A stretch of 63,650 nucleotides of DNA, the filler included, from Candidatus Woesearchaeota archaeon (GTDB taxonomy: Archaea; Nanobdellota; Nanobdellia; Woesearchaeales; B72-G16), in assembly GCA_003650545.1 (NCBI GenBank). It is 3 parts of 3 records of this genome, joined end to end, with 100 filler letters (N's around TTAATTAATTAA, not from the genome) between each part and the next. Parts side by side here need not be neighbours in the genome. Positions count along the whole stretch, not along the records: positions 25,134 to 50,084 come from QMQO01000020.1; 2 more parts are not named here. One strand, 5' to 3'. Of this stretch, positions 1 through 63,650 are shown one piece after another (within the stretch, counting starts at the first letter, position 1; every line of letters starts with the position of its first letter). The position numbers and the translations under genes were made by a program. The notes beneath the pieces were generated by a model. That model made no database searches. It was given only the letters and a program-made list of their open reading frames with translations, and had not been told where the DNA came from.

Positions 1-28
1 TGAGTGCGCCCATTCCGCTGCGCACTCA
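1..28. repeat. Perfect 9-bp inverted repeat (hairpin)
   Basis: TGAGTGCGC (1-9) / GCGCACTCA (20-28), 10-nt loop; GC-rich in AT-rich DNA; may extend beyond the window edge. Confidence 0.7.
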
Positions 29-65
29 TTCATCAACCAAAAATGCTAGAAAAAACTAACGGAGG

Positions 66-109
66 ACCTCAATTCCTCCCAAACGTAAACGTTTGGGTAT
101 CCTTGAGGT
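66..109. mobile_element. IS200/IS605-like subterminal hairpin (element end or remnant)
   Basis: ACCTCAA-TTCCT-CCCAAACG-TAAA-CGTTTGGG-TATCC-TTGAGGT: two stems with an internal loop; resembles the CAATTCCTCCC...GGGTxTCCTTG pattern I associate with IS200/IS605-type ends; no transposase in window. Confidence 0.45.
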
Positions 110-143
110 AGATGTAATGAAAAGAATATAGAATGAAAACAGA

Positions 144-1832
144 ATGAAAAGAATAATACCTGCTTCGATTTTTTGTGCATTTGTTTTGTTAATATTAGTA
201 CTGCTACTGTCTTTTGCAGCTGCATTTACTCAATCAAGTAGCAGCTATGACATTAGAGGAGCAATGCCTTATATTGCAAAAAATTCTAGTAGCTCTAGCT
301 TCAGAGCTGTGATAACGATTGATTCAACAGAAAGTGCTAAGCAAAGTAGCACTAACTATAGACTAATAACTGGAGCTATCGCAGGTACAACACCATTCTG
401 TGGTGATGGTCATAAAGATCCTGGAGAAGAGTGTGATGATGATGACTTTGGTGGACTGACATGCGTCAGCTTTGGTTATGATAGCGGATATCTCTCATGC
501 AGTGAAAGTTGTACAATCATAAAAACTGGGTGCAAATATACCCCTGCACCTAGTAGAAGGGGAGGGGGTGGCGGCTTTGGATACCTACCTACTAAAAAGG
601 ATAGTGTCATAAGATTGATTGGCGGTGTAGAAGGGGGTAGGGAGTATAACATAGACTTGGGAGATGCAACAATAGTGACTAGAATTTCGTTTGTCTCAGA
701 CTTTGATGTATATGGTGTAAGTGCTGCGGTTAATCAGTACAAGGGAGAGGAAATAGAAGGTTTTTCATTTGAGAGATTAGATCCTGAAAAATATTACGAA
801 TATATGTACCTCAAAATAAGTCTCGATAACCTGAAAGGAAAGGTTAGTAACTCGAAGATTATATTTAAAGTTCTAAGATCGTGGATTGAATCCAAAAAAG
901 CTACATACGATGATGTAGTCGTGCTTAAATGGAATGATAACGAATGGAACGAACTTCCAACATACTTTGTGAATGATGATAAAACTTATGCTTACTTTAT
1001 AGCCGAGACAGACAGCTTTAGCTATTTTTCTGTTGCTATCAAAAAAAAGATAATAAGTGTCAAAGAAGAGAAAAAGCCTATAGTTATACCTAAAAAAGAG
1101 ATCCCGACGCCTGCCAAGGTTATGCCTGTCGAAGAAAAACCCAGCTTATTGGAGTTAGTTAAAGATAATATTAAATTCTTCATATATGTTATAATTGGAT
1201 TTGTGATTTTTGTGTTGATACTCATCGGGACGGTTGCTATTAGGCACAGAGCTGAAATAAAGAAGATACCTGTAGCAGAGAGAGTGCCTCCAGCTAAACC
1301 ATCTTTGCCAGAAGTTGAAAGGGTTGAAAGGCCTATAGAGATAGTAAAAAGAAAAGCTAGAGAGAGAGAAATTGGGGCTAAGATGCTCAGAGATATCAAC
1401 AAAAGATTAAGATTGCTTGAAAAGAAACACAAGAAACTCGTGAATCTCGCTTCAGTGATATTGCTAAATAGAAAGATTAGAAAGGTTAGAAAGGTCAAAA
1501 CCAGATTTGCAATGAAAGAAAAAACAAAAATAAAAAAGAAATCTGACAACATCAGAACAAAAAAGGTCAGAAAAATCGGATCAGAAAAAGAAAAAAGCCA
1601 AGAAGAAAGAAGAAGCAAAAAAAAGAAGAAAAAGAAAAAAATCAGACCTAAGAAAAATAAAATCATAGAACAGAAAAAAAGAGAAGCAGGTTTAAAATTT
1701 GAAAGAAAAAACATAAAAAAGAAAATGTCCAATAAAACAAGCATAACAGGTTTAAAAAAAGTGGATTTAAATGAAGTGGACATGCTTATGAAAAATCTGG
1801 ATAATAGATTAAAGAGACTTAAGAGATATTAA
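144..1832 (+). CDS. Secreted, membrane-anchored PGF-pre-PGF domain protein with Cys-rich repeat and Lys-rich cytoplasmic tail
   Basis: N-terminal hydrophobic signal; CGDG..DPGEECD Cys-rich repeat; poly-Gly linker; W..LPT...Y..AETDSFSYFSV PGF-pre-PGF-like end; TM FFIYVIIGFVIFVLILIGTVAI; basic tail. Confidence 0.75.
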   Translation: MKRIIPASIFCAFVLLILVLLLSFAAAFTQSSSSYDIRGAMPYIAKNSSSSSFRAVITIDSTESAKQSSTNYRLITGAIAGTTPFCGDGHKDPGEECDDDDFGGLTCVSFGYDSGYLSCSESCTIIKTGCKYTPAPSRRGGGGGFGYLPTKKDSVIRLIGGVEGGREYNIDLGDATIVTRISFVSDFDVYGVSAAVNQYKGEEIEGFSFERLDPEKYYEYMYLKISLDNLKGKVSNSKIIFKVLRSWIESKKATYDDVVVLKWNDNEWNELPTYFVNDDKTYAYFIAETDSFSYFSVAIKKKIISVKEEKKPIVIPKKEIPTPAKVMPVEEKPSLLELVKDNIKFFIYVIIGFVIFVLILIGTVAIRHRAEIKKIPVAERVPPAKPSLPEVERVERPIEIVKRKAREREIGAKMLRDINKRLRLLEKKHKKLVNLASVILLNRKIRKVRKVKTRFAMKEKTKIKKKSDNIRTKKVRKIGSEKEKSQEERRSKKKKKKKKIRPKKNKIIEQKKREAGLKFERKNIKKKMSNKTSITGLKKVDLNEVDMLMKNLDNRLKRLKRY

Positions 1833-1833
1833 G

Positions 1834-3099
1834 ATGGAGATAAAGATTCTAGGAGCTGCAAGAGAAGTTGGTAGAAGCTGTATTGAGCTCTGCACAAAAG
1901 AGTTCAGAGCATTACTCGATGCAGGGATTAAACTCGAGATTGCAGGACCAGAATATCCTGTAGAAATAAGCAACATTGGATTGATAGATGCTGTTTTTTT
2001 GAGTCATGCGCATCTCGACCACTCGGGAGCATTGCCTTTGTTTTTCCATCGCGGGTTAAGTTGTGGTGTGTTGTGTACTGCAGAAACCGCATTGCTAACA
2101 AAACTATTGTTAAAAGATGCGCATAAGATTGAGGTTGCTGAGCACCATCACCCCGGCTATGGCAAGGAAGATATAAGGCGTGTTGTTAGTCATATTGAAA
2201 AGGTAAGGTACAATGAAAAGAAGAAACTGAAAACAGTTTCCTATGAATTTATAGACGCAGGTCACATTCCGGGCAGTAGCATGGTTATGCTTGAGGTAGA
2301 AGGAAAAAGGTTGCTTTATACTGGTGATTTTAACACAGTCGATACTAACTTAATCAATGGCTTTAAGGAAAGATTGGAAGCAGATGTCATGATCATAGAA
2401 TCAACCTATGGTGCTGAGAAACATCCTAACCGAGATAAAGAAGAAGAAGCTTTCCTGAATAAGATTGAAGAAGTGGTTAATGCTGGGGGCAGTGTGATAA
2501 TTGCTGCTTTCGCTATTGGAAGAGCACAAGAAGTGTTGCTGATGTTACAGAAGCGAAGGTTTAAAGTGCCAATATACATGGACGGGATGGCTGTCAAGGC
2601 TACTGACTTCATATTGGCTCACCCTGTTCTGCTTTCAAAACCAAAAGAATTAGAAAAAGCTTACAACAGAATCAATATTGTTAAAGGTAGCCGCGAGAGA
2701 AAGCAGGTATTGAACAAGCAGGCAATCGTGATCACAACCAGCGGGATGATAACTGGCGGCCCTGTAATAGAATATATGAAGCATATTGCATCGAGAAAAG
2801 ATTGTGCATTGATGATGACAGGATATCAAACAATAGGAAGTGGAGGTCTGCAAATATTGGAAACTGGTTTTATAGATCTAGATGGAGAACGCACCAAGGT
2901 TGAGTGCTTTTATAAGAAGTATGTATTCAGTGCACATGCCGGCCAGCAGGGGTTACAATGGATGATTAAAACTGTTAGACCTAAAATTTTGATAATTAAT
3001 CATGGTCAGGATTATCATTGTAGTGCTTTAGCTCAGTTTGCAAATCAATATTGTAAAAAGGTTTATGTTCCAAGATTGGGTGACGTTATTACTGTATAA
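1834..3099 (+). CDS. MBL-fold beta-CASP metallo-hydrolase/ribonuclease (aCPSF2-like)
   Basis: LGAAREVGRSC, SHAHLDHSG, AGHIPGS, YTGD, ESTYG, FSAHAG motifs; no KH domains. Confidence 0.9.
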   Translation: MEIKILGAAREVGRSCIELCTKEFRALLDAGIKLEIAGPEYPVEISNIGLIDAVFLSHAHLDHSGALPLFFHRGLSCGVLCTAETALLTKLLLKDAHKIEVAEHHHPGYGKEDIRRVVSHIEKVRYNEKKKLKTVSYEFIDAGHIPGSSMVMLEVEGKRLLYTGDFNTVDTNLINGFKERLEADVMIIESTYGAEKHPNRDKEEEAFLNKIEEVVNAGGSVIIAAFAIGRAQEVLLMLQKRRFKVPIYMDGMAVKATDFILAHPVLLSKPKELEKAYNRINIVKGSRERKQVLNKQAIVITTSGMITGGPVIEYMKHIASRKDCALMMTGYQTIGSGGLQILETGFIDLDGERTKVECFYKKYVFSAHAGQQGLQWMIKTVRPKILIINHGQDYHCSALAQFANQYCKKVYVPRLGDVITV

Positions 3100-3162
3100 G
3101 ATGGCTGTGATGAATACTTATAAGTGAAATACTGTATAAGTGGAACACTGTATAAGGTGAAC
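3091..3162. repeat. Degenerate ~16-bp tandem repeat (ACTGTATAAG core) starting across the stop codon at 3097-3099
   Basis: ACTGTATAAG at 3091, 3131, 3147; variant ACTTATAAG at 3116. Confidence 0.75.
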
Positions 3163-3166
3163 ATGT

Positions 3167-3454
3167 ATGAACGCAAGAGAGGTAATAAAAGCTTTGGACT
3201 CTTTTGATTATTACGAACTGAAAAAACTAGAAAAAGAACTTGATAATGGTAGTTTCAGGAGAAGGTTGGAGAAAAATATAAAAAAGTTTGAAGACGGGAA
3301 AAAGATTTGTGTTACTTGTGGCAGTTCTTTAAATGACAAGAAGTTTTCTTTGGTAATTGAATATCGCGGTATGAAAAAGACTGCCGAGTTCTGTGCAATT
3401 GATTGTCTTGAGTATTTCTTGGCTAAGATGAAAAAGGTTGTGAAGATTGACTAA
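3167..3454 (+). CDS. Small hypothetical protein with putative Zn-binding (TRASH-like) motif
   Basis: CVTCG...EFCAIDC; AAGGTGA SD-like motif upstream. Confidence 0.7.
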   Translation: MNAREVIKALDSFDYYELKKLEKELDNGSFRRRLEKNIKKFEDGKKICVTCGSSLNDKKFSLVIEYRGMKKTAEFCAIDCLEYFLAKMKKVVKID

Positions 3455-3648
3455 ATTCAATTTTTAATAGTTTAACCTGGCTAAAAGCTCAAACAGATTG
3501 TTCTTGGCATTGGTAAGAATAAAAAAACTAGTTTAGTCAGATAACTATAAGGGTGGATTCATAAAAAAATAAAGATTCAAAAATTATGTTACTAAATTTG
3601 ATTTACCTTAGAATTAAGAATTGATTTAGAACTAAGAGTCTAATCAAA

Positions 3649-3757
3649 TTTTTAATAAGAGTTTTTAATAAAAGTTTTTAATAAGAGCTTTTAATAAGAG
3701 TTTCAATAAGAGTTTTTAATAAAAGTTTCAATAAGAGTTTTTAATTTTTAATAAGGG
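3649..3757. repeat. 12-13-bp minisatellite (TTTTTAATAAGAG variants, about 8-9 units)
   Basis: Units at 3649, 3662, 3675, 3688, 3701, 3713, 3726 and partial units after; no spacers; between convergent genes. Confidence 0.9.
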
Positions 3758-3759
3758 CT

Positions 3760-4914
3760 CTAACCAACTATCTTTTTATTAACATAGTACAAAGCAACTA
3801 TCAGCATACTCTCTGCCCAGCTTAGTGGTACGTTTTCATTAAACTTAGGTGAATTAGAAAAATATAGCTCAGGTTCGCCTATCTCTGTTACTGTAGCAAG
3901 AGCCTTCTTTAGATACTTTTCTGCCTTTCCCTTTTTGCCAAGTTTTTGATAAATAATTGCTAACCATGACAAGCCAAAAGTCCACTCTGCTTCCTCTGAA
4001 TAACCATCTGGATTCTTATTATAATAGTGATCATTCTTATAGCGAATTACACCACGCTTCTTCAAAAGATGATATTCAATATTCGTCAAGATTTCGTCGC
4101 GTTCTTTCGGATTAACAACATTATATGGATAAATCAAAGACAAGAGTGCTAGATCGACAAACTTACTTCTACTTTCCCTTGGTAACATATCCCTCAAGAT
4201 GCGTTTGCCATTGCTAATAAGCCACTCCGGAACATCTATCTGTGGAATGTTATCTTTAACCATCTCCAAACCGGCAACACAAGCACCAACACTGCTTGCA
4301 TGTATCTCCTCGTCCTCTTCCCACATACCTGAGTCTGGATCGTGCCAATACTCCAGTGTTTTGAGATAGTCAACTAGTTTTTGTATTAGTTTATAATCTC
4401 GTTCGGTCTTTAAAATCCTGCGACCTAATTTGACAAGTTCACCAACCTTGAAAAGAATTGCGCCAATAGAATCATTTTGTTTATTGCCCCACTCTTCCCA
4501 GAATTCATCAAATGTTTCTGGATGGTAGCGAGGGTGAATATATTGAAAAGGATGTTCTGGTTTTTTCTGGATCGCATAGTCAATTTTATATTCATGTTTC
4601 TCAAATATTTTAAGTATTGCCTCGTATGTACTCTCTACAGTATCCCAGTCGCCTATGACTTCAAACGCTAAGCAGGTGTAGAAGTTATCTCTGAGCCATG
4701 CTTTGTCATATCCTGTTTCTACTTCTTTTCTAGATGCTGCAAACAATCCTGACTTGTATTGCAAGTTTTTGAGAATCTTCAGGTGGTGTTTTATTAGCTG
4801 TTGATAGTTGACAGGTTGCAGTTTGCTCTTTGACTTTTTCTTTTTTAGTTTGAGTTCTTTTCGCTTTACTTCTTTTTTCAGTTTTTTTACCTTTTGTTTT
4901 AGTTTGCTCGACAT
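3760..4914 (-). CDS. Glycoside hydrolase family 15-like protein (glucoamylase / phosphorylase-kinase-like)
   Basis: GYDKAWLRDN, DSGMWEE, PLSWAES motifs; start placed at ATG 4914, just after the upstream stop (track start 4932). Confidence 0.8.
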   Translation of the reverse strand: MSSKLKQKVKKLKKEVKRKELKLKKKKSKSKLQPVNYQQLIKHHLKILKNLQYKSGLFAASRKEVETGYDKAWLRDNFYTCLAFEVIGDWDTVESTYEAILKIFEKHEYKIDYAIQKKPEHPFQYIHPRYHPETFDEFWEEWGNKQNDSIGAILFKVGELVKLGRRILKTERDYKLIQKLVDYLKTLEYWHDPDSGMWEEDEEIHASSVGACVAGLEMVKDNIPQIDVPEWLISNGKRILRDMLPRESRSKFVDLALLSLIYPYNVVNPKERDEILTNIEYHLLKKRGVIRYKNDHYYNKNPDGYSEEAEWTFGLSWLAIIYQKLGKKGKAEKYLKKALATVTEIGEPELYFSNSPKFNENVPLSWAESMLIVALYYVNKKIVG

Positions 4915-4915
4915 T

Positions 4916-6685
4916 TTAACCATAGATTTCATCTATCAGCTCTATAAACATCGCATTGCTCCAAGCTTGACAATAGTTTGCCTGAGCATTCTGACTGACT
5001 GCATCGCTTAGCTCAGAAGCGTGACCAACATAACCCTGGTAAAGTATGTCTTTAACAGAAGCCCTGATAATTTTATTAATATAATCATGAAATGTTTTTT
5101 TGTCAATCCTATACATTACAAGGGCTGCAAGGCAATTAATCCAGTACCATGAATCGCCGCGATGATAGCTGCAGTTGTCTAAACCAGTGTAATTTTGCTT
5201 GAAGAATTCATGTTTTTTATCAATGCTTGCAAGACCACCCCATGGGAGCCATAATGCTTTTAAGGCTTTTTTAAAACAGCTTATCCATTCTTCCTTATAC
5301 AACAAAGAAGGATATACATAAGCTGCGATGAACACATTTGGTCTTATAGTAGAATCGTCAATGCCATCTTTGAGATAACCGTTTTTCCAGAAACGATTTC
5401 GGACATTCCTGCGCAGACTCTCCTCCAACTTCTTGTATGTTTCATCTTTTGTTAGAACATACATGAAATTGTACATGAACAAACGCAAAGCTTGAATTTC
5501 TATCCTGACCCCTTCTCTAGTATCTGTATGATTAATAGAAGTGTCCATCCATGTTTCAAGAGCATTGTTTACTGCAAAACCTTCGTAGCTGGTGTTTTTT
5601 TTTAAAAGAATTTCTATAGATTTTTTTAATAGGTTGATGATTTGCTTTTTTTTAATCGCTGATAAATCATAAATCTCCATGTAATCGCGAACTCGCAAAA
5701 AATACCATCCAAGTGCATCTGCACTTTTTATTCTGCTTTTTGGGTGGCTTTTAAATAAATGGTTGATGCCTGTTATGTATTTATCTATTATTGATGTTGC
5801 GAACCTTCTGTCACTCATCACTGCTTTTAACGATATTATCTCGTCGCGGGCCCAGAATTGGAAAAACCACGGCAGGCCTGCAAACATTCCCTTATCTACA
5901 ATTAAGCTACTAAGACTATTCAATGCGTTTACATAAGCAAGGTTTAGCTCTATATCCTTAAGATCTTTCATTATGAGCTTAAGCTGTTGTTTTTGGAACA
6001 AAACATATCTATGTAAGTTAGAGAAGATGTTCTTAGCTTCTTTTACTGCTTTAGTCATCACGTTTGAAACCGAAAAAACGAATTTATTAGAGCGAAGCTT
6101 TAGAGGAAAATAAACATATCGCTCTGATGTGTCACCACGAGCCTCGTCAAAGGCGTATCTTTTTAATAGCCATTCTTCAATCTTCTGGTATTCTAGATTT
6201 GCACCATATATTGCTAGGAACAATCTATATTCCAGCTTGTTATGAGAGTTGTCTTCGCGAGAGTCTGTTTTCTTTACAAATTTAATTACTATACAACCAT
6301 CCTTTTCCTTTATTTCATAGAAGCGACCCCATTGTCTATTATCATAAGACTCGCGTATATCAAGGTAAAGATCTAGCTCATTTACATCTTCAGACTGATA
6401 GACCAAAGAACTTTTGTTATACGGAAGAAAAAAACTCTCTGTATAGTGACCGCGTTTTCTTTCTATATTGTATATGTTGTTTGTAACTTCGCGCAAATAA
6501 CCAGGTGCTACCAGGTTGTCTATTATTTTAAACATTCTTCCATTAAGATAGTAAAAAAATCCAGAATATTTGCTATCGATGCCAAGAGTAAAGTAACTTC
6601 CTTTTTTGTTTGTTAATAAGAAAGCGATCTTCTTTGATGTTAGATGTGATGCAAAGTTGTTCTCATGAATATGGTTTATTTTCAT
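4916..6685 (-). CDS. Amylo-alpha-1,6-glucosidase (archaeal-type glycogen debranching enzyme)
   Basis: AGLPWFFQFWARDEIISL, ETWMDT, IRPNVF, SYHRGDSW, QAWS motifs. Confidence 0.85.
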   Translation of the reverse strand: MKINHIHENNFASHLTSKKIAFLLTNKKGSYFTLGIDSKYSGFFYYLNGRMFKIIDNLVAPGYLREVTNNIYNIERKRGHYTESFFLPYNKSSLVYQSEDVNELDLYLDIRESYDNRQWGRFYEIKEKDGCIVIKFVKKTDSREDNSHNKLEYRLFLAIYGANLEYQKIEEWLLKRYAFDEARGDTSERYVYFPLKLRSNKFVFSVSNVMTKAVKEAKNIFSNLHRYVLFQKQQLKLIMKDLKDIELNLAYVNALNSLSSLIVDKGMFAGLPWFFQFWARDEIISLKAVMSDRRFATSIIDKYITGINHLFKSHPKSRIKSADALGWYFLRVRDYMEIYDLSAIKKKQIINLLKKSIEILLKKNTSYEGFAVNNALETWMDTSINHTDTREGVRIEIQALRLFMYNFMYVLTKDETYKKLEESLRRNVRNRFWKNGYLKDGIDDSTIRPNVFIAAYVYPSLLYKEEWISCFKKALKALWLPWGGLASIDKKHEFFKQNYTGLDNCSYHRGDSWYWINCLAALVMYRIDKKTFHDYINKIIRASVKDILYQGYVGHASELSDAVSQNAQANYCQAWSNAMFIELIDEIYG

Positions 6686-7638
6686 TTTTCATCACGATAA
6701 AACTTGGCAGCATTTTCTGGTGGAAGTGAGTTGATGATGATCTCACTACAATACTCAAATCCAGCCCATACAGCAATTCTAGGACAGATCTCTATCTGAA
6801 AATGTAATTCCTGATTTTTAGGAGCGTAGTGTAGATAGTAATTAAAACTGACATTTAGCTCCTTCAGTTTTGTCAATATTTTTTTCATTATATCTGCTAA
6901 ATCTTCTAACTCGTTATCTCTTAACTCTGCAAGAGTTCTGGCGTGGCGTTTTGGTAAAACCCAAATCTCGAAATTAAATCTGGAAGCATAAGGCGTGAAT
7001 GCAACAAAGCTATTGTTCTCAAAACAACGTCTATCACTGTTTTTCTCGATGTTAAGGATCTGACAATATAAACATCTTCCTAGGTGTGTTCCCTTTTTAA
7101 CTTTCTCTTTGACAATTTCAGGAATCGTATTAGTTGCAATTATCTGTGAATGACTGTGCACAATAGAAGTTCCTGCTTTTTCACCATGATTTTTAAAGAC
7201 ATTGACGTAGCTGACGCCTGGTCTTTTTGATAAATCCTCTATTCTTTCATTATAAATCTTAAATAATTGTTTTATATCCTCTTTTCTTAGATCCCAAAGT
7301 TGGTTGTGAGTGTTGGTCTCTACAATAACTTCGTGATAACCAAAGCCTGATGAAAATGTGAAGAATGTATTATCTGTCTTTATATCATGTTGTCCTTCAG
7401 GTAATACAGCAGGAAATTTATTTGCAAACCAGCGCATTTTCCAACCTTTATCTTTAGGTTTGTCTGTTGGGATTCTCCCTATTTCAGGCGGGGTCTGGCT
7501 TTCATTGCCAGGACAAAAAAAACATTTCTCTTCTTTAACAATGGTTTTTTCTTCTTTAAATTGACGTGGGCGCATGCTGCGCACATCTGCGATTAATACC
7601 CAACGGTCCAAAACATAGTCCTTACGTAACTCTCTCAT
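6682..7638 (-). CDS. galT: Galactose-1-phosphate uridylyltransferase (GalT/HIT family)
   Basis: ELRKD..WV, CFFCPGNE, NKFPA, HEVIVE, FKNHG..AGTSIVHSHSQ. Confidence 0.9.
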   Translation of the reverse strand: MRELRKDYVLDRWVLIADVRSMRPRQFKEEKTIVKEEKCFFCPGNESQTPPEIGRIPTDKPKDKGWKMRWFANKFPAVLPEGQHDIKTDNTFFTFSSGFGYHEVIVETNTHNQLWDLRKEDIKQLFKIYNERIEDLSKRPGVSYVNVFKNHGEKAGTSIVHSHSQIIATNTIPEIVKEKVKKGTHLGRCLYCQILNIEKNSDRRCFENNSFVAFTPYASRFNFEIWVLPKRHARTLAELRDNELEDLADIMKKILTKLKELNVSFNYYLHYAPKNQELHFQIEICPRIAVWAGFEYCSEIIINSLPPENAAKFYRDEK

Positions 7639-7824
7639 TTTTAATCACTCTTTATCTTGACTCTTTTTAAGCTTCTTTTGATTCTTTTTAACTTTTTTTT
7701 GACTCTTTTTAAGTTCTTTTGGTTTTATTTATTCTTTTTTGATTTTGTTTGAATGTAAAACATTCTATTATTCTATTCATTATTCTATTTATTATTCCAT
7801 TTATTATTTATTTTATTTATTATT

Positions 7825-9621
7825 CTATTGAGACTTGTGTTTTTCCAACGCTAGGTTATGAGCTTTTGTGTAATTTTGTATTAATAAACGCCAATCTGCC
7901 AGGTTGGATGTGTTCTTTGCATTTATTTTTTCTCTAACACGATCTTCACGGTTAAGCTTACAAAAGTCATATAGAATCTTAGTGAAGTGGGTTATTATCT
8001 CTTCTTCGCTTGTTTTGAAACGTTTCAATACATATATGCCTTGTCCATCTCTTTTCTGATTAATCAGAAAGCGGCCAAAACCTCCTAGGTCGGTTGTTAA
8101 TGAAGGCACGCCAAGTGCAGCTGATTCTAGTGGAGTGTATCCCCAAGGTTCGTAGTAAGATGGAAATAGACCTAAATGGCAACCCACAATTGTATCATAA
8201 TAAGGAAGATCCAATAAACCATCTACGCCAGACAGATAAACTGGATAAAATATGACTTTAACCCTGTCATCTTCTTTGTTGTCTAATCCTGTATCCAAAA
8301 GATTTTTAACAATGATGTCATGCTCTTCTCCTGCCAAAAAGTGCGTTGTTATTGGTGGGTTGCCTTCCTTAACAAAATTTAGCTTTAGCCTTTTCGCTCC
8401 TTTTAAGAAATCTCTATCAAAGAGCTTGCCGGGCTTGCAGAATTTTTTTTCATTTGCAAAATTCTCAAGAGGGTCCATGAAAATTGTATCCAGAATCTTT
8501 AGTTGAAGTGTTGGAAGATAGCGCTCTACAAAATGTTTAACATTGTCATATGTATTTTTGTTCTGAGCAAGCTCTGTCCTTGTGCTTAGAACATCTCTTG
8601 GAATCCAAAAGAATGCAATTATGGTCTTTTTACTTTTTTCTTCTTTTAGCATGTTGTTTAAATTTGCTAAAGACTTTATGAAGATGTCAACACCCTTATT
8701 CTTGAATTCGTAGCGTCCAACGATGAAGAAAATCAGGGTTTCTTCTATATCGAAAAAATAATATGGAAAAAAATAATAAGAGACAAACTCTCGGATTATA
8801 GAACGACTCTCACGGTGTTTTATAGAAAGCTCTTCAAATGTTGGAAATTTATCTGTATCTAGGCCATTTAGAACCAATATATCTGGCTTTTTGCCAAGGA
8901 TTTTTTCTGCTTCTATGCTAGTTATTTCAGACACTGTTGTGAACACTGTTGCATTATGAGCACACGCCTTCTCAAGTTGGTGTTTTGCATTGATGCCAAG
9001 ACTGTATGCTTCTCTGTCAGCATCAAGAGTATCGAGTGTGTTATAAAGCTCTCTTCCAGCACTTGCCATGGTTCTGCCTAATGTGGTCGCGTGGGTTGTG
9101 AAAATCGTTGGTATCTTTCCTGTTAAATAGAGTAAACCTGCTCCTGCTAGCCATTCATGGAAATGAACAACAATCTTCTTTTTATTCAGATTAACGAATT
9201 TTTCAATTAGTTTAGCAGAAGCATAGCTCCACAATACAGGCTCTTCAAAATCCCAACCAGAATTGAGTGAGTCTATACGAAATCGATCCCAAAGTTCTTT
9301 TTTTATGTCATTTTTTCTATTGGCAAATCCAGAGAACTCTATTAGAATTGTTTTTGGCTCTCCCTTGATGTCCCATTTTCCATAATGACAGATTATTCCT
9401 TCTTGGCTTAATTCGTCAAAGATCTTTTGGAATTCAAGAGGAACTTCTTCTTTTGAAAAAACAATCCTTGCTTTTTTTTCAACATAAGGGCCTATTAGAT
9501 AATAAACCTTGTTGATCTCTTTCATCAATGCTGCTTTAGAGACTATGACTGTATGAATCCCTCCAACTTTGTTGCAAACTTCCCATGAAATTTCAAATAA
9601 AACATCTGCATCAGCTTCCAT
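7825..9621 (-). CDS. Glycogen synthase, GT3 family
   Basis: LFEISWEVCNKVGGIHTVI, HFHEWLAG, FTTHATTLGR, GRYEFKNKG, FPSYYEPWGYTPLE. Confidence 0.92.
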   Translation of the reverse strand: MEADADVLFEISWEVCNKVGGIHTVIVSKAALMKEINKVYYLIGPYVEKKARIVFSKEEVPLEFQKIFDELSQEGIICHYGKWDIKGEPKTILIEFSGFANRKNDIKKELWDRFRIDSLNSGWDFEEPVLWSYASAKLIEKFVNLNKKKIVVHFHEWLAGAGLLYLTGKIPTIFTTHATTLGRTMASAGRELYNTLDTLDADREAYSLGINAKHQLEKACAHNATVFTTVSEITSIEAEKILGKKPDILVLNGLDTDKFPTFEELSIKHRESRSIIREFVSYYFFPYYFFDIEETLIFFIVGRYEFKNKGVDIFIKSLANLNNMLKEEKSKKTIIAFFWIPRDVLSTRTELAQNKNTYDNVKHFVERYLPTLQLKILDTIFMDPLENFANEKKFCKPGKLFDRDFLKGAKRLKLNFVKEGNPPITTHFLAGEEHDIIVKNLLDTGLDNKEDDRVKVIFYPVYLSGVDGLLDLPYYDTIVGCHLGLFPSYYEPWGYTPLESAALGVPSLTTDLGGFGRFLINQKRDGQGIYVLKRFKTSEEEIITHFTKILYDFCKLNREDRVREKINAKNTSNLADWRLLIQNYTKAHNLALEKHKSQ

Positions 9622-9739
9622 AAGGAAACAATAATAATAAGATTTGTATATAAATGTTGTATACCACTAAAGAATACTCATTGATATTCATATTCATTGG
9701 TGCTTATTGTACTCATTGGTGCTCCTTGTTAAATCTTAC

Positions 9740-10441
9740 TTAAATCTTCTTAGATTTGCCTGCTTGACTCTGGTTTAAACACCAGTTTTTTTGTTCTTTT
9801 TGAAGGTCTGTGCTCATGTGCATCCTGTTGTGTAAATAAACCTGACTGTAAAATGCACATATATCTAAGCAGGGGTCTGCTAAGCTACAATAGTTGTCTG
9901 GCTTAGTGTAAGAAGCAGGAAGAATAAATTTTGGTTGTTTTGCAAGGCGTACGGCTATAAAATAATCAGATCTACCTTCTAATTTGTTTGTTAGATCTTC
10001 TATTTTTTCAAAAAATGACGATGAAATTTTATTTTCTTTATCTTCTTTAACTTCTTTAATCCTATGATAACCTAGAAGATATGTCCATAATGCTTCATTA
10101 TTTAGGTGTTGTTTTTCTAAAAGAGTGCCCATGTGATATAATATATCATGGTTTGACAAATTTGGGTCGAATTTGTATAACCTATAATTGTAATCAGAAG
10201 CTAGCTTTAGGTAGAATAACGCATCAGAGTTTCTATTTTTGTACATTGCATTTTGCGCTTTATTAAACATATTGCACCTAGAATTTATCAAATCAAAATA
10301 TTCCTCTGAAATTAGGTTATTACTCGCTGTAAATGTTGTATTGTCATCTGAATATTCCGCTGAGATTAAATTATTACTCGCTACTGATAGTGTGATGACG
10401 CATGCTGCTAAAACATTAACTACCATTCTAAGAGTTTTCAA
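9740..10441 (-). CDS. Hypothetical secreted protein, helical/TPR-like, with internal 18-aa-period duplication
   Basis: Signal-like N-terminus; ASNNLISAEY / ASNNLISEEY; TPR-like ILYHMGTLLEKQHLNNEALWTY. Confidence 0.6.
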   Translation of the reverse strand: MKTLRMVVNVLAACVITLSVASNNLISAEYSDDNTTFTASNNLISEEYFDLINSRCNMFNKAQNAMYKNRNSDALFYLKLASDYNYRLYKFDPNLSNHDILYHMGTLLEKQHLNNEALWTYLLGYHRIKEVKEDKENKISSSFFEKIEDLTNKLEGRSDYFIAVRLAKQPKFILPASYTKPDNYCSLADPCLDICAFYSQVYLHNRMHMSTDLQKEQKNWCLNQSQAGKSKKI

Positions 10442-10585
10442 TGTTAAACCTCATTGGAGTTATTATGAAATCAATTATCTTATGAAACCAATTATATGAG
10501 ATCAAAACAAAGTCTATAAAAATTTTTTGTCTCTAGTCTTTCGTCTTAATATCATCTTGTCTTAATATCTTCTTATCGATCTAAA

Positions 10586-10644
10586 CAAAAGGTTTATATA
10601 TAAAAGATAATAATGGATAATAATTGATACTAATTTAGTATCAA
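10586..10644 (+). promoter_or_regulatory. Archaeal BRE/TATA promoter followed by a perfect 10-1-10 palindrome (putative operator)
   Basis: CAAAAGG-TTTATATA (TATA 10593-10600); TTGATACTAA-T-TTAGTATCAA at 10624-10644. Confidence 0.6.
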
Positions 10645-10724
10645 CTGATATATAAATTTAATAATAAAATAAAATAGTAAAAATATTTTAAAATTTTAGA
10701 ATAAAAATATATCAAAAATTAAAG

Positions 10725-11042
10725 ATGAAAAAAGAGAGAAAAAAGAGAAAAGAGAGAAAAGAAAAAAAAGAAAGAAGTGATAGAGGAAGTCGGTTGCCTA
10801 ATTTAGCAACTATATTGATGGTAGAAGATGTTCTAAAGAAATGCAAGTACAAATCTGTAAAAATGTCTGAATTGAAAAAGCTCCTTCCTAAACAGGTCAT
10901 GCACCCAACTCTGAAGATTGTGCTTGACTATCTTTGGGAAAGTGGCAAAATAGAATACACGCCAGATGGAATTAGATGGATCTTTATACACCCAGACCAG
11001 AGAAAAAAACTATTGTCGGGATTCATGGAGGTAATTAAATGA
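10725..11042 (+). CDS. Small winged-helix-like hypothetical protein
   Basis: SELKKLLPKQVMHPTLKIVLDYLWESGKIEY pattern; 3' end abuts the GT4 start. Confidence 0.6.
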   Translation: MKKERKKRKERKEKKERSDRGSRLPNLATILMVEDVLKKCKYKSVKMSELKKLLPKQVMHPTLKIVLDYLWESGKIEYTPDGIRWIFIHPDQRKKLLSGFMEVIK

Positions 11043-12322
11043 AAGTGTTGATGCTTGGCTGGGAATTCCCCCCATATAAAAGTGGTGGATTGGGGACTGC
11101 ATGCAAGGATCTGACTAAAGGGCTTTCTAATAATGGTGTAGACGTAACCTTTGTGATGCCACACCACTCTGGTGTAGATGATAGAGAATTTGTCAGAGTA
11201 ATTGGAACAAAAGGAATGAAAATTAAGATGGGTAAACAAGTTGGTATTAAAAAAGTTAATACAATTTTGACTCCATATATGACTAGCAAATCTTATAAAG
11301 ATTCACACAAAAAAATATATGAGATTGATAAAAAAGAAGTATCAGTTGAATTTGATAAAAATCCTAATTATGATTTTATATATGGTAAAGACCTATTTAG
11401 CGAAGTGCATAGATACACAAAGGCTGTTGAAGAACTGGTTAGATCTGAAGAATTTGACATAATACATGCGCATGACTGGATGACATATAAAGCAGGGCTT
11501 GTCATACGAAAAGTTAGTGGAAAACCTTTGGTTATACATATACATTCAACAGAGTACGATAGAACAGCTGATCATCCAAATCAGAGAATTGAGGAAATTG
11601 AAAGATCCGGCTTAGAAAATGCTGATCACATTATTGCGAATAGCAACTTTACTAAAAATAATGTATTAAGACATTATGGCATTTCTCCTGAAAAGATAAG
11701 TGTTGTCCATTGGGGTATTGAACCAGAGAAAAGTTATTGTGATGATGTTAAATTCAAATCGCCATTTGAAGAGAAGATTGTAATGTTCTTAGGCAGAATA
11801 ACCATACAGAAGGGTCCAGACTATTTTGTTGAGGCAGCAAACAAAGTGTTATTGTTTTATCCTAAAGTTAAATTTGTCGTGGTTGGAACTGGTGATATGA
11901 TGCAGAGAATGATTGATAGAGCTGATGAACTTGGCATCTTAGATAAGTTCGTGTTCACAGGTTTTTTGAAAGAGGAAGCAGTGAATAAAGCGTTCAAGAT
12001 GGCTGATATTTATGTGATGCCTTCTGTATCAGAACCATTCGGTCTTGTTGCGTTAGAAGCGCTAAAGAATAAAACTCCGATCATAATTTCGAAGCAAAGC
12101 GGTGTTTCTGAGGTTGTTAAGCATGCCCTGAAAGTTGATTTCTGGGATATAAATGAAATGACAAACAAAATAGTTAATTTGCTAGAACACAAAGAACTAT
12201 ACCAAGAGTTGCAGGAGAATAGTTATGAGGAGGTTAAGAAGTTTAACTTGGACGAGCCTGCAATGAAATGTAAGGATGTCTATGAAAAAATTTTGAAAAC
12301 TTATAAAGGTGATATTAAGTGA
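11039..12322 (+). CDS. Glycosyltransferase family 4 (glycogen synthase-like)
   Basis: MLGWEFPP..SGGLG, HAHDWMT, HSTEYDR, GRITIQKG, MPSVSEPFGLVALEA. Confidence 0.92.
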   Translation: MKVLMLGWEFPPYKSGGLGTACKDLTKGLSNNGVDVTFVMPHHSGVDDREFVRVIGTKGMKIKMGKQVGIKKVNTILTPYMTSKSYKDSHKKIYEIDKKEVSVEFDKNPNYDFIYGKDLFSEVHRYTKAVEELVRSEEFDIIHAHDWMTYKAGLVIRKVSGKPLVIHIHSTEYDRTADHPNQRIEEIERSGLENADHIIANSNFTKNNVLRHYGISPEKISVVHWGIEPEKSYCDDVKFKSPFEEKIVMFLGRITIQKGPDYFVEAANKVLLFYPKVKFVVVGTGDMMQRMIDRADELGILDKFVFTGFLKEEAVNKAFKMADIYVMPSVSEPFGLVALEALKNKTPIIISKQSGVSEVVKHALKVDFWDINEMTNKIVNLLEHKELYQELQENSYEEVKKFNLDEPAMKCKDVYEKILKTYKGDIK

Positions 12323-12514
12323 TATCTGTGTTGTCTTGCTTGTCTGCTTTGTTTGAATACTTCCGCTATTATAGAAGATTCGTTTATAAGAGTCATATAA
12401 TTTAAACTGAAGATAAAAAAATGAAAATAATGAAAAAGGAGCAGATTAAAGGAAAAGTTAGAGGTAATACAAGAAGTTATTAGTAAAAAAAGTTATTAGA
12501 AGAGGTGATACGAA

Positions 12515-13741
12515 ATGGTCAAGGTTTGTATGTATTTTCAGGTACACCAACCGTATAGAATGCGTAAATATAACATATTTGATGTTGGAAACAATCAGAA
12601 CTATTTTGATGAAAAGAAAAATGTTGAAATACTAAAGAAGATTTCAAAAAAATGTTATCTCCCAACAAATGCTCTTTTATTGAAACTATTGAATAAACAT
12701 GAAAAATTTAAGGTTGCATTTTCATTCTCAGGAGTCTTTCTTGAGCAACTAGAACAATATGAACCAAAGGTTCTAGAAAGCTTTATGAGTTTGGTAAATA
12801 CAGGAAAAGTTGAATTGCTATCAGAAACATACTACCATAGCCTGGCTTATTTATATTCGAAAAGAGAGTTTAAAGAGCAAGTAGATATGCATCGCAATAA
12901 AATTAGAGAATTATTTGGAGTTTCGCCAACTGTTTTTAGGAACACGGAGCTTATATATAATAATGACATGGCTAAGTATGTTGAAAATCTTGGATACAAA
13001 GCCATTCTTTCTGAAGGCGCAGACCATATTCTTGGTTGGAGGAGCCCTAACTTTGTGTATAGACCTATTGGCTGCAACAAGATAAAGGTTTTAATGAAAA
13101 ATTACAGACTTTCAGATGATATTGCTTTTAGATTTTCAGATAGAAAATGGAAAGGGTGGCCTCTTACAGCTGAGAAATTTGCAGGATGGATCAACAATAT
13201 AAACGGGAATGGTGAATGTGTTAATTTGTTTATGGATTATGAAACATTTGGTGAACATCAATGGAAAGATACCGGCATCTTTGAATTTCTTGGAAGATTA
13301 CCTGAAGAAATATTAAAACATCCTGATAATGAGTTTATGATGCCATTAGAGATTGCTAAGTTGAATGCCCGTGATATGATAGATGTACATGAAGTGTTAT
13401 CTTGGGCAGATATAGAGCGCGACTTATCCGCATGGATGGGTAATAGGATGCAACAATCTGCCTTGAAGAGGCTTTACGAACTTGAAAATGATGTTAAGGA
13501 GAGTGGTGACCTGCGTTTGATTGAAAATTGGAGAAGATTGCAAACTAGCGATCATTTTTATTATATGTGTACAAAATGGTTTGCTGATGGAGATGTCCAT
13601 AAATATTTTAATCCGTATGACTCTCCCTATGATTCATTTATCGCCTTTGTTAATATTATAAATGATCTAGTTTTAAGACTTAAGAAATTGAAAGAGAATA
13701 AATGGATAAAAGTCAAACAAAGGGGAGCTAAAGTAGCCTGA
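12515..13741 (+). CDS. Glycoside hydrolase family 57 (alpha-amylase type)
   Basis: FQVHQP, ETYYHSL, FRNTELIY, MDYETFGEH, LQTSDHFYYM; GAGGTGA SD. Confidence 0.93.
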   Translation: MVKVCMYFQVHQPYRMRKYNIFDVGNNQNYFDEKKNVEILKKISKKCYLPTNALLLKLLNKHEKFKVAFSFSGVFLEQLEQYEPKVLESFMSLVNTGKVELLSETYYHSLAYLYSKREFKEQVDMHRNKIRELFGVSPTVFRNTELIYNNDMAKYVENLGYKAILSEGADHILGWRSPNFVYRPIGCNKIKVLMKNYRLSDDIAFRFSDRKWKGWPLTAEKFAGWINNINGNGECVNLFMDYETFGEHQWKDTGIFEFLGRLPEEILKHPDNEFMMPLEIAKLNARDMIDVHEVLSWADIERDLSAWMGNRMQQSALKRLYELENDVKESGDLRLIENWRRLQTSDHFYYMCTKWFADGDVHKYFNPYDSPYDSFIAFVNIINDLVLRLKKLKENKWIKVKQRGAKVA

Positions 13742-13984
13742 ATAGCTAAATTAGTAGAAAAGTTAAAGTTAGTATGAAAAATTTGGTATGATAATCTAAT
13801 TGCTAAAAAAATAATAGCAAAAAAGTAATAACAAAAATATTTTGAAATATTTTGAAAATATAAGAGAAAATAGTGAAAGATGTTGAAAATAGCGGCTTAA
13901 AAAGCGAAAATAATAAAAACCAGAAAAACTAAATCTCGTAAAAAAGGCAGTATTATAGCTAGTATAATAGCTAGTATAGCTAGT

Positions 13985-14803
13985 TTGAAAAAGAGGCGAA
14001 TTAATGTGGAAAATGCTTTAAGGATTCTAGCAAGCACAGAAGGAGATAAAAGATTTTTTGTGAGTGACGGTCAAATAGTCAGCAATCTATACGAGCTTCC
14101 TATAGCTATTAGAAATATGAGTTTAGAAACGTTTTCATATCATGTTAATGCAAACAAGAATGATTTCAGCAACTGGATCAATGATGTGCTTGGAGATAGT
14201 AAACTTGCTTCTGACATAGCAGGGATTCTAGAAAGAGATAATATTATCTCTATATTAGAAGGTAGGCTGAATGAGCTTAATCATATAATCCTTGCAGAAA
14301 ATTTAGTCCAAAAGAATGAAAAACCTGAAGTTGAACCAATTGAACCGATTGTTAAAAAGATCGAGAAAAAAAAACTCACAGACGAATCTGCAATTGTAAA
14401 AGTTGAGAAAAAAATTGATAATAAGAATGTTAAAAAAACTATTAAAGTTACTGTTGCAAAAGCTGGCGATCTTAGAAAAACAAAAACCGGAATAAAGATT
14501 AAGAAAAGAAGTGCAGAGTGTAAAGCAAAGCCAAAGGCCAACAAACCGAAGGTTGGAAAAAAAGCTAAAAAAACTGGAGTTCCTGTTAAAGGAGAAGTGA
14601 AAGAAATAAAAAAGAAAAAAAAAGTAAATGAAGGTGTTGAGCAAGCAATTCAGATATATTCAATTGTTAGGAGACAAAGTATTATAGGCAGTTTGGCTGA
14701 GAATATGAAAAAAGATATGAAGAGTGTTTTTAATAAAGAAAATATTGGACAGTTCTGGAGCGATATTAAGTTTGTGTTTAGTTATTTTAAGTTGAGGCGT
14801 TAA
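13985..14803 (+). CDS. DUF5752-like domain protein with Lys-rich C-terminal region
   Basis: FFVSDG..NLYEL..M..ETFSYHVN..KNDFSNWINDVLGD..LA; start codon uncertain (TTG or a later GTG). Confidence 0.6.
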   Translation: MKKRRINVENALRILASTEGDKRFFVSDGQIVSNLYELPIAIRNMSLETFSYHVNANKNDFSNWINDVLGDSKLASDIAGILERDNIISILEGRLNELNHIILAENLVQKNEKPEVEPIEPIVKKIEKKKLTDESAIVKVEKKIDNKNVKKTIKVTVAKAGDLRKTKTGIKIKKRSAECKAKPKANKPKVGKKAKKTGVPVKGEVKEIKKKKKVNEGVEQAIQIYSIVRRQSIIGSLAENMKKDMKSVFNKENIGQFWSDIKFVFSYFKLRR

Positions 14804-14804
14804 A

Positions 14805-15164
14805 ATGGTTAATATAGTTGAGTTGGACGAGGAAAACTTTCGTGAAGAAGTAATAGGAGCAAAAAGGCCTGTTGTTGTTGATTGGTACGCAAATTGGTGT
14901 ATGCCTTGCATGCAGATAAAACCTATTTTTGAAGAGATTGCTTCTGAATTCCGCGGCAGAGTTAAGTTCTGCAAGATTAATGTTGAAGAGAATAAGAAAA
15001 TCGCAGGATATTACGATATTCGCGGTATTCCTTGCATAATAATTTTTAAAGATGGTAAGGAGATTGGCAGAATAATTGGTTTTGAAGGCAAAGAATTATT
15101 AAAACAGAAAATTGAGAGTCATCTAGGAGACATTGCTGGAGCTTACGAGCCTGAACATGATTGA
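14805..15164 (+). CDS. trxA: Thioredoxin
   Basis: VVDWYANWCMPC, IRGIPC, thioredoxin length. Confidence 0.92.
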   Translation: MVNIVELDEENFREEVIGAKRPVVVDWYANWCMPCMQIKPIFEEIASEFRGRVKFCKINVEENKKIAGYYDIRGIPCIIIFKDGKEIGRIIGFEGKELLKQKIESHLGDIAGAYEPEHD

Positions 15165-15331
15165 TTGTTTGATTAATTGTTAAGCAGCTCTTAAGCAGAT
15201 TACTTCTTTAGGACTTTTATTTAATTTCTTTATTATTCTTTCTTAGTTTTTCTAACAGATAATCTTAAAGTTTAAAGTTTAATGACAATTAAAAAATGAC
15301 TTAAGATTTTTAAAATTAAGGATTTTAAAAT

Positions 15332-15353
15332 TAGGGTCTATAGTTAGACCCTA
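15332..15353. repeat. Perfect 9-bp hairpin
   Basis: TAGGGTCTA-TAGT-TAGACCCTA. Confidence 0.7.
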
Positions 15354-15363
15354 TAGTCTTTAA

Positions 15364-15488
15364 ATATAACGCTAAAATTACAAAAGCTAGCCCAAGTTCG
15401 CTGGCTTAGCTTCGCACGCAGCAACCCTGCATCATTAATGTTTATTTCAACAGTTTGCATTGTTACGTAATTTTAGCTAAGGTTAACG
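15364..15488 (+). other. attC-like / long stem-loop element
   Basis: ATATAAC + GCTAAAATTAC (15371-15381) ... GTAATTTTAGC (15467-15477) + TAAG + GTTAACG; perfect 11-bp arms with internal hairpins. Confidence 0.35.
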
Positions 15489-15789
15489 TGGTTTTTTTGG
15501 GAATAGATTTGGAATTTAGCTATTTTGGTGGATGCCGATCATCCAAATCCTGTACCAACACAGGTTATTCGGCGGGCTTCACCTGTGTTTGTCCCTTACT
15601 GCTATTGGTGTTGTTAATGTTCTTGTTTTTGTAATATGAATGATTTATTAATAAGTATTGTATATAGAGTACGACAACTATGTACTATAATATATCTTCT
15701 GGCATGATAATTTCTAGCTTAAATTGTGAAAATTATAGATATGACTTAAATATGATATTACCTAAGTAAAATATTAAAACAATAAAAAA

Positions 15790-15804
15790 CAAAAGATTTA
15801 AAAA
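15790..15804 (+). promoter_or_regulatory. BRE/TATA promoter of the leader-cysK-cysS unit
   Basis: CAAAAGA-TTTAAAAA; TATA starts 30 nt before ATG 15827, matching the 30-32 nt spacing at valS, serS, relA, rps12 and trmB. Confidence 0.65.
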
Positions 15805-15826
15805 CTCTTAATAAACACTATATCTT

Positions 15827-15853
15827 ATGTTAAAGGCAGTTTGTTGTTGCTAG
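15827..15853 (+). CDS. Putative leaderless poly-Cys leader peptide MLKAVCCC
   Basis: ATG TTA AAG GCA GTT TGT TGT TGC TAG; at the predicted transcription start, ending 71 nt upstream of the cysteine synthase ATG. Confidence 0.6.
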   Translation: MLKAVCCC

Positions 15854-15924
15854 AGTTCTTTCATTTACCTATTTTAACCAATAAGCTTTTATTTTATACA
15901 TAAAATCTATATAGAGGTTACAAA

Positions 15925-16815
15925 ATGAACCAGAACATACTCAAACTCATTGGGAACACACCCCTTGTCAGAATAAATAGACTAAATCAAAACCTTAAAG
16001 TGGATGTTTATGCTAAACTTGAATATTTGAACCCTGGCGGAAGTGTGAAGGATAGAATTGCCCTTTCAATGATAGAAGCTGCAGAGCGTACAGGAAAGCT
16101 TAAGAAGAAGACAATACTAGAAGCCACAAGCGGGAATACTGGCATTGGCTTGGCAATGGTAGCAGCTGTAAAAGGCTATAAGGCTTTATTCACAATGTCC
16201 GAAGCTGTTAGCCAGGAACGTAGAGATGTTCTTAAAGCTTTTGGAGCAAATACTCTTCTAACACCTAAAGATAAAGGAACAGACGGTGCAATAGAGAAAG
16301 CTTATCAACTTGCTAGAGAAAAGCCAGATGAATATTACCTAGTGGATCAATATAATAACCCTTATAACTGGAAGGCTCACTACAGAACAACTGGCGAGGA
16401 AATCTGGAAACAAACTAATGGAAAAATTACTATGTTTGTTGCAGGTATAGGCACTACAGGAACATTAATAGGAACTGGCAAAAAACTTAAGGAATATAAT
16501 CCAGAAATCAAAGTCATAGGCGTTGAACCTTTTCTAGGCCACAACATTCAAGGACTGAAGAATCTAAAAGAAGCCTATAAACCCGGTATCTGGGACAAAA
16601 CCATTCCAGACGAAATAATCAACATAAGGGATGAAGATGCATATGAAATGGCAAGAAAACTAGCTAAAGAAGAAGGGCTACTAGTAGGAATAAGTTCTGG
16701 GGCTGCGATGCATATTGCTTTGCAAAAGGCTAAAGAGTTGAGAGAAGGCCTTATTGTTGTAATATTGCCTGACTCTGGAGAAAGATATTTAAGTACAGAA
16801 TTATTCAGAGCTTAA
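15925..16815 (+). CDS. cysK: Cysteine synthase (O-acetylserine sulfhydrylase, CysK/CysM family)
   Basis: IGNTPLV, NPGGSVKDR (PLP Lys), EATSGNTG, GIGTTGT, GISSGA, DSGERYLS; GAGG SD. Confidence 0.93.
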   Translation: MNQNILKLIGNTPLVRINRLNQNLKVDVYAKLEYLNPGGSVKDRIALSMIEAAERTGKLKKKTILEATSGNTGIGLAMVAAVKGYKALFTMSEAVSQERRDVLKAFGANTLLTPKDKGTDGAIEKAYQLAREKPDEYYLVDQYNNPYNWKAHYRTTGEEIWKQTNGKITMFVAGIGTTGTLIGTGKKLKEYNPEIKVIGVEPFLGHNIQGLKNLKEAYKPGIWDKTIPDEIINIRDEDAYEMARKLAKEEGLLVGISSGAAMHIALQKAKELREGLIVVILPDSGERYLSTELFRA

Positions 16816-16816
16816 G

Positions 16817-18217
16817 ATGACAATAAGATTTTTTAACACTCTATCAAGGAAAAAAGAAGAATTCAAGCCACTCAAAAATGGTAAGGTTGGCCTCTACACA
16901 TGTGGCCCAACTGTATATGGATTTGTCCATATTGGAAATCTAAGGACTTTTATGTTTGAAGATTTGCTTAGAAGATTTTTAGAATATAAAGGCTTTGAAG
17001 TAAAGCATGTGATGAATCTTACAGATATAGATGATAAAACAATACGCGATTCTGGAAAAGAGGGAATCAGCTTGAAGGATTTTACAGAACGCTACACTGC
17101 CGAATTCTATAAGGATATTGATACCTTAAAGATTGAAAGGGCAACTGTTTATCCTAAAGCAACAGAATATGTTGATGATATGATAGAGATGACTAGAACA
17201 TTAGTTAAAAAAGGTTTTGCTTATGTGAAATCTGGCTCTGTTTACTATGACATATCTAAGTTTAAAGGTTATGGTAAACTATCCCACATCAAGGTAGAAG
17301 AACTGAAAGCTGGTGCTCGCGTGGATGTAGATGAATATGATAAAGATAGCCCTCAAGATTTTGCATTGATGAAGAAGTCTACCCTAGACGAGTTGAAACG
17401 AGGAATATTTTATGAGACAGAGTGGGGAAATGTAAGACCTGGTTGGCATATCGAGTGTTCTGTGATGAGTATTAAAAATCTAGGAGAGACTTTTGATATT
17501 CACACAGGAGGTGTTGATAACATCTTTCCGCATCATGAAAACGAAATTGCTCAATCTGAAGCTGCAACTGGGAAGAAATTTGTTAACTACTGGCTTCACA
17601 GTGAGCATTTGATAGTTGATGGTAAGAAGATGAGCAAATCCCTTGGCAATTTTTATACCCTGCGTGATCTACTTGTTAAAGGGTTCAAACCTGATGCAAT
17701 AAGATTTGTTCTGCTGGCAACGCATTATAGACAGCAACTCAACTTTACTTTTGAGAAGGCAAAGGATGCTGAACGCATTATTCAACGCTTTCATGATTTT
17801 ATGATAAAACTGGAGGAAGCTGATGGAGAAGAAAATGCAAATGTACTAGCCATTATAGAGAAGCATAAGAATAAGTTCGACGAAAGCTTAGAAGATGACT
17901 TAAATATATCAGAAGCTTTAGCCGCTGTGTTTGAGTTGATGAATGAAATCAATAAGCTGATGGCAGTAAGAAAATTGAGTAAAAAGAATGCAGAAGATGT
18001 AAAAAAAACAATGCTTGAGTTTGATCGTATCTTAGATGTGATTAAACCAGAAAAAGAAAAAGTTCCTATAGAGGTGCAGGAGCTTGCTAGGTTGCGACAG
18101 AAAACTCGCGAGATGAAAAAATGGGATGAAGCTGACGACTTAAGACGGAAAATTTTAGAGCATGGTTGGCTTATAGAAGATAAATCCGATGGTAGTTTTA
18201 GGCTGAAGAAGGTTTAA
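16817..18217 (+). CDS. cysS: Cysteine--tRNA ligase
   Basis: YTCGPTVY, HIGN, RPGWHIEC, FPHHENE, KMSKS. Confidence 0.97.
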   Translation: MTIRFFNTLSRKKEEFKPLKNGKVGLYTCGPTVYGFVHIGNLRTFMFEDLLRRFLEYKGFEVKHVMNLTDIDDKTIRDSGKEGISLKDFTERYTAEFYKDIDTLKIERATVYPKATEYVDDMIEMTRTLVKKGFAYVKSGSVYYDISKFKGYGKLSHIKVEELKAGARVDVDEYDKDSPQDFALMKKSTLDELKRGIFYETEWGNVRPGWHIECSVMSIKNLGETFDIHTGGVDNIFPHHENEIAQSEAATGKKFVNYWLHSEHLIVDGKKMSKSLGNFYTLRDLLVKGFKPDAIRFVLLATHYRQQLNFTFEKAKDAERIIQRFHDFMIKLEEADGEENANVLAIIEKHKNKFDESLEDDLNISEALAAVFELMNEINKLMAVRKLSKKNAEDVKKTMLEFDRILDVIKPEKEKVPIEVQELARLRQKTREMKKWDEADDLRRKILEHGWLIEDKSDGSFRLKKV

Positions 18218-20679
18218 CTTTTAATCTCTATACCAATCTCTACAGGGAATGTTGAACATTTTGTGCTGACTTTCTTATCAAATACGATCTCGTTTGTAGT
18301 GGTAACTGCCTTGATATCATCCATAACTGTCTTTAGAAGTTCTTCGTGTTCTTTTTTCTTGCAATTGATATGCAGGGTGTTGACCTCTGTCTTTAAGGAA
18401 AGTTTTAACTCAGACTTATACTTTCTGACAGCAGAAACAACATCAACAACCAGATCGCCTGTTAGATCAGCCATGCTATCTATTGTCTTCTTGTCAACAG
18501 TTGGCCATGATGTAATATGGATGCTTTTTGACTTTTCCTTTTCATTAAAATAAAGATGAAACGCTTCCTCTGTGATGAATGGCATGAATGGAGCAAATAA
18601 TTTTAATATGCCTAATGTGACTTGATAGGTTGTATATTGTGCAGATAGCCTTGCTTCTTTACCGCGTTTATCTGGGTTGTATAAACGATCTTTAACTAGT
18701 TCTAAGTAATTATCACAAAAAGTCTGCCAAAAGAATTTGTCAGTATCAAGTCTTGATCTACTAAACTCATACCTTTCAAAAGCATCTGTGCAAACTTGCA
18801 CCAACTGATTAAACTTACTCAGAATCCATTGATCGATTGGATTTAAATTAGTAGGTTTATCGCCATTGTAATCTTGGAGATGTGTTACAGCAAACCTACA
18901 AGCGTTCCAGAGCTTTGTTATTGTTTTCTGACCTGTTATTACATCTTTTTCTGGGTATGGGAGATCGTCACCAAGCTTACTTCCTGCGGACATATATCTC
19001 AATGCATCTGCAGAATACTTCTCAATAACCTCTTGAGGTTCAATAATATTACCTTTTGATTTTGACATTTTTTTTCCTTTTGGATCTAACATCCAACCGT
19101 TTATGAAGCAATCATGCCAGGGATTCATTTTAAAATGTAGCTGGCTCTTTACGACTGTGTTGAATAACCAAAATGATATAATATCGTGGCCTTGTGGGCG
19201 CATGCTCATGGGATTCTTTTTTAATTTATTATAAACAGGTTTGCCTTTAAAAAGCTCTATAACTATTGTAGGTGTCAGAGAAGAGGTTGCCCAAGTGTTG
19301 ATGATGTCTTTCTCGCCAATGAATTTATCGTTTTTACATTTTGGGCATTTCTTAACTGGAGGATCATCTTCTAGAGGGTCAACCGGGAGGTCATTCTCCT
19401 CAGCTAGAATAACTGCGTCACATTTTGAGCAATACCACACAGGAAATGGTATGCCAAAGTAAATTTGTCTGCTAATGCACCAATCCCACTGAAGACCACG
19501 AACCCAATTATCATAACGATTTTTCATGTGTTTTGGGTACCAGTTTAATTGTTGCCCCCATTCTAACATCTTATCTCTAAGATCTAGATATTTGACAAAC
19601 CATTGTTTTGAATGAATGTACTCAACAGGAGTGCCGCAACGCTCATGGGTGTTGACTGTATGTGTTATGGGTATTTGGCTAACTAATAGATTTTCTTCCT
19701 TTAGATCTTTTATGATCACTTCTCTGGCATCTTCTACGCTTAAGCCTTTGTAACCACCTGCTAGATCTGTCATCCTACCATCCTTTCCAATAGCAACCTT
19801 AACTGGGAGATTGTGGACTTTTTGCCATTCAACATCTGTCTGATCGCCAAATGTGCAGCACATAACAATGCCTGTACCTTTCTCAGGATCTGCGCGCTCA
19901 TCTTGGAGTATTGGAACTTCAAAATTGAACAAAGGAACGCGAGCTTTCTTATTTTTAAGATGCTGGTATCGTTTATCATCTGGATGGTAAAAAACAGCAA
20001 CACACGCCGGCAATAACTCAGGTCTTGTTGTTGCTATAACAAGGTCTTCTTCTTTTTTCTCATTCATTTTAACCTTGAATATGACATTGTTAAATTGTGA
20101 AAAAACCTCCTTGTCCTCACACTCTACCTGAGCAATTGCTGTCTGACATTTTGGGCAGTAAATCGCTGCTGCCTCTTTCCTATATTGTCTACCTGCTTTG
20201 TATAAATCTAAGAAAGATTTTTGAGAGATGCGCTGGCAATGTGGATCGATTGTGGAATAACTAACATTAAAATCACAGCTTATTCCTAAACGTTTCCAGT
20301 CATGTATATAACGGGGTTTGAGTTCATTTTCCAAAGTATTTAGACAGAGTTCCCTGAATTTCTTTCTATCCATTTTGCTGGCATCCACTTTTTTTAGTTC
20401 CTGTATAAGGGTTTGAGTTGGTAGACCATTATCATCAGTGCCAAAAGGCTGTAACACGTTGAAACCACGCATTCTTTTAAATCTCGCAATAAAATCTTGT
20501 TGACTATTGCCAAATGCATGACCCATGTGCATCTTACCAGAAACTGTGGGAGGTGGTGTGTCTATAGAAAATATCTCTTTTTTGCTATTAGGGTCAAAGG
20601 CATAGATATTATTGTCCTCCCAATATTTTTGCCAGCGGGGTTCTGCTTCCTTTGGATCGTAACGCTTTGGTAATTCCAT
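18214..20679 (-). CDS. valS: Valine--tRNA ligase (archaeal type)
   Basis: IDTPPPTVSG.MHMGH, TTRPELL, GTGIVMCCTFGD, WCISRQ, KMSKS. Confidence 0.96.
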   Translation of the reverse strand: MELPKRYDPKEAEPRWQKYWEDNNIYAFDPNSKKEIFSIDTPPPTVSGKMHMGHAFGNSQQDFIARFKRMRGFNVLQPFGTDDNGLPTQTLIQELKKVDASKMDRKKFRELCLNTLENELKPRYIHDWKRLGISCDFNVSYSTIDPHCQRISQKSFLDLYKAGRQYRKEAAAIYCPKCQTAIAQVECEDKEVFSQFNNVIFKVKMNEKKEEDLVIATTRPELLPACVAVFYHPDDKRYQHLKNKKARVPLFNFEVPILQDERADPEKGTGIVMCCTFGDQTDVEWQKVHNLPVKVAIGKDGRMTDLAGGYKGLSVEDAREVIIKDLKEENLLVSQIPITHTVNTHERCGTPVEYIHSKQWFVKYLDLRDKMLEWGQQLNWYPKHMKNRYDNWVRGLQWDWCISRQIYFGIPFPVWYCSKCDAVILAEENDLPVDPLEDDPPVKKCPKCKNDKFIGEKDIINTWATSSLTPTIVIELFKGKPVYNKLKKNPMSMRPQGHDIISFWLFNTVVKSQLHFKMNPWHDCFINGWMLDPKGKKMSKSKGNIIEPQEVIEKYSADALRYMSAGSKLGDDLPYPEKDVITGQKTITKLWNACRFAVTHLQDYNGDKPTNLNPIDQWILSKFNQLVQVCTDAFERYEFSRSRLDTDKFFWQTFCDNYLELVKDRLYNPDKRGKEARLSAQYTTYQVTLGILKLFAPFMPFITEEAFHLYFNEKEKSKSIHITSWPTVDKKTIDSMADLTGDLVVDVVSAVRKYKSELKLSLKTEVNTLHINCKKKEHEELLKTVMDDIKAVTTTNEIVFDKKVSTKCSTFPVEIGIEIKS

Positions 20680-20788
20680 GTAAATTTGTAAATGTGAGCT
20701 GTTTATAAATATTACTAATAGTAGTAACTCGAAAATTTTCCGGAATAAATGGAAGATATTTTATAAATCAAGATGATTATGATTATTT

Positions 20789-21337
20789 ATGAAAACTAAT
20801 TTTGGAGTAATCGGTATTTTAGCTTTGATCTCTATTATTGTTTTAGCTGGATGTACACAAAAAACAGCATATATGACTGGTAAAGGTTATGCAAGCGCAT
20901 TGAGTAAATTAGGTGGAGCCTTTGTTGCTGGTGCTATAGAAGAACCAATAAAAGAACTACAAAAGCTTGGATTTACAACAACCATCATAAATGCAGATGG
21001 AAGCAAGAAAGTTATTGGACCGAATGTTATGCCATATAGCAAAAGTCATTGCCTATGTTATAAAAAGATGCAATTAACAGGAGCTAAAGAAGCTATAGAC
21101 CAAAAACAAGGATTATTCTATGGTGTGTGCTACTATTCTGAGAATAATAAACAAACTGTTACAATATACTACATCTGTGGGCCTGAAGGATATGATGGTT
21201 CGCAATTGCTTAAGTTTGTAGAGCAAGAAGATATTGAATATTCTATCCAGAGGAATGAATGTGCATTTGGAGTGAGCTCTGGGAATAAAGATAAAAGCTT
21301 TCAGATAGCTTCTAATATTGACTGTGGAGATTCTTGA
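20789..21337 (+). CDS. Putative lipoprotein, Cys-containing, unknown function
   Basis: Hydrophobic signal ending in lipobox-like LAGC; several further Cys. Confidence 0.65.
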   Translation: MKTNFGVIGILALISIIVLAGCTQKTAYMTGKGYASALSKLGGAFVAGAIEEPIKELQKLGFTTTIINADGSKKVIGPNVMPYSKSHCLCYKKMQLTGAKEAIDQKQGLFYGVCYYSENNKQTVTIYYICGPEGYDGSQLLKFVEQEDIEYSIQRNECAFGVSSGNKDKSFQIASNIDCGDS

Positions 21338-21533
21338 ATGAAATCTAATGAAAATTTAGAATGCTAGAATGTGTCTTTATAAAATATGAATATGAAATAA
21401 TATGAAATATAAATCAAATATAAATAAACAACTAAAAAAAATCTAAACGAATCTTCAAAATTCTAAAAATTCTAAATAAAAACTTCTAGTAAGAAACAAA
21501 ATATTAATAAACAGTTTGAAATTAAGGTGTACA

Positions 21534-22739
21534 ATGAAACCGTGGGTTATAAAACACATGCCTTCCTCTCTAACAGAAATCTTGGGGCAAAAAAGAGCTG
21601 TTGAAGAACTGAGAAAATTTATGTTTAGTTTTTCTAAAAAGAAAAAGAAGGCAGCATTCATTTATGGACCAACTGGCTCTGGAAAAACTTCCGCTATATA
21701 TGCACTTGCAAAAGAGCTAAATTACGAAGTTATGGAAGTTAATGCGAGCGATATTCGCAATAAAGAACAATTAGAGAAAACGGTTGGAATGGCTATGAAA
21801 ACCAAGAGCTTTTTCTTCAAAGGAAAAATTATTCTGTTAGACGAGATTGACGGCTTAAGCGGGCATGAAGATCGTGGTGGCATTACGACAATTGCAAGCA
21901 TGATCCTAAAAACTCATTTCCCAATGATACTTACTGCTATAAACCCATTCGATAAAAAACTCAGTAGCATTAGAAAGAAAACAGTTATGATTGAGTTTGA
22001 ACCATTAGAACATAAATATATCTATGACATATTGAAAAAAGTTTGTTCTACAGAAAATATAAAATATGAAGATTCTGTGCTGAAAGCGCTTGCAAGAAGA
22101 TCTGGAGGTGATGCAAGGGCAGCTATTAACGATCTCCAGAGTCTTACTGTAAAAGACAGAACACTTGATAAAACTGACTTAGAAACATTAGGTGAAAGAG
22201 AGAAAATGGAGAATATAATCCAGGCTCTTGTAAAAGTTCTTAAGAGCAAGGACGCTAGCTTAGCAATAACTGCTTTTGACAATGTTGAAGAGGATATTGG
22301 TAAAAGGTTCTTATGGCTCGAAGAAAATATTCCAAAGGAGTATCGCAAGGCTCAAGATTTGCAAAGAGCTTTTGATATGCTGAGTAAGGCGGATGTTTAT
22401 CGTGGTAGAATTAGGAGATGGCAGTATTGGCGTTTTCTTGTCTATGTGAATGCGTTGATGACTGCGGGTGTTGCAACAAGCAAGAAAGAGCGGTATAAAG
22501 AATTCATAAATTATAAGCCCACTGAACGTTTACTAAAGTACTATATTGCTAACATGAGATATGCTAAAAGAAAATGTATTGCAGAAAAGATTGCTGAGAA
22601 GACTCACGGTTCAGTTAATGGAGTAATTAAAGATGTTTTGCCTTATGTAAAGCATATGATAAAGAACGGTAATAATAAGCTTGTAGAGTATTTTGAGCTA
22701 GACAAGGATGAGGTTGCCTGGTTAAAGAAAAAAACTTAA
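21534..22739 (+). CDS. rfcL: Replication factor C large subunit
   Basis: PWVIKHMP, GPTGSGKT, EVNASD, LLDEIDGL, GDARAAINDLQ, WLEENIP, SKADVYRGRI; start moved to ATG 21534 after AAGGTG. Confidence 0.92.
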   Translation: MKPWVIKHMPSSLTEILGQKRAVEELRKFMFSFSKKKKKAAFIYGPTGSGKTSAIYALAKELNYEVMEVNASDIRNKEQLEKTVGMAMKTKSFFFKGKIILLDEIDGLSGHEDRGGITTIASMILKTHFPMILTAINPFDKKLSSIRKKTVMIEFEPLEHKYIYDILKKVCSTENIKYEDSVLKALARRSGGDARAAINDLQSLTVKDRTLDKTDLETLGEREKMENIIQALVKVLKSKDASLAITAFDNVEEDIGKRFLWLEENIPKEYRKAQDLQRAFDMLSKADVYRGRIRRWQYWRFLVYVNALMTAGVATSKKERYKEFINYKPTERLLKYYIANMRYAKRKCIAEKIAEKTHGSVNGVIKDVLPYVKHMIKNGNNKLVEYFELDKDEVAWLKKKT

Positions 22740-22799
22740 ATAATAAACTTAAATATCTTAATGATTTTTCAGTCAAATGGAATCTCTTAAATGGATCTC

Positions 22800-23507
22800 T
22801 TAATCAAATATTCTATTTTGTAAATCACACACATCAATATATCTGTCATTTCCAAAGTTATACCTAGCTAAAACTGAAGCATATATCGGAGCACGCAAAA
22901 AATCGTATAAGGTACTTATCTGCCTTTTGTTGCCAGTAATTATTTTTAAAGAGCACTCACCAGCACCAATAATCTTAACAAATATCTTACCTAGATCAGG
23001 ATAAAACACAAAAGTGTAGTGCCTTCCAATGAAATCAGAGACATCGGTACATTCAAACTTTCTTTGTTCATTGTGAAGTTGTTCAAATCTCTTTTGTAAT
23101 GTTCTGAAGTTTCTAAATACTAAAACACATGCACTGTTTATTTCATCATATGTCAATTGTTCTTCTAGCTTATTAACATTGGTCACCATATGATTTAACC
23201 AACGTCTATGCATACCAAAATATTTTGTAAGATCATCTATGGAATTGTGATGGTCGTAATTATAAGGAAAGACGATAATTTCATCTTTACTTACATTTGC
23301 GTAAATTTCACCCAATCTACCTAAAGAATAAAAACCATGCACATTTGATTTCAATCTTGGTATTTCAACAACACCTAGTTCTCTACTGTATTTATGATTG
23401 ACTCTGTATATAAAACCCGTTATGTCTGGATCTTGATGCAATGGCACTCCGAAAAGTTTCCAAACACTGCTATCTACGCCCCCGTTAAATGCAGGTTGTT
23501 TGATCAT
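22800..23507 (-). CDS. Hypothetical protein
   Basis: Open frame; start placed at ATG 23507 downstream of a GAAAGATTTAAATA promoter-like motif; no recognisable motif. Confidence 0.55.
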   Translation of the reverse strand: MIKQPAFNGGVDSSVWKLFGVPLHQDPDITGFIYRVNHKYSRELGVVEIPRLKSNVHGFYSLGRLGEIYANVSKDEIIVFPYNYDHHNSIDDLTKYFGMHRRWLNHMVTNVNKLEEQLTYDEINSACVLVFRNFRTLQKRFEQLHNEQRKFECTDVSDFIGRHYTFVFYPDLGKIFVKIIGAGECSLKIITGNKRQISTLYDFLRAPIYASVLARYNFGNDRYIDVCDLQNRIFD

Positions 23508-23618
23508 CTCAAGTACAAAAAAAAGTAAAGTATAATTAGTATTTAAATCTTTCCACAGTTTTTTCAAGCTTTGTTTCACAGCAAGATTTATATAGAAAAA
23601 CATATACACTAAAGAATT

Positions 23619-24959
23619 ATGTTAGATATAAAATTCATACGCGAGAATCCTGACCTTGTAAAAGAAAACATAAAGAAGAGGTTCCAGACCAAGCTTCTGG
23701 GTGAACTAGATGAACTTCTTAATGCAGATAAAGAGTATAGGAAACTCTTGAAGGATGTTGAAGATCTGAGACATTCAAGAAATATAATAAGCAAAGAGAT
23801 CAACAAGTTAAAGAAAAAAGGTGAGGACATAAAAGCAATGGTGAAAAGAGCAAGAGATATTCCTGACAGGATTAAAAAAGCAGAAGAAAAGTTAGAGAAA
23901 GCAAAAGCAAAGATAAAAAATATTCTACCAAAGATTCCAAATATGATAGCAACAGATGTTCCTCTTGGTAAAGATGAATCTGAGAATAAAGTTATCAAGA
24001 AATGGGGAAAAATAAGGAAGTTTACCTTTCCTATTAGGAATCATGTTGAATTAATGGAGATGAATGGTTGGGCAGACTTTGATGCTAGTGCCAAAACGTC
24101 AGGATCTGGATTCTATTTTTTAAAAGGTGAGCTTGCCTTATTGAATCAAGCATTGATTAGGTTTGCGATAGACTTCATGGTTAAGCGCGGATATAAGTAT
24201 ATCGAACCACCTTTAATGCTGAAAAAAAATGTGCTAGCTGCAGCTTTAGATGTTGAAGAGTTTAAGAAAACTATTTATGATATTAAAGGAGAAGATCTTT
24301 CTTTGATTGGAACGAGCGAATATTCTTTATTAGGGATGTTAACTGGGAGAGCAATACCAGAGCAAGAATTACCTTTAAAATTAGTTGCTTATTCAATGTG
24401 TTTCAGAAAAGAGATTGGCTCTCATGGGATAAATGAAAAAGGGCTCTGGAGAACTCATCAGTTCAATAAAGTTGAGCATTTTGTGTTTTGTGCACCTGAA
24501 GAGAGTCACAAATTTTATCTAGAGATGAGGAAGAATGCAGAAGACATCTATCAGGCCTTAGAAATTCCTTATAGGTTACTAGAGATTTGTTCTGGCGATC
24601 TTTCTACATGGAAACATAAAAGCGAAGATATAGAAGCATATAGACCAACAATAAAGGATTATGGTGAAGTTGGCAGTCTGACAAATTGTACAACCTATCA
24701 GGCACAAGATCTTGGAATTAAGATTATAAAGAAAAATGGCACAAGAGAAGTGTTGCATACGTTGAATAATACCGCGTTAGCAACAAGCAGAGCGATGGTT
24801 GCTATACTTGAGAACAACCAAAATGACGATGGGAGCGTGACTATACCTAAAGTTTTAGTGCCTTACATGAATGGTGTCAAAAAGATTGGTGGAAAGAATA
24901 AAAAACCAAAATCAAAAATTCAGAAAAGGGATAAAAAGATAGAATCAAGAAAAAAATAG
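23619..24959 (+). CDS. serS: Serine--tRNA ligase
   Basis: MLDIKFIRENP, coiled-coil arm, LIGTSE, CFRKEIGS, HQFNKVE, HTLNNTALATSR. Confidence 0.96.
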   Translation: MLDIKFIRENPDLVKENIKKRFQTKLLGELDELLNADKEYRKLLKDVEDLRHSRNIISKEINKLKKKGEDIKAMVKRARDIPDRIKKAEEKLEKAKAKIKNILPKIPNMIATDVPLGKDESENKVIKKWGKIRKFTFPIRNHVELMEMNGWADFDASAKTSGSGFYFLKGELALLNQALIRFAIDFMVKRGYKYIEPPLMLKKNVLAAALDVEEFKKTIYDIKGEDLSLIGTSEYSLLGMLTGRAIPEQELPLKLVAYSMCFRKEIGSHGINEKGLWRTHQFNKVEHFVFCAPEESHKFYLEMRKNAEDIYQALEIPYRLLEICSGDLSTWKHKSEDIEAYRPTIKDYGEVGSLTNCTTYQAQDLGIKIIKKNGTREVLHTLNNTALATSRAMVAILENNQNDDGSVTIPKVLVPYMNGVKKIGGKNKKPKSKIQKRDKKIESRKK

Positions 24960-25033
24960 GAAAACATAAAAAAACAAATTTAAAATAAGAAAATCAAAAC
25001 AATTTAAAATAAAAAAATTATAAAGATTTAAAA

Positions 25034-25133
25034 NNNNNNNNNNNNNNNNNNNNNNNNNNNNNNNNNNNNNNNNNNNNTTAATTAATTAANNNNNNNNNNN
25101 NNNNNNNNNNNNNNNNNNNNNNNNNNNNNNNNN
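25034..25133. other. Artificial contig-joining spacer
   Basis: 44 N + TTAATTAATTAA (stops in all six frames) + 44 N. Confidence 0.97.
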
Positions 25134-25384
25134 AAAAGACTAAAAAATAAAAAAAAGAAGACAGATTAAAAATAGGTAAGCTAATAAATTTTAACGATCG
25201 GAATGACCTAAGAATAAACCTAGAAGCTAAGCCTCTGCTAATTTAACATTCTTTATACGACAACAAATCATTCTCCGAATTTTAATTTTGCCAAAAAAAC
25301 AAAAATACATAAAAAAAATACATAAAACACAAGCCTTTCAACAAAACATTTAAAAATTGTCACAATATTCATTCTTCATAAGAG

Positions 25385-26656
25385 GTGAAAAAAATAGTTT
25401 TTTGGCATTATATCGCCTTGATTGCATTATTATCACTTTCAGCATTTTTTTCAAGTGCAGAAACTGCTATGTTCTCGATTAGCACTCTTAAGCTTCAGCA
25501 TCTGGTTGAGAAAAATGAACGTGGAGCACAAATCATACTTAATCTTAGAAAAAAATCTCATAAATTATTAATCACAATCCTAATTGGCAATAACTTAGTA
25601 AATATATCTGCATCTGCACTGGCATCTGTTGTTGCGATAGAACTTTTTGGTAGTAAGGGGCTAGGCTTAGCAATTGGTGTGCTGACCTTCTTGATTTTAG
25701 TATTTGGTGAAATCATGCCAAAAGGATACGCAACTAAAAATAATGTTAAACTTGCTTTGAGATACGCGCCTATCTTTAGGGTCTTAGTAATTTTGCTAAC
25801 ACCATTTGTTTGGATCTTAGATGTTATAACAAGGCTTTTTACAGGAAAATCAACAGGAAAGCCGTCTGTTACAACGGAAGAGCTTAAAAGTATTATTCGC
25901 GTGGGTGAAAAAGAAGGAGCGATTAAAGCAAGAGAGCGCGATATGATTTATAAAATATTTCGCTTTACTGATATCGAAGTAAAAACTATCATGACACATC
26001 GTACAAATATAGTCGCTATGGATGTAAATCTAAAATTGAAACAGATTCTCCAAATTATAGAAGATTCAGGTTATTCTAGATTGCCTATTTATGAAGACAG
26101 AATAGATAACATCATAGGAATAATATATGTTAAAGATATATTAAAGCAGTTTGGTACAAAGAGGAAACAAAAGAAATTTAACATAAGAAAGTTATTGAGA
26201 CCTGCATACTTCATTCCAGAATCAAAAAATGTCGATGATTTGCTAAGAGAAATGCAGAAGAAAAAGACGCACATCGCCATTGTGGTGGACGAATATGGTG
26301 GTGTTTCTGGAGTGGTTACTTTAGAAGACGTAATTGAGGAGCTTGTTGGTGAGATCTATGATGAAACAGACATTCCTGAGAGACACATAAGGAAAATAAA
26401 AGAGAATACATTTTCCATATCTGGTAATACAACCATAGACAATGTTAATGAAAGCTTGAAAATCAATTTACCCAAACGGGCAGGAATTGATACTGTAGCA
26501 GGACTAGTTTTAGATGACATAGGTAGAATGCCTAAAAAAGGCGATGTTATTACTTTTAGAAATGTTAGAATTCAAGTGATGAAGACTATTGGTTTACAGA
26601 TAACAAAGCTTAAGATAACAAAGAAAGCAAAAAAGGCTATAAAAACAATCAGTTAA
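25385..26656 (+). CDS. CNNM/CBS/CorC-HlyC domain protein (hemolysin-family Mg2+/Co2+ transporter)
   Basis: SAFFSSAETA, ILIGNNLVN, FGEIMPK, CBS pair (YSRLPIY, VVDEYGGVSGVVTLEDVIEELVGEI), CorC domain. Confidence 0.92.
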   Translation: MKKIVFWHYIALIALLSLSAFFSSAETAMFSISTLKLQHLVEKNERGAQIILNLRKKSHKLLITILIGNNLVNISASALASVVAIELFGSKGLGLAIGVLTFLILVFGEIMPKGYATKNNVKLALRYAPIFRVLVILLTPFVWILDVITRLFTGKSTGKPSVTTEELKSIIRVGEKEGAIKARERDMIYKIFRFTDIEVKTIMTHRTNIVAMDVNLKLKQILQIIEDSGYSRLPIYEDRIDNIIGIIYVKDILKQFGTKRKQKKFNIRKLLRPAYFIPESKNVDDLLREMQKKKTHIAIVVDEYGGVSGVVTLEDVIEELVGEIYDETDIPERHIRKIKENTFSISGNTTIDNVNESLKINLPKRAGIDTVAGLVLDDIGRMPKKGDVITFRNVRIQVMKTIGLQITKLKITKKAKKAIKTIS

Positions 26657-26747
26657 TAAATAACTCTCAAACATAAATTTTGATTATTCACATTTTGATA
26701 TTCATTATGGCACCAGCTCGGTAACGTGCCTGAGATTTATTTCAGCT

Positions 26748-27449
26748 TTAATTGATAATTTCCAGCAATTCTTTAGCATTAGAAATAACATAATCTGCAA
26801 ATTGTTCCTCACCGCCAGTTGGATGCCCACCTTTTAGAAATATGGCTTTAGCACCTATCCCTTTTGCAGGTTCCAGATCGCTGAGTTTATCACCAATAAT
26901 ATAAACTATTTCACCTTGTTTTGCTAATTTTTCATTTAACTGTTTGTTATTATCTCTACTTAATACTGGATCCTGTCCATAAATATAATCAAAATCTATA
27001 GGACATTTAGTAATCGCTAAGACACCAGTTATTATATCTGTTCGTATTCCAGAGACAATTGCTAATTTATAATCCCTTTCTTTAACCACTTTTAATGCTT
27101 CTATTATATCTTCTGTATATATTCTTTCACCATACTCTTTCGCAACTAAGTACATGCAGTCCCTAAATAAATCTGTCATAATCATTGTCTTAACATCTTT
27201 TCCTGGCAACTTTATTTCGCCGTCATAATTTTGAACAAAATTAATTTTCATATCATCTTCAATTCCATACCTATTTGAAATGAATTCTTTGATTATGTCA
27301 TAATGTTTTTTTGTTCCATGTAACTTTTTATGTTCTTTTTCTGAAGGTTTAGGGATGCCGAGAATCTCATATCTTTTTAAATTAGCTTGTTCAGCAACAA
27401 AAGGTTTAATTAATGTACCTGAAAAATCGATTACAACTATTTTATCCAT
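26748..27449 (-). CDS. HAD-superfamily hydrolase (atypical motif I DFSGT)
   Basis: IVVIDFSGTL, LAIVSG, YIIGDKLSDL; start moved to ATG 27449. Confidence 0.75.
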   Translation of the reverse strand: MDKIVVIDFSGTLIKPFVAEQANLKRYEILGIPKPSEKEHKKLHGTKKHYDIIKEFISNRYGIEDDMKINFVQNYDGEIKLPGKDVKTMIMTDLFRDCMYLVAKEYGERIYTEDIIEALKVVKERDYKLAIVSGIRTDIITGVLAITKCPIDFDYIYGQDPVLSRDNNKQLNEKLAKQGEIVYIIGDKLSDLEPAKGIGAKAIFLKGGHPTGGEEQFADYVISNAKELLEIIN

Positions 27450-27635
27450 ACTAAACATAATAATAAAAAAAGTCATATATATTTCTTTCTGTTACTTTCT
27501 TATCTTTCCGCTCTATTTCATCTGATCTTTCTGTTCCTTCTTATTCCTTATAACCCTTTTGCGGAAAGCGTCATAACGTCGCCAAACTATTGAATCTTTA
27601 AAAGTGTAGAATTCGCTATTTATCGTAATTTTGAG

Positions 27636-28358
27636 TTAGGTATTACTTATTTTACAATTACTCCACATAAATTCAAAATATTTTTTATAACCCGCTGCAA
27701 TTGTTTTATTTTCAATTATTATGATAATAGGTTTTTCTTCTATAATTTGTATTGCTATTTTGTTACCATAGATAATTGTAGTTGCAATATTACTATATTC
27801 TTTAGGTAAAAACCTAATTTCAGCATTTTTTAATTTGGCTACTTCTTTATTCTTTGCTTTTTCCATTACAATAATTTTTCCACCAAATTTTTTAATAATC
27901 TCCTTAGCAATTTTAGGCACATAAAACTTCAGAAGTTCAAACGCTTTTCCAGTTGCTCCTAAAACATAAACCGGTTTTTTTGTTCTAAGCATCTCTGAAT
28001 AAAATGTTTTGAGACCTTCTTTACCTTCATAAACTTCTACTTTTTGTTTTTCTACAACAACTTTCTGTATTGCTTGTAATTTTGGCATAATTTTGTTCAG
28101 TTGTTTTTCTTTTTCTTTTAGAATGTCATGTAATTTAGCAGGATTAGTTGCTTTGAAATATTTGACGTTATTTTTAATAACATACGAAACAAGACCTTTA
28201 CTAACTAAACTTTCTATTGTATTATACATATTAGCCCTATTTAATCTTGTGTCCTTGCTTATTTTACTTATTGGAGCAGAGCCTAATTTAAGCAAAGCTA
28301 AATAAATTGTTGATTCATTTTTAGTTAGTCCTAAATTTTCTAGTGTTTCTATTTCCAT
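27636..28358 (-). CDS. TrmB-family transcriptional regulator
   Basis: LGLTKNESTIYLALL HTH, Y..IESLVSKGLV, VEVYEGKEG, TIIYGNKIAI. Confidence 0.9.
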   Translation of the reverse strand: MEIETLENLGLTKNESTIYLALLKLGSAPISKISKDTRLNRANMYNTIESLVSKGLVSYVIKNNVKYFKATNPAKLHDILKEKEKQLNKIMPKLQAIQKVVVEKQKVEVYEGKEGLKTFYSEMLRTKKPVYVLGATGKAFELLKFYVPKIAKEIIKKFGGKIIVMEKAKNKEVAKLKNAEIRFLPKEYSNIATTIIYGNKIAIQIIEEKPIIIIIENKTIAAGYKKYFEFMWSNCKISNT

Positions 28359-28380
28359 ATCAATTGGTAAAAACTTCTAA

Positions 28381-28424
28381 TATTTAAAAATGTTGTTTTA
28401 TATAAAACAACAAATATTTAAAAA
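28381..28424. promoter_or_regulatory. Back-to-back TATA boxes flanking a perfect 22-bp palindrome (putative TrmB operator)
   Basis: TGTTGTTTTAT/ATAAAACAACA at 28391-28412 between a minus-strand TTTAAATA (28381-28388) and a plus-strand TTTAAAAA (28417-28424). Confidence 0.7.
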
Positions 28425-28523
28425 ATTACTAATTAGCGTTATGAAAATCGGAGGTATTTATCCACAAAATATTCTTAGAACTGACGGCATTTATTGATTA
28501 TAGCAGGATTTTAGGAGAATAAA

Positions 28524-29882
28524 ATGATAAACCTAACTATTTTTGAATATTCATTACTTGGATTATTCTTCCTTTTACTAATCCTTATTGGATACTTATC
28601 ATCCAAAAAAGAATCAAAAGAAGAATATTTAATAGCAGATAGAAAGTTAGGAGTTTTATCAAGCGTTTCTACTATTGTGGCGAGCAAAGTTGGTGGTGGT
28701 TTATTAGTAACCTGTATGGCTTTAGTTTATCTTTATGGAATCTCTGCAATATGGTTGTTTTTTGGGTTTGCTTTTGGGTATATTATTTTTTATTTTTTTG
28801 CTATTGAATTAAAGAAACTGGCTGACAAAGAAAGATATTACACGCTATCAGATTACTTTTTTAATAGATTTAGTAAATCAACTGGCTTTTTATCAGCTGG
28901 GATTTTGGGCATTAGTTATTTTTTTATTTTTGTAGTTCAACTAATAGCAGGTGCAAAGCTTCTTTCAGTTTTAACTGGTTTTTCATATATTTTTTCATTA
29001 TTAATAATAACATCTATAATATTATTTTATCTAATTTTAGGGGGGTTTAAAGCAGTTGTTAAGACAGATGTTATTCAATACATGGCTATTCTTGTAATTG
29101 TCTTTTTTGTAGCAGTATTTCTTACTTTTAATTTTGGTTTCAAGTTTGATCCTGTTCAATGGGATCTTTTTAAAGCAGGACCTAAAATTATTATACCTTT
29201 TTTCTTAGGGGGATTATTAGTTCCATTAGCTTCTCCAGAATTATGGCGAAGAATTTATGCAACTAAAAACTTAAAAACTGCAAAAAGAAGTATAATATTT
29301 GCAAATATATTTTATGTCTTAACAGGTTTAGTTTTAGTATTTATTGGTTTAATAATTAGACAAAATCTACCAAATATAGATCCAGATTTATCTTTGGTCT
29401 TAGGCTTTTCCAACCTTCTTCCAACTGGTTTTGTTGGATTAGGAGTTATTGCTTTATTTGCAGCTATTATGTCATCAGCAGATACATACATATTTACTGA
29501 TGTATCTATATTTGCTCAAGATTTTTATAGGAGATTAAAGAATCCTAACAAATCCCAAATCTTAAAGTTCATTAGAGTCATGCTTGTTTTTTTAGCTTTA
29601 TCTGGTTTAATCCTTGCATATGCTATACCAAGTTTAGCTGAAATATTTTTCTTATACGCTGGGGTTGTTATGCTTCTTTCAATAATGGTTATAGCAACAA
29701 GGGTAAATAAAAAAGTAAGTTCTTTTAGTTTAATGTTGGGGATGATATTTGGAATTTTAGCGATGGTTATATATGGAATATTTAAAGGCATTAATCCAAC
29801 AATGGCATTCTCCTTAATTATTGGTGGTTTATTCGGCCTATTTTTAGGTGAAGCATGGACAATAACAAGAAGTAGACTTTAA
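28524..29882 (+). CDS. Sodium:solute symporter family protein
   Basis: About 12-13 TMs; EEYLIADRKLG, GGFKAVVKTDVIQ, AAIMSSADT. Confidence 0.9.
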   Translation: MINLTIFEYSLLGLFFLLLILIGYLSSKKESKEEYLIADRKLGVLSSVSTIVASKVGGGLLVTCMALVYLYGISAIWLFFGFAFGYIIFYFFAIELKKLADKERYYTLSDYFFNRFSKSTGFLSAGILGISYFFIFVVQLIAGAKLLSVLTGFSYIFSLLIITSIILFYLILGGFKAVVKTDVIQYMAILVIVFFVAVFLTFNFGFKFDPVQWDLFKAGPKIIIPFFLGGLLVPLASPELWRRIYATKNLKTAKRSIIFANIFYVLTGLVLVFIGLIIRQNLPNIDPDLSLVLGFSNLLPTGFVGLGVIALFAAIMSSADTYIFTDVSIFAQDFYRRLKNPNKSQILKFIRVMLVFLALSGLILAYAIPSLAEIFFLYAGVVMLLSIMVIATRVNKKVSSFSLMLGMIFGILAMVIYGIFKGINPTMAFSLIIGGLFGLFLGEAWTITRSRL

Positions 29883-30053
29883 TCCCCAGCTCAAATTTTC
29901 GGCATTCTATAAATATTCTGTTAATCGCTACGCACAAGTGATTACTAGTTCTCTACCAGAGTTATTTTTTTGTGTTTACTATTCAAAAGGTTGCAACCTC
30001 CTAACCAAAAGCTTTTAAATACCGCTTATTATTTAAATCATGGACAAGGGAAA

Positions 30054-32132
30054 ATGGCACTGAAATACAAAACAACAAGAGATATCAAAATACCTAAAAA
30101 CATAATCGATCAAGTCATCGGACAAGATGATGCAGTTGCAGTTATAAAGAAAGCTGCAAAACAAAGAAGACATGTTCTCTTAATAGGAGAACCGGGTACT
30201 GGTAAAAGTATGCTTGGTCTTGGCCTAGCTGAATTATTGCCAAAGGAAAAGCTTGTTGATGTTCTCTCGTTCTTTAATCCGAATGATGAAAACCAACCTT
30301 TGATAAGGACTGTTGAAGCTGGCAAAGGCCGCAACCTCGTTGCTAAGTCAAAACTACATGCGACAGGTGTTTTTCGTGGCTATAATTTCCTGTTATTCAT
30401 TCTTGTAATTATTGCTATGATTGCACCATGGTGGGGGTTTAACCATTATTCCAATATTCCTGGAGGAAATCTTCAGATTGGCGCTATCATGTTTGTTGCA
30501 TTATTCATGGGTGGCATGATTTTCTTGGCAGCATTCATATTATTCTTGAATCTTGGCAGGAAAGCAGGCATAAAGACAAATGCGCCAAAGTTAATAGTTG
30601 ATAACTTTGACAAAAAGAAAGTACCTTTCTATGATGCAACCGGGGCACATGCTGGAGCACTGTTGGGGGATGTACTTCACGATCCATTTCAGTGTTTCTT
30701 CCGTTCTCAAATGATAACAAAACTAACAGGCGGAAAGTTAATGAATGTAGAAATAAATAAAGAAATTAATGACTTATTCAACAATTCTAAAAATTTAGAA
30801 AAGAAAGATGGATACGAAGCAGTTTTTCTAAACAAGAACGATCTTGTGGTTCTAGGTGAATCACAAGGTTCAGTTTCGCCTGTTGATGTTTTATCAGCAA
30901 ACAGACATGATTACGAAGGCGAAATGATAAAACTGATGACTTCGGAAAACAAAGAACTAATAGTTACACCCAAACACAAAATAGCACTCTGGAAAAATGG
31001 GAAAATCGTTTATACTGAAGCTAGAGACATTAAAAATGGTGACACAGTTGTCTCAAAAGCTGAAGATATCATAATAGATGAAGACGATATAATTAATACA
31101 TTCAATAGAAAACAACAGAAACAATGTAAATTATACTATCAAAATTTAGATTCCCAACAGAAGAACAAAACCAGCAAGCACAAAAGAATTGAAGTGTCTA
31201 TAGACCAAAAAATAAGAAAAGCTCGATGGTGGCATACTAGAAATACACCTGATCCAGTTCAAATGATCAATTGGTTAAAGAAAAGAAAGTTACTACCTCT
31301 AAAAATAGATAACATAAAACTGCATCTTATCGCAAGGGTTTTGGGGGCCATGTTTAGCAATAACGGAGGAGTAACTGAAAATCTAAATGAGATTTTTTTA
31401 TCAGGCTCTGATAAGGGAGCGATAGTGAATTTTAAAAAGGACATCGAAACTATTTTTAATCTAAATAAAGATGAAAAGTCACAGATAATTGAAGATAAAA
31501 ACCATAAAAACCATGAGCATTCATGGTACTATCAAAATACTAATAAGAGTATGATCAGATTTTTTTTAGCTCTTGGTTTGCCAATCAGTAATAAAAAAAA
31601 TACTGTGCTAAATGTTCCGCAGTGGATTAAATCCAAAGGTGAACTAGAAGACGAATTCTATGGGTCTTTTTTAGGAAGAGAATTATCATCATCGCATAAT
31701 ATAGATAAAAATGAATCAGTAGAATTGAAAGTAGAAATACCTTCTGAAAATCGAAAGATGTTTTTATACCAACTTGCAAACTACTTGCAGAGAAAAGGTA
31801 TCGAGAGCAATACCACGTATATAAAAAATATAAAAAGAGTATCTGAAAAAAGGCTGTCTGAAGATTTAGTATGTAGATTACGGATAAGTACTAAATTTGA
31901 TAATGTTATCAAATTTTTAATGAAAATAACTCTATCTTACTGTGACTACAAAACAGAAAGATTATTCTTAGCATTAAGAAAACAGGCAAAAGATAAAAAG
32001 AAAAAATATTATTCCTTAATAAATCAAGGCTATGGGGCAGAAAATGTGATGAGATTATTGAAGTTAACTCCCAATTCACTCTATTTGTTGTTAAACTACT
32101 TAGAAGAAAAAAGTGAGGGAGCTACAACTTGA
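30054..32132 (+). CDS. lonB: LonB protease N-terminal part fused to N-intein with degenerate LAGLIDADG endonuclease
   Basis: DQVIGQD, Walker A GEPGTGKS, two TMs, [17 protein letters not shown] then intein Cys1 at 30693; start moved to ATG 30054. Confidence 0.88.
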
Positions 32133-32245
32133 AACTCACAAAACAAACAATAACTGATGTAAAGAAGATTCATTATAAAGGGAAATTATATAATGTTACA
32201 ACTAGCTCAGGCAATATCATCGTTAATGGTGTTTTATGTTCAAAC
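30693..32245 (+). mobile_element. Intein in lonB, split into a 479-aa N part (30693-32129) and a 39-aa C part (32129-32245)
   Basis: DPFQ/CFF N-junction, block [10 protein letters not shown], block F LYNVTT, C-junction [14 protein letters not shown]; same site as Thermococcales Lon inteins. Confidence 0.85.
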
Positions 32246-33490
32246 TCAGGTGGATTAGGAACACCTGCGCATGAGCGGGTTGTTGCCGGTATGATACACA
32301 AAGCAAATATGGGTGTTCTATTCATTGACGAAATTGCTACACTGCAACCCGCAACTCAGCAGGAACTATTAACAGCGCTGCAAGAAGGCAAATATTCTAT
32401 CACAGGACAGTCCGAACGTTCGGCAGGAGCTATGGTTAGGACAGAACCTGTGCCATGTAACTTCATTCTTGTTGCTGCAGGTAATGTTGAAACAGTGCAA
32501 CGTATGCACCCTGCACTGCGTTCTAGAATTAGAGGGTATGGCTACGAGGTTTTTATGTCTGATACGATGAAGGATACACCGGCTAACAGGGATAAGATTG
32601 TTGTGCTGGTTGCTCAGGAAGTTGCCAAGGATAAGAAAATTCCGCATTTTTCGAAAGAAGCTGTTGGCGGCATAATTGAAGAAGCCAGAAGAAGAGCTAA
32701 CAGAAAAGGTCATCTTACATTAAGGCTGCGTGAGTTAGGTGGTCTTATAAGAGCAGCAGGTGATATTGCTGTTGAGCAAAAAGCAAAGGTTGTAGAACTT
32801 AAGCATATAAAGCAAGCATTAAAGATTGCTCGCACATTAGAGCAACAGATGGCTGACAAATCCATCGAGCGGAAAAAAGAGTACGAGGTCATTGTTACAA
32901 CAGGAAAAATTATTGGTAGAGTTAATGGTCTTGCAGTGATGGGATCTGGTGAAACATTCTCAGGGATCATACTGCCAATTGAATCCGAAGTTGTTCCAGG
33001 TGGTAAAGAACGTGCAATTATTGCAACTGGCAAGCTTGGCGAGATTGCGAAAGAAGCAGTGAAGAATGTTTCAGCCATTATTAAAAAATATTTTGGAATG
33101 GACATCAAAGAAAAGTTTGATATTTATGTACAGTTCTTGCAGACTTATGAAGGCGTGGAGGGTGACTCTGCCAGCATAGCCGTTGCAACATCAATTATTT
33201 CAGCTTTAAAAAAAATACCAGTAAGGCAAGATACAGCAATGACAGGCTCGCTATCTGTAAGAGGAGAGGTCTTGCCGGTTGGTGGTATTAGCTACAAAAT
33301 TGAAGCTGCTATAGACGCAGGCATGAAACGTGTTATAGTGCCAAAATCGAATGTGCAAGATATTGTGATTGAGAAAACCAGATTAGAAAGGATCAAGGTT
33401 ATTCCTGTTACTAATATTTCTGAAGTTTTGAAGGAAGTACTTGATTGGACAGGTAAAAAGGATGTTCTTAAGGTGATTATGAAAAAATAA
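32129..33490 (+). CDS. lonB: C-intein fused to LonB C-terminal part (Walker B, sensor region, protease domain)
   Basis: TTG start overlapping the TGA stop, [27 protein letters not shown], catalytic EGDSAS and KIEAA. Confidence 0.88.
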
Positions 33491-33613
33491 AAAATACCAA
33501 ATTTTATATATCAAATTTTATTGATTAATATCAATAATAATCAAAATAAAAGAAAAAAAATTGCACCCTTTTTCGTTTTTTTTTACATTACTACTATTCT
33601 TTATTACTATTCT

Positions 33614-34729
33614 TTATTTCGGGCACATTCTATTCCAAGCAGTTATCGCAGCTCTTCTGTTATCATACTCATTTTTATGTGCAAACAACCACCTATTCTT
33701 CGCTTGCTCACTACAAGGATTGAATGCAGCAGGTTGTTGTACAGCAGATTGCTGATTATAACCACTTAGACCTGATTGTTGGTAGTTTTGTGGTTGAGCA
33801 GCTGGTTGTTGTTGTGGCTTATTTTTTGCATTTAACTCTTTTTTAAGATGGTTGATCTGCCTTGTGTATTCTGCTTTTATATTTTGGATTTTTTGTTCAG
33901 CAGATTGAATATCTGTTTCTGCTTTAGCCAAGTCTGACCAAACACCAGCCATAATTTTTTCCATTTGTGGTCCATAGCTGTTTAGGGCATTCCATTCCCA
34001 GTCATTAAGACCGTCATCAATTATAATCTGTTCCTGACACTGATCCTTAGATATACTTCTCAAGTTACAGTATGACAAAAACCATTCGCCCAATGTCTCT
34101 CTACCAACAGCAGCATTTGTATACTGTACTAGGATTTCTAGTGAAGCCATGCCTGTTTTCAAGTCATTGTACTCTTTCCAGTCTGCTGCAAGTTTGTCGT
34201 AGTCAGATTGTAGGGCTTCTTTGTTTTCAGGATTATTTGCTAATTGTGCTTTAATATCTACATACTCTTCTGCCCTTGAGCTAAGCGTCTGGATTCTATT
34301 TTTTGTGTACTCACAAGACATTCCTGCATTATAGTTAATATTTGTGTTATCTTTACAATGCTCCTTTGCAAACAATAATGTTCTATCGATAGGTTTAAGT
34401 TCCTCGGACTCTTTTGACAAAACATGCATAGCTCGGATACCTTTTGTCGTTGTCCATCTGTGAAACAAATCGCTTTTATAATAAGTATAAGTCAATATAC
34501 CGCCAGCTATAACAAGCGGTGATAGAACAGACGCGACAATCTTTGTTACTTTTTTCCATTTATCAGCCTCTTCGTCAGATATCTCATGAGCATGCTGTGT
34601 GGTCGATTTGCTTTGGCGAAGAGCTATCCCTGCTTCATCTTTCGCTGTAGTAGCTCTAAAATCTTGTTTACCTCCTCCTTGTCCTGCTGTCATACCGACT
34701 GGTGTAACAGTTTCATTTTCATTTTCCAT
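33614..34729 (-). CDS. Hypothetical single-pass membrane protein with coiled coils and Gln-rich C-terminal linker
   Basis: TM IVASVLSPLVIAGGILTYTYY; heptad-rich segments; PQQQPAAQPQ; GGGGG SD; 26 nt downstream of the MinD-like gene. Confidence 0.7.
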   Translation of the reverse strand: MENENETVTPVGMTAGQGGGKQDFRATTAKDEAGIALRQSKSTTQHAHEISDEEADKWKKVTKIVASVLSPLVIAGGILTYTYYKSDLFHRWTTTKGIRAMHVLSKESEELKPIDRTLLFAKEHCKDNTNINYNAGMSCEYTKNRIQTLSSRAEEYVDIKAQLANNPENKEALQSDYDKLAADWKEYNDLKTGMASLEILVQYTNAAVGRETLGEWFLSYCNLRSISKDQCQEQIIIDDGLNDWEWNALNSYGPQMEKIMAGVWSDLAKAETDIQSAEQKIQNIKAEYTRQINHLKKELNAKNKPQQQPAAQPQNYQQSGLSGYNQQSAVQQPAAFNPCSEQAKNRWLFAHKNEYDNRRAAITAWNRMCPK

Positions 34730-34755
34730 TTTGATATACCCCCTAATTCTAGTAA

Positions 34756-36465
34756 TTATTTAACATAATCAGGCACGATCCTTCTTGGTGGAATACCTAA
34801 CCTAGTAGCTCGTGCCACCTCCTCATTCTTAACCCCTGGAAGATAATGTTTGATTAGTTTTCTGTGCTTTGCTCTTGCTTTAGGAACTTCGCGTCTATAT
34901 CTTCTTAGATATTTTCTCAAGTGTCTATGATCTTTGTGTCTTAACCTAGGATCTCTTATAAGTGCAAACTCAACATCCTTTAGGATGTTATTTTCATGCT
35001 CATAAAGTATGCTTGCGTTAGGAGCGTATTGTAGTATGTCTTTAGTCCACATCACATCAAGCAGCCTCTTAAATACAAAGTGTCCAGCATCAACAATGTC
35101 AGTCATACTAGGGCGGATTTTTGCCCACTCTGAACGATAATCAACCTTGTCCCAATAACAACCCCCATAAATTCCTCTTGGGTCTTCATCGTGTAATGAT
35201 ACATCTGGATCTTCAGGTAAACTACCTATGTTATAGAAAGTTACCATATGTTTAGTGCTACATCTTTTATTTAGATCATTAACATAGTTATCTCCTGTGT
35301 CTATGTCTGATTTATTAAATATCAATGCAATCTTGTTATTAAAGCGTTTTCCGAATACATCATTAATCTTACCTGCAAAAAGCCTTTCTATATTTTCCAC
35401 AACAGGACCATACTTTTTGCCCAATTCATCGAAGAGCTCTTTATTCTTTTTCAATTCATCAATTCTTTCAGATATAGAGTGACAGTAATCTGTCTCTAAT
35501 ATTATGTTTTGTATGATTTTACTTTTTTGATCTGAATTGAAGTTGCCTTCAATTAGTATCTCTGCATTATCATACAAGTATGCTATCTGAATTCCAGCAA
35601 TAAAACTATCAAGATCGCTTAAACATGCTGGTGTTGGATTAACAGCATAGACCGGAATATCAGAATTACAAAATCGAACCTTAGCATTTTCGTCTAAGCC
35701 AGCACCAACAGCTTCAAAGATGAAATCAACATCAAGCTCAGCTTCCTGTTCAGTTAGTTTTTTTAAACCTTTTATCAACTCTCTTCTCCGTGAATCGAAT
35801 ATTGGGATGCCAAGATTAAAATTTTTTGGTCCAGGCGCAAAATAGAAGTTTCCTGCATCTACTAAATTTGTAATATTACCCTGTTCATCATATTCCAATG
35901 GTTCTCTTATTCTTATTGTTTGATATATTCCGTCTACAAATGCGCGAAACTCATAAACTGTTTTCCTTCTTTTTATGTGTCTTAAGGTATCCTTAATATG
36001 AACTGGTCTAATTATTTTACCATCTGCGTCAATTATATTTTTTTGATATATAACATCACCAATATGTAAGAATTTATTTGGGTTTTCAAAATCCCTCATG
36101 TTATTGTGAATATCCATATCAGAGAATGAAAGATCACCATCAACCAGAACAACTTTATAGCCACATCTCGCAGCAATACTTGAGAGTATTATTGCTGTTA
36201 TATCTTTACCAGAACCACCTTTTCCTGCAGCTATCATAACTTTTCTTGGTCTCTCGATAATATTTTTAGGTATAACCCTTTTTGTTTTTTCAAAATGTTC
36301 TATATCTGATTTATTTAACTGTATTTTTTTTTCAGGAATATTCCATGGTTTTGTGCGCTTGAAACCTTTTATCCATGTTGGTTCTCCATTTTTCCAACTG
36401 CATCTAACACGATCTTCTAGATATAATTCTTGTCCAATCTTCATTTCTTCAGTATTTGTTGCCAT
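34756..36465 (-). CDS. Atypical MinD/FlhG/ParA-family P-loop protein with insertions
   Basis: AAGKGGSGKD, KVVLVDGD, FIFEAVGAG, VNPTPACLSD, LIFNK, IGSLPEDPDV. Confidence 0.75.
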   Translation of the reverse strand: MATNTEEMKIGQELYLEDRVRCSWKNGEPTWIKGFKRTKPWNIPEKKIQLNKSDIEHFEKTKRVIPKNIIERPRKVMIAAGKGGSGKDITAIILSSIAARCGYKVVLVDGDLSFSDMDIHNNMRDFENPNKFLHIGDVIYQKNIIDADGKIIRPVHIKDTLRHIKRRKTVYEFRAFVDGIYQTIRIREPLEYDEQGNITNLVDAGNFYFAPGPKNFNLGIPIFDSRRRELIKGLKKLTEQEAELDVDFIFEAVGAGLDENAKVRFCNSDIPVYAVNPTPACLSDLDSFIAGIQIAYLYDNAEILIEGNFNSDQKSKIIQNIILETDYCHSISERIDELKKNKELFDELGKKYGPVVENIERLFAGKINDVFGKRFNNKIALIFNKSDIDTGDNYVNDLNKRCSTKHMVTFYNIGSLPEDPDVSLHDEDPRGIYGGCYWDKVDYRSEWAKIRPSMTDIVDAGHFVFKRLLDVMWTKDILQYAPNASILYEHENNILKDVEFALIRDPRLRHKDHRHLRKYLRRYRREVPKARAKHRKLIKHYLPGVKNEEVARATRLGIPPRRIVPDYVK

Positions 36466-36529
36466 TTTCCCCCAGATAATTATTATAGATTCCTTATAAA
36501 TCCCCCCTCTTTACGATTAGGAAGTGGTG

Positions 36530-36597
36530 AATATTTATAAATGTTTCGTTTTCTGCTTTCTGCTACTTCCCAGATGTGATTCGAAAGATTTAAATAG
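36530..36597. promoter_or_regulatory. Divergent archaeal promoters for the two MinD/ParA-like genes
   Basis: Minus strand CGAAACATTTATAAAT (about 36532-36547); plus strand CGAAAGATTTAAATA (36582-36596); both genes have GGGGG SD motifs. Confidence 0.65.
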
Positions 36598-36638
36598 ACT
36601 TTTATTTATCAACTTTATAGTAGCAAATAAATGGGGGA

Positions 36639-39455
36639 ATGATACTATTGTCTCTAGAAGCAAAAGTTAATCAAGAAGCAGCAAAAACTCTGTTCGCTGT
36701 TCCAGAAATATTGCATCTAGAGTTTGCTTTAAATGACACACCTTTTAACACGCAGATACTTGGTATGTTTAACTCAAAAGGTGGTTGTGGTAAGAGCCTT
36801 GTTATTCAAAATACAGCAATAGAGTGCTCCGAGTTTCCAAGCCATAAATGGTGTGCTAGGATTGATAACTTTAATAGTCTTTCACATGGAGAATACACAT
36901 TAGAGTATGAGATTGAATATAAGTTTGGTTGTGAGAAAAAAAATGTTTTAAAACGTAGACAAACAATTAAAATAATTAATGGACAGATGCAGGTGATAGG
37001 TTATGAAGGTAGGGTTTTACCTATGATGGAAAAGATTCCAACAGTTGAAAAGTGGAGTTCTAGCTTTTTGAATCAGAACACATTGTATAATCGATTAATC
37101 TTAAAGGGAAAGGATGGAAGAGTCCTCAAACTTCATAATTATTCCATTAAAGGAATAAACTACACATTGTATAATAAAAACAATTGTGTTGTTAGTTCTG
37201 GTAAATTCGAAGAAAAAGAACCAGAGGACTTAATCATTGACTTGGATTTTGCAATGGGCGCTGCTGAACAACAGTTAAAAGGAATGAAACAAGGCGGTCT
37301 TAAAAATCCTCTAATATACAGAAAGGACTCTAAGAAACTAGTAGATCTACTGTTAAAGAAAGATTTTCGCGGATTTTTTCAAACCATCCAGAAGCATTAT
37401 AACCCTATTAAGTTTACAAACAAGCCCATACCGCCAGCTAAGGTCGGCCATACGTATGATAACGTAACAGTTATAACAACTAAACCAGACGTAAGTCTTA
37501 TGCACGATCCTCAATTTGTGCAGTACATAAAAAAGATCATACAAGGTATTGCTGACACAGGATACTTTGATAGAATTCATATAGATACTGCTGCAAATTT
37601 CTCCCCATTGCATGCTGAAGTGCAGGAGATAACAGACAAGACTTTGGTTTCAGCAAGTTTTGAACCTGTTGACATGTATGGCGGCTATAACTATTTTCAA
37701 GAAGTTTTGAGCTATCATGCTTTAAAATCTTTGCCAAGCATAGGTAGGATTGCAGCGATTGCCTATGATTTCACTAAAGACCAACTAAAAAAACAATTTG
37801 AGTCAGAACTTAAAAAAGAAACAATGAATATTGTTGAAAAATCTCTAAATAAACATTCAAGATATGCAAAGCAACGTATGAAAGATGTTGAAAATTTTTT
37901 GAATAAGGATATATCAAATATACGTCCAGATGTCGCACAAGATATTGACTATAATATGAGAGATGTATTTAGGCAGATATTTTTTAAATACGTACATGAA
38001 AAAAATAATTTCATACAAGATGAATTGAGTCTTGACACAATTGAAAAAGATTTGAAGTCTGTGTCTGCTTTTGAATTAAACAATGATCAAGTTAGAGCTG
38101 CACTCAAAAATAGAAAACTAACAGAGCCTGAGATCGAGCGTTTGGTTAGTTCTGATTCCTTCAAGAACATGCTAGGAATTGATGGAATGACAGACGAAGA
38201 CATAAGGATGGAATACATTAAAAGGGACCTTACCCTTAAAGAGATTGAGCTTTTTGTAAAGCACGAACCACTGAGGAAGATACTCTATTTGCCATGTTTT
38301 GATTTTAGATCTTATGCTTTGAGACTGGGAGAGGCTATAACCGATTATTTAGTTAATCAATACGCTAAGAATGATAACTCATTATACAAAGTTGCTTTTG
38401 AAGTCAAAGAATCTATCAAATCCATAGATTGTCTGGATCACGGGGTTCTTAACAACCTATCATTGAAAGATGATGAAGATACTGTGGCATACTTTGGCCT
38501 GATCGAACATTACAAACAGGCATTCAAGAACATACATCTATTTAGAACAACCAAGCCAGAGCTTCAAGAGCTGTGTGCAGACTTTCAATCTATTATTTCT
38601 TCTATCAGGCAAACTCTAATTGAAGATATTCGTAAAAGAAAACAAACGGATATTGGTTTGGATTTAGTAAATCAAATTCTGGCAATCCACACCACTAATA
38701 ATAAGATCCATGAAGAATACGGAAAAAAAGAAGTTTTAATTGATGTAAGAGACAATAATACAGGAAAGATAGAATCCAGGAGATATCCTTTAACTCACAA
38801 GATTTATGATGATCTGAGAGGAATTTTTCCACTTAAACATGTTATTAGTGCGATGAGTGCTTGCGATGTTTATGCTAAAGAAAATCTCATTCCTTCAAAC
38901 ATACACCCTGCAATTGTTCCTGAGTTTAACAGAAGGAAGGCAGGTGCAGATGATTACAAACTTGTTATAAATATGGAGCCTACGAGCAAGATGTCTGAAA
39001 GGGTAAGCTCTATTTTGGGAGATGACGAAGTGATTGCAGCAGAAGCAGAGGTACATAAGGTTCAAGTTCCCACAAAAGAATTGTTATATGACAGAGCGAT
39101 GTTCTTTAAATATCTTGTATGGAGAGCCTTTGGTTTAAACGGACAGTGTATTGGTTCTATTCCTATAGATCCGCACGTTCCAACAATATGTAAAGAGAAA
39201 GGTTATGCTAGAACATGTTTAAGTGGGTATGGTCCTACTTTTACAGATAGAATGAAATTGGTTGCAGCAGGTGTTAAATACGACCTAAACTCACACGATT
39301 ATTTCTGTACAGTTACCTGTTTGAATGATTCGTCAGGAATCGGCAACATAAATATTGCACAGAAAGCGCTTAAATTATTTAGAATCAAAACAGACAAGAA
39401 AAAGATAGATCTCAGTGTTGTTGGAAAGATTGATATTCACACACCTGTAAAGTAA
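36639..39455 (+). CDS. Giant MinD/ParA-family ATPase with two large insertions
   Basis: FNSKGGCGKS, LIIDLD, FDRIHIDTAA, VSASFEPVD, KLVINM, IGSIPIDPHV spread over 938 aa. Confidence 0.72.
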   Translation: MILLSLEAKVNQEAAKTLFAVPEILHLEFALNDTPFNTQILGMFNSKGGCGKSLVIQNTAIECSEFPSHKWCARIDNFNSLSHGEYTLEYEIEYKFGCEKKNVLKRRQTIKIINGQMQVIGYEGRVLPMMEKIPTVEKWSSSFLNQNTLYNRLILKGKDGRVLKLHNYSIKGINYTLYNKNNCVVSSGKFEEKEPEDLIIDLDFAMGAAEQQLKGMKQGGLKNPLIYRKDSKKLVDLLLKKDFRGFFQTIQKHYNPIKFTNKPIPPAKVGHTYDNVTVITTKPDVSLMHDPQFVQYIKKIIQGIADTGYFDRIHIDTAANFSPLHAEVQEITDKTLVSASFEPVDMYGGYNYFQEVLSYHALKSLPSIGRIAAIAYDFTKDQLKKQFESELKKETMNIVEKSLNKHSRYAKQRMKDVENFLNKDISNIRPDVAQDIDYNMRDVFRQIFFKYVHEKNNFIQDELSLDTIEKDLKSVSAFELNNDQVRAALKNRKLTEPEIERLVSSDSFKNMLGIDGMTDEDIRMEYIKRDLTLKEIELFVKHEPLRKILYLPCFDFRSYALRLGEAITDYLVNQYAKNDNSLYKVAFEVKESIKSIDCLDHGVLNNLSLKDDEDTVAYFGLIEHYKQAFKNIHLFRTTKPELQELCADFQSIISSIRQTLIEDIRKRKQTDIGLDLVNQILAIHTTNNKIHEEYGKKEVLIDVRDNNTGKIESRRYPLTHKIYDDLRGIFPLKHVISAMSACDVYAKENLIPSNIHPAIVPEFNRRKAGADDYKLVINMEPTSKMSERVSSILGDDEVIAAEAEVHKVQVPTKELLYDRAMFFKYLVWRAFGLNGQCIGSIPIDPHVPTICKEKGYARTCLSGYGPTFTDRMKLVAAGVKYDLNSHDYFCTVTCLNDSSGIGNINIAQKALKLFRIKTDKKKIDLSVVGKIDIHTPVK

Positions 39456-39493
39456 ACAAATTATCAACAACATAACAACATAAACAAAAATTA

Positions 39494-40474
39494 TTATCGC
39501 CAGATGACATTAACATCATCTGTTCTTTCATATGGTTTAATTTCAGATTTTTCAACTTTAATTTCGCTGCCAGCATTAAACATCTGTACACCAGTCAAAG
39601 CGATCATAGCAGCGTTATCAACATTAAATTCATTTGGCAAAACATAACATCGAGCACCACGTTCCTTGCACATCTGTTTAGCCATCTCTTGTAAACGGGT
39701 GTTACATGCAACACCCCCGCCAAGCAACAACTCCTGTTTTCCAGTGTGAGCCATTGCGCGTTCACTAACCTCAACAAGCATTGCAAAGATGTGCTCTTGC
39801 ATAGAGTAACAGAGGTCCTCTTTAGTGAATTTGCCTGTTATGTACTTCTGTTTTAGATTAGTCAAAAGGCCGCCAAAGCTGACATCCATACCTTTGACAG
39901 AGTATGGAAGTTCTATTAGTTTTTTGCCGTGCTTAGCTAGTTCTGCTATTTTTGGTCCGCCTGGAAAACCTAAATCAAGGAAGCGAGCAAAAGAGTCAAT
40001 TAGATTACCAACACCTTGGTCTAATGTTTCGCCAAAAATTCTATATTTACCTGCTTCATAAGCTATGATTTGTGTGTTTGCACCACTTACATATAGCAGC
40101 ACAGGATCTTTTGCTTTTGTTAATGCACGCCCCACTTCAAGATGGGCAATGCAGTGATTGACGCCAACCAATGGTTTTTTTAGAAGGATTGATAGTGTTC
40201 TTGCCATCATTGCCCCAATTCTAAGGGTATGACCTAGCCCTGGTGATATAGAGAATGCTATAAGTTGTATGTCTCCTAGTTTAACATTAGCTCTCTTTAA
40301 TGCAGATTTAAGAACTTGGTCACAGACTTCTACATGATGTTTAGCTGCTAGATTTGGCACAATACCGCCGTGTTCTGTTGTGAAGCTCTTTATTTCATTT
40401 GAGAGCACTTTGTTATTATTAGCTATCGCTATTCCAAATGTGTGAGCAGTTGATTCTACGCCTAAGCAGATCAT
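39494..40474 (-). CDS. kae1: tRNA N6-adenosine threonylcarbamoyltransferase Kae1
   Basis: LGVESTAHT, VNHCIAHLE, LYVSGANTQ, GETLD, GGGVACN, DNAAMIA. Confidence 0.95.
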   Translation of the reverse strand: MICLGVESTAHTFGIAIANNNKVLSNEIKSFTTEHGGIVPNLAAKHHVEVCDQVLKSALKRANVKLGDIQLIAFSISPGLGHTLRIGAMMARTLSILLKKPLVGVNHCIAHLEVGRALTKAKDPVLLYVSGANTQIIAYEAGKYRIFGETLDQGVGNLIDSFARFLDLGFPGGPKIAELAKHGKKLIELPYSVKGMDVSFGGLLTNLKQKYITGKFTKEDLCYSMQEHIFAMLVEVSERAMAHTGKQELLLGGGVACNTRLQEMAKQMCKERGARCYVLPNEFNVDNAAMIALTGVQMFNAGSEIKVEKSEIKPYERTDDVNVIWR

Positions 40475-40802
40475 TTTTTATTCGAGGCATTAATTTATCA
40501 ATCCATTTATCAATCCTTTTGTCTACTTAAAAGCTGTTAAAAGCTGCTTTTTCATTCTTTTAGGTTATATCTCAAACTTAATTCGCTGTATTTATTAATG
40601 CTTATGTTTACTAATTATTTACTGATTACCTTTCATGTATTTCAATGCTTTCACAATTTCAATACTCTCATGTAAATATCTTCATATATAGTTAGTATTC
40701 TTTCTACTTCTAATATTAGAATTTAGAGGTTTTATATAACTGTTGGTTTTTCCGGTATCATCACAAAAACATATATAAAGAAGTTATACTTGTATCATAT
40801 CT

Positions 40803-42704
40803 ATGGATGACGATCTAAAATTCATAGTAGATGTAGCTAGCGAGTACAACCCTCGTTTTAAGAAAGAACTAGTTATAAAAGCATACAATTTTGCTAAGGA
40901 AGCCCATAAAGGTCAAAAACGCATCTCAGGAGAAGATTATTTCGTGCATCCTGTTGAGACTGCAAAAATATTGCTTGAGTTAAAAGCCGATTCATATACT
41001 TTATGTGCAGCGCTGCTACATGATGTGATTGAAGAAACATCTGTAACAAAAGAAGAAGTAGTTAAGATGTTTGGTGACGAAATTGCAGGACTGGTAGAAG
41101 GTCTAACTCATATAGAAAAAATACACTTCAAGAATAAGGAAGACTATACTGCAGAAAATCTCAGGAAGATTTTGCTTGCCACTTCTAAGGATATTCGTAT
41201 AATCTTGATAAGACTATCTGACAGGCTACATAACATGCGGACTTTGAAGTATCTACGCCCAGATCAACAAAAAAGAATAGCACAAGAAACATTGACTATA
41301 TACGCGCCTATAGCTTACAAACTAGGTTTGATGAAGATTAAAGGAGACCTAGAAGATCTTTCATTAAGGTTCTTAAAGCCAGAGGTTTATAAAAAAATCA
41401 CTGAGAGAATCAAAGAGAAGAGAGAAGCACGTGAGAAATATGCAGAGAGAGTTATGGAGTTTCTTAAAGAGAAACTAAAAGAAGAAAATATCCCTGCAAA
41501 GGTTACAGGAAGAGCCAAATATTTCTACAGCATCTATAGAAAGATGACTAAAAGGAATGTGCCTATTGACGAGATCTATGATTTAATCGGCATAAGAATC
41601 GTGACACAGACCATTCCACAATGCTATGCTGCTCTAGGTCTTGTACACAAAATCTGGAGACCTATGCCAGGAAAGTTTAAGGATTATATTTCTGTGCCAA
41701 AAGCAAATGGTTATCAGTCTCTGCACACAACCGTTGTAACAGAAGATGGTCGTGTATTAGAAGTACAGATAAGGACAGAAGAGATGGACCTAATTGCAGA
41801 AGAGGGTATTGCAGCACATTGGCGCTACACAGGCAGAGAGCGTGACAAAAGATTCGACCAAAAAATTAACTGGCTCAAGCAGCTTCTCTATTGGAAATCA
41901 AGTGAGGACGCAAAAGAATTTATAGAAACCTTTAAGTTTGATCTCTTTGAGAAAGAGATTGTTGTGTTTACACCAAAAGGTGATCCAATCTCTCTGCCTG
42001 AAGAGTCTACGCCAGTTGATTTCGCATTTGAGATACACACTAACCTCGGCAAGCAGTGTTCAAAGGCAAAGGTGAATGGTAATATTGTTCCTCTCAATTA
42101 TATCTTGAAAAGTGGGGATATTGTAGAGATAGTAACATCAAACAAGGCAAAACCTAGCAGACAGTGGCTTACGTTTGTTAAAACGAGCAAGGCAAGACAG
42201 AGAATAAAACAAGAACTTGGCATAGAATCTGTAAGATCGTCAAAGCTAAAAGAAAGAGAAGCACAAGGTGTCCTCAGAAACATAATTGTTGAAAGCAGAA
42301 GGCCTGCTAAACTTTCAAAATGCTGCTCGCCAGAGTATGGTGATGAGATCAAGGCTTTCTTAACAAAGGATGGAAAGGTCACAATACATAAAGCTGATTG
42401 CGAGAATATTCACACATTGGAGAAGAAAAAGGAAATCGGAGTAAGGTGGAGAGTCATACCAAAACTTGATTCTACTGATATCATAGTAGTTGTCAGGGAT
42501 AGGGTTGGTATGCTTTCAAATATTTTGACTGTTATTTCTAAAATGGGCATACATATAACTTCTGTTAAGTCAGAGATGAGAGGCGGCAGATTCAAATTAG
42601 TTATTGGCTTAAAGACTAAGGAGAAGTCTGTTGTTAAGCAGATCCTAGATAATCTGCGTGTTCTAAAAGACGTGATTGACGCAAAGATTTCTGACCTACC
42701 TTAA
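40803..42704 (+). CDS. Long RelA/SpoT homologue (HD, synthetase, TGS, ACT domains)
   Basis: H.GQKR.SGE.Y..HP, ALLHDVIE, DRLHNMRT, KFKDY, YQSLHT, EVQIRT, G.AAHW.Y, VFTPKG/TPVDFAF, KCCSP, ACT-like DRVGML. Confidence 0.93.
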   Translation: MDDDLKFIVDVASEYNPRFKKELVIKAYNFAKEAHKGQKRISGEDYFVHPVETAKILLELKADSYTLCAALLHDVIEETSVTKEEVVKMFGDEIAGLVEGLTHIEKIHFKNKEDYTAENLRKILLATSKDIRIILIRLSDRLHNMRTLKYLRPDQQKRIAQETLTIYAPIAYKLGLMKIKGDLEDLSLRFLKPEVYKKITERIKEKREAREKYAERVMEFLKEKLKEENIPAKVTGRAKYFYSIYRKMTKRNVPIDEIYDLIGIRIVTQTIPQCYAALGLVHKIWRPMPGKFKDYISVPKANGYQSLHTTVVTEDGRVLEVQIRTEEMDLIAEEGIAAHWRYTGRERDKRFDQKINWLKQLLYWKSSEDAKEFIETFKFDLFEKEIVVFTPKGDPISLPEESTPVDFAFEIHTNLGKQCSKAKVNGNIVPLNYILKSGDIVEIVTSNKAKPSRQWLTFVKTSKARQRIKQELGIESVRSSKLKEREAQGVLRNIIVESRRPAKLSKCCSPEYGDEIKAFLTKDGKVTIHKADCENIHTLEKKKEIGVRWRVIPKLDSTDIIVVVRDRVGMLSNILTVISKMGIHITSVKSEMRGGRFKLVIGLKTKEKSVVKQILDNLRVLKDVIDAKISDLP

Positions 42705-42797
42705 GCGGATAGACAAAGTTAGAATGATAAACTGGATACGAGTAATAAGTAATATGAGTTAGTTAAATAAATTAGTCAACATATAAAAACAAAACTT

Positions 42798-42822
42798 AAA
42801 ACTCAGCCAAAGCTGAGTTTTT
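42798..42822. terminator. Hairpin between convergent genes, possible bidirectional terminator
   Basis: AAAACTCAGC-CAAA-GCTGAGTTTT. Confidence 0.5.
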
Positions 42823-42933
42823 AACTCACTAGAGCCAATCACGCCAACATCACTGATAAAACTTTACTTGATGGTTGAAGACAATTAGAGGAAACTATAT
42901 CTTCTACCTTCTAACCCCAAATACTAATCATCA

Positions 42934-43119
42934 CTAATCATCAACCACCTTGATCGCTTGGTTAGGACACTGCACCTCACACGCACGGCAACCTATGCAC
43001 TCTTTTGGTTTTACAACTTTAGCTTTACCATCAATAATCTCAAATACATTCATTGGGCAGACTTCCTTGCAAACAGCACTACCTTTACATTTTTTTTCAT
43101 CAACTATTGGACGAGGCAT
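42934..43119 (-). CDS. Dicluster ferredoxin
   Basis: CKGSAVCKEVCP and CIGCRACEVQCP; ATG immediately follows the rps3ae stop. Confidence 0.9.
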   Translation of the reverse strand: MPRPIVDEKKCKGSAVCKEVCPMNVFEIIDGKAKVVKPKECIGCRACEVQCPNQAIKVVDD

Positions 43120-43995
43120 TTATTCACCTTCTATTTTAGAATTTTTGGCAGACTCTGATTCTATTTTTTTCTTTTGTTTTTTTTCTTTTTTAACAACCTT
43201 CGACTCTTTCAGACCTATTTCATGTTCTTCTAGTTTTTCTGATTCCTCTTCTTTTTCGGTTTTTTTCCCTTGAATTTTTGATTGTCCTAAACTTCCTTCA
43301 TCTTTTTTTGATTGAAGTTTTACCATTTTTTTTTCATTTTTCTCTTCTCTTTTCTCTTCTTTTTTTTCTTCCTTTACTTCCGCTTTTTCTTTTTCTTCAC
43401 TCTTTTCTGCTATAACTGTTTTTTTAGAAACAATCTTGAACATTCTGATTTCTGAATTTTTAACAGGAGTTATTTTATGCAAACTCTTACCTAACTCGGA
43501 CTGTAGCTTGTGATCCACAACAAATTTTACAAATTCTTCATAGCTTTTCTTCGCTGTTATTTTTTCCAAGAATTCTCTTGTAGCCTTTCTTAGAGCAGTT
43601 CTTACAGACCTGTATGCTTTGTTTCTTGTAATTAGGAATGGTTTGATTCTAATTTTAACAGCATCATTTGTAACACAAATAAAAGAATCATCAATTTTGT
43701 CTCGTTTGCGGCGAACCATTTTTTTAATGGCAGTAGGGATTATCTCATAACCTATAACATCTGTTCTGAATAAGTTATCACGAAAATCGTTTATCTTAAG
43801 CAACATGTTGATGTTTTGATTTTTTATGTTCCTTGTTAGATTCGCGAGGTTAACCTTCACATGCCTACCCAAAACGCTATTTATTTCAGAGGTATAGGTT
43901 TCTCCTATATGCGTCTCATTGAATAGTTTTGGGGCTAATATACCATACCAAACTTTTTTTCTTTTTCTAATGATCTTCTTTGTTTTTTTGGGCAT
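43120..43995 (-). CDS. rps3ae: 30S ribosomal protein S3Ae (eS1) with K/E-rich C-terminal extension
   Basis: KKVWY.ILAP..F...IGET, LGR.V..NL..LT, MVRR...KIDD. Confidence 0.88.
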   Translation of the reverse strand: MPKKTKKIIRKRKKVWYGILAPKLFNETHIGETYTSEINSVLGRHVKVNLANLTRNIKNQNINMLLKINDFRDNLFRTDVIGYEIIPTAIKKMVRRKRDKIDDSFICVTNDAVKIRIKPFLITRNKAYRSVRTALRKATREFLEKITAKKSYEEFVKFVVDHKLQSELGKSLHKITPVKNSEIRMFKIVSKKTVIAEKSEEKEKAEVKEEKKEEKREEKNEKKMVKLQSKKDEGSLGQSKIQGKKTEKEEESEKLEEHEIGLKESKVVKKEKKQKKKIESESAKNSKIEGE

Positions 43996-44049
43996 TTTAA
44001 TCTATATTTAAGAAAAAAATTAATGCTTTTATAAAGGTTATTGTTAATT

Positions 44050-44703
44050 TTAATAATTGGCAGTAGCATTGGCACTGGCACAGATATTTTCTGTAAGCCT
44101 TGTTGGACACCCCAAAATACCATTTTTTTTAAGATAACGGTCTGTAAAAAGTGCTCTTTCCCTTTGGTTAGGAGTTAATTTTCTTCCTGCTTTAGCAATA
44201 TAATATTCAATCTGTTGAGTACCATTTATGTAATCCACTGTTGCCTGGAGATAACATTCTGTATCTGTCTTTAGAGTCGTCTCAAGAGAGCTTTTTACTA
44301 ACCTAAGTATAGGATGTAGATTGAATCTACATTTAGATACAAGTCTATTATCATTAAAGACATCTTTTACAAAACCATTGATATATCTACTTTTTATTAC
44401 ACCATTCGCTTCCCATCTATTATCTGATATTTTTCTTATCACATATTCTCTTTTTAAAGGATAGGTTCTTGTAGATAAAGCTGAAGTTAAGGCTGAAATA
44501 TGCCAGATTTCTGAACTTCTATGATAGTCTTTAATATCCATAACCTTTTCTGGATCAATTTCTTCTGTTTCAATTGAAGATACACTTCTAGATGTAGCAA
44601 GAACCAACACAGGAGATATAGAGCCATTAGCCAGAGCAGTCACTAGATGATCAATTGAGACATTTCTATAAAATTGCGAAGTTGTATGTTGAATATCTGT
44701 CAT
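44050..44703 (-). CDS. Hypothetical protein
   Basis: 217-aa open frame co-oriented with neighbours; no motif recognised. Confidence 0.55.
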   Translation of the reverse strand: MTDIQHTTSQFYRNVSIDHLVTALANGSISPVLVLATSRSVSSIETEEIDPEKVMDIKDYHRSSEIWHISALTSALSTRTYPLKREYVIRKISDNRWEANGVIKSRYINGFVKDVFNDNRLVSKCRFNLHPILRLVKSSLETTLKTDTECYLQATVDYINGTQQIEYYIAKAGRKLTPNQRERALFTDRYLKKNGILGCPTRLTENICASANATANY

Positions 44704-44872
44704 TTTTATTGGTTATTTTCTATTTTGAATCTATATAATTTTATTAATCTACACTAATATAGAAAATAGTATACTAACATAGTATATAAAATTTATGTCG
44801 TACAGTATAGCTTATTGCATTTTTGTGAATTTAAATAAGTTAAAAAATATTTTCATAGTTAAAAGAGAATGG

Positions 44873-46816
<1,944 letters not shown>

Positions 46817-47157
46817 TCACGATAAATCTTAGTATCAGATGGTGGAATTACTATATAAAACTTTTGGTTTGAAGATGGTTGAAATAGTAGAATTCTAATG
46901 GTAGAGAAGCTCTCTTCCAATTCTTGTTTTTATTCTTCAATCTTTTTATTCTTCACTTTTTATTCTTCAATCGATCACAAATAATATTTTTCTTGATATT
47001 TTTTAATATTTTTTTCTTGAATATTTTTCATACAATTTTTTCATTTACTACATTGAAGGGCTTGTTATTTGAATACACTGGACACTGGACAGGTGCGGAC
47101 ACCATTTATAAATGAGCATTGATTAAAGATTATTATCAAATATCAGAGGTGATTGTC

Positions 47158-47616
47158 ATGGACCGTTATAAGGATGTGCCTCTTACAGAATTAACCCTTA
47201 GACGTTATGAAAAACCATCAAATCTTGGTAGAAGAGAGCTTGTCAAGAAGCTCTGTCTGAGCACAGGACTATTGCAGCCAGGCGATTCTAGAGATGTCAT
47301 AGTAGATGTGCTATTTGTACTGTTGCTGGCTGCTAAGAACAATGAATTGCTTAGCTCTGAAGAAGTTCAGAAAAGGGTTATAGAGCTAAGGAAACAAGAG
47401 GGGTTGCCTTTGTTAGGCATAGCAGCTTCGAACATAAGAAGGCAAATCAAACGTTTGCGCGATTTGTATCTAGCAGAAAAAGTAAAAAATAGATACAGGA
47501 TAACAGAATACGAACCATTGGGAGTGTTACTCCAAGAAAAGCTGGAGCGAGTGATGGTTCCCTCGTTGTTGTCAAGAATTAAGGAGTACGCAATGATGGT
47601 TGATGAAAAGTTTTGA
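47158..47616 (+). CDS. Hypothetical protein, winged-helix-like
   Basis: ELTLRRYEKP, GLLQPGDSRD, ASNIRRQIKRLRD; start moved to ATG 47158 after GAGGTGA. Confidence 0.7.
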   Translation: MDRYKDVPLTELTLRRYEKPSNLGRRELVKKLCLSTGLLQPGDSRDVIVDVLFVLLLAAKNNELLSSEEVQKRVIELRKQEGLPLLGIAASNIRRQIKRLRDLYLAEKVKNRYRITEYEPLGVLLQEKLERVMVPSLLSRIKEYAMMVDEKF

Positions 47617-47799
47617 TTACATTTTTTGATTACATTATTTGAACTTTCTTGTGAGAACAAAATTTGAGTTAAAGCCATAACTTAAATAATAACTTTTAGA
47701 CTAAAATCATTTAGACCTAAAATCAGAAGCAGCTTTTAGTATTTAGAATAGAAAGCTGAGGAGTAAGCACTAAGAACTAGAACTCGGAAGGTGCACAAT

Positions 47800-48624
47800 T
47801 TAATATTTTCTTTTATGATGAAAATAAATTCTAAAATTAATTTTTTTTTGTTTACAGAAGTCTTTAATCTTCTTTTCTTCAATCTCCCAATAATTGTTTT
47901 TTATGTTTTTTATTGAATAGATCTCTTTGTATTTTTCTATCAGCTTGGGTTCATTCTTTTTTAAGAATTCATAAACATTATTTTTGATAGATGAATAAAG
48001 ATTTAGATTTTCAAACCAGTATTCGTCAACAAAATCTTTTGTCTTTTCAATTACCTTCCTCCAATCAGTCAGATAAGGAAAAATTGGAGATACAAATAAA
48101 GCAGTTTGAATTCCAGCATTATGAAGTTTCTTCAGAGCATTTATTCTTGCTTCTGCTGAAGACGAGCAAGGCTCTAATTGTTTTCTTAGATTCTCATCTA
48201 GAATTGAAAGAGAAATTGCAATAATACAATCCATAAATTGCTTGAACATATCAATATCTCTAACTACTAAATCAGATTTTGTTATCAAATCTAAATGCGA
48301 TTGGAAAGGAGTCAATTTTTCAAGGATTTTTCTTGTAAGTTTGTATTTTCTTTCTATTGGTTGGTAAGGATCACAGACAGAACCAATTGTTATTGATTTA
48401 TTTTTGAATTTGTTAGTTTTTTTGGGAATTAAATCTGGTGCGTTAATTTTTATGTCAACAAATTTACCCCAAGCTTCTGTATGCCCAGTAAATCTTTTCA
48501 TAAATCTTGCATAGCAGTAAATACAATCGTGCTGACAACCAACATAAGGATTTATTACATAATCACTCTCAGATAGATTTGATTTTACAATAAGGGATTT
48601 TACTTTTATTTCTCTTATTTTCAT
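47800..48624 (-). CDS. Radical SAM protein, spore photoproduct lyase-like family
   Basis: INPYVGCQHDCIYCYA, DPYQPIE, LITKS, LEP...R..AL. Confidence 0.88.
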   Translation of the reverse strand: MKIREIKVKSLIVKSNLSESDYVINPYVGCQHDCIYCYARFMKRFTGHTEAWGKFVDIKINAPDLIPKKTNKFKNKSITIGSVCDPYQPIERKYKLTRKILEKLTPFQSHLDLITKSDLVVRDIDMFKQFMDCIIAISLSILDENLRKQLEPCSSSAEARINALKKLHNAGIQTALFVSPIFPYLTDWRKVIEKTKDFVDEYWFENLNLYSSIKNNVYEFLKKNEPKLIEKYKEIYSIKNIKNNYWEIEEKKIKDFCKQKKINFRIYFHHKRKY

Positions 48625-48848
48625 CGTAAATCTTTAAAATTGAAGAGATTAATAAATCTTCCTAGAGATAAAGGAATTGCAGCAGATCATAGATAAGGAA
48701 TTCTATTAGAACACTCTTTCGATATATTTTATCGAGATCCTGATTTCAGAACCGAGGTTGTCTATAAGACCCTACTAAAAAGAATTCTCATCATCACAGC
48801 ACTCTGAAAACATAACTTTTATAAATAGTTCTCAAAATCAAATATATT

Positions 48849-49286
48849 ATGGGAAGAAAATCAACAGGGTTGGGAGCTGGCAAGAAGCTTAAATCACGTA
48901 GGAAAAAATTTCGTTGGTCTAAAGGGCAATATAAAAGACGTGTTTTAGAACTCAAGGTTAAATCAGATCCATTAGAAGGAACTAGCCAGGCTAAAGGAAT
49001 AGTCCTAGCTAAAGTACAGATGGAAGCAAAACAGCCCAATTCTGCCATGAGAAAATGTGTCAGGGTTCAACTCACGAAGAATGGTAGGCAAGTAACTGCT
49101 TTCTTGCCAGGTGATGGTGCAAGTAAAATGGTTGATGAGCACGATGAAGTAATTGTAGAGTGCATTGGCGGCAAGATGGGAAGAGCGAAGGGAGACATCC
49201 CAGGTGTTAGATGGCAAGTTCTTAAAGTGAATGACCAGAGCCTAGATGCTCTGTTAAGAGGAAAGATAGAAAAAGCTAGAAAATAA
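48849..49286 (+). CDS. rps12: 30S ribosomal protein S12 (uS12, archaeal type)
   Basis: [32 protein letters not shown]. Confidence 0.97.
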
Positions 49287-49397
49287 AATTAATAAAAAGC
49301 GATAAAATTAATAGAAAGCGAAACGCAAAATTCTAAGTACACTTGAGAACTATTTTTTATTTTTTTCTATTTCTTTTTTCTAAAATTTTGTTCTCTA

Positions 49398-50084
49398 TCA
49401 GGTCATTATCTCTTTAACAATTTCAGCTGCAAGAGAAACGGTTAACCTTTCTTCTATCTTAGGATTAACCTCAACAACATCAATCATCTTTAGGTTACGC
49501 AACAGCTTTAACTTACCAACAATATAAAGAAGCTCTCTGCTTGTTAGACCTCCTGGTTCACAATACCCTGTTCCAGGAGCAAATGCTGGATCAGTCACAT
49601 CAATGTCAATTGATAAATATAAAGCAGGCCAATCTACAACATTCTCCATGATTGTTTCTGTTGTGCTTTGTAAGCTGAGAGAGTATATCTTTTTCATCTC
49701 AAAAGTTCTGATTTTATGATCTAGAATAAAACTCTTTTCCTGTATGTGGACGTTTCTCAGACCAACGAATATAACTTTTCTTGGATCAAGAATGTGCTCT
49801 TCTATTAATTTTAAAAGATAATCTTCATGTGTTTGTTGTTTTGCTGCAGGCATTAGATCAGGATGAGCATCTAAGATTATAATACCTGCATCAGGATTTT
49901 CTCGAGTAAAAGCCTTGAATGTTGCGTATGTAATAGAATGATCACCTCCAAGAACTATCATTTTTTCATTTTGATTGTTTTCATTTTTCTTTTTTATTTT
50001 TATTATTTCTTCGATTATATTATTATTTGATTTTTCAATATTGTTTTTATCAACCTCAATCTCTTCAATGGAAAAGTCTATTTC
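49398..50084 (-). CDS. Agmatinase/arginase-family protein (5'-truncated by contig end)
   Basis: LGGDHS, DAHPD, SIDIDVTDP..APGTG..EPGG, VEVNP; frame stays open from 49961 up to the gap at 50084. Confidence 0.88.
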   Translation of the reverse strand, partial: EIDFSIEEIEVDKNNIEKSNNNIIEEIIKIKKKNENNQNEKMIVLGGDHSITYATFKAFTRENPDAGIIILDAHPDLMPAAKQQTHEDYLLKLIEEHILDPRKVIFVGLRNVHIQEKSFILDHKIRTFEMKKIYSLSLQSTTETIMENVVDWPALYLSIDIDVTDPAFAPGTGYCEPGGLTSRELLYIVGKLKLLRNLKMIDVVEVNPKIEERLTVSLAAEIVKEIMT

Positions 50085-50184
50085 NNNNNNNNNNNNNNNN
50101 NNNNNNNNNNNNNNNNNNNNNNNNNNNNTTAATTAATTAANNNNNNNNNNNNNNNNNNNNNNNNNNNNNNNNNNNNNNNNNNNN
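50085..50184. other. Artificial contig-joining spacer
   Basis: 44 N + TTAATTAATTAA + 44 N, identical to the first spacer. Confidence 0.97.
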
Positions 50185-50374
50185 ATAAAAAAGTAATTGT
50201 ATTGAAGAAGATAAATTACAAAAATTAAAATAAAGATAATCATTGATTTTTTTCTGTGCTGAGATTTTTCTCACTTATTATTTTATATGTTAGACAACAT
50301 TTCATTTGTTTCTTGGTCTACATGAAACAGGTCAAGAAAATGTTTTTTATTATTGTGTTATAAAATTAACCAAA

Positions 50375-50890
50375 TCAAGCATACAATTGCATTTTTTTCC
50401 AACTGTCATCTTTTATATTCACCAATATAAGCTTATCTTTATCTTTTGCTAAAAAGAAAGTTTCAATGCCCTTTAATAAATCGCGATATTTCTTAATCTG
50501 TTGAATAGTCTGCTTTGTTAATGGTAATACTAACCTACCCTTAACATAATAGTTATCCTTACTAAGAATAAAGGTCTTACCAGTTTTCTTGCTAAGTTTG
50601 ACCATTGCATCTCCTAATAGCTTATGTATTAACTCTTTATTACTTTTCTCAAAGCTTTTTACAGATGCTTTCACTTGTCTGATCGTTTGTCCAATATCTG
50701 TTATATACGACTTTATCTCTGTAAGGACAATAATTATTTTATCACTTTCATCATCATATTCAAAACTGACAACATCTGCATATCTTTCTATCTTGTAATG
50801 CACATAATAGGCTTCTGCATCTAGATAGTAGTCTCCGAGATATTTGATATAATCAGCCATAACATTTGCATGTCTTTTATCCTTCACCAT
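50375..50890 (-). CDS. Hypothetical protein, possible PD-(D/E)XK nuclease fold
   Basis: ADVV...IIIVLTEIKS....GQTIRQ pattern. Confidence 0.55.
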   Translation of the reverse strand: MVKDKRHANVMADYIKYLGDYYLDAEAYYVHYKIERYADVVSFEYDDESDKIIIVLTEIKSYITDIGQTIRQVKASVKSFEKSNKELIHKLLGDAMVKLSKKTGKTFILSKDNYYVKGRLVLPLTKQTIQQIKKYRDLLKGIETFFLAKDKDKLILVNIKDDSWKKMQLYA

Positions 50891-50891
50891 C

Positions 50892-51173
50892 TTAATACCG
50901 TATCCTAAAATCGGAGAATTCTCCTGTTGGTGTTTGCTTTTTGATTTTCACTTCTGAAATTTTGGCTCCCTCAGGTCCCTCTTTACAAAGTCGTATCAAA
51001 GAATATAAGGCCCTTTCTTCACCTTCAGCAACAACAATGACAGAACCATCGGCCATATTTCTAACATATCCTTGCAACCCAAGCCTTTTAGCATTGCTCT
51101 CAACATAGCTGCGAAAGAAAACACCCTGTACAATACCTGTTATCCTTAGTTCAACTCTCTTTAGTTTTTCCAT
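50892..51173 (-). CDS. acyP: Acylphosphatase
   Basis: ITGIVQGVFFR, GYVRNMADGSV, EGP. Confidence 0.95.
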   Translation of the reverse strand: MEKLKRVELRITGIVQGVFFRSYVESNAKRLGLQGYVRNMADGSVIVVAEGEERALYSLIRLCKEGPEGAKISEVKIKKQTPTGEFSDFRIRY

Positions 51174-51575
51174 TTATTGGAGCCCCTTTCTTTTGAATTT
51201 TTGCTCATTCATGTATTCACAATTCATGTATTCACAATTTAGTGAAGAGTTTGTAGTATTTATATTTAACTCAAACAGAAACAATCTTCATTCTAGATTT
51301 TGTTAATCATGACTGTATTTTGTTAATCATGATCTGCGTCACCAACAACATATATCTACAATCTTTAAACTAATCCGTGTTCACTAATGCTTTTTTAGAC
51401 AAGATTCTAAGCAAGTTATGTAAAAGTTGGTTCTTAGTAAATAGGATATCGTTAAATATCGTTATGTAGTTATCTTAGATATCTTTATGTGTATAATTAT
51501 TCCTAACATCAAAATAGATCATTTAATATATCATGGACTTAAATAACAATTATTAAGCTTTATTAACTAGAATAT

Positions 51576-53465
51576 CTACTTAATCCTAAAAACCTCCAGA
51601 TTTCTTGGTGCAGAAGTTTCGATTCTGTTTTGTTTATGTATGGAACTAGCTAGATCTAAACATCTAGAGCTTTCGCCATGCATTACTATAACCCTTTTTG
51701 GTTTAGGATCGCATTTGTACACATAACTCATCAATTGCTTTCTGTCAGAATGGCCTGTAACTTCTAACTTATGTATCTCCATCTTGATTTCAACAACTTC
51801 TTGCTTAGTGCCAGATTTAAAAATTATCTCGCGAGCACCACGTTGTATTCTTTGCCCGAGAGAACCTTCGCCTTGATAACAGGTAAACACTAACGAATTC
51901 TTAGGGTTATCAGCAAGATGTTTCAGATACTCAACAGACGGACCGCCAACAAGCATACCACTAGTTGCCATAATCACGCAAGGACCATGCTCTTCTACAA
52001 TTTGCATTCTTTCTTTTTGTGAGCCAACACGTTTAAATGCAGGATTCAGAAATGGATTTTGATCTTGGTGGAAGATTTGTTTTCTAACTGTTGCATTCAG
52101 GTATTCTGGATACGCAGTATGTATGGCTGTCATATCCCACACCATACCATCAATATAAACAGGGACCTCTGGAATCTCTTTATTACGGATCATTTCTTCG
52201 ACCATCACCATAATCTCTTGACTTCTTCCAGATCCTAATGTAGGCATCAGAATCTTACCGCCACGTTTGATTGTATCCTTAATGATTTTTTTAAGCAATT
52301 CATCAGCTTCTTTTTGATTTGGCAACACATTTTCTTTACCACCATATGTTGCTTCTATAATCAAAGTCTCTGCTCTAGGGAATTTTGTGTTAGCCGGATC
52401 TAGTAAAGCTGTTCTGCCATACTTCATATCACCAGAGTAAACTAAGTTGTGCAGACCATTGCCAATATGTAAGTGTATCAAAGAAGAACCGATAATATGG
52501 CCAGCATTATACAACGTTAGCCTAACATCAGGAGTTATATCTGTGACCTCACCATAATCCAAGCAGATTGTGTGTTTAACCATTTCTTTTATGTCTTCTG
52601 CAGTAAATATTGGCTCTTTACCCTCAGAGTGCATAATCTTAACATAGTCCAACAAAGATAGAGCCATAATATCCCTAGTAGGAGCTGTACAATAAACAGG
52701 ACCGCGAAAGCCAAACTTAAATAAATAAGGAATAAAACCACAATGATCCAAATGAGAATGAGTCACAATAACAGCATCTAACTCTTTTATGTTAAATTCT
52801 GGCACCTCCAGATATGGATACATTTTATCCGATGAAGCAACATTAACACCGCAATCTAATATAACCCTAGATTCTGGTGTTTGCAGGAACAAACAAGACC
52901 TTCCAACCTGTCTTCCCCCTCCTAGTACACTAACTCGAATCCATTCTTGCTTTTTTTCACGGATCCAACCGTCATAAATACGGTGGCCAGTCTTATTCAA
53001 AAATTTCCTTCTATATTCAGAATTCAGATACAAAACAGAGCGTACATCCTCAATTATCTGGCTTCTAATTGCAGGCGTCCTTCTTATTAGTGGAACCCAT
53101 AATGTATTTTCTCTTATCCCCCTTAATATTGCACCCTGTTTTCCAATAGCAAGCCCAGGTTTCTTTGCTTCTATTATGACCCTAGACCGTTGCTCATCAA
53201 AGATTATCTGTGCAACTTCGGCTTCTTCTGGAATCATATCTTTAATAAGTTTTTCTGCTTTTTCCTTTGGCATTGTTATGCTAGGATCTGGCCTTAACTC
53301 TACCCTTTTCTTTATATCATCAACTATCTTTTTGATCAGACCTTCATTATTCAGGAAAAAACTTTTATCTTTAGTATAGAGCACAATGTTTGCTCCTTCA
53401 AACACAGCATCAGATACTTTATCCTTAGGCAAATATTTTAAGATCTCTGCTATAATATCAGACAT
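51576..53465 (-). CDS. KH-domain beta-CASP ribonuclease aCPSF1 (FttA)
   Basis: FEGANIVLYT, KPGLAIGKQG KH motif, GGGRQVGRSC, THSHLDH, AGHIIGS, GHSDR; follows psmB. Confidence 0.93.
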   Translation of the reverse strand: MSDIIAEILKYLPKDKVSDAVFEGANIVLYTKDKSFFLNNEGLIKKIVDDIKKRVELRPDPSITMPKEKAEKLIKDMIPEEAEVAQIIFDEQRSRVIIEAKKPGLAIGKQGAILRGIRENTLWVPLIRRTPAIRSQIIEDVRSVLYLNSEYRRKFLNKTGHRIYDGWIREKKQEWIRVSVLGGGRQVGRSCLFLQTPESRVILDCGVNVASSDKMYPYLEVPEFNIKELDAVIVTHSHLDHCGFIPYLFKFGFRGPVYCTAPTRDIMALSLLDYVKIMHSEGKEPIFTAEDIKEMVKHTICLDYGEVTDITPDVRLTLYNAGHIIGSSLIHLHIGNGLHNLVYSGDMKYGRTALLDPANTKFPRAETLIIEATYGGKENVLPNQKEADELLKKIIKDTIKRGGKILMPTLGSGRSQEIMVMVEEMIRNKEIPEVPVYIDGMVWDMTAIHTAYPEYLNATVRKQIFHQDQNPFLNPAFKRVGSQKERMQIVEEHGPCVIMATSGMLVGGPSVEYLKHLADNPKNSLVFTCYQGEGSLGQRIQRGAREIIFKSGTKQEVVEIKMEIHKLEVTGHSDRKQLMSYVYKCDPKPKRVIVMHGESSRCLDLASSIHKQNRIETSAPRNLEVFRIK

Positions 53466-53513
53466 TTTTTAACTACCTTTGTTAAATCCTAAATTTATTT
53501 TTTCAGAACAATT

Positions 53514-54155
53514 TCATTTGATATTTTCATTCAATCTAACAGTTAGTTGCTCAGTATGTACTTTTTCAACACTGTCTTTTGTGACAACCATCATATCGAT
53601 TCCTTCGCCAGAAGCTGTGTCACGTTGTAGTGCAGCATTAATGGCTTTTATAGCTAATTTTTTTGCTTCATCTAATGGAATGTTTTTATTATACAATGCA
53701 TCCAAAACACCTAATGCAAATACCATTCCTGAACCAGAACAGACGTATTCATCTTCTTCATTCAATGAACCATCTGGAAAAACATCGTAAAGATGAACAC
53801 CGTGTCTATCAAATCCCGCAACCAAAAATTGCGTAATTCCTGGAAACATCTGCCTCAGATTTGTATATACCAATGTAGCTAATAAATTCACAGCTTCTTT
53901 TACATTTACTCTTTTAGAAGTTCTAATCTCTTTTAGCTTTAGCTCGGCCTTAATGTATTTCATTAAGAGTTGTATATCTGAATAGTTTCCAGCAACAGTC
54001 AAGCCTAAATTATCAAGTATTTTAAAGACCTTTTGCACTTTTTTATTGATGATCATGCTGCCTGCTGTTGCACGTTTGTCCGCTGCTAACACTACATAAT
54101 CCTTACCTTTTATTGCTAGTGTTGTGGTTCCGGTCTTCATAGATTTTTCATCCAT
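53514..54155 (-). CDS. psmB: Proteasome subunit beta
   Basis: Propeptide ending KTG/TTT, AADKRAT, GSG, RDTASG. Confidence 0.95.
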   Translation of the reverse strand: MDEKSMKTGTTTLAIKGKDYVVLAADKRATAGSMIINKKVQKVFKILDNLGLTVAGNYSDIQLLMKYIKAELKLKEIRTSKRVNVKEAVNLLATLVYTNLRQMFPGITQFLVAGFDRHGVHLYDVFPDGSLNEEDEYVCSGSGMVFALGVLDALYNKNIPLDEAKKLAIKAINAALQRDTASGEGIDMMVVTKDSVEKVHTEQLTVRLNENIK

Positions 54156-54222
54156 TTATCACACCTAAGAACTCCTTCTTTTTCCGAAGATTGAGTTTTA
54201 GTATTTAAAGTTTTTGGTTTTT

Positions 54223-54393
54223 CAGCTATTATGAAACCCAAGTTACCGTCTGTGTTGCGAGGCCATGACACTTAATAATCGCATCTGGCAGGGGTTGTCC
54301 CTTACGAGGATGCCAGATAACGCAATCAGAAACACATGCAGCTGACGGCAACCGAGGCAAACGCAGTTTGCCGAGAGGGTTTCATAACAGCCG
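54223..54393 (-). ncRNA. Highly structured 171-bp non-coding element (ncRNA or MITE-like)
   Basis: 17-bp terminal arms (15/17 match), nested stems 54242-50/54344-52, 54251-56/54331-36, 54283-90/54311-18, 54356-62/54366-72; the three mismatches in the outer stems are G-U on the minus strand. Confidence 0.5.
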
Positions 54394-54399
54394 GTTTTC

Positions 54400-54450
54400 G
54401 CTAATATTTTTTTGGCTAATATTCAAGCTAATATTTAGGCTAATATTATA
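54400..54450. repeat. Four GCTAATATT direct repeats
   Basis: GCTAATATT x4 with short spacers immediately beside the structured element. Confidence 0.7.
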
Positions 54451-54905
54451 AAAAGTTAGTATAACTCGAAATCCTTATCTTAATTACAAGGTTACCATGC
54501 CATATTTCATAACACAGTGATCTAATGTAATTTTCTAATTAATTTCTAATGCAACTAGGTAATAACCCATTATCTAATGCAATTGGGACATAGCTAGAGG
54601 AACATCATTCTAAATGCTAAATTAATAAGCAAATCAAATGATATGATGATTCTTAATTAGCAGATTCTCAATAACATATTCAAAACACGATTTTATCTTT
54701 GTCAGTAAAATAACAATTTGAAAATCATAAAAAACTCTCATATATTTTGCATATCCATATTTTCATATGTATTTTTCATCACCATCGCGTACAACACATA
54801 TTTATAAATCTTCTAAAAAACAATCTAAAAAAATAACCACTATAAAATTAAGAATCATTATTTAGACAGGAGATTTTAAGAAAAAGACCAAAGAACAGGA
54901 GCAGA

Positions 54906-57332
54906 ATGAACATCCTTTCACCATATCCTAAGAACAAACAACAAGCAATTGCTGTTGATAAAGCTTATTCTAACCTAAGATCTAATAACTTTACTATTCT
55001 AGCTGATGATGTGGGCACAGGCAAGACATTTGAAGCTCTAGCTACAATACACAAAGAAATAAAACTGAAAGAACTAAAGTACACTCTTGTTATAATTATA
55101 GCTATGCAAAAAGATCTAAGGGTTAAGTGGTGTGAGGATATCAAGGAGATATTTGTTAAACAGTATTTAAAAGATGACTTTGCCGAATTCTTCAAAAATA
55201 CAACAATGGCAACTACGCTAGAACAAGCTATTAAAAATTATCCTTCTATTGCTATATGCGGCTCGTCTGCTATATCAGTAACAAAAAAAGAGAAAGAAAA
55301 CTTTACAAAGAAGTACAGAAATAACAAAGTCTTTAAAGATTATGTTGATAATCATTTATTGACCAGAAATCTGACCATAAATCAAATAGTAAGAAATGAT
55401 AAGATCAAACGCAATCTAGTTGCGAATTTTAAACGGTTCCAACTGAGAGAAAAAATAATGCAAAATTACAAGAAAGTTATTCTAATAGTTGACGAAGCAC
55501 ATAATCTGAAAGCAACAAGAAACAATGACTTCTATGATTTCACTAAACATGAGCATGAGATAAATCCTTTGAGTAGTAAAGTTCCATTTTACACCACAAG
55601 ATACAAGATTGTGGATAAAATTCTCTTCCTAACTGCAACACCATTTCAACAAACACCAAAATATTTACTAAGATTACTTGGAATACCCATAACAATCCTG
55701 AAAAAGCAGGCAAACTACCCAAAAATTCTAGAAAACATAAGAATGCAACTGGAGGGGCTTGAGGATTATAAACAAGCAAAAAATTCATATTACAGCAGAG
55801 TTGTAAAAGCAGAATCTTATTATACCTTAGTTAACAATATTTATCAGGCGTTGCAGGGTGACACCCTAAGAAAGATAAACATGCGACTCCACGGAAACAT
55901 GAGCAAAGAAAGCATCTTAAGAGCCATTCCAGATTTTAAACTAAGAAACAACATCCTTCAGTTAATAGATCTAAAAAACAAACTAGAAAAAAATTTTAGA
56001 AGGATCATTGTGAGAACCGAACCAGACCGCCCCTACCTGTTAAGGGTTGTAGGTAGCTTAGCTCTACCAAAAAACACAAGCGCCATAAATATTCGTTCAG
56101 GGATAAAACAAATAAACATTAGCAGCAGAGAAGAAAATAAAGAAAAGAAGTTATTAGAGCTAATAGATAGACTAAGAAAAGATCGTCAACTAGAAAAACA
56201 TAAAATACAAGGTAATAAAAAAATTGTTATATTTGTAAATTCCATAAAAACAGGTAAGAGAATAAAAGAACTTTTAAATAGCAAAAAACCAATAGAAGGA
56301 AAACGATACACTAAACCTGCATTGAACCTTTTAATAAAGGTAAATCAAAAACAGTTGAATAAGATAACAAACATCGCAGCTGGTTATAAAGGTAGTATTT
56401 TTAATACCAAAAGGATAACACAATTCCAGAGGTGGATAATTTACACCTGTCTTCTATTAAAGGAAATTAAAGAAGAGAGGTACAAGAAAATCTTTACAAA
56501 GTATTTAAAAGAAGAATTAGATTTAGCAATAAAAAGAAACACTAAAATAAAAGAAGAAAACAAGTTGACAGCTAATGAGATTCTAAGAAGAATTAAGAAG
56601 GCGAATCTAGAAGAATTTGCTAAATATAAAAGGAAAACAAAGTTTAGACAGATGCTAAAGTCTCAGAACAAAAAGGTCTACAGCTATATTAAAAAGAAGA
56701 TAAAACTTTTCATAGACAAAGAAGAGGCTATAAAATATATGCTTTACCTAATAGAGTCAATGCATCTCTATCCTGATCTTAAGAAAGATATATTTAACAA
56801 GCTTGATGTAACTTTTAAAGCTGCTATTGAAGAAAACGATATAACTTTTATCACCAATCTAATAGATAAGAAGAATAGGAAAAGGAATTTCCTTAGCATG
56901 CACGAGTGTGAGTTCTACTATGGTAAAAGGAGAGAAATGATAAGAACATTATTTAACACACCTTTTAACCCGAAGATCATAATCCTGCCTAACACTGCTC
57001 AGGAAGGACTAGATTTCCAACGCTATTCAAATATCGCAATACATTATGACTTGCACCCTAGCTCTGCCAAGATGGAGCAAAGGATTGGCAGGGTAGACAG
57101 AAAAGGCAATTTTGTAAGGGATAATTATGATGCAAATAACCCCGCTGGCATTATTGAGTTCAGGCCATGCTGCAATAAAAAGGATCAGAGAGTGATGAAT
57201 ATACTATCATATGATGAGCGTTGGTTTAATGTTTTTTTCCTCAAACTGAAAAGAAAGGCCCTAAAGTTGAATAAAAGAGAGTTGGACATCTTAGATGTGT
57301 TAACACAACTGTTTAGAATCAAGTTAGGTTAA
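54906..57332 (+). CDS. Superfamily 2 (SNF2/RapA-like) helicase, solitary
   Basis: ILADDVGTGKT, IVDEAH, LTATP, IVIFV, AQEGLDFQ, IHYDL, EQRIGRVDR. Confidence 0.85.
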   Translation: MNILSPYPKNKQQAIAVDKAYSNLRSNNFTILADDVGTGKTFEALATIHKEIKLKELKYTLVIIIAMQKDLRVKWCEDIKEIFVKQYLKDDFAEFFKNTTMATTLEQAIKNYPSIAICGSSAISVTKKEKENFTKKYRNNKVFKDYVDNHLLTRNLTINQIVRNDKIKRNLVANFKRFQLREKIMQNYKKVILIVDEAHNLKATRNNDFYDFTKHEHEINPLSSKVPFYTTRYKIVDKILFLTATPFQQTPKYLLRLLGIPITILKKQANYPKILENIRMQLEGLEDYKQAKNSYYSRVVKAESYYTLVNNIYQALQGDTLRKINMRLHGNMSKESILRAIPDFKLRNNILQLIDLKNKLEKNFRRIIVRTEPDRPYLLRVVGSLALPKNTSAINIRSGIKQINISSREENKEKKLLELIDRLRKDRQLEKHKIQGNKKIVIFVNSIKTGKRIKELLNSKKPIEGKRYTKPALNLLIKVNQKQLNKITNIAAGYKGSIFNTKRITQFQRWIIYTCLLLKEIKEERYKKIFTKYLKEELDLAIKRNTKIKEENKLTANEILRRIKKANLEEFAKYKRKTKFRQMLKSQNKKVYSYIKKKIKLFIDKEEAIKYMLYLIESMHLYPDLKKDIFNKLDVTFKAAIEENDITFITNLIDKKNRKRNFLSMHECEFYYGKRREMIRTLFNTPFNPKIIILPNTAQEGLDFQRYSNIAIHYDLHPSSAKMEQRIGRVDRKGNFVRDNYDANNPAGIIEFRPCCNKKDQRVMNILSYDERWFNVFFLKLKRKALKLNKRELDILDVLTQLFRIKLG

Positions 57333-57358
57333 GTAGTTTAGAATTAAGTTAGGTTAAG
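57311..57358. repeat. Direct duplication of the helicase 3' end including the stop codon
   Basis: GTTTAGAATCAAGTTAGGTTAAG (57311-57333) and GTTTAGAATTAAGTTAGGTTAAG (57336-57358). Confidence 0.85.
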
Positions 57359-57480
57359 CAGGGAAGAGTTGATTAATAATAATGATTAATAATAATTTAT
57401 ACTCTGTGGCCTGTAATAATTCCTGTACAATAATCTTTATAAACAACCTAAATCATCACTTCTTTTTGGGGGTTGATAGA

Positions 57481-59985
57481 TTGAAAATCACACCTGCTGT
57501 TAAACAGTATATAGAAAATAAACAGCAGTATCCAGACTGTATTCTATTTTTTAGAATGGGAGACTTCTACGAGATGTTTTTTGAAGACGCCAAAATAGTT
57601 TCTAGAGAACTAAACATCACACTAACCAGTAGAGGTAAGGACAAGGTGCCACTTGCAGGTGTCCCACATCATTCTGTGCAGCCTTATCTTGCAAAATTAG
57701 TTAAAAAAGGCTATAAGGTGGCTATTGTAGAACAATTGGAAGATCCTAGGTTTGCAAAAGGTGTTGTCAAACGAGGAGTTGTAAGGATAGTAACACCGGG
57801 AACCCTAATCGACGATCTAATGCTGAATGAAAATGTTAATAATTATTTGATGGCTATCGCTAACAATGATAAATGTTACGGAGCAGCTATAGTCGACATC
57901 TCTACAGGCGAATTTCTTGTGACAGAAGTAAACCACATCGAAAAACTCAAAAATGAGATTACCAGATTTAATCCTGCTGAAATTTTAGTTCCAAGCTTTA
58001 TTGCAAACTTATTCAAAGGATGGCATGTTAATCCTTACGAAGAACGTTTTTTTTACAAGCCGATTGCTTATACAAAACTGAAAGAGTTCTTTGAGGTGGC
58101 AAACCTAGAAGGATTTGGAATAGAAAAACAAGAACTAGCAATAAGTGCAGCTGGCGCCTTAATAAATTATCTTGAAGAGACTCAGAAAACATCGTTAAAG
58201 CAGATCAATAATATAAAATATTTCTCAACAGAGGACCACATGATATTAGATGCGGCAACAATTAGAAATTTAGAGTTGATTAAGAGCATCATAGACAACT
58301 CAACAAAAAATTCTCTGCTTGGCGTATTGGACAAAACACTGACACCAATGGGTTCTCGTTTATTGAAGCAGTGGTTGCTTCGTCCATTATTAGACAAAAA
58401 AAAAATAAATACAAGACTAAGTGCAGTTGAAGAACTCACAGCTAACTTACTGATGAAGGAAGAACTACAAGATGGGTTAAAGCAGATGTACGATATTGAA
58501 AGATTGATAGGAAAAATTGCTTATGGTAATGCAAATGCACGCGATTTATTGGCATTAAAGAAATCTTTGCTTGTGTTGCCTCTAATTAAAAAGGTTCTAG
58601 AAGAAAGTAATTCTGCATTGTTACAAGAAATATCTAAAATTAAAACTCAAAACAAAATAGTAGAATTAATAGAGAAAGCAATCAAGGAAGACCCGGCTGC
58701 AACTATAAAAGAAGGAAACATCATTAAAAAAAACTATAATAAAGACCTTGATGTGTTAAGAGAACTAAAAACAAATAGCAAGAAGTTTATAGCTGATCTG
58801 CAGAAACATGAGATAAAACGTACAGGAATAAAGTCGTTGAAGATCAAATACAATAAAGTTTTTGGTTATTTTATAGAAGTGACAAAACCAAATTTACATC
58901 TTGTTCCAAGCAATTATATCAGGAAACAAACCCAAGTTAATAGCGAACGTTTTATAACTGAAGAATTGAAAGAGCACGAAAGCAAAATATTGAATGCAGA
59001 AGAGAAAATTGTCAACCTGGAGTATGAATTATTCTGTAATATAATTAATCAGATTAATGAGCATACAAAAGAGATTCAAAAAGCTGCACATGAAATTGCT
59101 AAACTAGATGTGCTTGTTAGCTTTGCAAATGTCTCTCTGGTTAATCGTTACACTAAACCTGAGCTAAACAGCAATAACGAGATTAACATCAAGGCCGGAA
59201 GGCACCCTGTACTAGAGCAAACTGAGCAAATATATATTCCAAATGACTGTTTGATGGACGAAAATCTTAATATGATGATCATAACAGGCCCAAATATGGC
59301 AGGAAAAAGTTCTTACATGAGACAAGTCGCTTTAATACAACTAATGGCACAGATTGGCTGCTTTGTTCCAGCCGATTACGCAAGCTTGGATATTGTTGAT
59401 AGAATCTTTACAAGGGTTGGTGCGCATGACGATCTCGCAAGTGGGCAAAGCACATTTATGGTTGAGATGAATGAAACTGCTAACATTCTAAATAATGCGA
59501 CTAAAAAAAGCTTGGTTATCTTAGATGAGATCGGACGGGGAACTAGCACATTTGACGGTGTTAGCATTGCATGGAGCGTTGCAGAGTATATCAATAAAGA
59601 AATTAAAGCGAAAACACTGTTTGCAACGCATTATCACGTATTAAATAAATTAGAAACCAAACTTAAGAGTGTAAAAAACTTTAACATAACTGTTGCAGAA
59701 GATGGGGACAAAATAGTATTTTTAAGGAAGATCATGCCAGGCGGAACTGATAAAAGCTATGGTGTACAGGTTGCTAAGCTTGCAGGTTTACCTGCTGACG
59801 TAATAGAAAGAGCAAAACAGATTCAATTTCAGTTGGAGGATGAAAATAAGATGAAAGATAAGGTCGTTGTGGAACGAACACTGGTTAACAAAACAAGAAC
59901 TTTAGACAAATTCGCTGGCACGCAAACAGACCAGAGAGAGTACGTATACAAAAAATTAAAGCAGAAAAACTTAGAGGATTGGTGA
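57481..59985 (+). CDS. mutS: DNA mismatch repair protein MutS
   Basis: FRMGDFYEMFFEDA, ITGPNMAGKS, STFMVEM, LDEIGRGTST, FATHYH, SYGVQVA; start moved to TTG 57481 after GGGGG. Confidence 0.96.
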   Translation: MKITPAVKQYIENKQQYPDCILFFRMGDFYEMFFEDAKIVSRELNITLTSRGKDKVPLAGVPHHSVQPYLAKLVKKGYKVAIVEQLEDPRFAKGVVKRGVVRIVTPGTLIDDLMLNENVNNYLMAIANNDKCYGAAIVDISTGEFLVTEVNHIEKLKNEITRFNPAEILVPSFIANLFKGWHVNPYEERFFYKPIAYTKLKEFFEVANLEGFGIEKQELAISAAGALINYLEETQKTSLKQINNIKYFSTEDHMILDAATIRNLELIKSIIDNSTKNSLLGVLDKTLTPMGSRLLKQWLLRPLLDKKKINTRLSAVEELTANLLMKEELQDGLKQMYDIERLIGKIAYGNANARDLLALKKSLLVLPLIKKVLEESNSALLQEISKIKTQNKIVELIEKAIKEDPAATIKEGNIIKKNYNKDLDVLRELKTNSKKFIADLQKHEIKRTGIKSLKIKYNKVFGYFIEVTKPNLHLVPSNYIRKQTQVNSERFITEELKEHESKILNAEEKIVNLEYELFCNIINQINEHTKEIQKAAHEIAKLDVLVSFANVSLVNRYTKPELNSNNEINIKAGRHPVLEQTEQIYIPNDCLMDENLNMMIITGPNMAGKSSYMRQVALIQLMAQIGCFVPADYASLDIVDRIFTRVGAHDDLASGQSTFMVEMNETANILNNATKKSLVILDEIGRGTSTFDGVSIAWSVAEYINKEIKAKTLFATHYHVLNKLETKLKSVKNFNITVAEDGDKIVFLRKIMPGGTDKSYGVQVAKLAGLPADVIERAKQIQFQLEDENKMKDKVVVERTLVNKTRTLDKFAGTQTDQREYVYKKLKQKNLEDW

Positions 59986-60569
59986 TGTTTTCAAGCAAAA
60001 AAGTACAAATGATCGAAGAAAAAGTTGAAACGATCAGATTTATAATAGGCGCTTTAAGGAAGGAGGTTGAAGAACAGAATGAACAAATGAGAAAGAATAT
60101 TCAGAACATTTCCAATTGTATCAAAGAACTAAAGGATCATTTTTTAGCGTTCAAAGAGTCCAAAGCTGCCAAACAAATTGACAGAGAATGTGAAAGAGTG
60201 AAAGAAAGCACCTTTAATTTGAATAAGGAGATTATGGATTTCAAGCTGCTGAAAGGTAGATTATACGAAAAGCTTGTTGAACAAATATCAATGGAAATAA
60301 AAGACAAACTGTTCAAACAGCTGGATCAAATTAAGACAGATATAAAGATATATAATGAAGTTAAAGAGAATATCAAAAAGTTGAAGGCTGAGCTAGATAT
60401 GTTGAAGGAAGAAATCACTCAGTTCAGGAAGATTGTGAAGGAAAAAGACTTTGAGTTAACAGGTTATGTTAATAAGATAACTCAGATGGACCAAGAGAAG
60501 TTAAGATTAATGCAGCAGGTCAAGACATTACAGAAATTAGTTGCTGCAGAGAGACGAAAGCAAAGATAG
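59985..60569 (+). CDS. Hypothetical coiled-coil protein coupled to mutS
   Basis: TGATG stop/start overlap; heptad-rich sequence throughout. Confidence 0.7.
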   Translation: MFSSKKVQMIEEKVETIRFIIGALRKEVEEQNEQMRKNIQNISNCIKELKDHFLAFKESKAAKQIDRECERVKESTFNLNKEIMDFKLLKGRLYEKLVEQISMEIKDKLFKQLDQIKTDIKIYNEVKENIKKLKAELDMLKEEITQFRKIVKEKDFELTGYVNKITQMDQEKLRLMQQVKTLQKLVAAERRKQR

Positions 60570-60959
60570 TCTGTAGTTTGATAATTGTTAAAAAGAAATA
60601 AAACAAAGTTGGTTATGCGGCTGTTTGAAAAAAAAAAGAATTAGCTGTGAATATATGCGAGAACTAGCTAGAATAGACATAGAAGAATGGAAAAAAGATA
60701 AGAAAATCAGCCAAAGACATAGAAGACCAATCTGGAAGCCGTACAATAGGACATCTGATAAAAAAGAAAAATAATCTAATGCTATATAAGAAAGGGAAGG
60801 TTATTTTAGAATCATTTTAGAACCCAAAAAAACCATTATTACTATTAATAAAAACATAAATATACTGTTCGTATAGAATGAACCGTTTGTGATAGCGTGT
60901 AAATTAACATACTGTGAAAATCTTTTAGATAAGACAAGCAAGGGGGGAGTTATAAGAAA

Positions 60960-61637
60960 ATGCCAATGTACGATAATGAAGAGGAACTCGCCTTAGTCAG
61001 GCGGCGTATAATTCATGCCATATTCATACCAAAAAGGGAAACATTGGATGCATTTTTCTATGATATATCGAAATATAAAAATGCAATAGTTTATGCACAG
61101 AGAGACCCTAATTATAAAGATGATCTGGGTAAATGGAAAGGCCATATCATCTTTGAGTATTACAGATGGTACTACATTCTAGCAGTTGACCATCGACTTG
61201 GAAGAAATAATCTGCCTGTTAGCAATATAGACCTAATAGATATTCGACACGATCTAAAATCTGCAAGAGCAATAATCGAAGAAGGCCGTTTGGCTGAAAG
61301 ACAAAGAATCAGAGAGAAGATCGACATTTTATATTTGAACCTCACTAAATCCACTAACTTAACTGATTATATTGAATATTTTTCAGATAAACTTCCAAGT
61401 GAAGATATCCTTGATTTGAAAGAAAAAGTACTTGTCCGAGAAAAAGACGAACATGGAAGGATCATAAAAGAAAAGATAGATTATAAAATTATCTTAAAGT
61501 TCAAAGATGAGACATACTTATTTCCGGTTACCCAAACTCTTGTCAGCCCGTCTACCAGGCTGGTAAAGCAAAAATATATGTATCATATTAAAAAACCAAG
61601 TAAAGTGCAATCACTTGAAGAAGCGATTATACTATAA
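60960..61637 (+). CDS. Hypothetical protein
   Basis: 225-aa frame with GGGGGGAG SD; no motif recognised. Confidence 0.6.
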   Translation: MPMYDNEEELALVRRRIIHAIFIPKRETLDAFFYDISKYKNAIVYAQRDPNYKDDLGKWKGHIIFEYYRWYYILAVDHRLGRNNLPVSNIDLIDIRHDLKSARAIIEEGRLAERQRIREKIDILYLNLTKSTNLTDYIEYFSDKLPSEDILDLKEKVLVREKDEHGRIIKEKIDYKIILKFKDETYLFPVTQTLVSPSTRLVKQKYMYHIKKPSKVQSLEEAIIL

Positions 61638-61669
61638 TTATACTATAATTATACTATAATTATACTATA
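61626..61669. repeat. Four perfect 11-bp tandem repeats spanning a stop codon
   Basis: ATTATACTATA x4. Confidence 0.9.
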
Positions 61670-61713
61670 GATACACTACTTCGGATAAAGTTTTGAAATA
61701 TGAGATATAAAAG

Positions 61714-63480
61714 ATGGCAATCCACAAGTTAGATCAAAACTTGATCAATAAAATTGCAGCAGGTGAGGTGATTGAAAGGCCTGCATCTGTTGTAAAAGAA
61801 CTAATAGAAAATTCGCTAGATGCAAATGCAACTAAAATATTCGTTGAAATCAGAGAAGCAGGCAAGAGCTATATAAAAGTAGAGGATGACGGAGATGGCA
61901 TGACAGAAGAAGATGCCATTTTTTGTATAGAGAGACATTCTACATCAAAAATAAAAGACATAAATGATCTATTTAAAATAAAAACACTAGGATTTAGAGG
62001 GGAGGCTTTGGCCAGCATTGCAGCAATCTCTAAGATGAGGATAATAACTAAAACAGAAGATAGTCTAGAGGGAACCCAGGTTCACATTCTGAATGGTAAG
62101 GTACTAGATAAAAGAACTGTTGGCTGTAACAAAGGTACAATAATAGAAGTGCAAAATCTTTTTTACAATACGCCAGCTCGTAAAAAATATTTGAAGGATA
62201 TACCAACCGAATTAAGACATATAGTAGATGTCATCACTCGCTATTCACTAAGTAATCCACAAGTATATTTTCAACTAATTCATAATAATAAATTAGTATT
62301 CAATGCACCATCAACAAATGATACATTTAACAATATTGTTAACATCTACGGAAGGAGTGTTGCAAAAGAGATGCTACCTGTTAATTACTCTAATGGAGAA
62401 ATAGAAGTGATTGGCTTTGTTTCTAAGCCAGCATTAACCCGTGTAGACAGATCTCATCAAACATTTTTTGTTAATGGCAGATATGTGCAGAACATTGTAA
62501 TAAGCAGAGCTCTAAATGACGCCTATGGAACTTTGTTAATGGTTAACAGGAAACCTGTTGCTGTTCTTAATATAGCTATTAATCCTGTTAAAATTGATGT
62601 TAATGTACACCCGACAAAGCGCGAGATAAAATTCTCAAATGAGAAAGAACTATACAATACTGTTTTTAATGCAGTAAAAGAAACTCTTACTAAAAATAAT
62701 CTTACAAGAAGCGCAATTGAGGAGGATGCTAAGTTAACCCCTTTAGGAACTGTAAAAGCAAAAATGGAAGTAAAGCATGGTTATGATTTAGTAAGAGACG
62801 AACAGTCTATCCTAGATGAGATGCTTAAATCAGATAGACCGTTAAAAGAGATAATGGAAGATGAAGAAGACATAATGGTAGAAGGGATTCTACCAAAAAG
62901 AAAAGATTTTACTGTTATAGGTCAACTCAATAAAACATATATTTTAATAGAAGATGATGATGGCCTTGCAATAATAGATCAACACGTTGCAGAGGAAAGA
63001 CCAAATTACGAAGATTTTATGCGACAATTTAGACACAAGGATGTGCCAACGCAAACTCTAATCAATCCAATCGTGCTAGAGCTCGACCCTAGAAATAAGA
63101 TTATTTTAGAAAGTAATTTAAAACTGATACATGAACTTGGCTTTGATGTAGATGAGTTCGGTGACGGAAGCTTTATCCTAAGGGCTGTCCCTGTAATAAT
63201 GGGTAAAGAAATGAAAAAAGAGATTCTGTTAGATATAATTGATGAGATTAGTGTGTTGTCAAAGACCATTTCCCTTGAACAATTACAAGAAAAAGTTATT
63301 ACCAGGATGGCCTGTCGGGCTTCTATAATGGCTGGTGAAGAATTAACAAAACCACAGATGATTAAGATTGTTGATAGATTATTTCGGTCTGCTCAACCAC
63401 ACACTTGTCCTCATGGCAGACCAACCATGATCAGGATGAGTCTAAAGGACCTTGAGAAGAAATTCAAACGGGTTATTTAG
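61714..63480 (+). CDS. mutL: DNA mismatch repair protein MutL
   Basis: IAAGEVIERPASVVKELIENSLDA, GFRGEAL, DVNVHPTK, endonuclease motif DQHVAEER, ACR, CPHGRP. Confidence 0.96.
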   Translation: MAIHKLDQNLINKIAAGEVIERPASVVKELIENSLDANATKIFVEIREAGKSYIKVEDDGDGMTEEDAIFCIERHSTSKIKDINDLFKIKTLGFRGEALASIAAISKMRIITKTEDSLEGTQVHILNGKVLDKRTVGCNKGTIIEVQNLFYNTPARKKYLKDIPTELRHIVDVITRYSLSNPQVYFQLIHNNKLVFNAPSTNDTFNNIVNIYGRSVAKEMLPVNYSNGEIEVIGFVSKPALTRVDRSHQTFFVNGRYVQNIVISRALNDAYGTLLMVNRKPVAVLNIAINPVKIDVNVHPTKREIKFSNEKELYNTVFNAVKETLTKNNLTRSAIEEDAKLTPLGTVKAKMEVKHGYDLVRDEQSILDEMLKSDRPLKEIMEDEEDIMVEGILPKRKDFTVIGQLNKTYILIEDDDGLAIIDQHVAEERPNYEDFMRQFRHKDVPTQTLINPIVLELDPRNKIILESNLKLIHELGFDVDEFGDGSFILRAVPVIMGKEMKKEILLDIIDEISVLSKTISLEQLQEKVITRMACRASIMAGEELTKPQMIKIVDRLFRSAQPHTCPHGRPTMIRMSLKDLEKKFKRVI

Positions 63481-63650
63481 CTTTTTAGCTTCTTTTTATT
63501 AAGGTTAGTTTTTTATTAGATTATTTTTTTATATTTTCTTATTTTTTATCTTGTTTTTTATTTTAATTTTTCTTTTGATTATTCTTCTTTTATTTTGTAT
63601 CTTTTCTTTTCTTTATTTTATTTATTTTCCTTTAACCTTATTTTTTATAG

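Follow-up and report, generated by a model that had tools for sequence, protein, structure and literature searches.

A cysteine-codon micro-ORF precedes cysK and cysS

The analyzed stretch of DNA, 63,650 bases long and referred to here as the window, encodes a cysteine synthase followed directly by a cysteine--tRNA ligase (Table 1), and this cysK-cysS adjacency is common to the window and to the related loci L001-L005, L030, L052 and L054. The initial annotation had reported a micro-ORF with the reading MLKAVCCC upstream of cysK, which proved exact on re-reading, with 71 nt separating its stop (15853) from the cysK ATG (15925). This poly-Cys ORF is unique in the window when both strands are searched for ATG-initiated ORFs of at most 30 codons with three or more Cys codons in a row. 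Upstream of it lies an ORF-free gap of 660 nt (15165-15826), for which tblastx and blastn gave no similarity to any fetched locus and in which no RNA family was identified; the gap is in turn preceded by a thioredoxin gene (14805-15164), providing a thiol context.

Table 1. Coordinates of the features discussed in the text.
Feature	Position	Strand	Remarks
BRE-like purine-rich stretch CAAAAGA	15790..15796	+	directly 5' of the TATA box; the six remaining archaeal leaders have AAAACA / GAAAGA aligned with it
TATA box TTTAAAAA	15797..15804	+	perfect match to the window consensus TTTAWAWA; first base 30 nt before the micro-ORF ATG
Micro-ORF MLKAVCCC, leaderless candidate	15827..15853	+	ATG TTA AAG GCA GTT TGT TGT TGC TAG
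Cys codons TGT TGT TGC	15842..15850	+	abut the stop; proposed sensor
T-rich post-stop box AGTTCTTTCATTTACC	15854..15869	+	conserved
Three T4 tracts	15872-15875, 15887-15890, 15892-15895	+	candidate archaeal termination signals
Weaker TATA-like site TTTATACA	15893..15900	+	may be a promoter for cysK alone; 1 mismatch, 32 nt upstream of the cysK ATG
Shine-Dalgarno-like GAGGT	15914..15918	+	6 nt before the cysK ATG
cysK/cysM-type cysteine synthase	15925..16815	+	TIGR01136, 394 bits (cutoff 344); PALP domain
cysS, cysteine--tRNA ligase	16817..18217	+	TIGR00435, 460 bits (cutoff 340); starts 2 nt after the cysK end
FttA/aCPSF1 termination-factor gene	51576..53465	-	Pfam KH_TffA + Beta-Casp + RMMBL; outside the locus
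Second beta-CASP/RMMBL nuclease gene	1834-3099		without KH domains

The spacing between TATA box and ATG in clean leaderless genes of the window is 29-33 nt, and the individual values quoted in the initial annotation (valS 30, trmB-family 30, relA/spoT 31, rps12 31, serS 32) were reproduced, as was the 30-nt distance from TTTAAAAA to the micro-ORF ATG, which equals leaderless spacing. A leaderless start is predicted for the micro-ORF transcript, and the spacing fits it.

Conservation of the leader upstream of cysK

Cys-run short ORFs upstream of orthologous operons had been proposed as a means of checking the micro-ORF, and in a comparison set of 80 related loci, in which 573 kb were searched on both strands, they are present in six further archaeal-labelled loci (L002, L005, L010, L030, L034 and L052). 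The peptides encoded there before cysK are MINQICCCC, MINGICCCR, MKPNQCCCC, MAIKIKSCCCC, ...VKAFCCC and ...VKAGCCC, each followed by a stop. With the window included, a poly-Cys ORF occurs in 7 of 16 archaeal-labelled cysK upstream regions versus 0 of 141 regions upstream of other genes on these sequences (Fisher P=2.8e-8, the seven leaders being phylogenetically non-independent). The ORF is absent from the other 9 of the 16 loci, including L054, which has the cysK-cysS-valS synteny in common with the window and yet lacks it. Across the 80 loci, 7 of the 14 ORFs of this type closely precede cysK on its own strand, six of them within 300 nt, while in L001 the stop is 274 nt and the ATG 328 nt upstream; this placement has a binomial P=5e-9 when the 300-nt upstream zones in the 80 loci are taken as the target fraction. 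Under a looser criterion of at least two Cys codons, 9 of the 80 loci score, the background rate being 0.029 per 300 nt; the sole additions, L009 (MLCCLL) and L043, were left out of the counts.

What is conserved in these leaders is the Cys run and the stop, while the N-termini are variable and unrelated. The run comprises 3-4 codons in the relatives and is followed directly by the stop in six of the seven archaeal leaders, a single Arg codon intervening in L005. The leaders are 8 to 23 residues long (8-11 codons in 5/7), and the first Cys is codon 6 (nt 16-18) in 4/7, L010 and L030 having 19-20 codons before the run. A TTTAWAWA match with at most one mismatch is found 30-33 nt before the ORF ATG in 7/7 archaeal leaders, and in the alignment of these leaders (A1) positions A7 and A8 of the BRE-like stretch are invariant. 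The ATG fixed by the TATA box sets the frame in which the TGT repeat is read as Cys, despite variable ATG-to-Cys distances (15, 15, 15, 15, 21, 57 and 60 nt). Synonymous TGT/TGC variation, also proposed as a check, is limited to TGC as the last Cys codon in the window and in L034. TGT repeats are in themselves low-complexity sequence.

The ORF and its promoter geometry are conserved in exclusive association with cysK, tRNA-Cys and cysS. The leader-bearing loci span two deeply separated CysK clades, so that the leaders have not merely travelled along with a single cysK lineage. Three relatives have a tRNA-Cys gene adjacent, and in L002 and L005 a tRNA-Cys(GCA) gene stands between leader and cysK. 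These two intervening genes have no TATA-like site at promoter distance, and therefore the regulated unit would comprise tRNA-Cys, cysteine synthase and CysRS.

Sequence and structure downstream of the micro-ORF

The sequence following the stop is itself conserved: in 7/7 leaders the distance from the stop to a TTCT is 0-3 nt, and TCATT is present in the window, L002, L005 and L034. A coding role for this box by stop read-through was rejected, since the frame differs in L005, and minus-strand mini-ORFs over the box, read by eye in the archaeal leaders, are not conserved. The U-rich tracts noted earlier after the stop are indeed there (T4 at +19, +34 and +39), and in 7/7 leaders the first run of at least four T lies 4-33 nt after the stop. 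The spacers of the seven leaders hold 16 T4+ runs versus 6 A4+ runs. Three or more T4+ runs per 70 nt are found in 1 of 27 gene 3' flanks of the window, which average 1.0 run per 70 nt, i.e. no clear T-richness; the tracts downstream of the micro-ORF are only T4, and the surrounding region is AT-rich. The current view of archaeal RNA polymerases is that U tracts suffice for termination, with no need for hairpins. According to the excerpted text of PMC8716108, aCPSF1 of M. maripaludis binds U4 tracts, the number of which sets termination efficiency, and mutual exclusion of ribosome and FttA on the polymerase is put forward as a hypothesis in the excerpted text of PMC11616081. The FttA gene of the window encodes a candidate trans-acting effector of the leader.

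The predicted folds of the archaeal leaders, compared with dinucleotide shuffles, show no excess structure (z=+0.35 for the window, -0.84 for L034, +0.21 for L052 and +1.03 for L005), which makes a hairpin switch unlikely. Alternative terminator/antiterminator hairpins of the trp/his type were found in none of the archaeal leaders, and terminator-like hairpins are absent from 15100-16000 save for an unrelated one at 15332-15353. No Rfam family, T-box included, matches the window at gathering score, and a search for tRNAs in it gave none; sub-threshold matches in 15100-15960 are snoRNA/SmY noise, the best of them (E=0.33) being to a snoRNA model with no relation to the locus. The pairing of TAACC with GGTTA that had been suggested to govern Shine-Dalgarno access stood up as far as the motifs (15875-15879 and 15916-15920) and a helix in the MFE structure are concerned; the helix is missing from the centroid structure of a leader with z=+0.35, and examination by eye revealed no consistent counterpart in the other leaders, so that no weight was placed on it. 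With the ORF masked as a stand-in for a stalled ribosome, the modelled exposure of the -15..+3 region goes up in three of five leaders, stays flat in one and goes down in one, the change in the window being only from 0.38 to 0.43. RNA-switch and Shine-Dalgarno-exposure models were dropped because of this inconsistency across loci and the lack of excess structure. The partners with which the Cys tract is predicted to pair differ between loci, and a hand search for pairing between the ORF 5' end and the sequence beyond the post-stop box gave a convincing result in L034 only (probability 1.0).

Cys-rich leaders also occur in the bacterial (CPR) loci with the most similar cysK-cysS, L004 (shown to be bacterial) and L001 (labelled bacterial), the ORFs of which keep the Cys codons in flanks that differ from the archaeal ones. 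In L004 a terminator hairpin was detected, with an excess structure of z=-2.54, and in L001 terminator and antiterminator pairings can be read by eye from the MFE fold.

Candidate mechanism and alternative readings

The poly-Cys leader, at the predicted start of the transcript, probably serves to sense cysteine supply by means of the ribosome. In its specific form, a reading that we consider reasonably likely, the micro-ORF would be translated from a leaderless start and would sense charged tRNA-Cys in cis, thereby setting cysK/cysS expression from the promoter at 15797; translation, stalling, the sign of the regulation and the termination step are all inferred. The transcript would begin at, or a few bases from, A15827, and its 5'-terminal AUG would be loaded by a ribosome. 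When Cys-tRNA is ample, this ribosome would pass the three Cys codons to the stop and depart, and when Cys-tRNA is scarce it would halt at codons 6-8, where its footprint would take in the entire ORF and, presumably, the T-rich box as well.

Premature termination would be the likeliest read-out of such a sensor, and we propose it tentatively. On ribosome-free, U-rich leader RNA, the U-tract/FttA (aCPSF1) machinery could halt RNA polymerase at the T4 tracts of 15872-15895, whereas a ribosome parked beside the polymerase would impede termination and allow more polymerases to reach cysK; in the relatives, the tRNA-Cys gene would also come under leader control. Parallels are offered by Rho at the E. 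coli tna leader and by the Rho idea for actinobacterial Cys leaders. A difficulty for the termination step is that a stalled ribosome would fall behind the advancing polymerase, yet the later T tracts need protection. A caveat for the sensor as a whole is the weaker TATA-like site before cysK, from which transcription may start downstream of the micro-ORF.

The same sensor could instead be read out at translation, with the vacated Cys tract and box pairing with the cysK Shine-Dalgarno or start region and blocking initiation unless a stalled ribosome prevents it, as shown for mycobacterial Ms5788A in the excerpted text of 10.1101/834739. Within the box is a CAU, which is complementary to AUG, and in the window the prediction is that GUUCUUUCAUUU pairs with AAAUGAA..AGAAC, spanning the cysK AUG (probabilities 0.6-0.8, in both MFE and centroid structures); for the L010 and L030 boxes, too, pairing with the region of the cysK AUG is predicted. 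However, the four archaeal leaders fold like shuffles, unlike the mycobacterial duplex described in that excerpt, and exposure responds inconsistently to ORF masking (3 up, 1 flat, 1 down). In L002 and L005, moreover, a whole tRNA gene parts the box from cysK, so that the box cannot act in this manner there, and we regard a translational read-out as unlikely.

Coupling of the sensor to transcript stability appears rather unlikely as well. Here a ribosome on codons 6-8 would shield the 5' end from 5'-to-3' exonucleolytic decay, so that starvation stabilizes the transcript, much as ribosome stalling at the ermC leader stabilizes mRNA in Bacillus. Given the textbook size of the ribosome footprint, a ribosome stalled at a first Cys in codon 6, as in 4/7 leaders, would reach the 5' terminus, and such a mechanism is indifferent to whether tRNA or cysK comes next. 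The window also encodes the beta-CASP/RMMBL nuclease without KH domains, whose family includes archaeal 5'-3' exonucleases. The 19-20 codons before the Cys run in L010 and L030 speak against protection of the terminus, and the conserved post-stop box and T tracts would be left unexplained.

It is also conceivable, if quite improbable, that micro-ORF and genes form separate units, with cysK-cysS transcribed from the proximal TTTATACA (15893) and the upstream unit having no effect or acting by promoter interference only; the post-ORF T tracts could then merely end a tiny transcript. TATA-like sites lie proximal to cysK in L005 (31 nt, 1 mismatch) and L052 (29 nt, perfect) and, at 36-39 and 46 nt, in L034 and L002. 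Because the sites of the window, L005 and L052 lie 29-32 nt before cysK, this gene may also, or only, use its own promoter. Most of these sites are nevertheless imperfect matches in AT-rich DNA, and L030 has no TATA-like site proximal to cysK. In addition, a Shine-Dalgarno-like purine run, read by eye, precedes cysK in 7/7 leaders (in L010 as GGAG, 14 nt from the ATG) versus none of the window's eight clean leaderless genes, which argues for translation of cysK from a longer transcript. The exclusive linkage of the Cys ORF to cysK and tRNA-Cys would also go unexplained if the units were separate.

An untranslated element, either a protein operator or a T-box-like contact of UGU/UGC with the tRNA-Cys anticodon in which the ORF is incidental, is very improbable. 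Conservation at the nucleotide level, with little synonymous change, extends over Cys tract, stop and box, and a tRNA-Cys gene adjoins the locus in the three relatives, but no Rfam family matches at gathering score, the leaders are devoid of excess structure, an in-frame ATG sits at leaderless TATA distance in 7/7 despite variable ORF length, and the Cys codons are kept in the leader ORF of bacterial relatives with different flanks. The weakest readings, barely credible, are a functional Cys-rich metal or redox peptide, to which the upstream thioredoxin gene lends a thiol context but whose conservation is confined to the Cys run among 8-23 residues with unrelated N-termini, and an ORF produced by chance within a simple repeat of TGT; such repeats arise readily in AT-rich DNA, but chance is here ruled out by the enrichment tests (P=5e-9, P=2.8e-8).

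Relation to known leader peptides

Attenuation by leader ORFs is a textbook bacterial mechanism that relies on coupled transcription and translation. In the classical attenuators (trp, his, leu, thr, pheA), the operon is controlled by a leader ORF rich in codons for the end product. The archaeal leaders resemble them in that the leader ORF carries codons for the pathway end product, and the bacterial relatives fit the class, but the classical systems employ alternative hairpins and the archaeal leaders have none. Three features of an attenuator in the broad sense are present: a 5' short ORF on the operon strand, a cognate Cys run and conservation beyond chance. Observations on co-transcription of leader and genes point both ways: the Shine-Dalgarno-like run before cysK in 7/7 and the lack of a promoter-distance TATA box for the intervening tRNA genes favor it, and the TATA-like site 29-32 nt before cysK in 3/7 speaks against it. 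At the E. coli tna operon, a ribosome held at the end of the TnaC leader masks the post-stop RNA that Rho needs, and a similar masking of post-stop RNA from a termination factor by a held ribosome is proposed for the archaeal leader. TnaC, however, senses free tryptophan via the nascent peptide, whereas the archaeal leader would rely on hungry Cys codons, with FttA in place of Rho. Genes of the cysS/cysK type are controlled by tRNA-Cys charging through cysteine T-box riboswitches in Firmicutes; these differ in being structured RNAs that bind the tRNA directly, and the window has no T-box or other Rfam match.

The mycobacterial precedent invoked in the initial annotation is real, as leaderless polycysteine sORFs are described as Cys-responsive attenuators in the excerpted text of 10.1101/834739. 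Like the archaeal leaders, for which a leaderless start is predicted, these leaderless sORFs are a first cistron with a Cys run near the 3' end, placed before cysteine-metabolism genes, and the signal proposed is the time that the ribosome dwells on the Cys codons. They are defined there by at least two consecutive Cys codons; the window ORF has three and its relatives three to four. The archaeal leaders differ in domain and in their BRE/TATA promoter, and most are far shorter (8-11 codons in 5/7) than the 90-nt ORF of Ms5788A in the same excerpt. In Ms5788A, described along with the 'Cys ribulon' by Canestrari et al., an 'exceptionally stable' duplex sequesters the Shine-Dalgarno sequence and is required, while no stable duplex between Cys tract and Shine-Dalgarno sequence is predicted for the archaeal leaders (z about 0); whether all mycobacterial loci need a duplex is left open in the excerpted text (10.1101/834739). 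The archaeal targets, unlike those that this excerpt gives for the mycobacterial sORFs, include CysRS and, in relatives, tRNA-Cys. Cys leader peptides in Actinobacteria were predicted by Seliverstov et al. in 2005, in an account that, as excerpted, consists of predictions only, reports hairpins to be absent and proposes Rho (PMC1262725). They share with the archaeal leaders short ORFs, Cys runs near the stop, a lack of terminator hairpins and a model of factor-dependent termination, and differ in being bacterial, GC-rich and Rho-based (PMC1262725, as excerpted).

The claim that no archaeal leader of this kind had been described agrees with our literature search, which, judged at the level of search results, gave no archaeal counterpart. 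At its most far-reaching, a reading that we consider doubtful, the locus would represent the first archaeal ribosome-mediated amino-acid attenuator: a minimal, hairpin-free, leaderless sensor of eight codons in which Cys-tRNA charge gates FttA/U-tract termination via ribosome-polymerase proximity and co-regulates tRNA-Cys, cysteine synthase and CysRS in DPANN archaea, with hairpin-based counterparts preceding the most similar cysK-cysS operons of CPR bacteria and a logic rebuilt with domain-specific parts as the operon crossed domains. If this were true, reduced DPANN genomes would control amino-acid supply in cis, with no dedicated regulators, and attention would be drawn to a class of genes of 8-11 codons that escape gene callers. 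A conserved, structure-free archaeal Cys leader would also offer a very small natural test system for ribosome-RNA polymerase coupling, and could be used to probe whether FttA polices that coupling in a Rho-like manner, as hypothesized in the excerpted text of PMC11616081. The bacterial versions in L001 and L004 provide a rare cross-domain comparison, in which one regulatory logic would be implemented with different parts.

A poly-cysteine micro-ORF upstream of cysK-cysS

The initial annotation had claimed a poly-Cys micro-ORF 5' of cysK-cysS, and the sequence at 15827-15853 bears this out. On either strand of the window, the micro-ORF is the sole ATG-initiated ORF of at most 30 codons that has three or more Cys codons in a row. 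The window has a G+C content of 34% and an archaeal gene content, including ribosomal protein S3Ae, a proteasome subunit, LonB, Kae1/TsaD and the termination factor FttA (aCPSF1). The micro-ORF stop lies 71 nt from the cysK start, and two bases separate the end of cysK from cysS. Beyond cysS (plus strand), valS (minus strand) is convergent with a 4-nt overlap at 18214-18217, so that no intergenic terminator is present; a convergent valS also adjoins cysS in L002, L030 and L054, three of the related loci fetched by CysK. The thioredoxin gene 5' of the micro-ORF ends at 15164. In the following 660 nt (15165-15826), neither an ORF of at least 60 codons nor an Rfam match nor resemblance to a fetched locus was found; this stretch includes a hairpin with a 9-bp stem (15332-15353) and, around 15400-15640, a patch richer in G+C.

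Features of the window and of related loci fetched by CysK (L numbers); leader peptides end at a stop codon
Feature	Source	Position	Strand	Details
TATA box TTTAAAAA	window	15797-15804	+	perfect match; first base 30 nt 5' of micro-ORF ATG
Micro-ORF MLKAVCCC	window	15827-15853	+	reads ATG TTA AAG GCA GTT TGT TGT TGC TAG
Cysteine synthase (cysK)	window	from 15925	+	PALP domain; TIGR01136, 394 bits, above the 344 cutoff
Cysteine--tRNA ligase (cysS)	window	16817-18217	+	TIGR00435, 460 bits, above the 340 cutoff
FttA/aCPSF1 gene	window	51576-53465	-	KH_TffA, beta-CASP and RMMBL
Leader MINQICCCC	L002, Nanoarchaeota SAG			CysK 76%; stop to cysK 246 nt
Leader MINGICCCR	L005, Woesearchaeota			stop to cysK 137 nt
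Leader MKPNQCCCC	L034, Woesearchaeota			stop to cysK 58 nt
Leader MAIKIKSCCCC	L052, Woesearchaeota			stop to cysK 96 nt
Leader MTQRVFQTRKMNQVILVKAFCCC	L010, archaeon			stop to cysK 108 nt
Leader MQQYNRNQKKYVIFLVKAGCCC	L030, labelled Methanosarcinales			stop to cysK 86 nt
Leader MNYQISQNYQNCCCNFF	L001, bacterial label			stop to cysK 274 nt
Leader MKDQIAPSLTACCDCCTSLKEGAGLV	L004, bacterial label			stop to cysK 79 nt
tRNA-Cys(GCA) gene	L002	3113-3184
tRNA-Cys(GCA) gene	L005	3893-3968
tRNA-Cys(GCA) gene	L001	646-718

Recurrence of Cys-run leaders at related cysK loci

A CysK scan of genome contigs matched 282 stretches, 193 of which encode relatives, and the best 80 of these 193 were kept (L001-L080). 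Leaders were tabulated when located 5' of cysK and on the same strand as cysK. As the initial annotation had proposed, short Cys-run ORFs were sought 5' of the orthologous operons, and they were recovered at six further archaeal-labelled loci. Across the 80 loci (573 kb, both strands), 14 ATG-initiated ORFs of at most 30 codons with at least three consecutive Cys were identified, half of which (7/14) are cysK leaders (binomial P = 5e-9, taking the 300-nt zones 5' of cysK as target fraction). Among the archaeal-labelled sequences (n = 16 including the window), such an ORF is present in 7/16 cysK upstream regions versus 0/141 upstream regions of the other predicted genes (Fisher P = 2.8e-8), counts that overstate independence, since the seven leaders share ancestry; the core interpretation of a Cys-sensing leader passed this comparative test.

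The nine archaeal-labelled cysK loci in which no leader was found are L003, L006, L007, L028, L031, L033, L054, L066 and L078. L003 is the sister of L005, and there the leader's position is taken by a gene for a LAGLIDADG endonuclease (3153-3893). The L033 ORF VPIRCCCISQS has only a GTG start and was left out of the leader count, as were two weaker candidates, MLCCLL in L009 (3917-3937, Falkowbacteria), 54 nt 5' of cysK, and MNKTIGISCVCCCSRLKN in L051 (1337-1393, Bacteroidales), about 700 nt 5' of cysK. In a CysK phylogeny built with FastTree, the deepest split (support 100 each side) has loci with leaders on either side of it, and the label needs at least three changes on the starred branches; this argues against simple inheritance of the leader within a single cysK lineage.

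Shared anatomy and promoter geometry of the archaeal leaders

In all seven archaeal leaders (window, L002, L005, L034, L052, L010 and L030), a purine-rich stretch is followed by TTTAWAWA with at most one mismatch (30, 33, 31, 33, 31, 30 and 33 nt 5' of the ATG). The ATG set by this spacing opens the frame in which the TGT repeat reads as Cys, with no stop between. The distance from ATG to the Cys run is variable (15, 15, 15, 15, 21, 57 and 60 nt), as are the residues N-terminal to it, with the exception of an (L)(V)KA-x motif common to the window, L010 and L030. The stop directly follows the Cys run in six leaders, one Arg codon coming first in L005, and synonymous variation is minimal, TGC occurring solely as the last Cys codon in the window and L034. 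A T-rich box lies right after the stop, presenting TTCT 0-3 nt from the stop in 7/7 leaders and TCATT in 4/7; since its frame is not constant among leaders, the box points to an RNA or DNA signal rather than to coding sequence. The spacers between leader stop and cysK contain 16 runs of four or more T versus 6 of four or more A, in every leader the first of these T runs begins 4-33 nt past the stop, and an SD-like purine run, read by eye, precedes each cysK.

Many window genes present TTTAWAWA 29-33 nt 5' of their ATG and no Shine-Dalgarno. The spacings quoted by the initial annotation for leaderless genes were recovered at the same values (valS 30, serS 32, trmB-family gene 30, relA/spoT 31 and rps12 31 nt), with 29 and 33 nt for the genes at 20789 and 7825. 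Both strands of the window together carry 77 perfect TTTAWAWA boxes; 15 pairings have an ATG 28-34 nt downstream, of which 7 begin long ORFs, 6 of those being called genes. The micro-ORF is one of few intergenic short ORFs at TATA distance; no other among them encodes a run of one amino acid. SD-like 4-mers are absent from all eight clean leaderless genes of the window and occur in 3 of the 13 window genes whose TATA-like site stands 29-34 nt away, cysK among them.

A transcription start 3' of the micro-ORF had been named in the initial annotation as contrary to its reading, and a second TATA-like site, TTTATACA, does lie 32 nt 5' of the window cysK ATG. Comparable sites were identified 31 nt (one mismatch) from cysK in L005, 29 nt (perfect) in L052, 36-39 nt in L034 and 46 nt (perfect) in L002, and none was found near cysK in L030. 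Given these sites, cysK may be served by its own basal promoter in addition to the leader promoter.

The putative regulated unit and bacterial counterparts

cysK and cysS are adjacent in the window, L001-L005, L030, L052 and L054. In 3 of the 20 loci scanned (L002, L005 and L001), a tRNA-Cys(GCA) gene is interposed between leader and cysK; no TATA-like site was found at promoter distance from these genes, so that the unit appears to be a cysteine-decoding module of tRNA-Cys, cysteine synthase and CysRS. L003 harbors the same tRNA-Cys gene (about 3849-3970), missed by ARAGORN, with two insertions of ~26 nt and ~20 nt that are probably non-canonical introns. No tRNA genes were found in the window.

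L004, which encodes DnaX and DnaB, is bacterial, and its CysK groups with that of L001 beside the window's clade. In its leader region (2928-3077), the Cys-rich leader is followed by a terminator hairpin and T tail at 3036-3057 (1 found versus 0.1 expected) and is more structured than shuffles (z = -2.54); the predicted fold, read by eye, allows pairing between the ORF's 3' part and the terminator's 5' arm. The L001 leader region (387-640) presents a sigma-70-like promoter, matched at 11/12 positions, 26 nt 5' of the leader ATG, and its fold, also read by eye, would let the segment directly after the stop bind the 5' arm of a hairpin that is weak and followed by a U run; this hairpin has too few G-C pairs to be called by the terminator pattern scan. 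Both bacterial leaders look like classical attenuators, whereas the archaeal ones do not. Such Cys-rich leader ORFs, a bacterial attenuator type of the Cys leader-peptide kind, stand in the bacterial (CPR) cysK-cysS operons of highest similarity, which suggests that the operon was exchanged between domains.

Candidate read-out mechanisms

None of the four archaeal leaders tested showed excess structure over dinucleotide shuffles (z = +0.35 for the window, -0.84 for L034, +0.21 for L052 and +1.03 for L005), which argues against a trp-type hairpin switch and, in contrast to the mycobacterial polycysteine leaderless sORF Ms5788A, for which such an element is reported (10.1101/834739), against a very stable SD-sequestering duplex. 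A structure-free read-out would thus remain for the archaeal leaders. No leader-ORF attenuator in archaea, for Cys or otherwise, appeared in the titles and abstracts of the top literature matches, and the Cys-codon leader ORF known from bacteria occurs here in a new domain of life, with an apparently hairpin-free design.

We favour control of premature termination at T tracts, an idea of the initial annotation that stands as the best candidate mechanism, albeit unproven. The preference follows from reports that aCPSF1/FttA binds U4 tracts and that, in M. maripaludis, termination is as efficient as the number of these tracts dictates (Li et al. 2021, PMC8716108), from the hypothesis that ribosome and FttA exclude each other on the elongation complex (FttA structure paper, PMC11616081), and from the FttA gene in the window. 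It follows also from the T4-rich spacer and from the analogous Rho proposal prompted by hairpin-free Cys leaders of Actinobacteria (Seliverstov et al. 2005, PMC1262725), which the archaeal leaders resemble in lacking hairpins and from which they differ in the candidate factor, FttA instead of Rho. The window spacer holds three T4 tracts within 71 nt, tracts that are four long only and lie in AT-rich DNA; 1 of 27 window gene 3' flanks has at least three T4 tracts in 70 nt. Termination at these tracts by the U-tract/FttA machinery would decide read-through into cysK-cysS. In the geometry inferred here, a ribosome stalled at the final Cys codons would extend over the stop and the conserved box, and would trail a polymerase that has reached the first T4 tract by ~22-25 nt. 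Expression would increase at low Cys-tRNA, a sign assumed from physiology and bacterial precedents.

Alternatively, the parked ribosome could shield the 5' end from exonucleases, a form of protection with a precedent in ermC; a second, KH-less beta-CASP nuclease gene is located at 1834-3099 (+) in the window. The initial annotation had further suggested pairing with the cysK SD, a specific idea that is not supported. For the post-stop box of the window, pairing across the cysK AUG is predicted at probabilities of 0.6-0.8, and similarly in L010 and L030, but masking of the ORF shifts modelled SD/start exposure inconsistently. In L002 and L005 the tRNA gene separates box from cysK, making pairing with the cysK start unlikely as a general function of the conserved box.

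Other observations in the window

A full-length RelA/SpoT homologue (HD, RelA_SpoT, TGS and ACT domains), apparently leaderless, is encoded at 40803-42704 (+) in this DPANN archaeon and may have a bearing on signalling of amino-acid starvation. At 29970-32132 (+), an ORF combines an intein splicing domain with a weak match to AAA/Mg-chelatase; it overlaps by 4 nt the following ORF, which carries LonB lid and Lon protease domains (32129-33490, +), and the pair may represent an intein-bearing or split LonB. Bacterial-type MutS (57382-59985, +) and MutL (61714-63480, +) are also encoded, as is a gyrase B subunit (44873-46789, -) in this small archaeal genome fragment.

Follow-up and report, generated by a model that had tools for sequence, protein, structure and literature searches.

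Within the window, by which we mean the whole 63,650-nt stretch of DNA analysed and along which all positions are counted, the locus studied here (30054-33490, + strand) holds lonB as two open reading frames, ORF1 (30054-32132) and ORF2 (32129-33490), and the break between them falls inside an intein at the DPFQ/SGGLGTP site (Table 1). The start of ORF1 could be either TTG 29970 or ATG 30054 (MALKYK...), and its stop is the TGA at 32130-32132. ORF2 is in the -1 frame with respect to ORF1 and starts at the TTG at 32129-32131, the two ORFs sharing 4 nt (TTGA), and a GAGGGAG motif is found at 32115-32121, in the tail of ORF1 and ahead of the ORF2 start. On its 5' side the ORF2 frame is shut by a TGA at 32114-32116, and therefore a one-base error could fuse the two frames only within the 13 nt from 32117 to 32129. 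A preliminary description of the locus had placed the intein start after DPFQ at 30693 in ORF1 and its end at 32245 in ORF2, and had pointed to the TTG start with its overlap and upstream GAGGGAG and to the shortness of the stretch in which an error could act; all of these are borne out. A sigma-70 promoter scan of the window found no promoters above those of shuffled sequences, the sigma-70 model (like the terminator scan) being inapplicable to archaea, and a tRNA scan of the window found none.

Table 1. Features of the split lonB locus, in positions along the whole window
Feature	Position	Strand	Basis or remark
Possible archaeal promoter with short leader (A/T-rich, TATA-like boxes)	30013-30038	+	Upstream of ORF1 start; inferred from sequence
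LonB N-extein, 213 aa; Walker A, two transmembrane stretches, C-terminal HDPFQ	30054-30692	+	Pfam, NCBIfam, PDB profile
Intein N-terminal splicing lobe, IntN residues 1-125; Cys1; block B T-P-K-H at 30966-30977	30693-31067	+	Pfam Intein_splicing, TIGR01445
LAGLIDADG homing-endonuclease domain and C-terminal helices, IntN residues 126-470, in frame with the lobe	31068-32102	+	Structure model, fold search
LAGLIDADG motif 1	31320-31370	+	Asp replaced by Asn in the window copy
LAGLIDADG motif 2	31656-31691	+	Glu kept
ORF1 tail, variable, 9 aa and TGA stop; bears SD-like GAGGGAG for ORF2	32103-32132	+	Sequence
IntC, 39 aa; TTG start; block F/G region; C-terminal Cys-Ser-Asn	32129-32245	+	Sequence, relatives
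LonB C-extein, 414 aa and stop; Ser+1 ([11 protein letters not shown]); Walker B, AAA lid, Lon_C protease domain	32246-33490	+	Pfam, NCBIfam

Neither ORF is a complete Lon. The NCBIfam model of LonB, TIGR00764 (cut-off 516.6 bits), matches ORF1 residues 3-382 at model positions 2-211 with 194 bits and ORF2 residues 38-447 at positions 195-602 with 617 bits; neither ORF by itself gives a full-length match above the cut-off, and model positions 2-602 are covered only by both ORFs jointly. In contiguous relatives, positions 3-598 are covered in one stretch. Pfam finds Intein_splicing in ORF1 (residues 230-406, E 6.8e-10), and the LonB AAA-LID together with Lon_C (E 3.5e-32) in ORF2. As already proposed in the preliminary description, Walker A (GEPGTGKS) and two hydrophobic stretches reside in ORF1, and Walker B (VLFIDE) and the GDSAS serine in ORF2, with the intein interrupting the AAA+ module at a point between the two Walker motifs. 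Among relatives, the protease and ATPase motifs do not vary, and a profile search of the PDB matches ORF1 to Thermococcus onnurineus LonB (4zpx, 3k1j) as far as HDPFQS.

Splicing residues and the endonuclease domain

Judged from its residues, the intein would belong to class 1, with a nucleophile at position 1, a Thr-x-x-His in block B and a C-terminal Asn followed by Ser+1. IntN, of 479 aa, begins with a Cys directly after DPFQ; position 1 is a nucleophile in all 118 full-length relatives (Cys in 46, Thr in 43, Ser in 29), and the Thr and the His of block B, TPKH in the window, are each present in 120 of 120. The C-half relatives, again 120 of 120, end in C-x-N, the terminal Asn being followed by SGGLGTP (...CSN/S in the window). 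The penultimate His of block G and the Asp/His of block F are absent from the window copy: its penultimate residue is Ser, a position held by Lys in 98, Ser in 17, Ala in three and Arg in two of the 120 relatives, and the Asn of LYN in IntC lies at what we take, by eye, to be the position of the block F Asp. These assisting residues are described as variable among inteins (PMC4031507). The same source, in its available part, gives the nucleophile of the first step as Cys or Ser, and against it the Thr at position 1 is unusual.

The splicing lobe is all-beta in the structure model, and a fold search with the IntN model retrieved solved inteins (TliVMA 7qss, E 7e-10; PI-PfuI; PI-SceI; I-DmoI). 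The best of these matches (TliVMA, PI-PfuI 1dq3 and PI-SceI 1vde) have the same combination of Hint lobe and LAGLIDADG domain, but they are contiguous and their identity to IntN is low (9-16%). Family searches with IntC alone gave weak matches only (IF-2 intein model, E 5.7e-5; Hint, E 0.021). A contiguous natural mini-intein of the same family, P0241, has the lobe joined directly to an IntC-like segment; in the alignment its residues 208-333 correspond to the splicing lobe and 348-381 to IntC, and its model has confident beta strands across both intein parts, while the fold search with that model matched Lon structures only.

The IntN of the window is not half of a mini-intein; it carries a whole, conserved LAGLIDADG domain. 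The preliminary description had noted neither this domain nor its loss of a catalytic Asp in the window, nor the three-gene form of a sister clade (below). The catalytic Asp of motif 1 is found in 119 of 120 sequences, the window having the single Asn, and the Glu of motif 2 likewise in 119 of 120. In the relatives, both LAGLIDADG helices thus have their acidic catalytic residue, whereas in the window motif 1 lacks it, and to judge from this substitution the endonuclease of the window copy is probably inactive at one site. The sequence profile search of the PDB matched LonB and the KlbA intein, with no endonuclease match. We know of no precedent among natural split inteins for a large endonuclease domain on IntN, and so bulky a domain might slow or condition assembly.

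This bulk, together with the non-canonical residues in block G (at the His) and at the position presumed to be that of the block F Asp, could speak for halves that associate through their intein pieces without ever being ligated, the intein serving as a dimerisation module or for cleavage only. We consider this improbable. Docking alone needs no nucleophile at position 1, which is kept throughout while swapping among Cys, Ser and Thr, nor the invariant TxxH and terminal Asn, and if approximately 520 aa stayed in place between the Walker motifs, ATPase activity would probably be prevented.

Conservation of the break among relatives

The break is stably inherited and does not stem from an error. 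The intein part of ORF1 has, among its 120 best relatives, 113 proteins of 665-761 aa, three fragments and four longer proteins, all four with the same C-terminal motif; N-half relatives of equal length are just 44-54% identical. The 39-aa C fragment ending in Ser-Asn, noted in the preliminary description, recurs as an IntC of 39 aa at the start of 114 of the 120 C-half relatives. An identical break in more than 100 diverged relatives is far beyond chance. Across 74 loci from species-representative genomes, 53 have the layout of the window, 16 are fractured into three genes, two are contiguous and three are cut or unclear; the conserved break that the preliminary description had suggested looking for is therefore present, and the outcome that it had named as fatal, contiguity in all close relatives, is not what these genomes contain. 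In the tree, the type-A clade (46 rows) has an SH-aLRT value of 96. In current records, the N halves are annotated merely as "ATP-binding protein".

At the 50 loci where both halves could be compared, the gap between them is -4 nt in 32 and ranges from -11 to +325 nt in the rest, and the C half is in the -1 frame relative to the N half in 39, in the same frame in six and in the +1 frame in five. The frequent -1 frame with a short overlap (39 of 50) would suit programmed -1 frameshifting or readthrough, producing a contiguous precursor that is spliced in cis. This explanation has very little chance of being correct. The open stretch 32117-32129 contains no X XXY YYZ slippery heptamer, and a ribosome shifting to the -1 frame on the A-run upstream of it would meet the TGA at 32114 immediately. 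Moreover, a stop precedes the C half in the six loci where both halves share a frame, another five loci are in +1, and spacers of 223-325 nt with stops occur in eight of the 50. The C half also has a start codon of its own, exactly 39 codons 5' of Ser+1 in 48 of 50; it is ATG in 49 of 50, the TTG of the window being the sole exception. The conservation of a Shine-Dalgarno-like sequence, also expected in the preliminary description, holds in part: a GAGG/GGAG core lies at -18 to -5 in 22 of the 50 type-A loci, compared with a background frequency of 6.4% of windows.

Still less can be said for a sequencing or assembly error, that is, a base missing near 32117-32129 in a gene whose intein is really contiguous. 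A single-base insertion in those 13 nt would indeed join the frames, and contiguous relatives exist (L064, L065 and P0241), but the same break recurs in the 53 species-representative loci and the 113 protein relatives, from many independent assemblies, with frames and gaps that differ among those loci, and identical or near-identical halves occur on other contigs (P0001, two members on two contigs; P0122, 99% identical and also with a Leu/TTG start). We regard the error as close to refuted. As the geometry of the junction varies between species, neither error nor programmed frameshifting explains the break.

Mean pairwise identity among relatives is 71% for IntC, 66% for the splicing lobe, 75% for the C-extein and 60% for the N-extein, and falls to 17% in the ORF1 tail. 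The pN/pS ratio is 0.24 for IntC, 0.16 for its residues 16-39 and 0.14 for the first 100 extein codons, values that indicate purifying selection on the intein. A decaying pseudogene, with lonB dead in the lineage, might be argued from the lost catalytic Asp and the TTG start of ORF2, but it is already contradicted by the conservation of two intact halves under such selection, of the C-extein across the clade and of invariant protease and ATPase motifs.

Proposed trans-splicing of Lon and its relation to known split inteins

Because the break is conserved across dozens of related species, Lon is most likely assembled post-translationally, and we judge it very probable that lonB is naturally split and that protein trans-splicing unites its two products. 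The product of ORF1 would be the membrane-anchored N-terminal part of LonB followed by IntN, with its splicing lobe of about 125 aa and then the LAGLIDADG domain, and that of ORF2 would be IntC followed by the remaining LonB. Both ORFs are probably co-transcribed, and translation of ORF2 would begin at a separate start, which the TTGA overlap, together with a GAGG-type ribosome-binding site in the ORF1 tail, would couple to the ORF1 stop. The mean charge is +4.1 over IntC residues 1-20 and -4.5 over lobe residues 41-125; we infer that IntC binds the acidic splicing lobe through its basic first half, and that the Hint fold is thereby completed. In a class 1 reaction, Cys1 would then attack the Gln-Cys bond, the acyl group would pass to Ser+1, the terminal Asn would cyclise and the ester would become a peptide bond. 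The expected products are a 627-aa LonB with the junction ...[16 protein letters not shown]... and two freed intein pieces.

Cyanobacterial DnaE, the classical natural split intein, is organised in a comparable way: each of two genes encodes a portion of the extein together with a portion of the intein, blocks B and F lie on opposite sides of the break, and the C piece is of similar size. DnaE also lacks the penultimate His, as does the lonB of the window, and its halves dock by complementary charge, a complementarity also seen in the window family. However, the DnaE halves lie at distant loci and its N piece is a mini-intein half without endonuclease, whereas here the genes are adjacent or overlapping, the N piece has a whole endonuclease, and the host is a protease and not a replication enzyme. 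Nanoarchaeum equitans PolB is a further natural split intein in a small DPANN-type archaeon, although in another host gene, with short pieces lacking an endonuclease and with unlinked halves. The LonB inteins of the Thermococcales (Pyrococcus, Thermococcus), to which the preliminary description had likened this one, do occupy the same site (DPFQ/C...N/SGGLGTP), with a LAGLIDADG domain and a related C-terminal motif (YN-[VL]-TT-x-x-GN...-x-N; P0358 of Pyrococcus abyssi, P0335 of Thermococcus nautili), but they are single polypeptides that splice in cis, while in the window the break separates the endonuclease domain from block F. For LonB, 10 inteins are reported in Euryarchaeota in the available part of Novikova et al. 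(PMC4760082). No description of a split Lon intein was found in the openly searchable literature.

A parallel in gene order is provided by the "fractured genes" that Dassa et al. described in 2009 (PMC2677866). Exactly that three-gene layout is found in the 16 loci of the sister clade (e.g., L053-L063), where an N half bearing a short IntN comes first, then an endonuclease ORF standing on its own, and the C half last. The window differs in that it has no free-standing endonuclease gene between the halves: the endonuclease is fused in frame to IntN, giving two genes and not three, a form that fits as a half-way state of the gene-breaking model of those authors. The small ORF of the fractured loci had no match in the type-A spacers. 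The 26 loci of Dassa et al. are enzymes of DNA synthesis and repair, thought to be mainly of phage, in contrast to the cellular archaea that host the window family, and "Lon" occurs 0 times in the available part of that text (PMC2677866).

Natural split inteins are called rare and are described as split mini-inteins (available parts of PMC10663303 and PMC4760082). They underlie widely used protein-ligation tools, and this family adds one in a protease, conserved over a deep archaeal radiation, with natural variants that have Cys, Ser or Thr as first nucleophile and Ser at +1, and with an endonuclease on the N piece, a feature outside the textbook picture. In genome annotation, Lon may be scored as truncated or missing in these organisms. 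Since one allele occurs side by side in contiguous, mini, half-fused and fractured versions, the route from intein to split gene (Dassa et al. 2009) becomes testable. A bolder proposal, which we put forward only tentatively and hold to be rather unlikely as a whole, is that the split intein of the window is the first representative of a very large class of natural split inteins carried by cellular organisms, a class that spans at least 69 species-representative genomes (Woesearchaeota, Nanoarchaeota and other DPANN archaea) together with two of Heimdallarchaeum and in which a selected and probably still active homing endonuclease is kept on the N piece. If true, a split intein could stay mobile, or its endonuclease could have been co-opted, for example to gate assembly and hence the timing of Lon activity, and a single intein allele would show every stage of gene breaking, from mini and full-length contiguous to half-fused split and three-gene fractured.

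Layout of lonB and conservation of the break

The preliminary description of a broken lonB in the window, with its two reading frames, their overlap, the GAGGGAG and the upstream TGA, is matched by the sequence (see table). ORF1, the N half, likely starts at the ATG (MALKYK...), a choice in line with where its relatives begin, and since the TTG that opens ORF2, the C half, lies one base ahead of the TGA that closes ORF1, the sequence TTGA is common to both. The archaeal LonB model TIGR00764 (NCBIfam) aligns with ORF1 residues 3-382 at model positions 2-211 and with ORF2 residues 38-447 at positions 195-602; Pfam detects an intein splicing domain at ORF1 residues 230-406 (E 6.8e-10); on ORF2 it finds Lon_C together with the LonB lid. 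The solved LonB of T. onnurineus has an insert-free HDPFQS at the point where the intein begins. The pieces are an N-extein of 213 aa, an intein N piece of 479 aa (IntN), an intein C piece of 39 aa (IntC) and a C-extein of 414 aa.

Features of the lonB locus, of the rest of the window and of type B loci
Feature	Coordinates	Strand	Remark
ORF1 open reading	from 29970		
ORF1 ATG	30054		
Intein start	30693		Cys, directly after HDPFQ
First LAGLIDADG motif	31320-31370		
TGA closing the ORF2 frame upstream	32114-32116		
GAGGGAG	32115-32121		seven bases upstream of ORF2 TTG
ORF2 TTG	32129-32131		
ORF1 TGA	32130-32132		
Intein end	32245		Cys-Ser-Asn, then [11 protein letters not shown]
ORF2 end	33490		
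Arginase-family ORF	49401-49961	-	187 aa
Mixed gene regions	3763-13738; 40803-42701; 44876-46789; 57382-63477		
938-aa ORF	36639-39452	+	
371-aa ORF	33617-34729	-	
562-aa ORF	144-1829	+	
~100-aa type B ORF	L053:2298-2606; L069:1190-1498; L057:5679-6044; L074:4930-5124		L074 partial
C5 cytosine methylase	L062:5468-6613	+	PF00145, E 3.7e-100; in 2.3-kb insert
Vsr mismatch endonuclease	L062:7424-7834	-	PF03852, E 1.2e-16; in 2.3-kb insert

Elsewhere in the window, an archaeal context (ribosomal S3Ae, proteasome subunit, FttA, Kae1, RFC) is found with several bacterial-type genes (RelA/SpoT, GyrB, MutS and MutL) and a glycogen-metabolism cluster. The arginase-family ORF covers just positions 87-279 of a 280-position profile, and may be N-terminally truncated or have its true start further upstream; the ORFs of 938, 371 and 562 aa match no Pfam family at E <= 1e-5.

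A protein search with the intein part of ORF1 gave 147 matches; in 113 of the best 120 the length is 665-761 aa, that of an N half by itself, and identity is no higher than 44-54%. Three are fragments and four are longer (934-1200 aa); the longer ones have the same conserved C-terminal motif at their end and are N halves with an extra intein upstream. No contiguous Lon is among the 120. With the first 100 residues of ORF2 as query, the 120 relatives listed share 79-100% identity, and 114 of them start exactly 39 residues before Ser+1, the first C-extein residue, with a sequence resembling M-K-L-T-K-Q.

The break also recurs among the 74 lonB loci found by scanning one genome per species and sorted by phmmer and ORF maps. 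Fifty-three (type A; L001-L052 and L068) have the two-gene layout of the window, four being cut before the C half, and 16 (type B; L053-L063, L067, L070-L072 and L074) have three genes: an N half ending ~25 residues past block B, an endonuclease encoded by an ORF of its own (~350-400 aa), and a C half. L064 and L065 are contiguous (1164 and 1158 aa, each matching TIGR00764 in one stretch), L069 is probably type B, and L066 and L073 are cut.

Junction geometry was measured wherever a type-A case has its two halves, in the window and 49 loci (50 in all). Relative to the N stop, IntC starts at -4 nt in 32 of them and otherwise at -11, -7, -1, +1, +3 (twice), +21, +34, +38, +104 or, in eight, +223 to +325; the relative frame is -1 in 39, the same in six and +1 in five. 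This variety of gaps and frames rules out a sequencing error as the cause of the split, and it also rules out a programmed frameshift, for which, in addition, no slippery heptamer is present at 32117-32129, the only stretch of the window where a shift could work. The split of lonB is real. The IntC start codon is ATG in 49 of the 50 cases, TTG occurring only in the window, and GAGG or GGAG lies 5-18 nt ahead of it in 22, against 6.4% of background windows, an enrichment consistent with a ribosome-binding site inside the gene upstream. The eight loci in which a spacer of 223-325 nt replaces the 4-nt overlap are L007, L018, L032, L037, L044, L045, L050 and L051; some of these long spacers resemble one another in sequence, and in them IntC is preceded by a short extension in frame (MEKI...FKKISEK).

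Splicing residues and the endonuclease domain

In the alignment of 120 N halves, intein position 1 is a nucleophile in every one of the 118 that include the junction (Cys 46, Thr 43, Ser 29), and the block B Thr and His are present in all 120. Every one of the 120 C halves listed ends the intein in Cys-x-Asn, where x is Lys (98), Ser (17), Ala (3) or Arg (2). Mean pairwise identity is 60% for the N-extein, 27% for the first 40 intein residues, 66% for the splicing lobe (41-125), 60% for the LAGLIDADG core, 57% for the C-terminal helices, 71% for IntC and 75% for the C-extein; it falls to 17% in the tail of ORF1, so that this tail is unconstrained as protein. IntC codons from 48 type-A loci give pS 0.79 and pN 0.19 (ratio 0.24), and pN/pS is 0.16 for IntC residues 16-39 versus 0.14 for the first 100 extein codons. 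A basic C piece facing an acidic N lobe is known from DnaE split inteins, and here the charge averages +4.1 over IntC residues 1-20 (window +5) and -4.5 over lobe residues 41-125 (window -3). The departures from the canon are the missing penultimate His and, by an assignment made by eye, an Asn at the usual block F Asp position; both canonical residues are treated as assisting ones in a review (PMC4031507).

In the AlphaFold model of IntN (pLDDT 78.4, pTM 0.74), residues 7-128 form a beta-rich lobe, after which comes an alpha/beta domain. The PDB structures that match the model best are endonuclease-bearing inteins (TliVMA 7qss, E 7e-10; PI-TkoII 2cw7; PI-PfuI 1dq3; PI-SceI), and free LAGLIDADG enzymes, I-DmoI and I-Tsp061I among them, also match (target TM ~0.6). 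The endonuclease part carries a strong positive charge (+22 in the window), and lonB is broken exactly at its C-terminal edge, the usual endonuclease insertion point in inteins. The catalytic Asp and Glu of the LAGLIDADG motifs are each kept in 119 of the 120 N halves. The sole Asp exception is the window, with an Asn and one extra residue in the first motif, a change that probably inactivates one site of its endonuclease. The window's N piece is also the most diverged in a 30-row alignment, with 55% identity to its nearest relative, versus ~79% for its C half.

Related inteins and fractured loci

A search for longer proteins with IntC and extein found 135; regular expressions on the best 120 identified the N junction in 79 and both junctions in 67, with inteins of 165-496 aa, and eight of these 120 are intein-free at the site (FQ/S or LQ/S) and long for other reasons. 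Contiguous Thermococcales inteins at the identical site, named in the preliminary description, were found in Pyrococcus and Thermococcus LonB (for example P0358 from P. abyssi, 333 aa, and P0335 from T. nautili). They resemble the window's family in a related C-terminal motif, ending in Lys-Asn as well, but are contiguous where the window's is split. P0241 (795 aa) belongs to the window's own family and has a contiguous mini-intein: residues 1-333 of P0241 correspond to ORF1 1-336 (62% identity) and 348-795 to ORF2 6-450 (76%), the endonuclease is exactly missing, and its model has confident strands across both intein parts. P0241 suggests that the lobe and the 39-aa piece make a complete splicing domain. 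A second, unrelated-looking family (P0242-P0254 and others; 428-429 aa, ending Thr-His-Asn) is contiguous at the identical site in other Woesearchaeota, Micrarchaeota and Nanoarchaeota. In some relatives further inteins occur in the same gene (L058:1484-4273; P0012, P0050, P0060, P0118, P0208), one at the N-half Walker A motif with LAGLIDADG_3 and one in a 624-aa C half.

In a quick, unrooted maximum-likelihood tree of the C-extein (68 rows; L014, L022, L031, L041, L052, L057 and L066, with <300 extein residues, left out), one clade holds 46 type-A rows (SH-aLRT 96) and its sister (97) holds 16 type-B rows and L073. The contiguous L064 and L065 group with the outlying type-A rows L038 (Parvarchaeota), L046 and L048. 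Layout changes number three, against a shuffle mean of 17.4, and 0 of 200 shuffles are as low. L046 (CP084167.1) and L048 (CP084166.1) are complete Heimdallarchaeum (Asgard) genomes with a two-gene split lonB and an endonuclease-bearing N piece; because a long branch separates them from the DPANN clades, transfer of the split between these lineages is possible.

Type B loci share the layout of the three-gene fractured loci that Dassa et al. (2009) describe, in the portion consulted, for eight DNA enzymes, mostly of phage, but stand in cellular archaea (PMC2677866). The same portion gives a stepwise gene-breaking model, among whose drawn states type A, in which the break affects the 3' flank alone, does not figure; 'Lon' has no occurrence in the paper (PMC2677866). 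Dassa et al. found Vsr-like endonucleases in fractured genes. Among type B loci, the fractured L062 contains 2.3 kb of inserted DNA that encodes a methylase and a Vsr endonuclease and separates the endonuclease ORF from the C half. Between the same two genes, type B loci have a conserved ORF of ~100 aa (40-55% identity among copies), which matches no Pfam family and is absent from type-A spacers.

Proposed assembly and significance

We propose that coupled translation of ORF1 and ORF2 would yield two polypeptides, that IntC would dock on the splicing lobe, and that class-1 trans-splicing of the docked halves would release a 627-aa LonB. With the insertion site inside the AAA+ module, where it falls between Walker A and Walker B, an active LonB should require that the halves be ligated, or at the very least that ~520 aa be removed. 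The original interpretation of lonB as carrying a split intein gains support from the conserved break and the kept splicing residues, from which we infer trans-splicing itself.

LonB with 10 inteins in Euryarchaeota is recorded by Novikova et al., who define split inteins as split mini-inteins and call the DnaE group the largest known (PMC4760082); a 2023 review repeats the definition and the DnaE statement and calls split inteins rare (PMC10663303). No account of a split Lon intein was found in the full texts searched outside subscription journals. In public annotations the N halves appear as 'ATP-binding protein' and the C halves as 'LonB'. From the sequence evidence, we rate the lonB intein as a conserved split intein of a protease, encoded by adjacent genes and keeping a selected homing-endonuclease domain on its N piece.

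Follow-up and report, generated by a model that had tools for sequence, protein, structure and literature searches.

ATPases of the ParA/MinD group are known from textbooks as the proteins that organise prokaryotic cells in space. A preprint by Li, Burroughs and Aravind (10.64898/2026.10.19.760177) suggests that immunity, too, has recruited them. The systems it describes include PCTM, in which ParA is fused to single-pass receptor-like architectures, and the CBM system, which contains either another ParA, inactive and quickly evolving, or a single-pass protein whose ectodomain evolves fast; one of the ParA systems is confined to Nanobdellati (Li et al., 10.64898/2026.10.19.760177). The locus analysed here resembles these conflict systems (PCTM, CBM-containing and ParA-HeH), as described in the preprint, in its fast-diverging ParA proteins with variable inserts and in the link to single-pass proteins whose ectodomains evolve fast; one of the described variants also has an additional ParA that is probably inactive. 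It differs from them in that the transmembrane protein is encoded by a separate gene, in that no CBM, HeH, wHTH, HEPN or other effector domain was detected in its products, and in its archaeal host and vertical-looking inheritance amid housekeeping genes.

With archaeal and bacterial MinD (PF01656, TIGR01969; PDB 1hyq, 1g3q, 1ion) the two ATPases of the locus share the signature lysine of the deviant Walker A motif, the DxD switch I and the SIMIBI P-loop fold. An amphipathic basic C-terminal segment of the MinD kind is clear in the 516-residue protein of the relative G002 and plausible in the 938-residue protein; the 569-residue protein has a basic tail in its place. Unlike MinD, however, they are two to four times longer, contain large inserts and extensions, are paired and accompanied by a membrane protein but by neither MinC nor MinE, evolve extremely fast, have an altered magnesium site in the 569-residue member and score far under the minD_arch cut-off. 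FlhG/FleN (PDB 5j1j, 7ejw, 4rz2) provides the best structural matches of the 569-residue model (TM-score by target 0.57-0.67), although this model derives from a MinD-rich alignment, the sequence identity is 11-12% and the locus has no flagellar or archaellar context. FlhF and FlhG are a precedent for two SIMIBI NTPases acting as a pair at the membrane, but one member of that pair is an SRP-type GTPase whereas both partners here are of the ParA/MinD type. The likeness to ParABS/SegAB consists of the ParA-type ATPase and of P-loop matches to phrog_164 ('ParA-like partition protein'); unlike those systems, the trio has no recognised ParB/SegB-like DNA-binding gene in the block or its flanks, no centromere-type repeats, and a ParA_partition score of 20.5 bits against a cut-off of 180.

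Gene layout of the lonB-kae1 locus

The window, namely the whole stretch of 63,650 nucleotides that was analysed, comes from Candidatus Woesearchaeota archaeon (G000 in gene identifiers), a member of the DPANN archaea (Nanobdellati), and contains a trio of genes occupying the gap between convergent lonB and kae1. Our analysis reproduced exactly the three intact ORFs of the initial annotation (hereafter membrane protein, ATPase B and ATPase A), as well as the length of the spacer between the ATPase genes and the short gap separating the 569-residue from the 371-residue gene, and confirmed LonB and Kae1/TsaD as the neighbours of the block. A single Logan contig of 24,977 nt spans positions 29970-42704 of the assembly with 0 differences, but is probably derived from the source sample itself. 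The features of the locus are the following:

33614..34729, minus strand: single-pass (type II) membrane protein, 371 residues, with one hydrophobic segment at 61-82 (KD 1.93), starting 26 nt past ATPase B
33620..33742, minus strand: C-terminal Cys-flanked module of the membrane protein, residues 330-370, common to one paralogue within the same genome
34756..36465, minus strand: ATPase B, 569 residues, ParA/MinD-fold by Pfam CbiA, HMM and AF2 with Foldseek; 73-residue N-terminal extension, two inserts, 140-residue C-terminal extension
34759..34953, minus strand: basic C-terminal tail of ATPase B, residues 505-569, with 28 Lys/Arg/His among the last 70 residues
35698..35733, minus strand: Walker B region of ATPase B, DVDFIFEAVGAG, from alignment A1 and the HMM alignment; Ala252 in the Asp column, preceded by Glu251
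36202..36225, minus strand: Walker A of ATPase B, GKGGSGKD, residues 81-88, both lysines kept, Asp88 instead of Ser/Thr
36466..36638, no strand: divergent intergenic spacer, 173 bp, with AT-rich TATA-like boxes and G5 runs beside both start codons; putative promoters
36639..39455, plus strand: ATPase A, 938 residues, ParA/MinD-like orphan ORF with deviant Walker A, switch I and Walker B intact and two large inserts
36774..36797, plus strand: Walker A of ATPase A, SKGGCGKS, residues 46-53, from sequence, motif position and hhalign P-loop match
36831..37223, plus strand: insert 1 of ATPase A, about residues 65-195 (~130), after the P-loop helix and before the switch I strand LIIDLD
37566..37598, plus strand: Walker B of ATPase A, FDRIHIDTAAN, with Asp316, from hhalign (293-344) and a custom HMM domain (267-337)
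37722..38948, plus strand: insert 2 of ATPase A, about residues 362-770 (~400), ahead of the YKLVINM strand and IGSIPIDPHV motif; boundaries by eye
39351..39386, plus strand: amphipathic basic segment of ATPase A, residues 905-916, NIAQKALKLFRI, from the hydrophobic moment

The back-to-back promoters proposed earlier for the spacer agree with its AT-rich TATA-like boxes, as judged by eye alone. The runs of five G previously read as Shine-Dalgarno motifs are present 1, 3 and 9 nt upstream of the respective start codons, but two of the three spacings are atypical for such motifs. Inspection of the block and its flanking genes found no ParB, MinC/MinE, archaellum or integrase gene next to it, and no tRNA at the trio locus either; the neighbours are housekeeping genes, none of defence type.

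The two ATPases and the membrane protein

On the basis of its Pfam match and modelled fold, ATPase B is a ParA/MinD-fold ATPase with changes in the predicted magnesium-site residues. It matches Pfam CbiA (PF01656) with E 1.9e-9 and 38 bits (cut-off 25.4), and its residues 76-423 cover positions 1-116 of the 125 in the profile, so that the domain is split by inserts. A custom MinD HMM recovers the protein at 1.7e-15; the scores against minD_arch (TIGR01969; 30.6 bits, cut-off 201.75) and minD_bact (TIGR01968; 26.2 bits, cut-off 212.9) lie below threshold, and ATPase A matches neither family. The AF2 model of ATPase B (pLDDT 57, built with the MinD-rich alignment A1) is matched in Foldseek by FleN, MinD and HypB with TM-scores by target of 0.60-0.67. 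Its DxD switch I reads LVDGDL, in which Asp109 is invariant across alignment A1. No Pfam family was found in the basic C-terminal tail, and an AMPK1_CBM match in one insert is not significant (E 0.048-0.19).

Of the ordered set of MinD/ParA motifs that had been assigned to both proteins, the catalytic ones are intact in ATPase A, with IIDLDF as switch I and the Walker B Asp following the hydrophobic strand in IHIDT; in ATPase B the switch I and the lysines stand, with deviations at Asp88 and Ala252. Both proteins are indeed oversized with respect to the ordinary ParA/MinD proteins of the order (222-303 residues), and their large inserts were recovered, namely about 130 residues after the P-loop helix plus about 400 further on in ATPase A, and two in ATPase B.

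ATPase A had zero matches among Pfam, NCBIfam and PDB sequences, whether whole or as five pieces, and no Pfam family was found in either insert when the protein was searched in pieces; among 1.84 billion representative proteins and 5.8 billion clusters its sole match is itself. It does match phrog_164 'ParA-like' at E 4e-5, and hhalign against a MinD profile aligns the P-loop (residues 31-65, 77%, E 2e-5), the Walker B region (293-344 to profile 109-158, E 0.0024) and residues 833-853 (E 0.21, not significant), the three matches being collinear. Its neighbours in the ESM Atlas are all ParA/MinD (score 0.92; 182 of 256 features common), and the ESM Atlas model (pLDDT 0.43) gives TM-scores by target of 0.45-0.76 to ParA/MinD clusters (0.60-0.76 among the top five), the 225-300 aligned residues being scattered across residues 1-938. 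These data and the order of the motifs point to a ParA/MinD-like protein interrupted by approximately 130 and 400 residues, a label which for most of its length rests on the low-confidence language-model structure (pLDDT 0.43) and weak collinear matches. Insert 1 has beta strands only in a low-confidence AF2 model, in which insert 2 is mainly predicted helix. The segment at 905-916 has a hydrophobic moment of 0.76 versus 0.56 for the protein's own 95th percentile, comparable to the 0.75-0.87 of MinD tails of the same order, and ends 22 residues before the C-terminus rather than at the extreme end.

The 371-residue product had been described as a membrane coiled-coil protein; its single transmembrane segment was retrieved, whereas the coiled coil corresponds to weak Pfam matches alone. 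The bulk of the protein and all six of its Cys follow the membrane helix and are therefore probably extracellular; with this predicted topology only about 60 residues would be available on the ATPase side. Module 330-370 is 68% identical over 41 residues to the paralogue P0004 (G000:C15:9327-10367), which adjoins no ATPase, so that the 371-residue protein may act independently.

Conservation of position and divergence of sequence

The lonB and kae1 genes are convergent in 45 relatives, mostly with a gap of less than 1 kb, which varies among genomes and holds different cargo in others. The trio is carried by one of these relatives, G002, and was not found in the other 44. At the same site, and in identical order, G002 has two ParA/MinD-like genes of about 515 residues and a single-pass membrane protein, which upholds the earlier proposal that the three genes act as a unit. 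Its A-type ATPase (516 residues, Walker A VKGGVGKT) terminates with KKKGFLSRLFS, resembling the KKGFFARLFGM tails of ordinary MinDs in the order; the B-type protein (514 residues, Walker A LKGGTGKT) matches CbiA over residues 47-475 on profile positions 1-124 of 125 and returned one P-loop match in PADLOC. The membrane protein (326 residues) starts 33 nt downstream and has an N-terminal tail and one hydrophobic segment, which is borderline (KD 1.59). At the Walker B position, Asp is found in both A-type proteins and Glu lies in or next to it in both B-type proteins (at the position itself in the 514-residue protein).

In a tree of Kae1 and LonB, this genome and G002 split from 19 other relatives with UFBoot 86 (unrooted, two proteins). 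The flanking proteins of the two genomes are 72% (Kae1) and 77-79% (LonB) identical, and yet their cassette proteins show no significant similarity in BLASTP, no pair beating shuffled controls; the best pair (569 versus 514 residues) has a z of 2.2, and 4 of 100 shuffles reach its score. The two trios are taken as homologous from their position, their architecture and the tree rather than from sequence. The GC content and codon usage of all three genes are within the range of the genome, no flanking direct repeats beyond chance length and no repeat arrays were found at the trio, and neither the 569-residue protein nor the 514-residue protein of G002 has relatives on viral contigs. Given the synteny and tree shared with G002, the divergence, the native codon usage and the lack of integrase, ParB, repeats and viral relatives, the trio is inherited, lineage-restricted and extremely fast-evolving. 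Searches of Pfam, NCBIfam, PDB, PADLOC and phrog found no described family matching over full length, in line with its annotation as uncharacterised. The results point to an undescribed, fast-evolving cell-envelope system.

Possible role and competing explanations

The explanation that we tentatively prefer, even if it falls somewhat short of an even chance, is that this vertically inherited, lineage-restricted cassette may act at a contested interface as an ATP switch that is associated with the membrane and coupled to a surface protein. Observed here are the genes with their motifs and folds, the synteny, and how rare and how divergent the trio is; dimerisation, membrane binding, coupling of the proteins and their role are added by inference. 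ATPase A, with every catalytic motif preserved and an amphipathic segment like that of MinD close to its C-terminus, would form dimers upon ATP binding and occupy the inner face of the membrane; MinD and FlhG attach to the membrane via such an amphipathic helix, according to the preprint (Li et al., 10.64898/2026.10.19.760177). ATPase B (Asp88; Glu251/Ala252; basic tail) would hydrolyse ATP slowly or not at all, as a partner or regulator. The membrane protein, probably co-transcribed with ATPase B, would contact the ATPases through its cytoplasmic tail of about 60 residues, its cysteine-bearing body pointing outward. Since the trio has diverged past recognition while its flanks remain 72-79% identical, the role would lie at an interface under diversifying selection, namely envelope contact with a host cell or virus, and not in core division or DNA segregation. 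As a counter-point, the cytoplasmic ATPases have diverged as much as the exposed protein, a situation that is not predicted by a simple surface-protein arms race.

The main rival of the membrane-switch explanation is a ParA-centred immune (conflict) system, in which the membrane protein would sense a virus or mobile element at the envelope, the ParA-like pair would switch or polymerise to block it, and the variable inserts would form recognition or effector surfaces. Although the extreme divergence and rarity of the locus, the different cargo of the lonB-kae1 gap in other genomes and the preprint's description of quickly evolving ParA systems in which variable inserts follow strand beta2 (10.64898/2026.10.19.760177) are consistent with this possibility, we consider it unlikely. 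No recognisable effector (such as a nuclease, TIR or HEPN domain) was found in the trio proteins, although their inserts, which match no family, might conceal one, the AMPK1_CBM match is not significant, and PADLOC gave nothing significant for the three proteins of the window (the best being a weak Cas2a match to ATPase A, E 0.014, 13.7 bits). Moreover, the surrounding genes are housekeeping rather than defence genes, inheritance looks vertical with native codon usage, and the trio is absent from the systems named in the accessible sections of the preprint.

A classical positioning system, as put forward in the initial annotation, appears quite improbable; here the MinD/ParA proteins would work as a heteromer that determines where the cell divides or where the chromosome or a fixed surface organelle is located, in the manner of MinCDE, ParABS/SegAB or FlhF-FlhG. 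It would accommodate the MinD/FlhG-like fold of the 569-residue model and the MinD-like amphipathic C-terminal tails; core positioning proteins, however, do not normally diverge past recognition while Kae1 and LonB stay more than 70% identical, neither ParB, MinC/MinE nor archaellum genes are adjacent, and the minD_arch score is far below its cut-off. The core division or DNA-segregation role entertained in the initial annotation is likewise unlikely because just one of the 45 relatives with the same flanks has the trio and the genome already encodes an ordinary 237-residue MinD and FtsZ elsewhere. Finally, the idea that a partition module from a plasmid or virus inserted into the lonB-kae1 gap and has since decayed into a drifting remnant is very hard to credit, for although mobile elements commonly carry ParA-like genes, phrog_164 is the only library family matching both ATPases and the gap is variable across genomes, all six genes (three in each of the two genomes) are long intact ORFs in AT-rich DNA, with gene order kept in two lineages, native codon usage, no integrase, ParB or tRNA found, direct repeats of chance length only, and no viral-contig relatives of the 569- and 514-residue proteins.

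In a bolder and rather unlikely reading, the locus would represent a DPANN module of a class that has so far gone unrecognised, in which a type II surface receptor accompanies a pair of ParA/MinD ATPases with large inserts. Such modules would be vertically inherited, yet evolve so fast that orthologues in sister families are unalignable; they would serve hypervariable host or virus recognition at the envelope and would be found by synteny only, while invisible to sequence search. The locus presents a paired, heavily expanded form of ParA/MinD linked to a surface protein, and does so in the DPANN archaea, about whose cell contacts and virus defence very little is known. Moreover, it clearly illustrates how genes can be held at one site in two sister lineages with sequences diverged past detection; this divergence, together with the lack of any relative of ATPase A in 1.84 billion representatives, implies that homology searches undercount such systems, for which a practical route is synteny anchored on conserved flanks, for example lonB and kae1.

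The lonB-kae1 cassette and its counterpart in a relative

The three open reading frames claimed by the initial annotation between lonB and kae1 were recovered with exactly matching coordinates and lengths, as follows.

33614-34729 (-): membrane protein, single-pass, ORF of 371 aa
34756-36465 (-): ATPase B, ParA/MinD-fold protein, ORF of 569 aa
36639-39455 (+): ATPase A, ParA/MinD-like protein, ORF of 938 aa

The genes of the two ATPases lie head to head with 173 bp between them, and 26 nt separate the end of the ATPase B gene from the start of the 371-aa gene; lonB ends 123 nt ahead of the cassette and kae1 ends 38 nt beyond it. In the source genome (G000; assembly of 1.64 Mb, 85% complete) the cassette occupies approximately positions 8481-14322 of contig C20. 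The window combines at least three assembly contigs (C19, C20 and C35) with 176 N in all, and gene neighbourhoods are not valid across positions ~25034 and ~50100. Its archaeal genes include those for LonB, Kae1 and ribosomal protein S3Ae. The region 29970-42704 is found with 0 differences in a single 24,977-nt contig of an independent assembly, which probably represents the source sample and, being available as contigs only, shows no polymorphism. The cassette is a real observation, beyond what chance would produce. An 18-nt inverted repeat (36206-36223 vs 36776-36793, 94% complementary) corresponds to the stretches coding for the Walker A motif (KGGxGK) of the two divergent genes on opposite strands.

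We then determined where Kae1 and LonB lie in 136 relatives from the order, sampled at one or two per family, and tallied the coordinates by hand. The two genes are convergent, on one contig and no more than 13 kb apart in 45 relatives, 26 of which (unpublished G132 included) have a gap of less than 1 kb. Of the 19 larger gaps, 17 were read, and the other two, of 1.1-1.2 kb, are too small for the trio. ParA-like genes were present in the gap of a single relative, G002, in the following arrangement.

Genes in the kae1-lonB gap of G002
A-type gene, in the gap: 516 aa, with VKGGVGKT; hhalign to MinD 97%, E 4e-11
B-type gene, 141 nt past the 516-aa gene: 514 aa; CbiA at residues 47-475, matching profile positions 1-124 of 125
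Membrane protein gene, 33 nt past the 514-aa gene: 326 aa; N-terminal tail, one borderline hydrophobic segment, PT-rich linker and an end with four Cys

The gene order kae1 - A - B - membrane protein - lonB is common to both genomes, the sole difference being the inversion of A in G000, and this second instance supports the three-gene unit that had been proposed from the window. The regions 3' of kae1 in 20 additional relatives and 3' of lonB in 20 contained no trio-like genes; in G013, one ordinary MinD of 271 aa is found 3 kb from lonB. PF01656 gives 1346 matches across 301 genomes of the order. A maximum-likelihood tree of Kae1 and LonB from 21 genomes, which is unrooted and built with two proteins, separates G000 and G002 from the other 19 with a support of 86.

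The gap itself is a variable spot, ranging from 11 bp to approximately 13 kb (L024-L028, L095-L107), and its cargo is unrelated between families, for example ORFs of 787 and 709 aa, TrmB-like regulators and membrane proteins. Beside kae1, the relative G008 carries five co-directional large ORFs of 634, 295, 449, 629 and >227 aa (L056, G008:C5:15789-22800) that are devoid of the Walker A pattern. In the window, kae1 is accompanied by a long RelA/SpoT homologue of 633 aa (40803-42704, +; HD_4, RelA_SpoT, TGS and ACT domains), here in an archaeon; in the relative G016, kae1 lies beside an ORF of 641 aa whose N-terminus is similar (L060 8-1933).

On the other side of the cassette, LonB (29970-33490, +) is encoded by two ORFs with the break inside an intein. 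The first, of 720 aa, contains the N-terminal half of LonB followed by Cys and an Intein_splicing domain, and the second, of 453 aa, begins with ~38 intein residues (...[14 protein letters not shown]) and continues with the remainder of LonB. In the relatives G038, G013 and G020 (also L072, L073 and L074) LonB is broken at this point too, its ORFs overlapping by 4 nt or lying 3 nt apart, and G011 has LonB in one frame of 1085 aa. The intein looks like a naturally split, trans-splicing element conserved in at least four families, and not like a sequencing error.

Two enlarged ATPases and a single-pass membrane protein

Judged by sequence, ATPase A is a true orphan. It retrieved nothing except itself from 5.8 billion clusters with a word index and from 1.84 billion representatives with exhaustive phmmer, and, used whole or in five pieces, was blank in Pfam, NCBIfam and PDB sequence searches; a search of 40 relatives produced one match at chance level. 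Its ParA/MinD nature follows from phrog_164 (E 4e-5), profile comparisons with hhalign, an order-specific HMM and the ESM Atlas. Three hhalign matches to a 17-row MinD profile are collinear: residues 31-65 with positions 8-42 (77%, E 2e-5), residues 293-344 with positions 109-158 (E 0.0024) and residues 833-853 with positions 201-221 (E 0.21, not significant). The order-specific HMM, built with 37 ordinary MinD/ParA members of this order (222-303 aa), scores ATPase A at 3e-5 (four targets). In the ESM Atlas the protein has a feature score of 0.92, sharing 182 of 256 features, and its ten best named clusters are all ParA/MinD; the low-confidence model (pLDDT 0.43) aligns 225-300 residues over 1-938 to these clusters, with TM-scores by target of 0.45-0.76 (0.60-0.76 in the best five rows). 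AF2 modeling of the protein run with no alignment was unusable (pLDDT 32.6). The catalytic motifs are intact (Walker A SKGGCGKS, switch I IIDLD, Walker B IHID), and are separated by stretches of ~130 (65-195) and ~400 residues (362-770) having no recognised fold. An amphipathic basic segment at residues 905-916 has a moment of 0.76, the ordinary MinD tails of the order having values of 0.75-0.87.

ATPase B matches Pfam CbiA (E 1.9e-9, 38 bits; cut-off 25.4), in a domain that must be interrupted, since residues 76-423 cover just 116 profile positions. The order-specific HMM scores it at 1.7e-15, and its matches among PDB sequences are MinDs, over the P-loop region only. The word-index search of the 5.8 billion clusters matched it to itself alone, and in the 301 genomes of the order (unpublished G112, G132 and G205 among those matched) it found at most P-loop matches to proteins of ordinary size. 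An AF2 model, which leans on a MinD-rich alignment of 22 rows (A1), has a confident core (pLDDT 57, pTM 0.58 overall); Foldseek with this model retrieved FleN, MinD and ATPase-type HypB, at TM-scores by target of 0.60-0.67, in alignments of ~405-420 columns vs targets of 230-270 residues. The additions to the core are listed here.

Additional segments of ATPase B
N-terminal extension: 73 aa
Extra stretch past switch I: ~50 residues
All-helical stretch (AF2 model): ~279-370, between strands 270-275 and 378-384
C-terminal extension: 140 aa, with a tail having 28 Lys/Arg/His in 70 residues

ATPase B is unusual at two catalytic positions: its Walker A motif reads GKGGSGKD, and the column of the Walker B Asp is occupied by Ala252, with Glu251 just before it. 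(A similarity to AMPK1_CBM in the first insert falls below the cut-off, at E 0.19 when the whole protein is searched and E 0.048 when the piece is, and is a faint lead only).

The membrane protein has a single hydrophobic segment (61-82), and all six of its Cys lie downstream, from which a cytoplasmic tail of ~60 aa and an external body are likely. The body includes a Q-rich linker and a 41-residue end module flanked by Cys. Of the membrane coiled-coil protein described in the initial annotation the membrane segment stands, and the coiled coil is suggested by weak Pfam matches only. In the 5.8 billion clusters the word index found the protein itself and one paralogue, encoded in the same genome (G000:C15:9327-10367), the end of which is 68% identical to the end module and which adjoins no ATPase. 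This paralogue, which contains eight Cys, and an adjacent Cys-containing membrane protein of 200 aa (both within G000:C15:9324-11104, outside the window) suggest that surface proteins form a small family specific to this genome. With residues 1-62 of the membrane protein modelled together with ATPase B (alignment A1), complex prediction returned a score of 0.00, which counts neither for nor against binding.

Divergence and origin of the two trios

G000 and G002 share 72% identity in Kae1 and 77-79% in LonB. No pair of cassette proteins from the two genomes is significantly similar, the best being the 569-aa vs the 514-aa protein (z 2.2; the score was attained in 4 of 100 shuffles), and BLASTP and shuffle tests were not significant for any pair of the four large ATPases. 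Searched against the 301 genomes of the order, the 514-aa and 516-aa proteins of G002 matched proteins of ordinary size in the P-loop only, or matched nothing. The traits common to both trios persist at the level of architecture. In both genomes, the Walker B motif has Asp in A-type proteins (IHID, VHD) and Glu in B-type proteins (FIFE-A, VVLE-T), the CbiA domain of B-type proteins is split past the post-Walker-B helix, and, as judged by eye, A-type proteins are interrupted by an insert there as well. The C-terminus of the A-type protein of G002 (KKKGFLSRLFS) resembles the MinD tails of the order (KKGFFARLFGM).

The GC content and codon usage of all three cassette genes are ordinary for G000, the ATPase A gene having the lowest codon-usage distance among 84 ORFs of similar length. 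No integrase or ParB is present at the locus, tRNA and Rfam scans of the window returned nothing, and flanking att-like repeats were limited to short matches of chance size; viral contigs contained no relatives of ATPase B or the 514-aa protein of G002. Most simply, the trio would have been acquired or have arisen once, in an ancestor that both families share; all three genes would then have diverged very fast, with the layout retained.

Possible role of the trio

No published description of the trio was found among the matches listed for the literature on ParA/MinD in archaea and DPANN and on Woesearchaeota MinD. As far as the accessible part of their preprint goes, the ParA systems of Li, Burroughs and Aravind (10.64898/2026.10.19.760177) constitute the nearest published frame. 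They include variable inserts, single-pass architectures that resemble receptors, and cases in which a second ParA is inactive; the trio matches none of the systems named in that part. Effector domains were not detectable in the three cassette proteins, either with Pfam (whole proteins and pieces) or with PADLOC, which returned no significant match (best Cas2a for ATPase A, E 0.014).

We propose that ATPase A would be an active, membrane-associating MinD-type ATPase and ATPase B a partner whose magnesium site is weakened, with the cytoplasmic tail of the membrane protein as the putative coupling point. The rarity of the trio, the speed of its change, the outward Cys-bearing protein and the ordinary MinD and FtsZ encoded elsewhere in the genome disfavour the core role in division or segregation that had initially been considered. 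The same features argue for a role of the trio at a contested interface, either in contact with a host or in defence against viruses.
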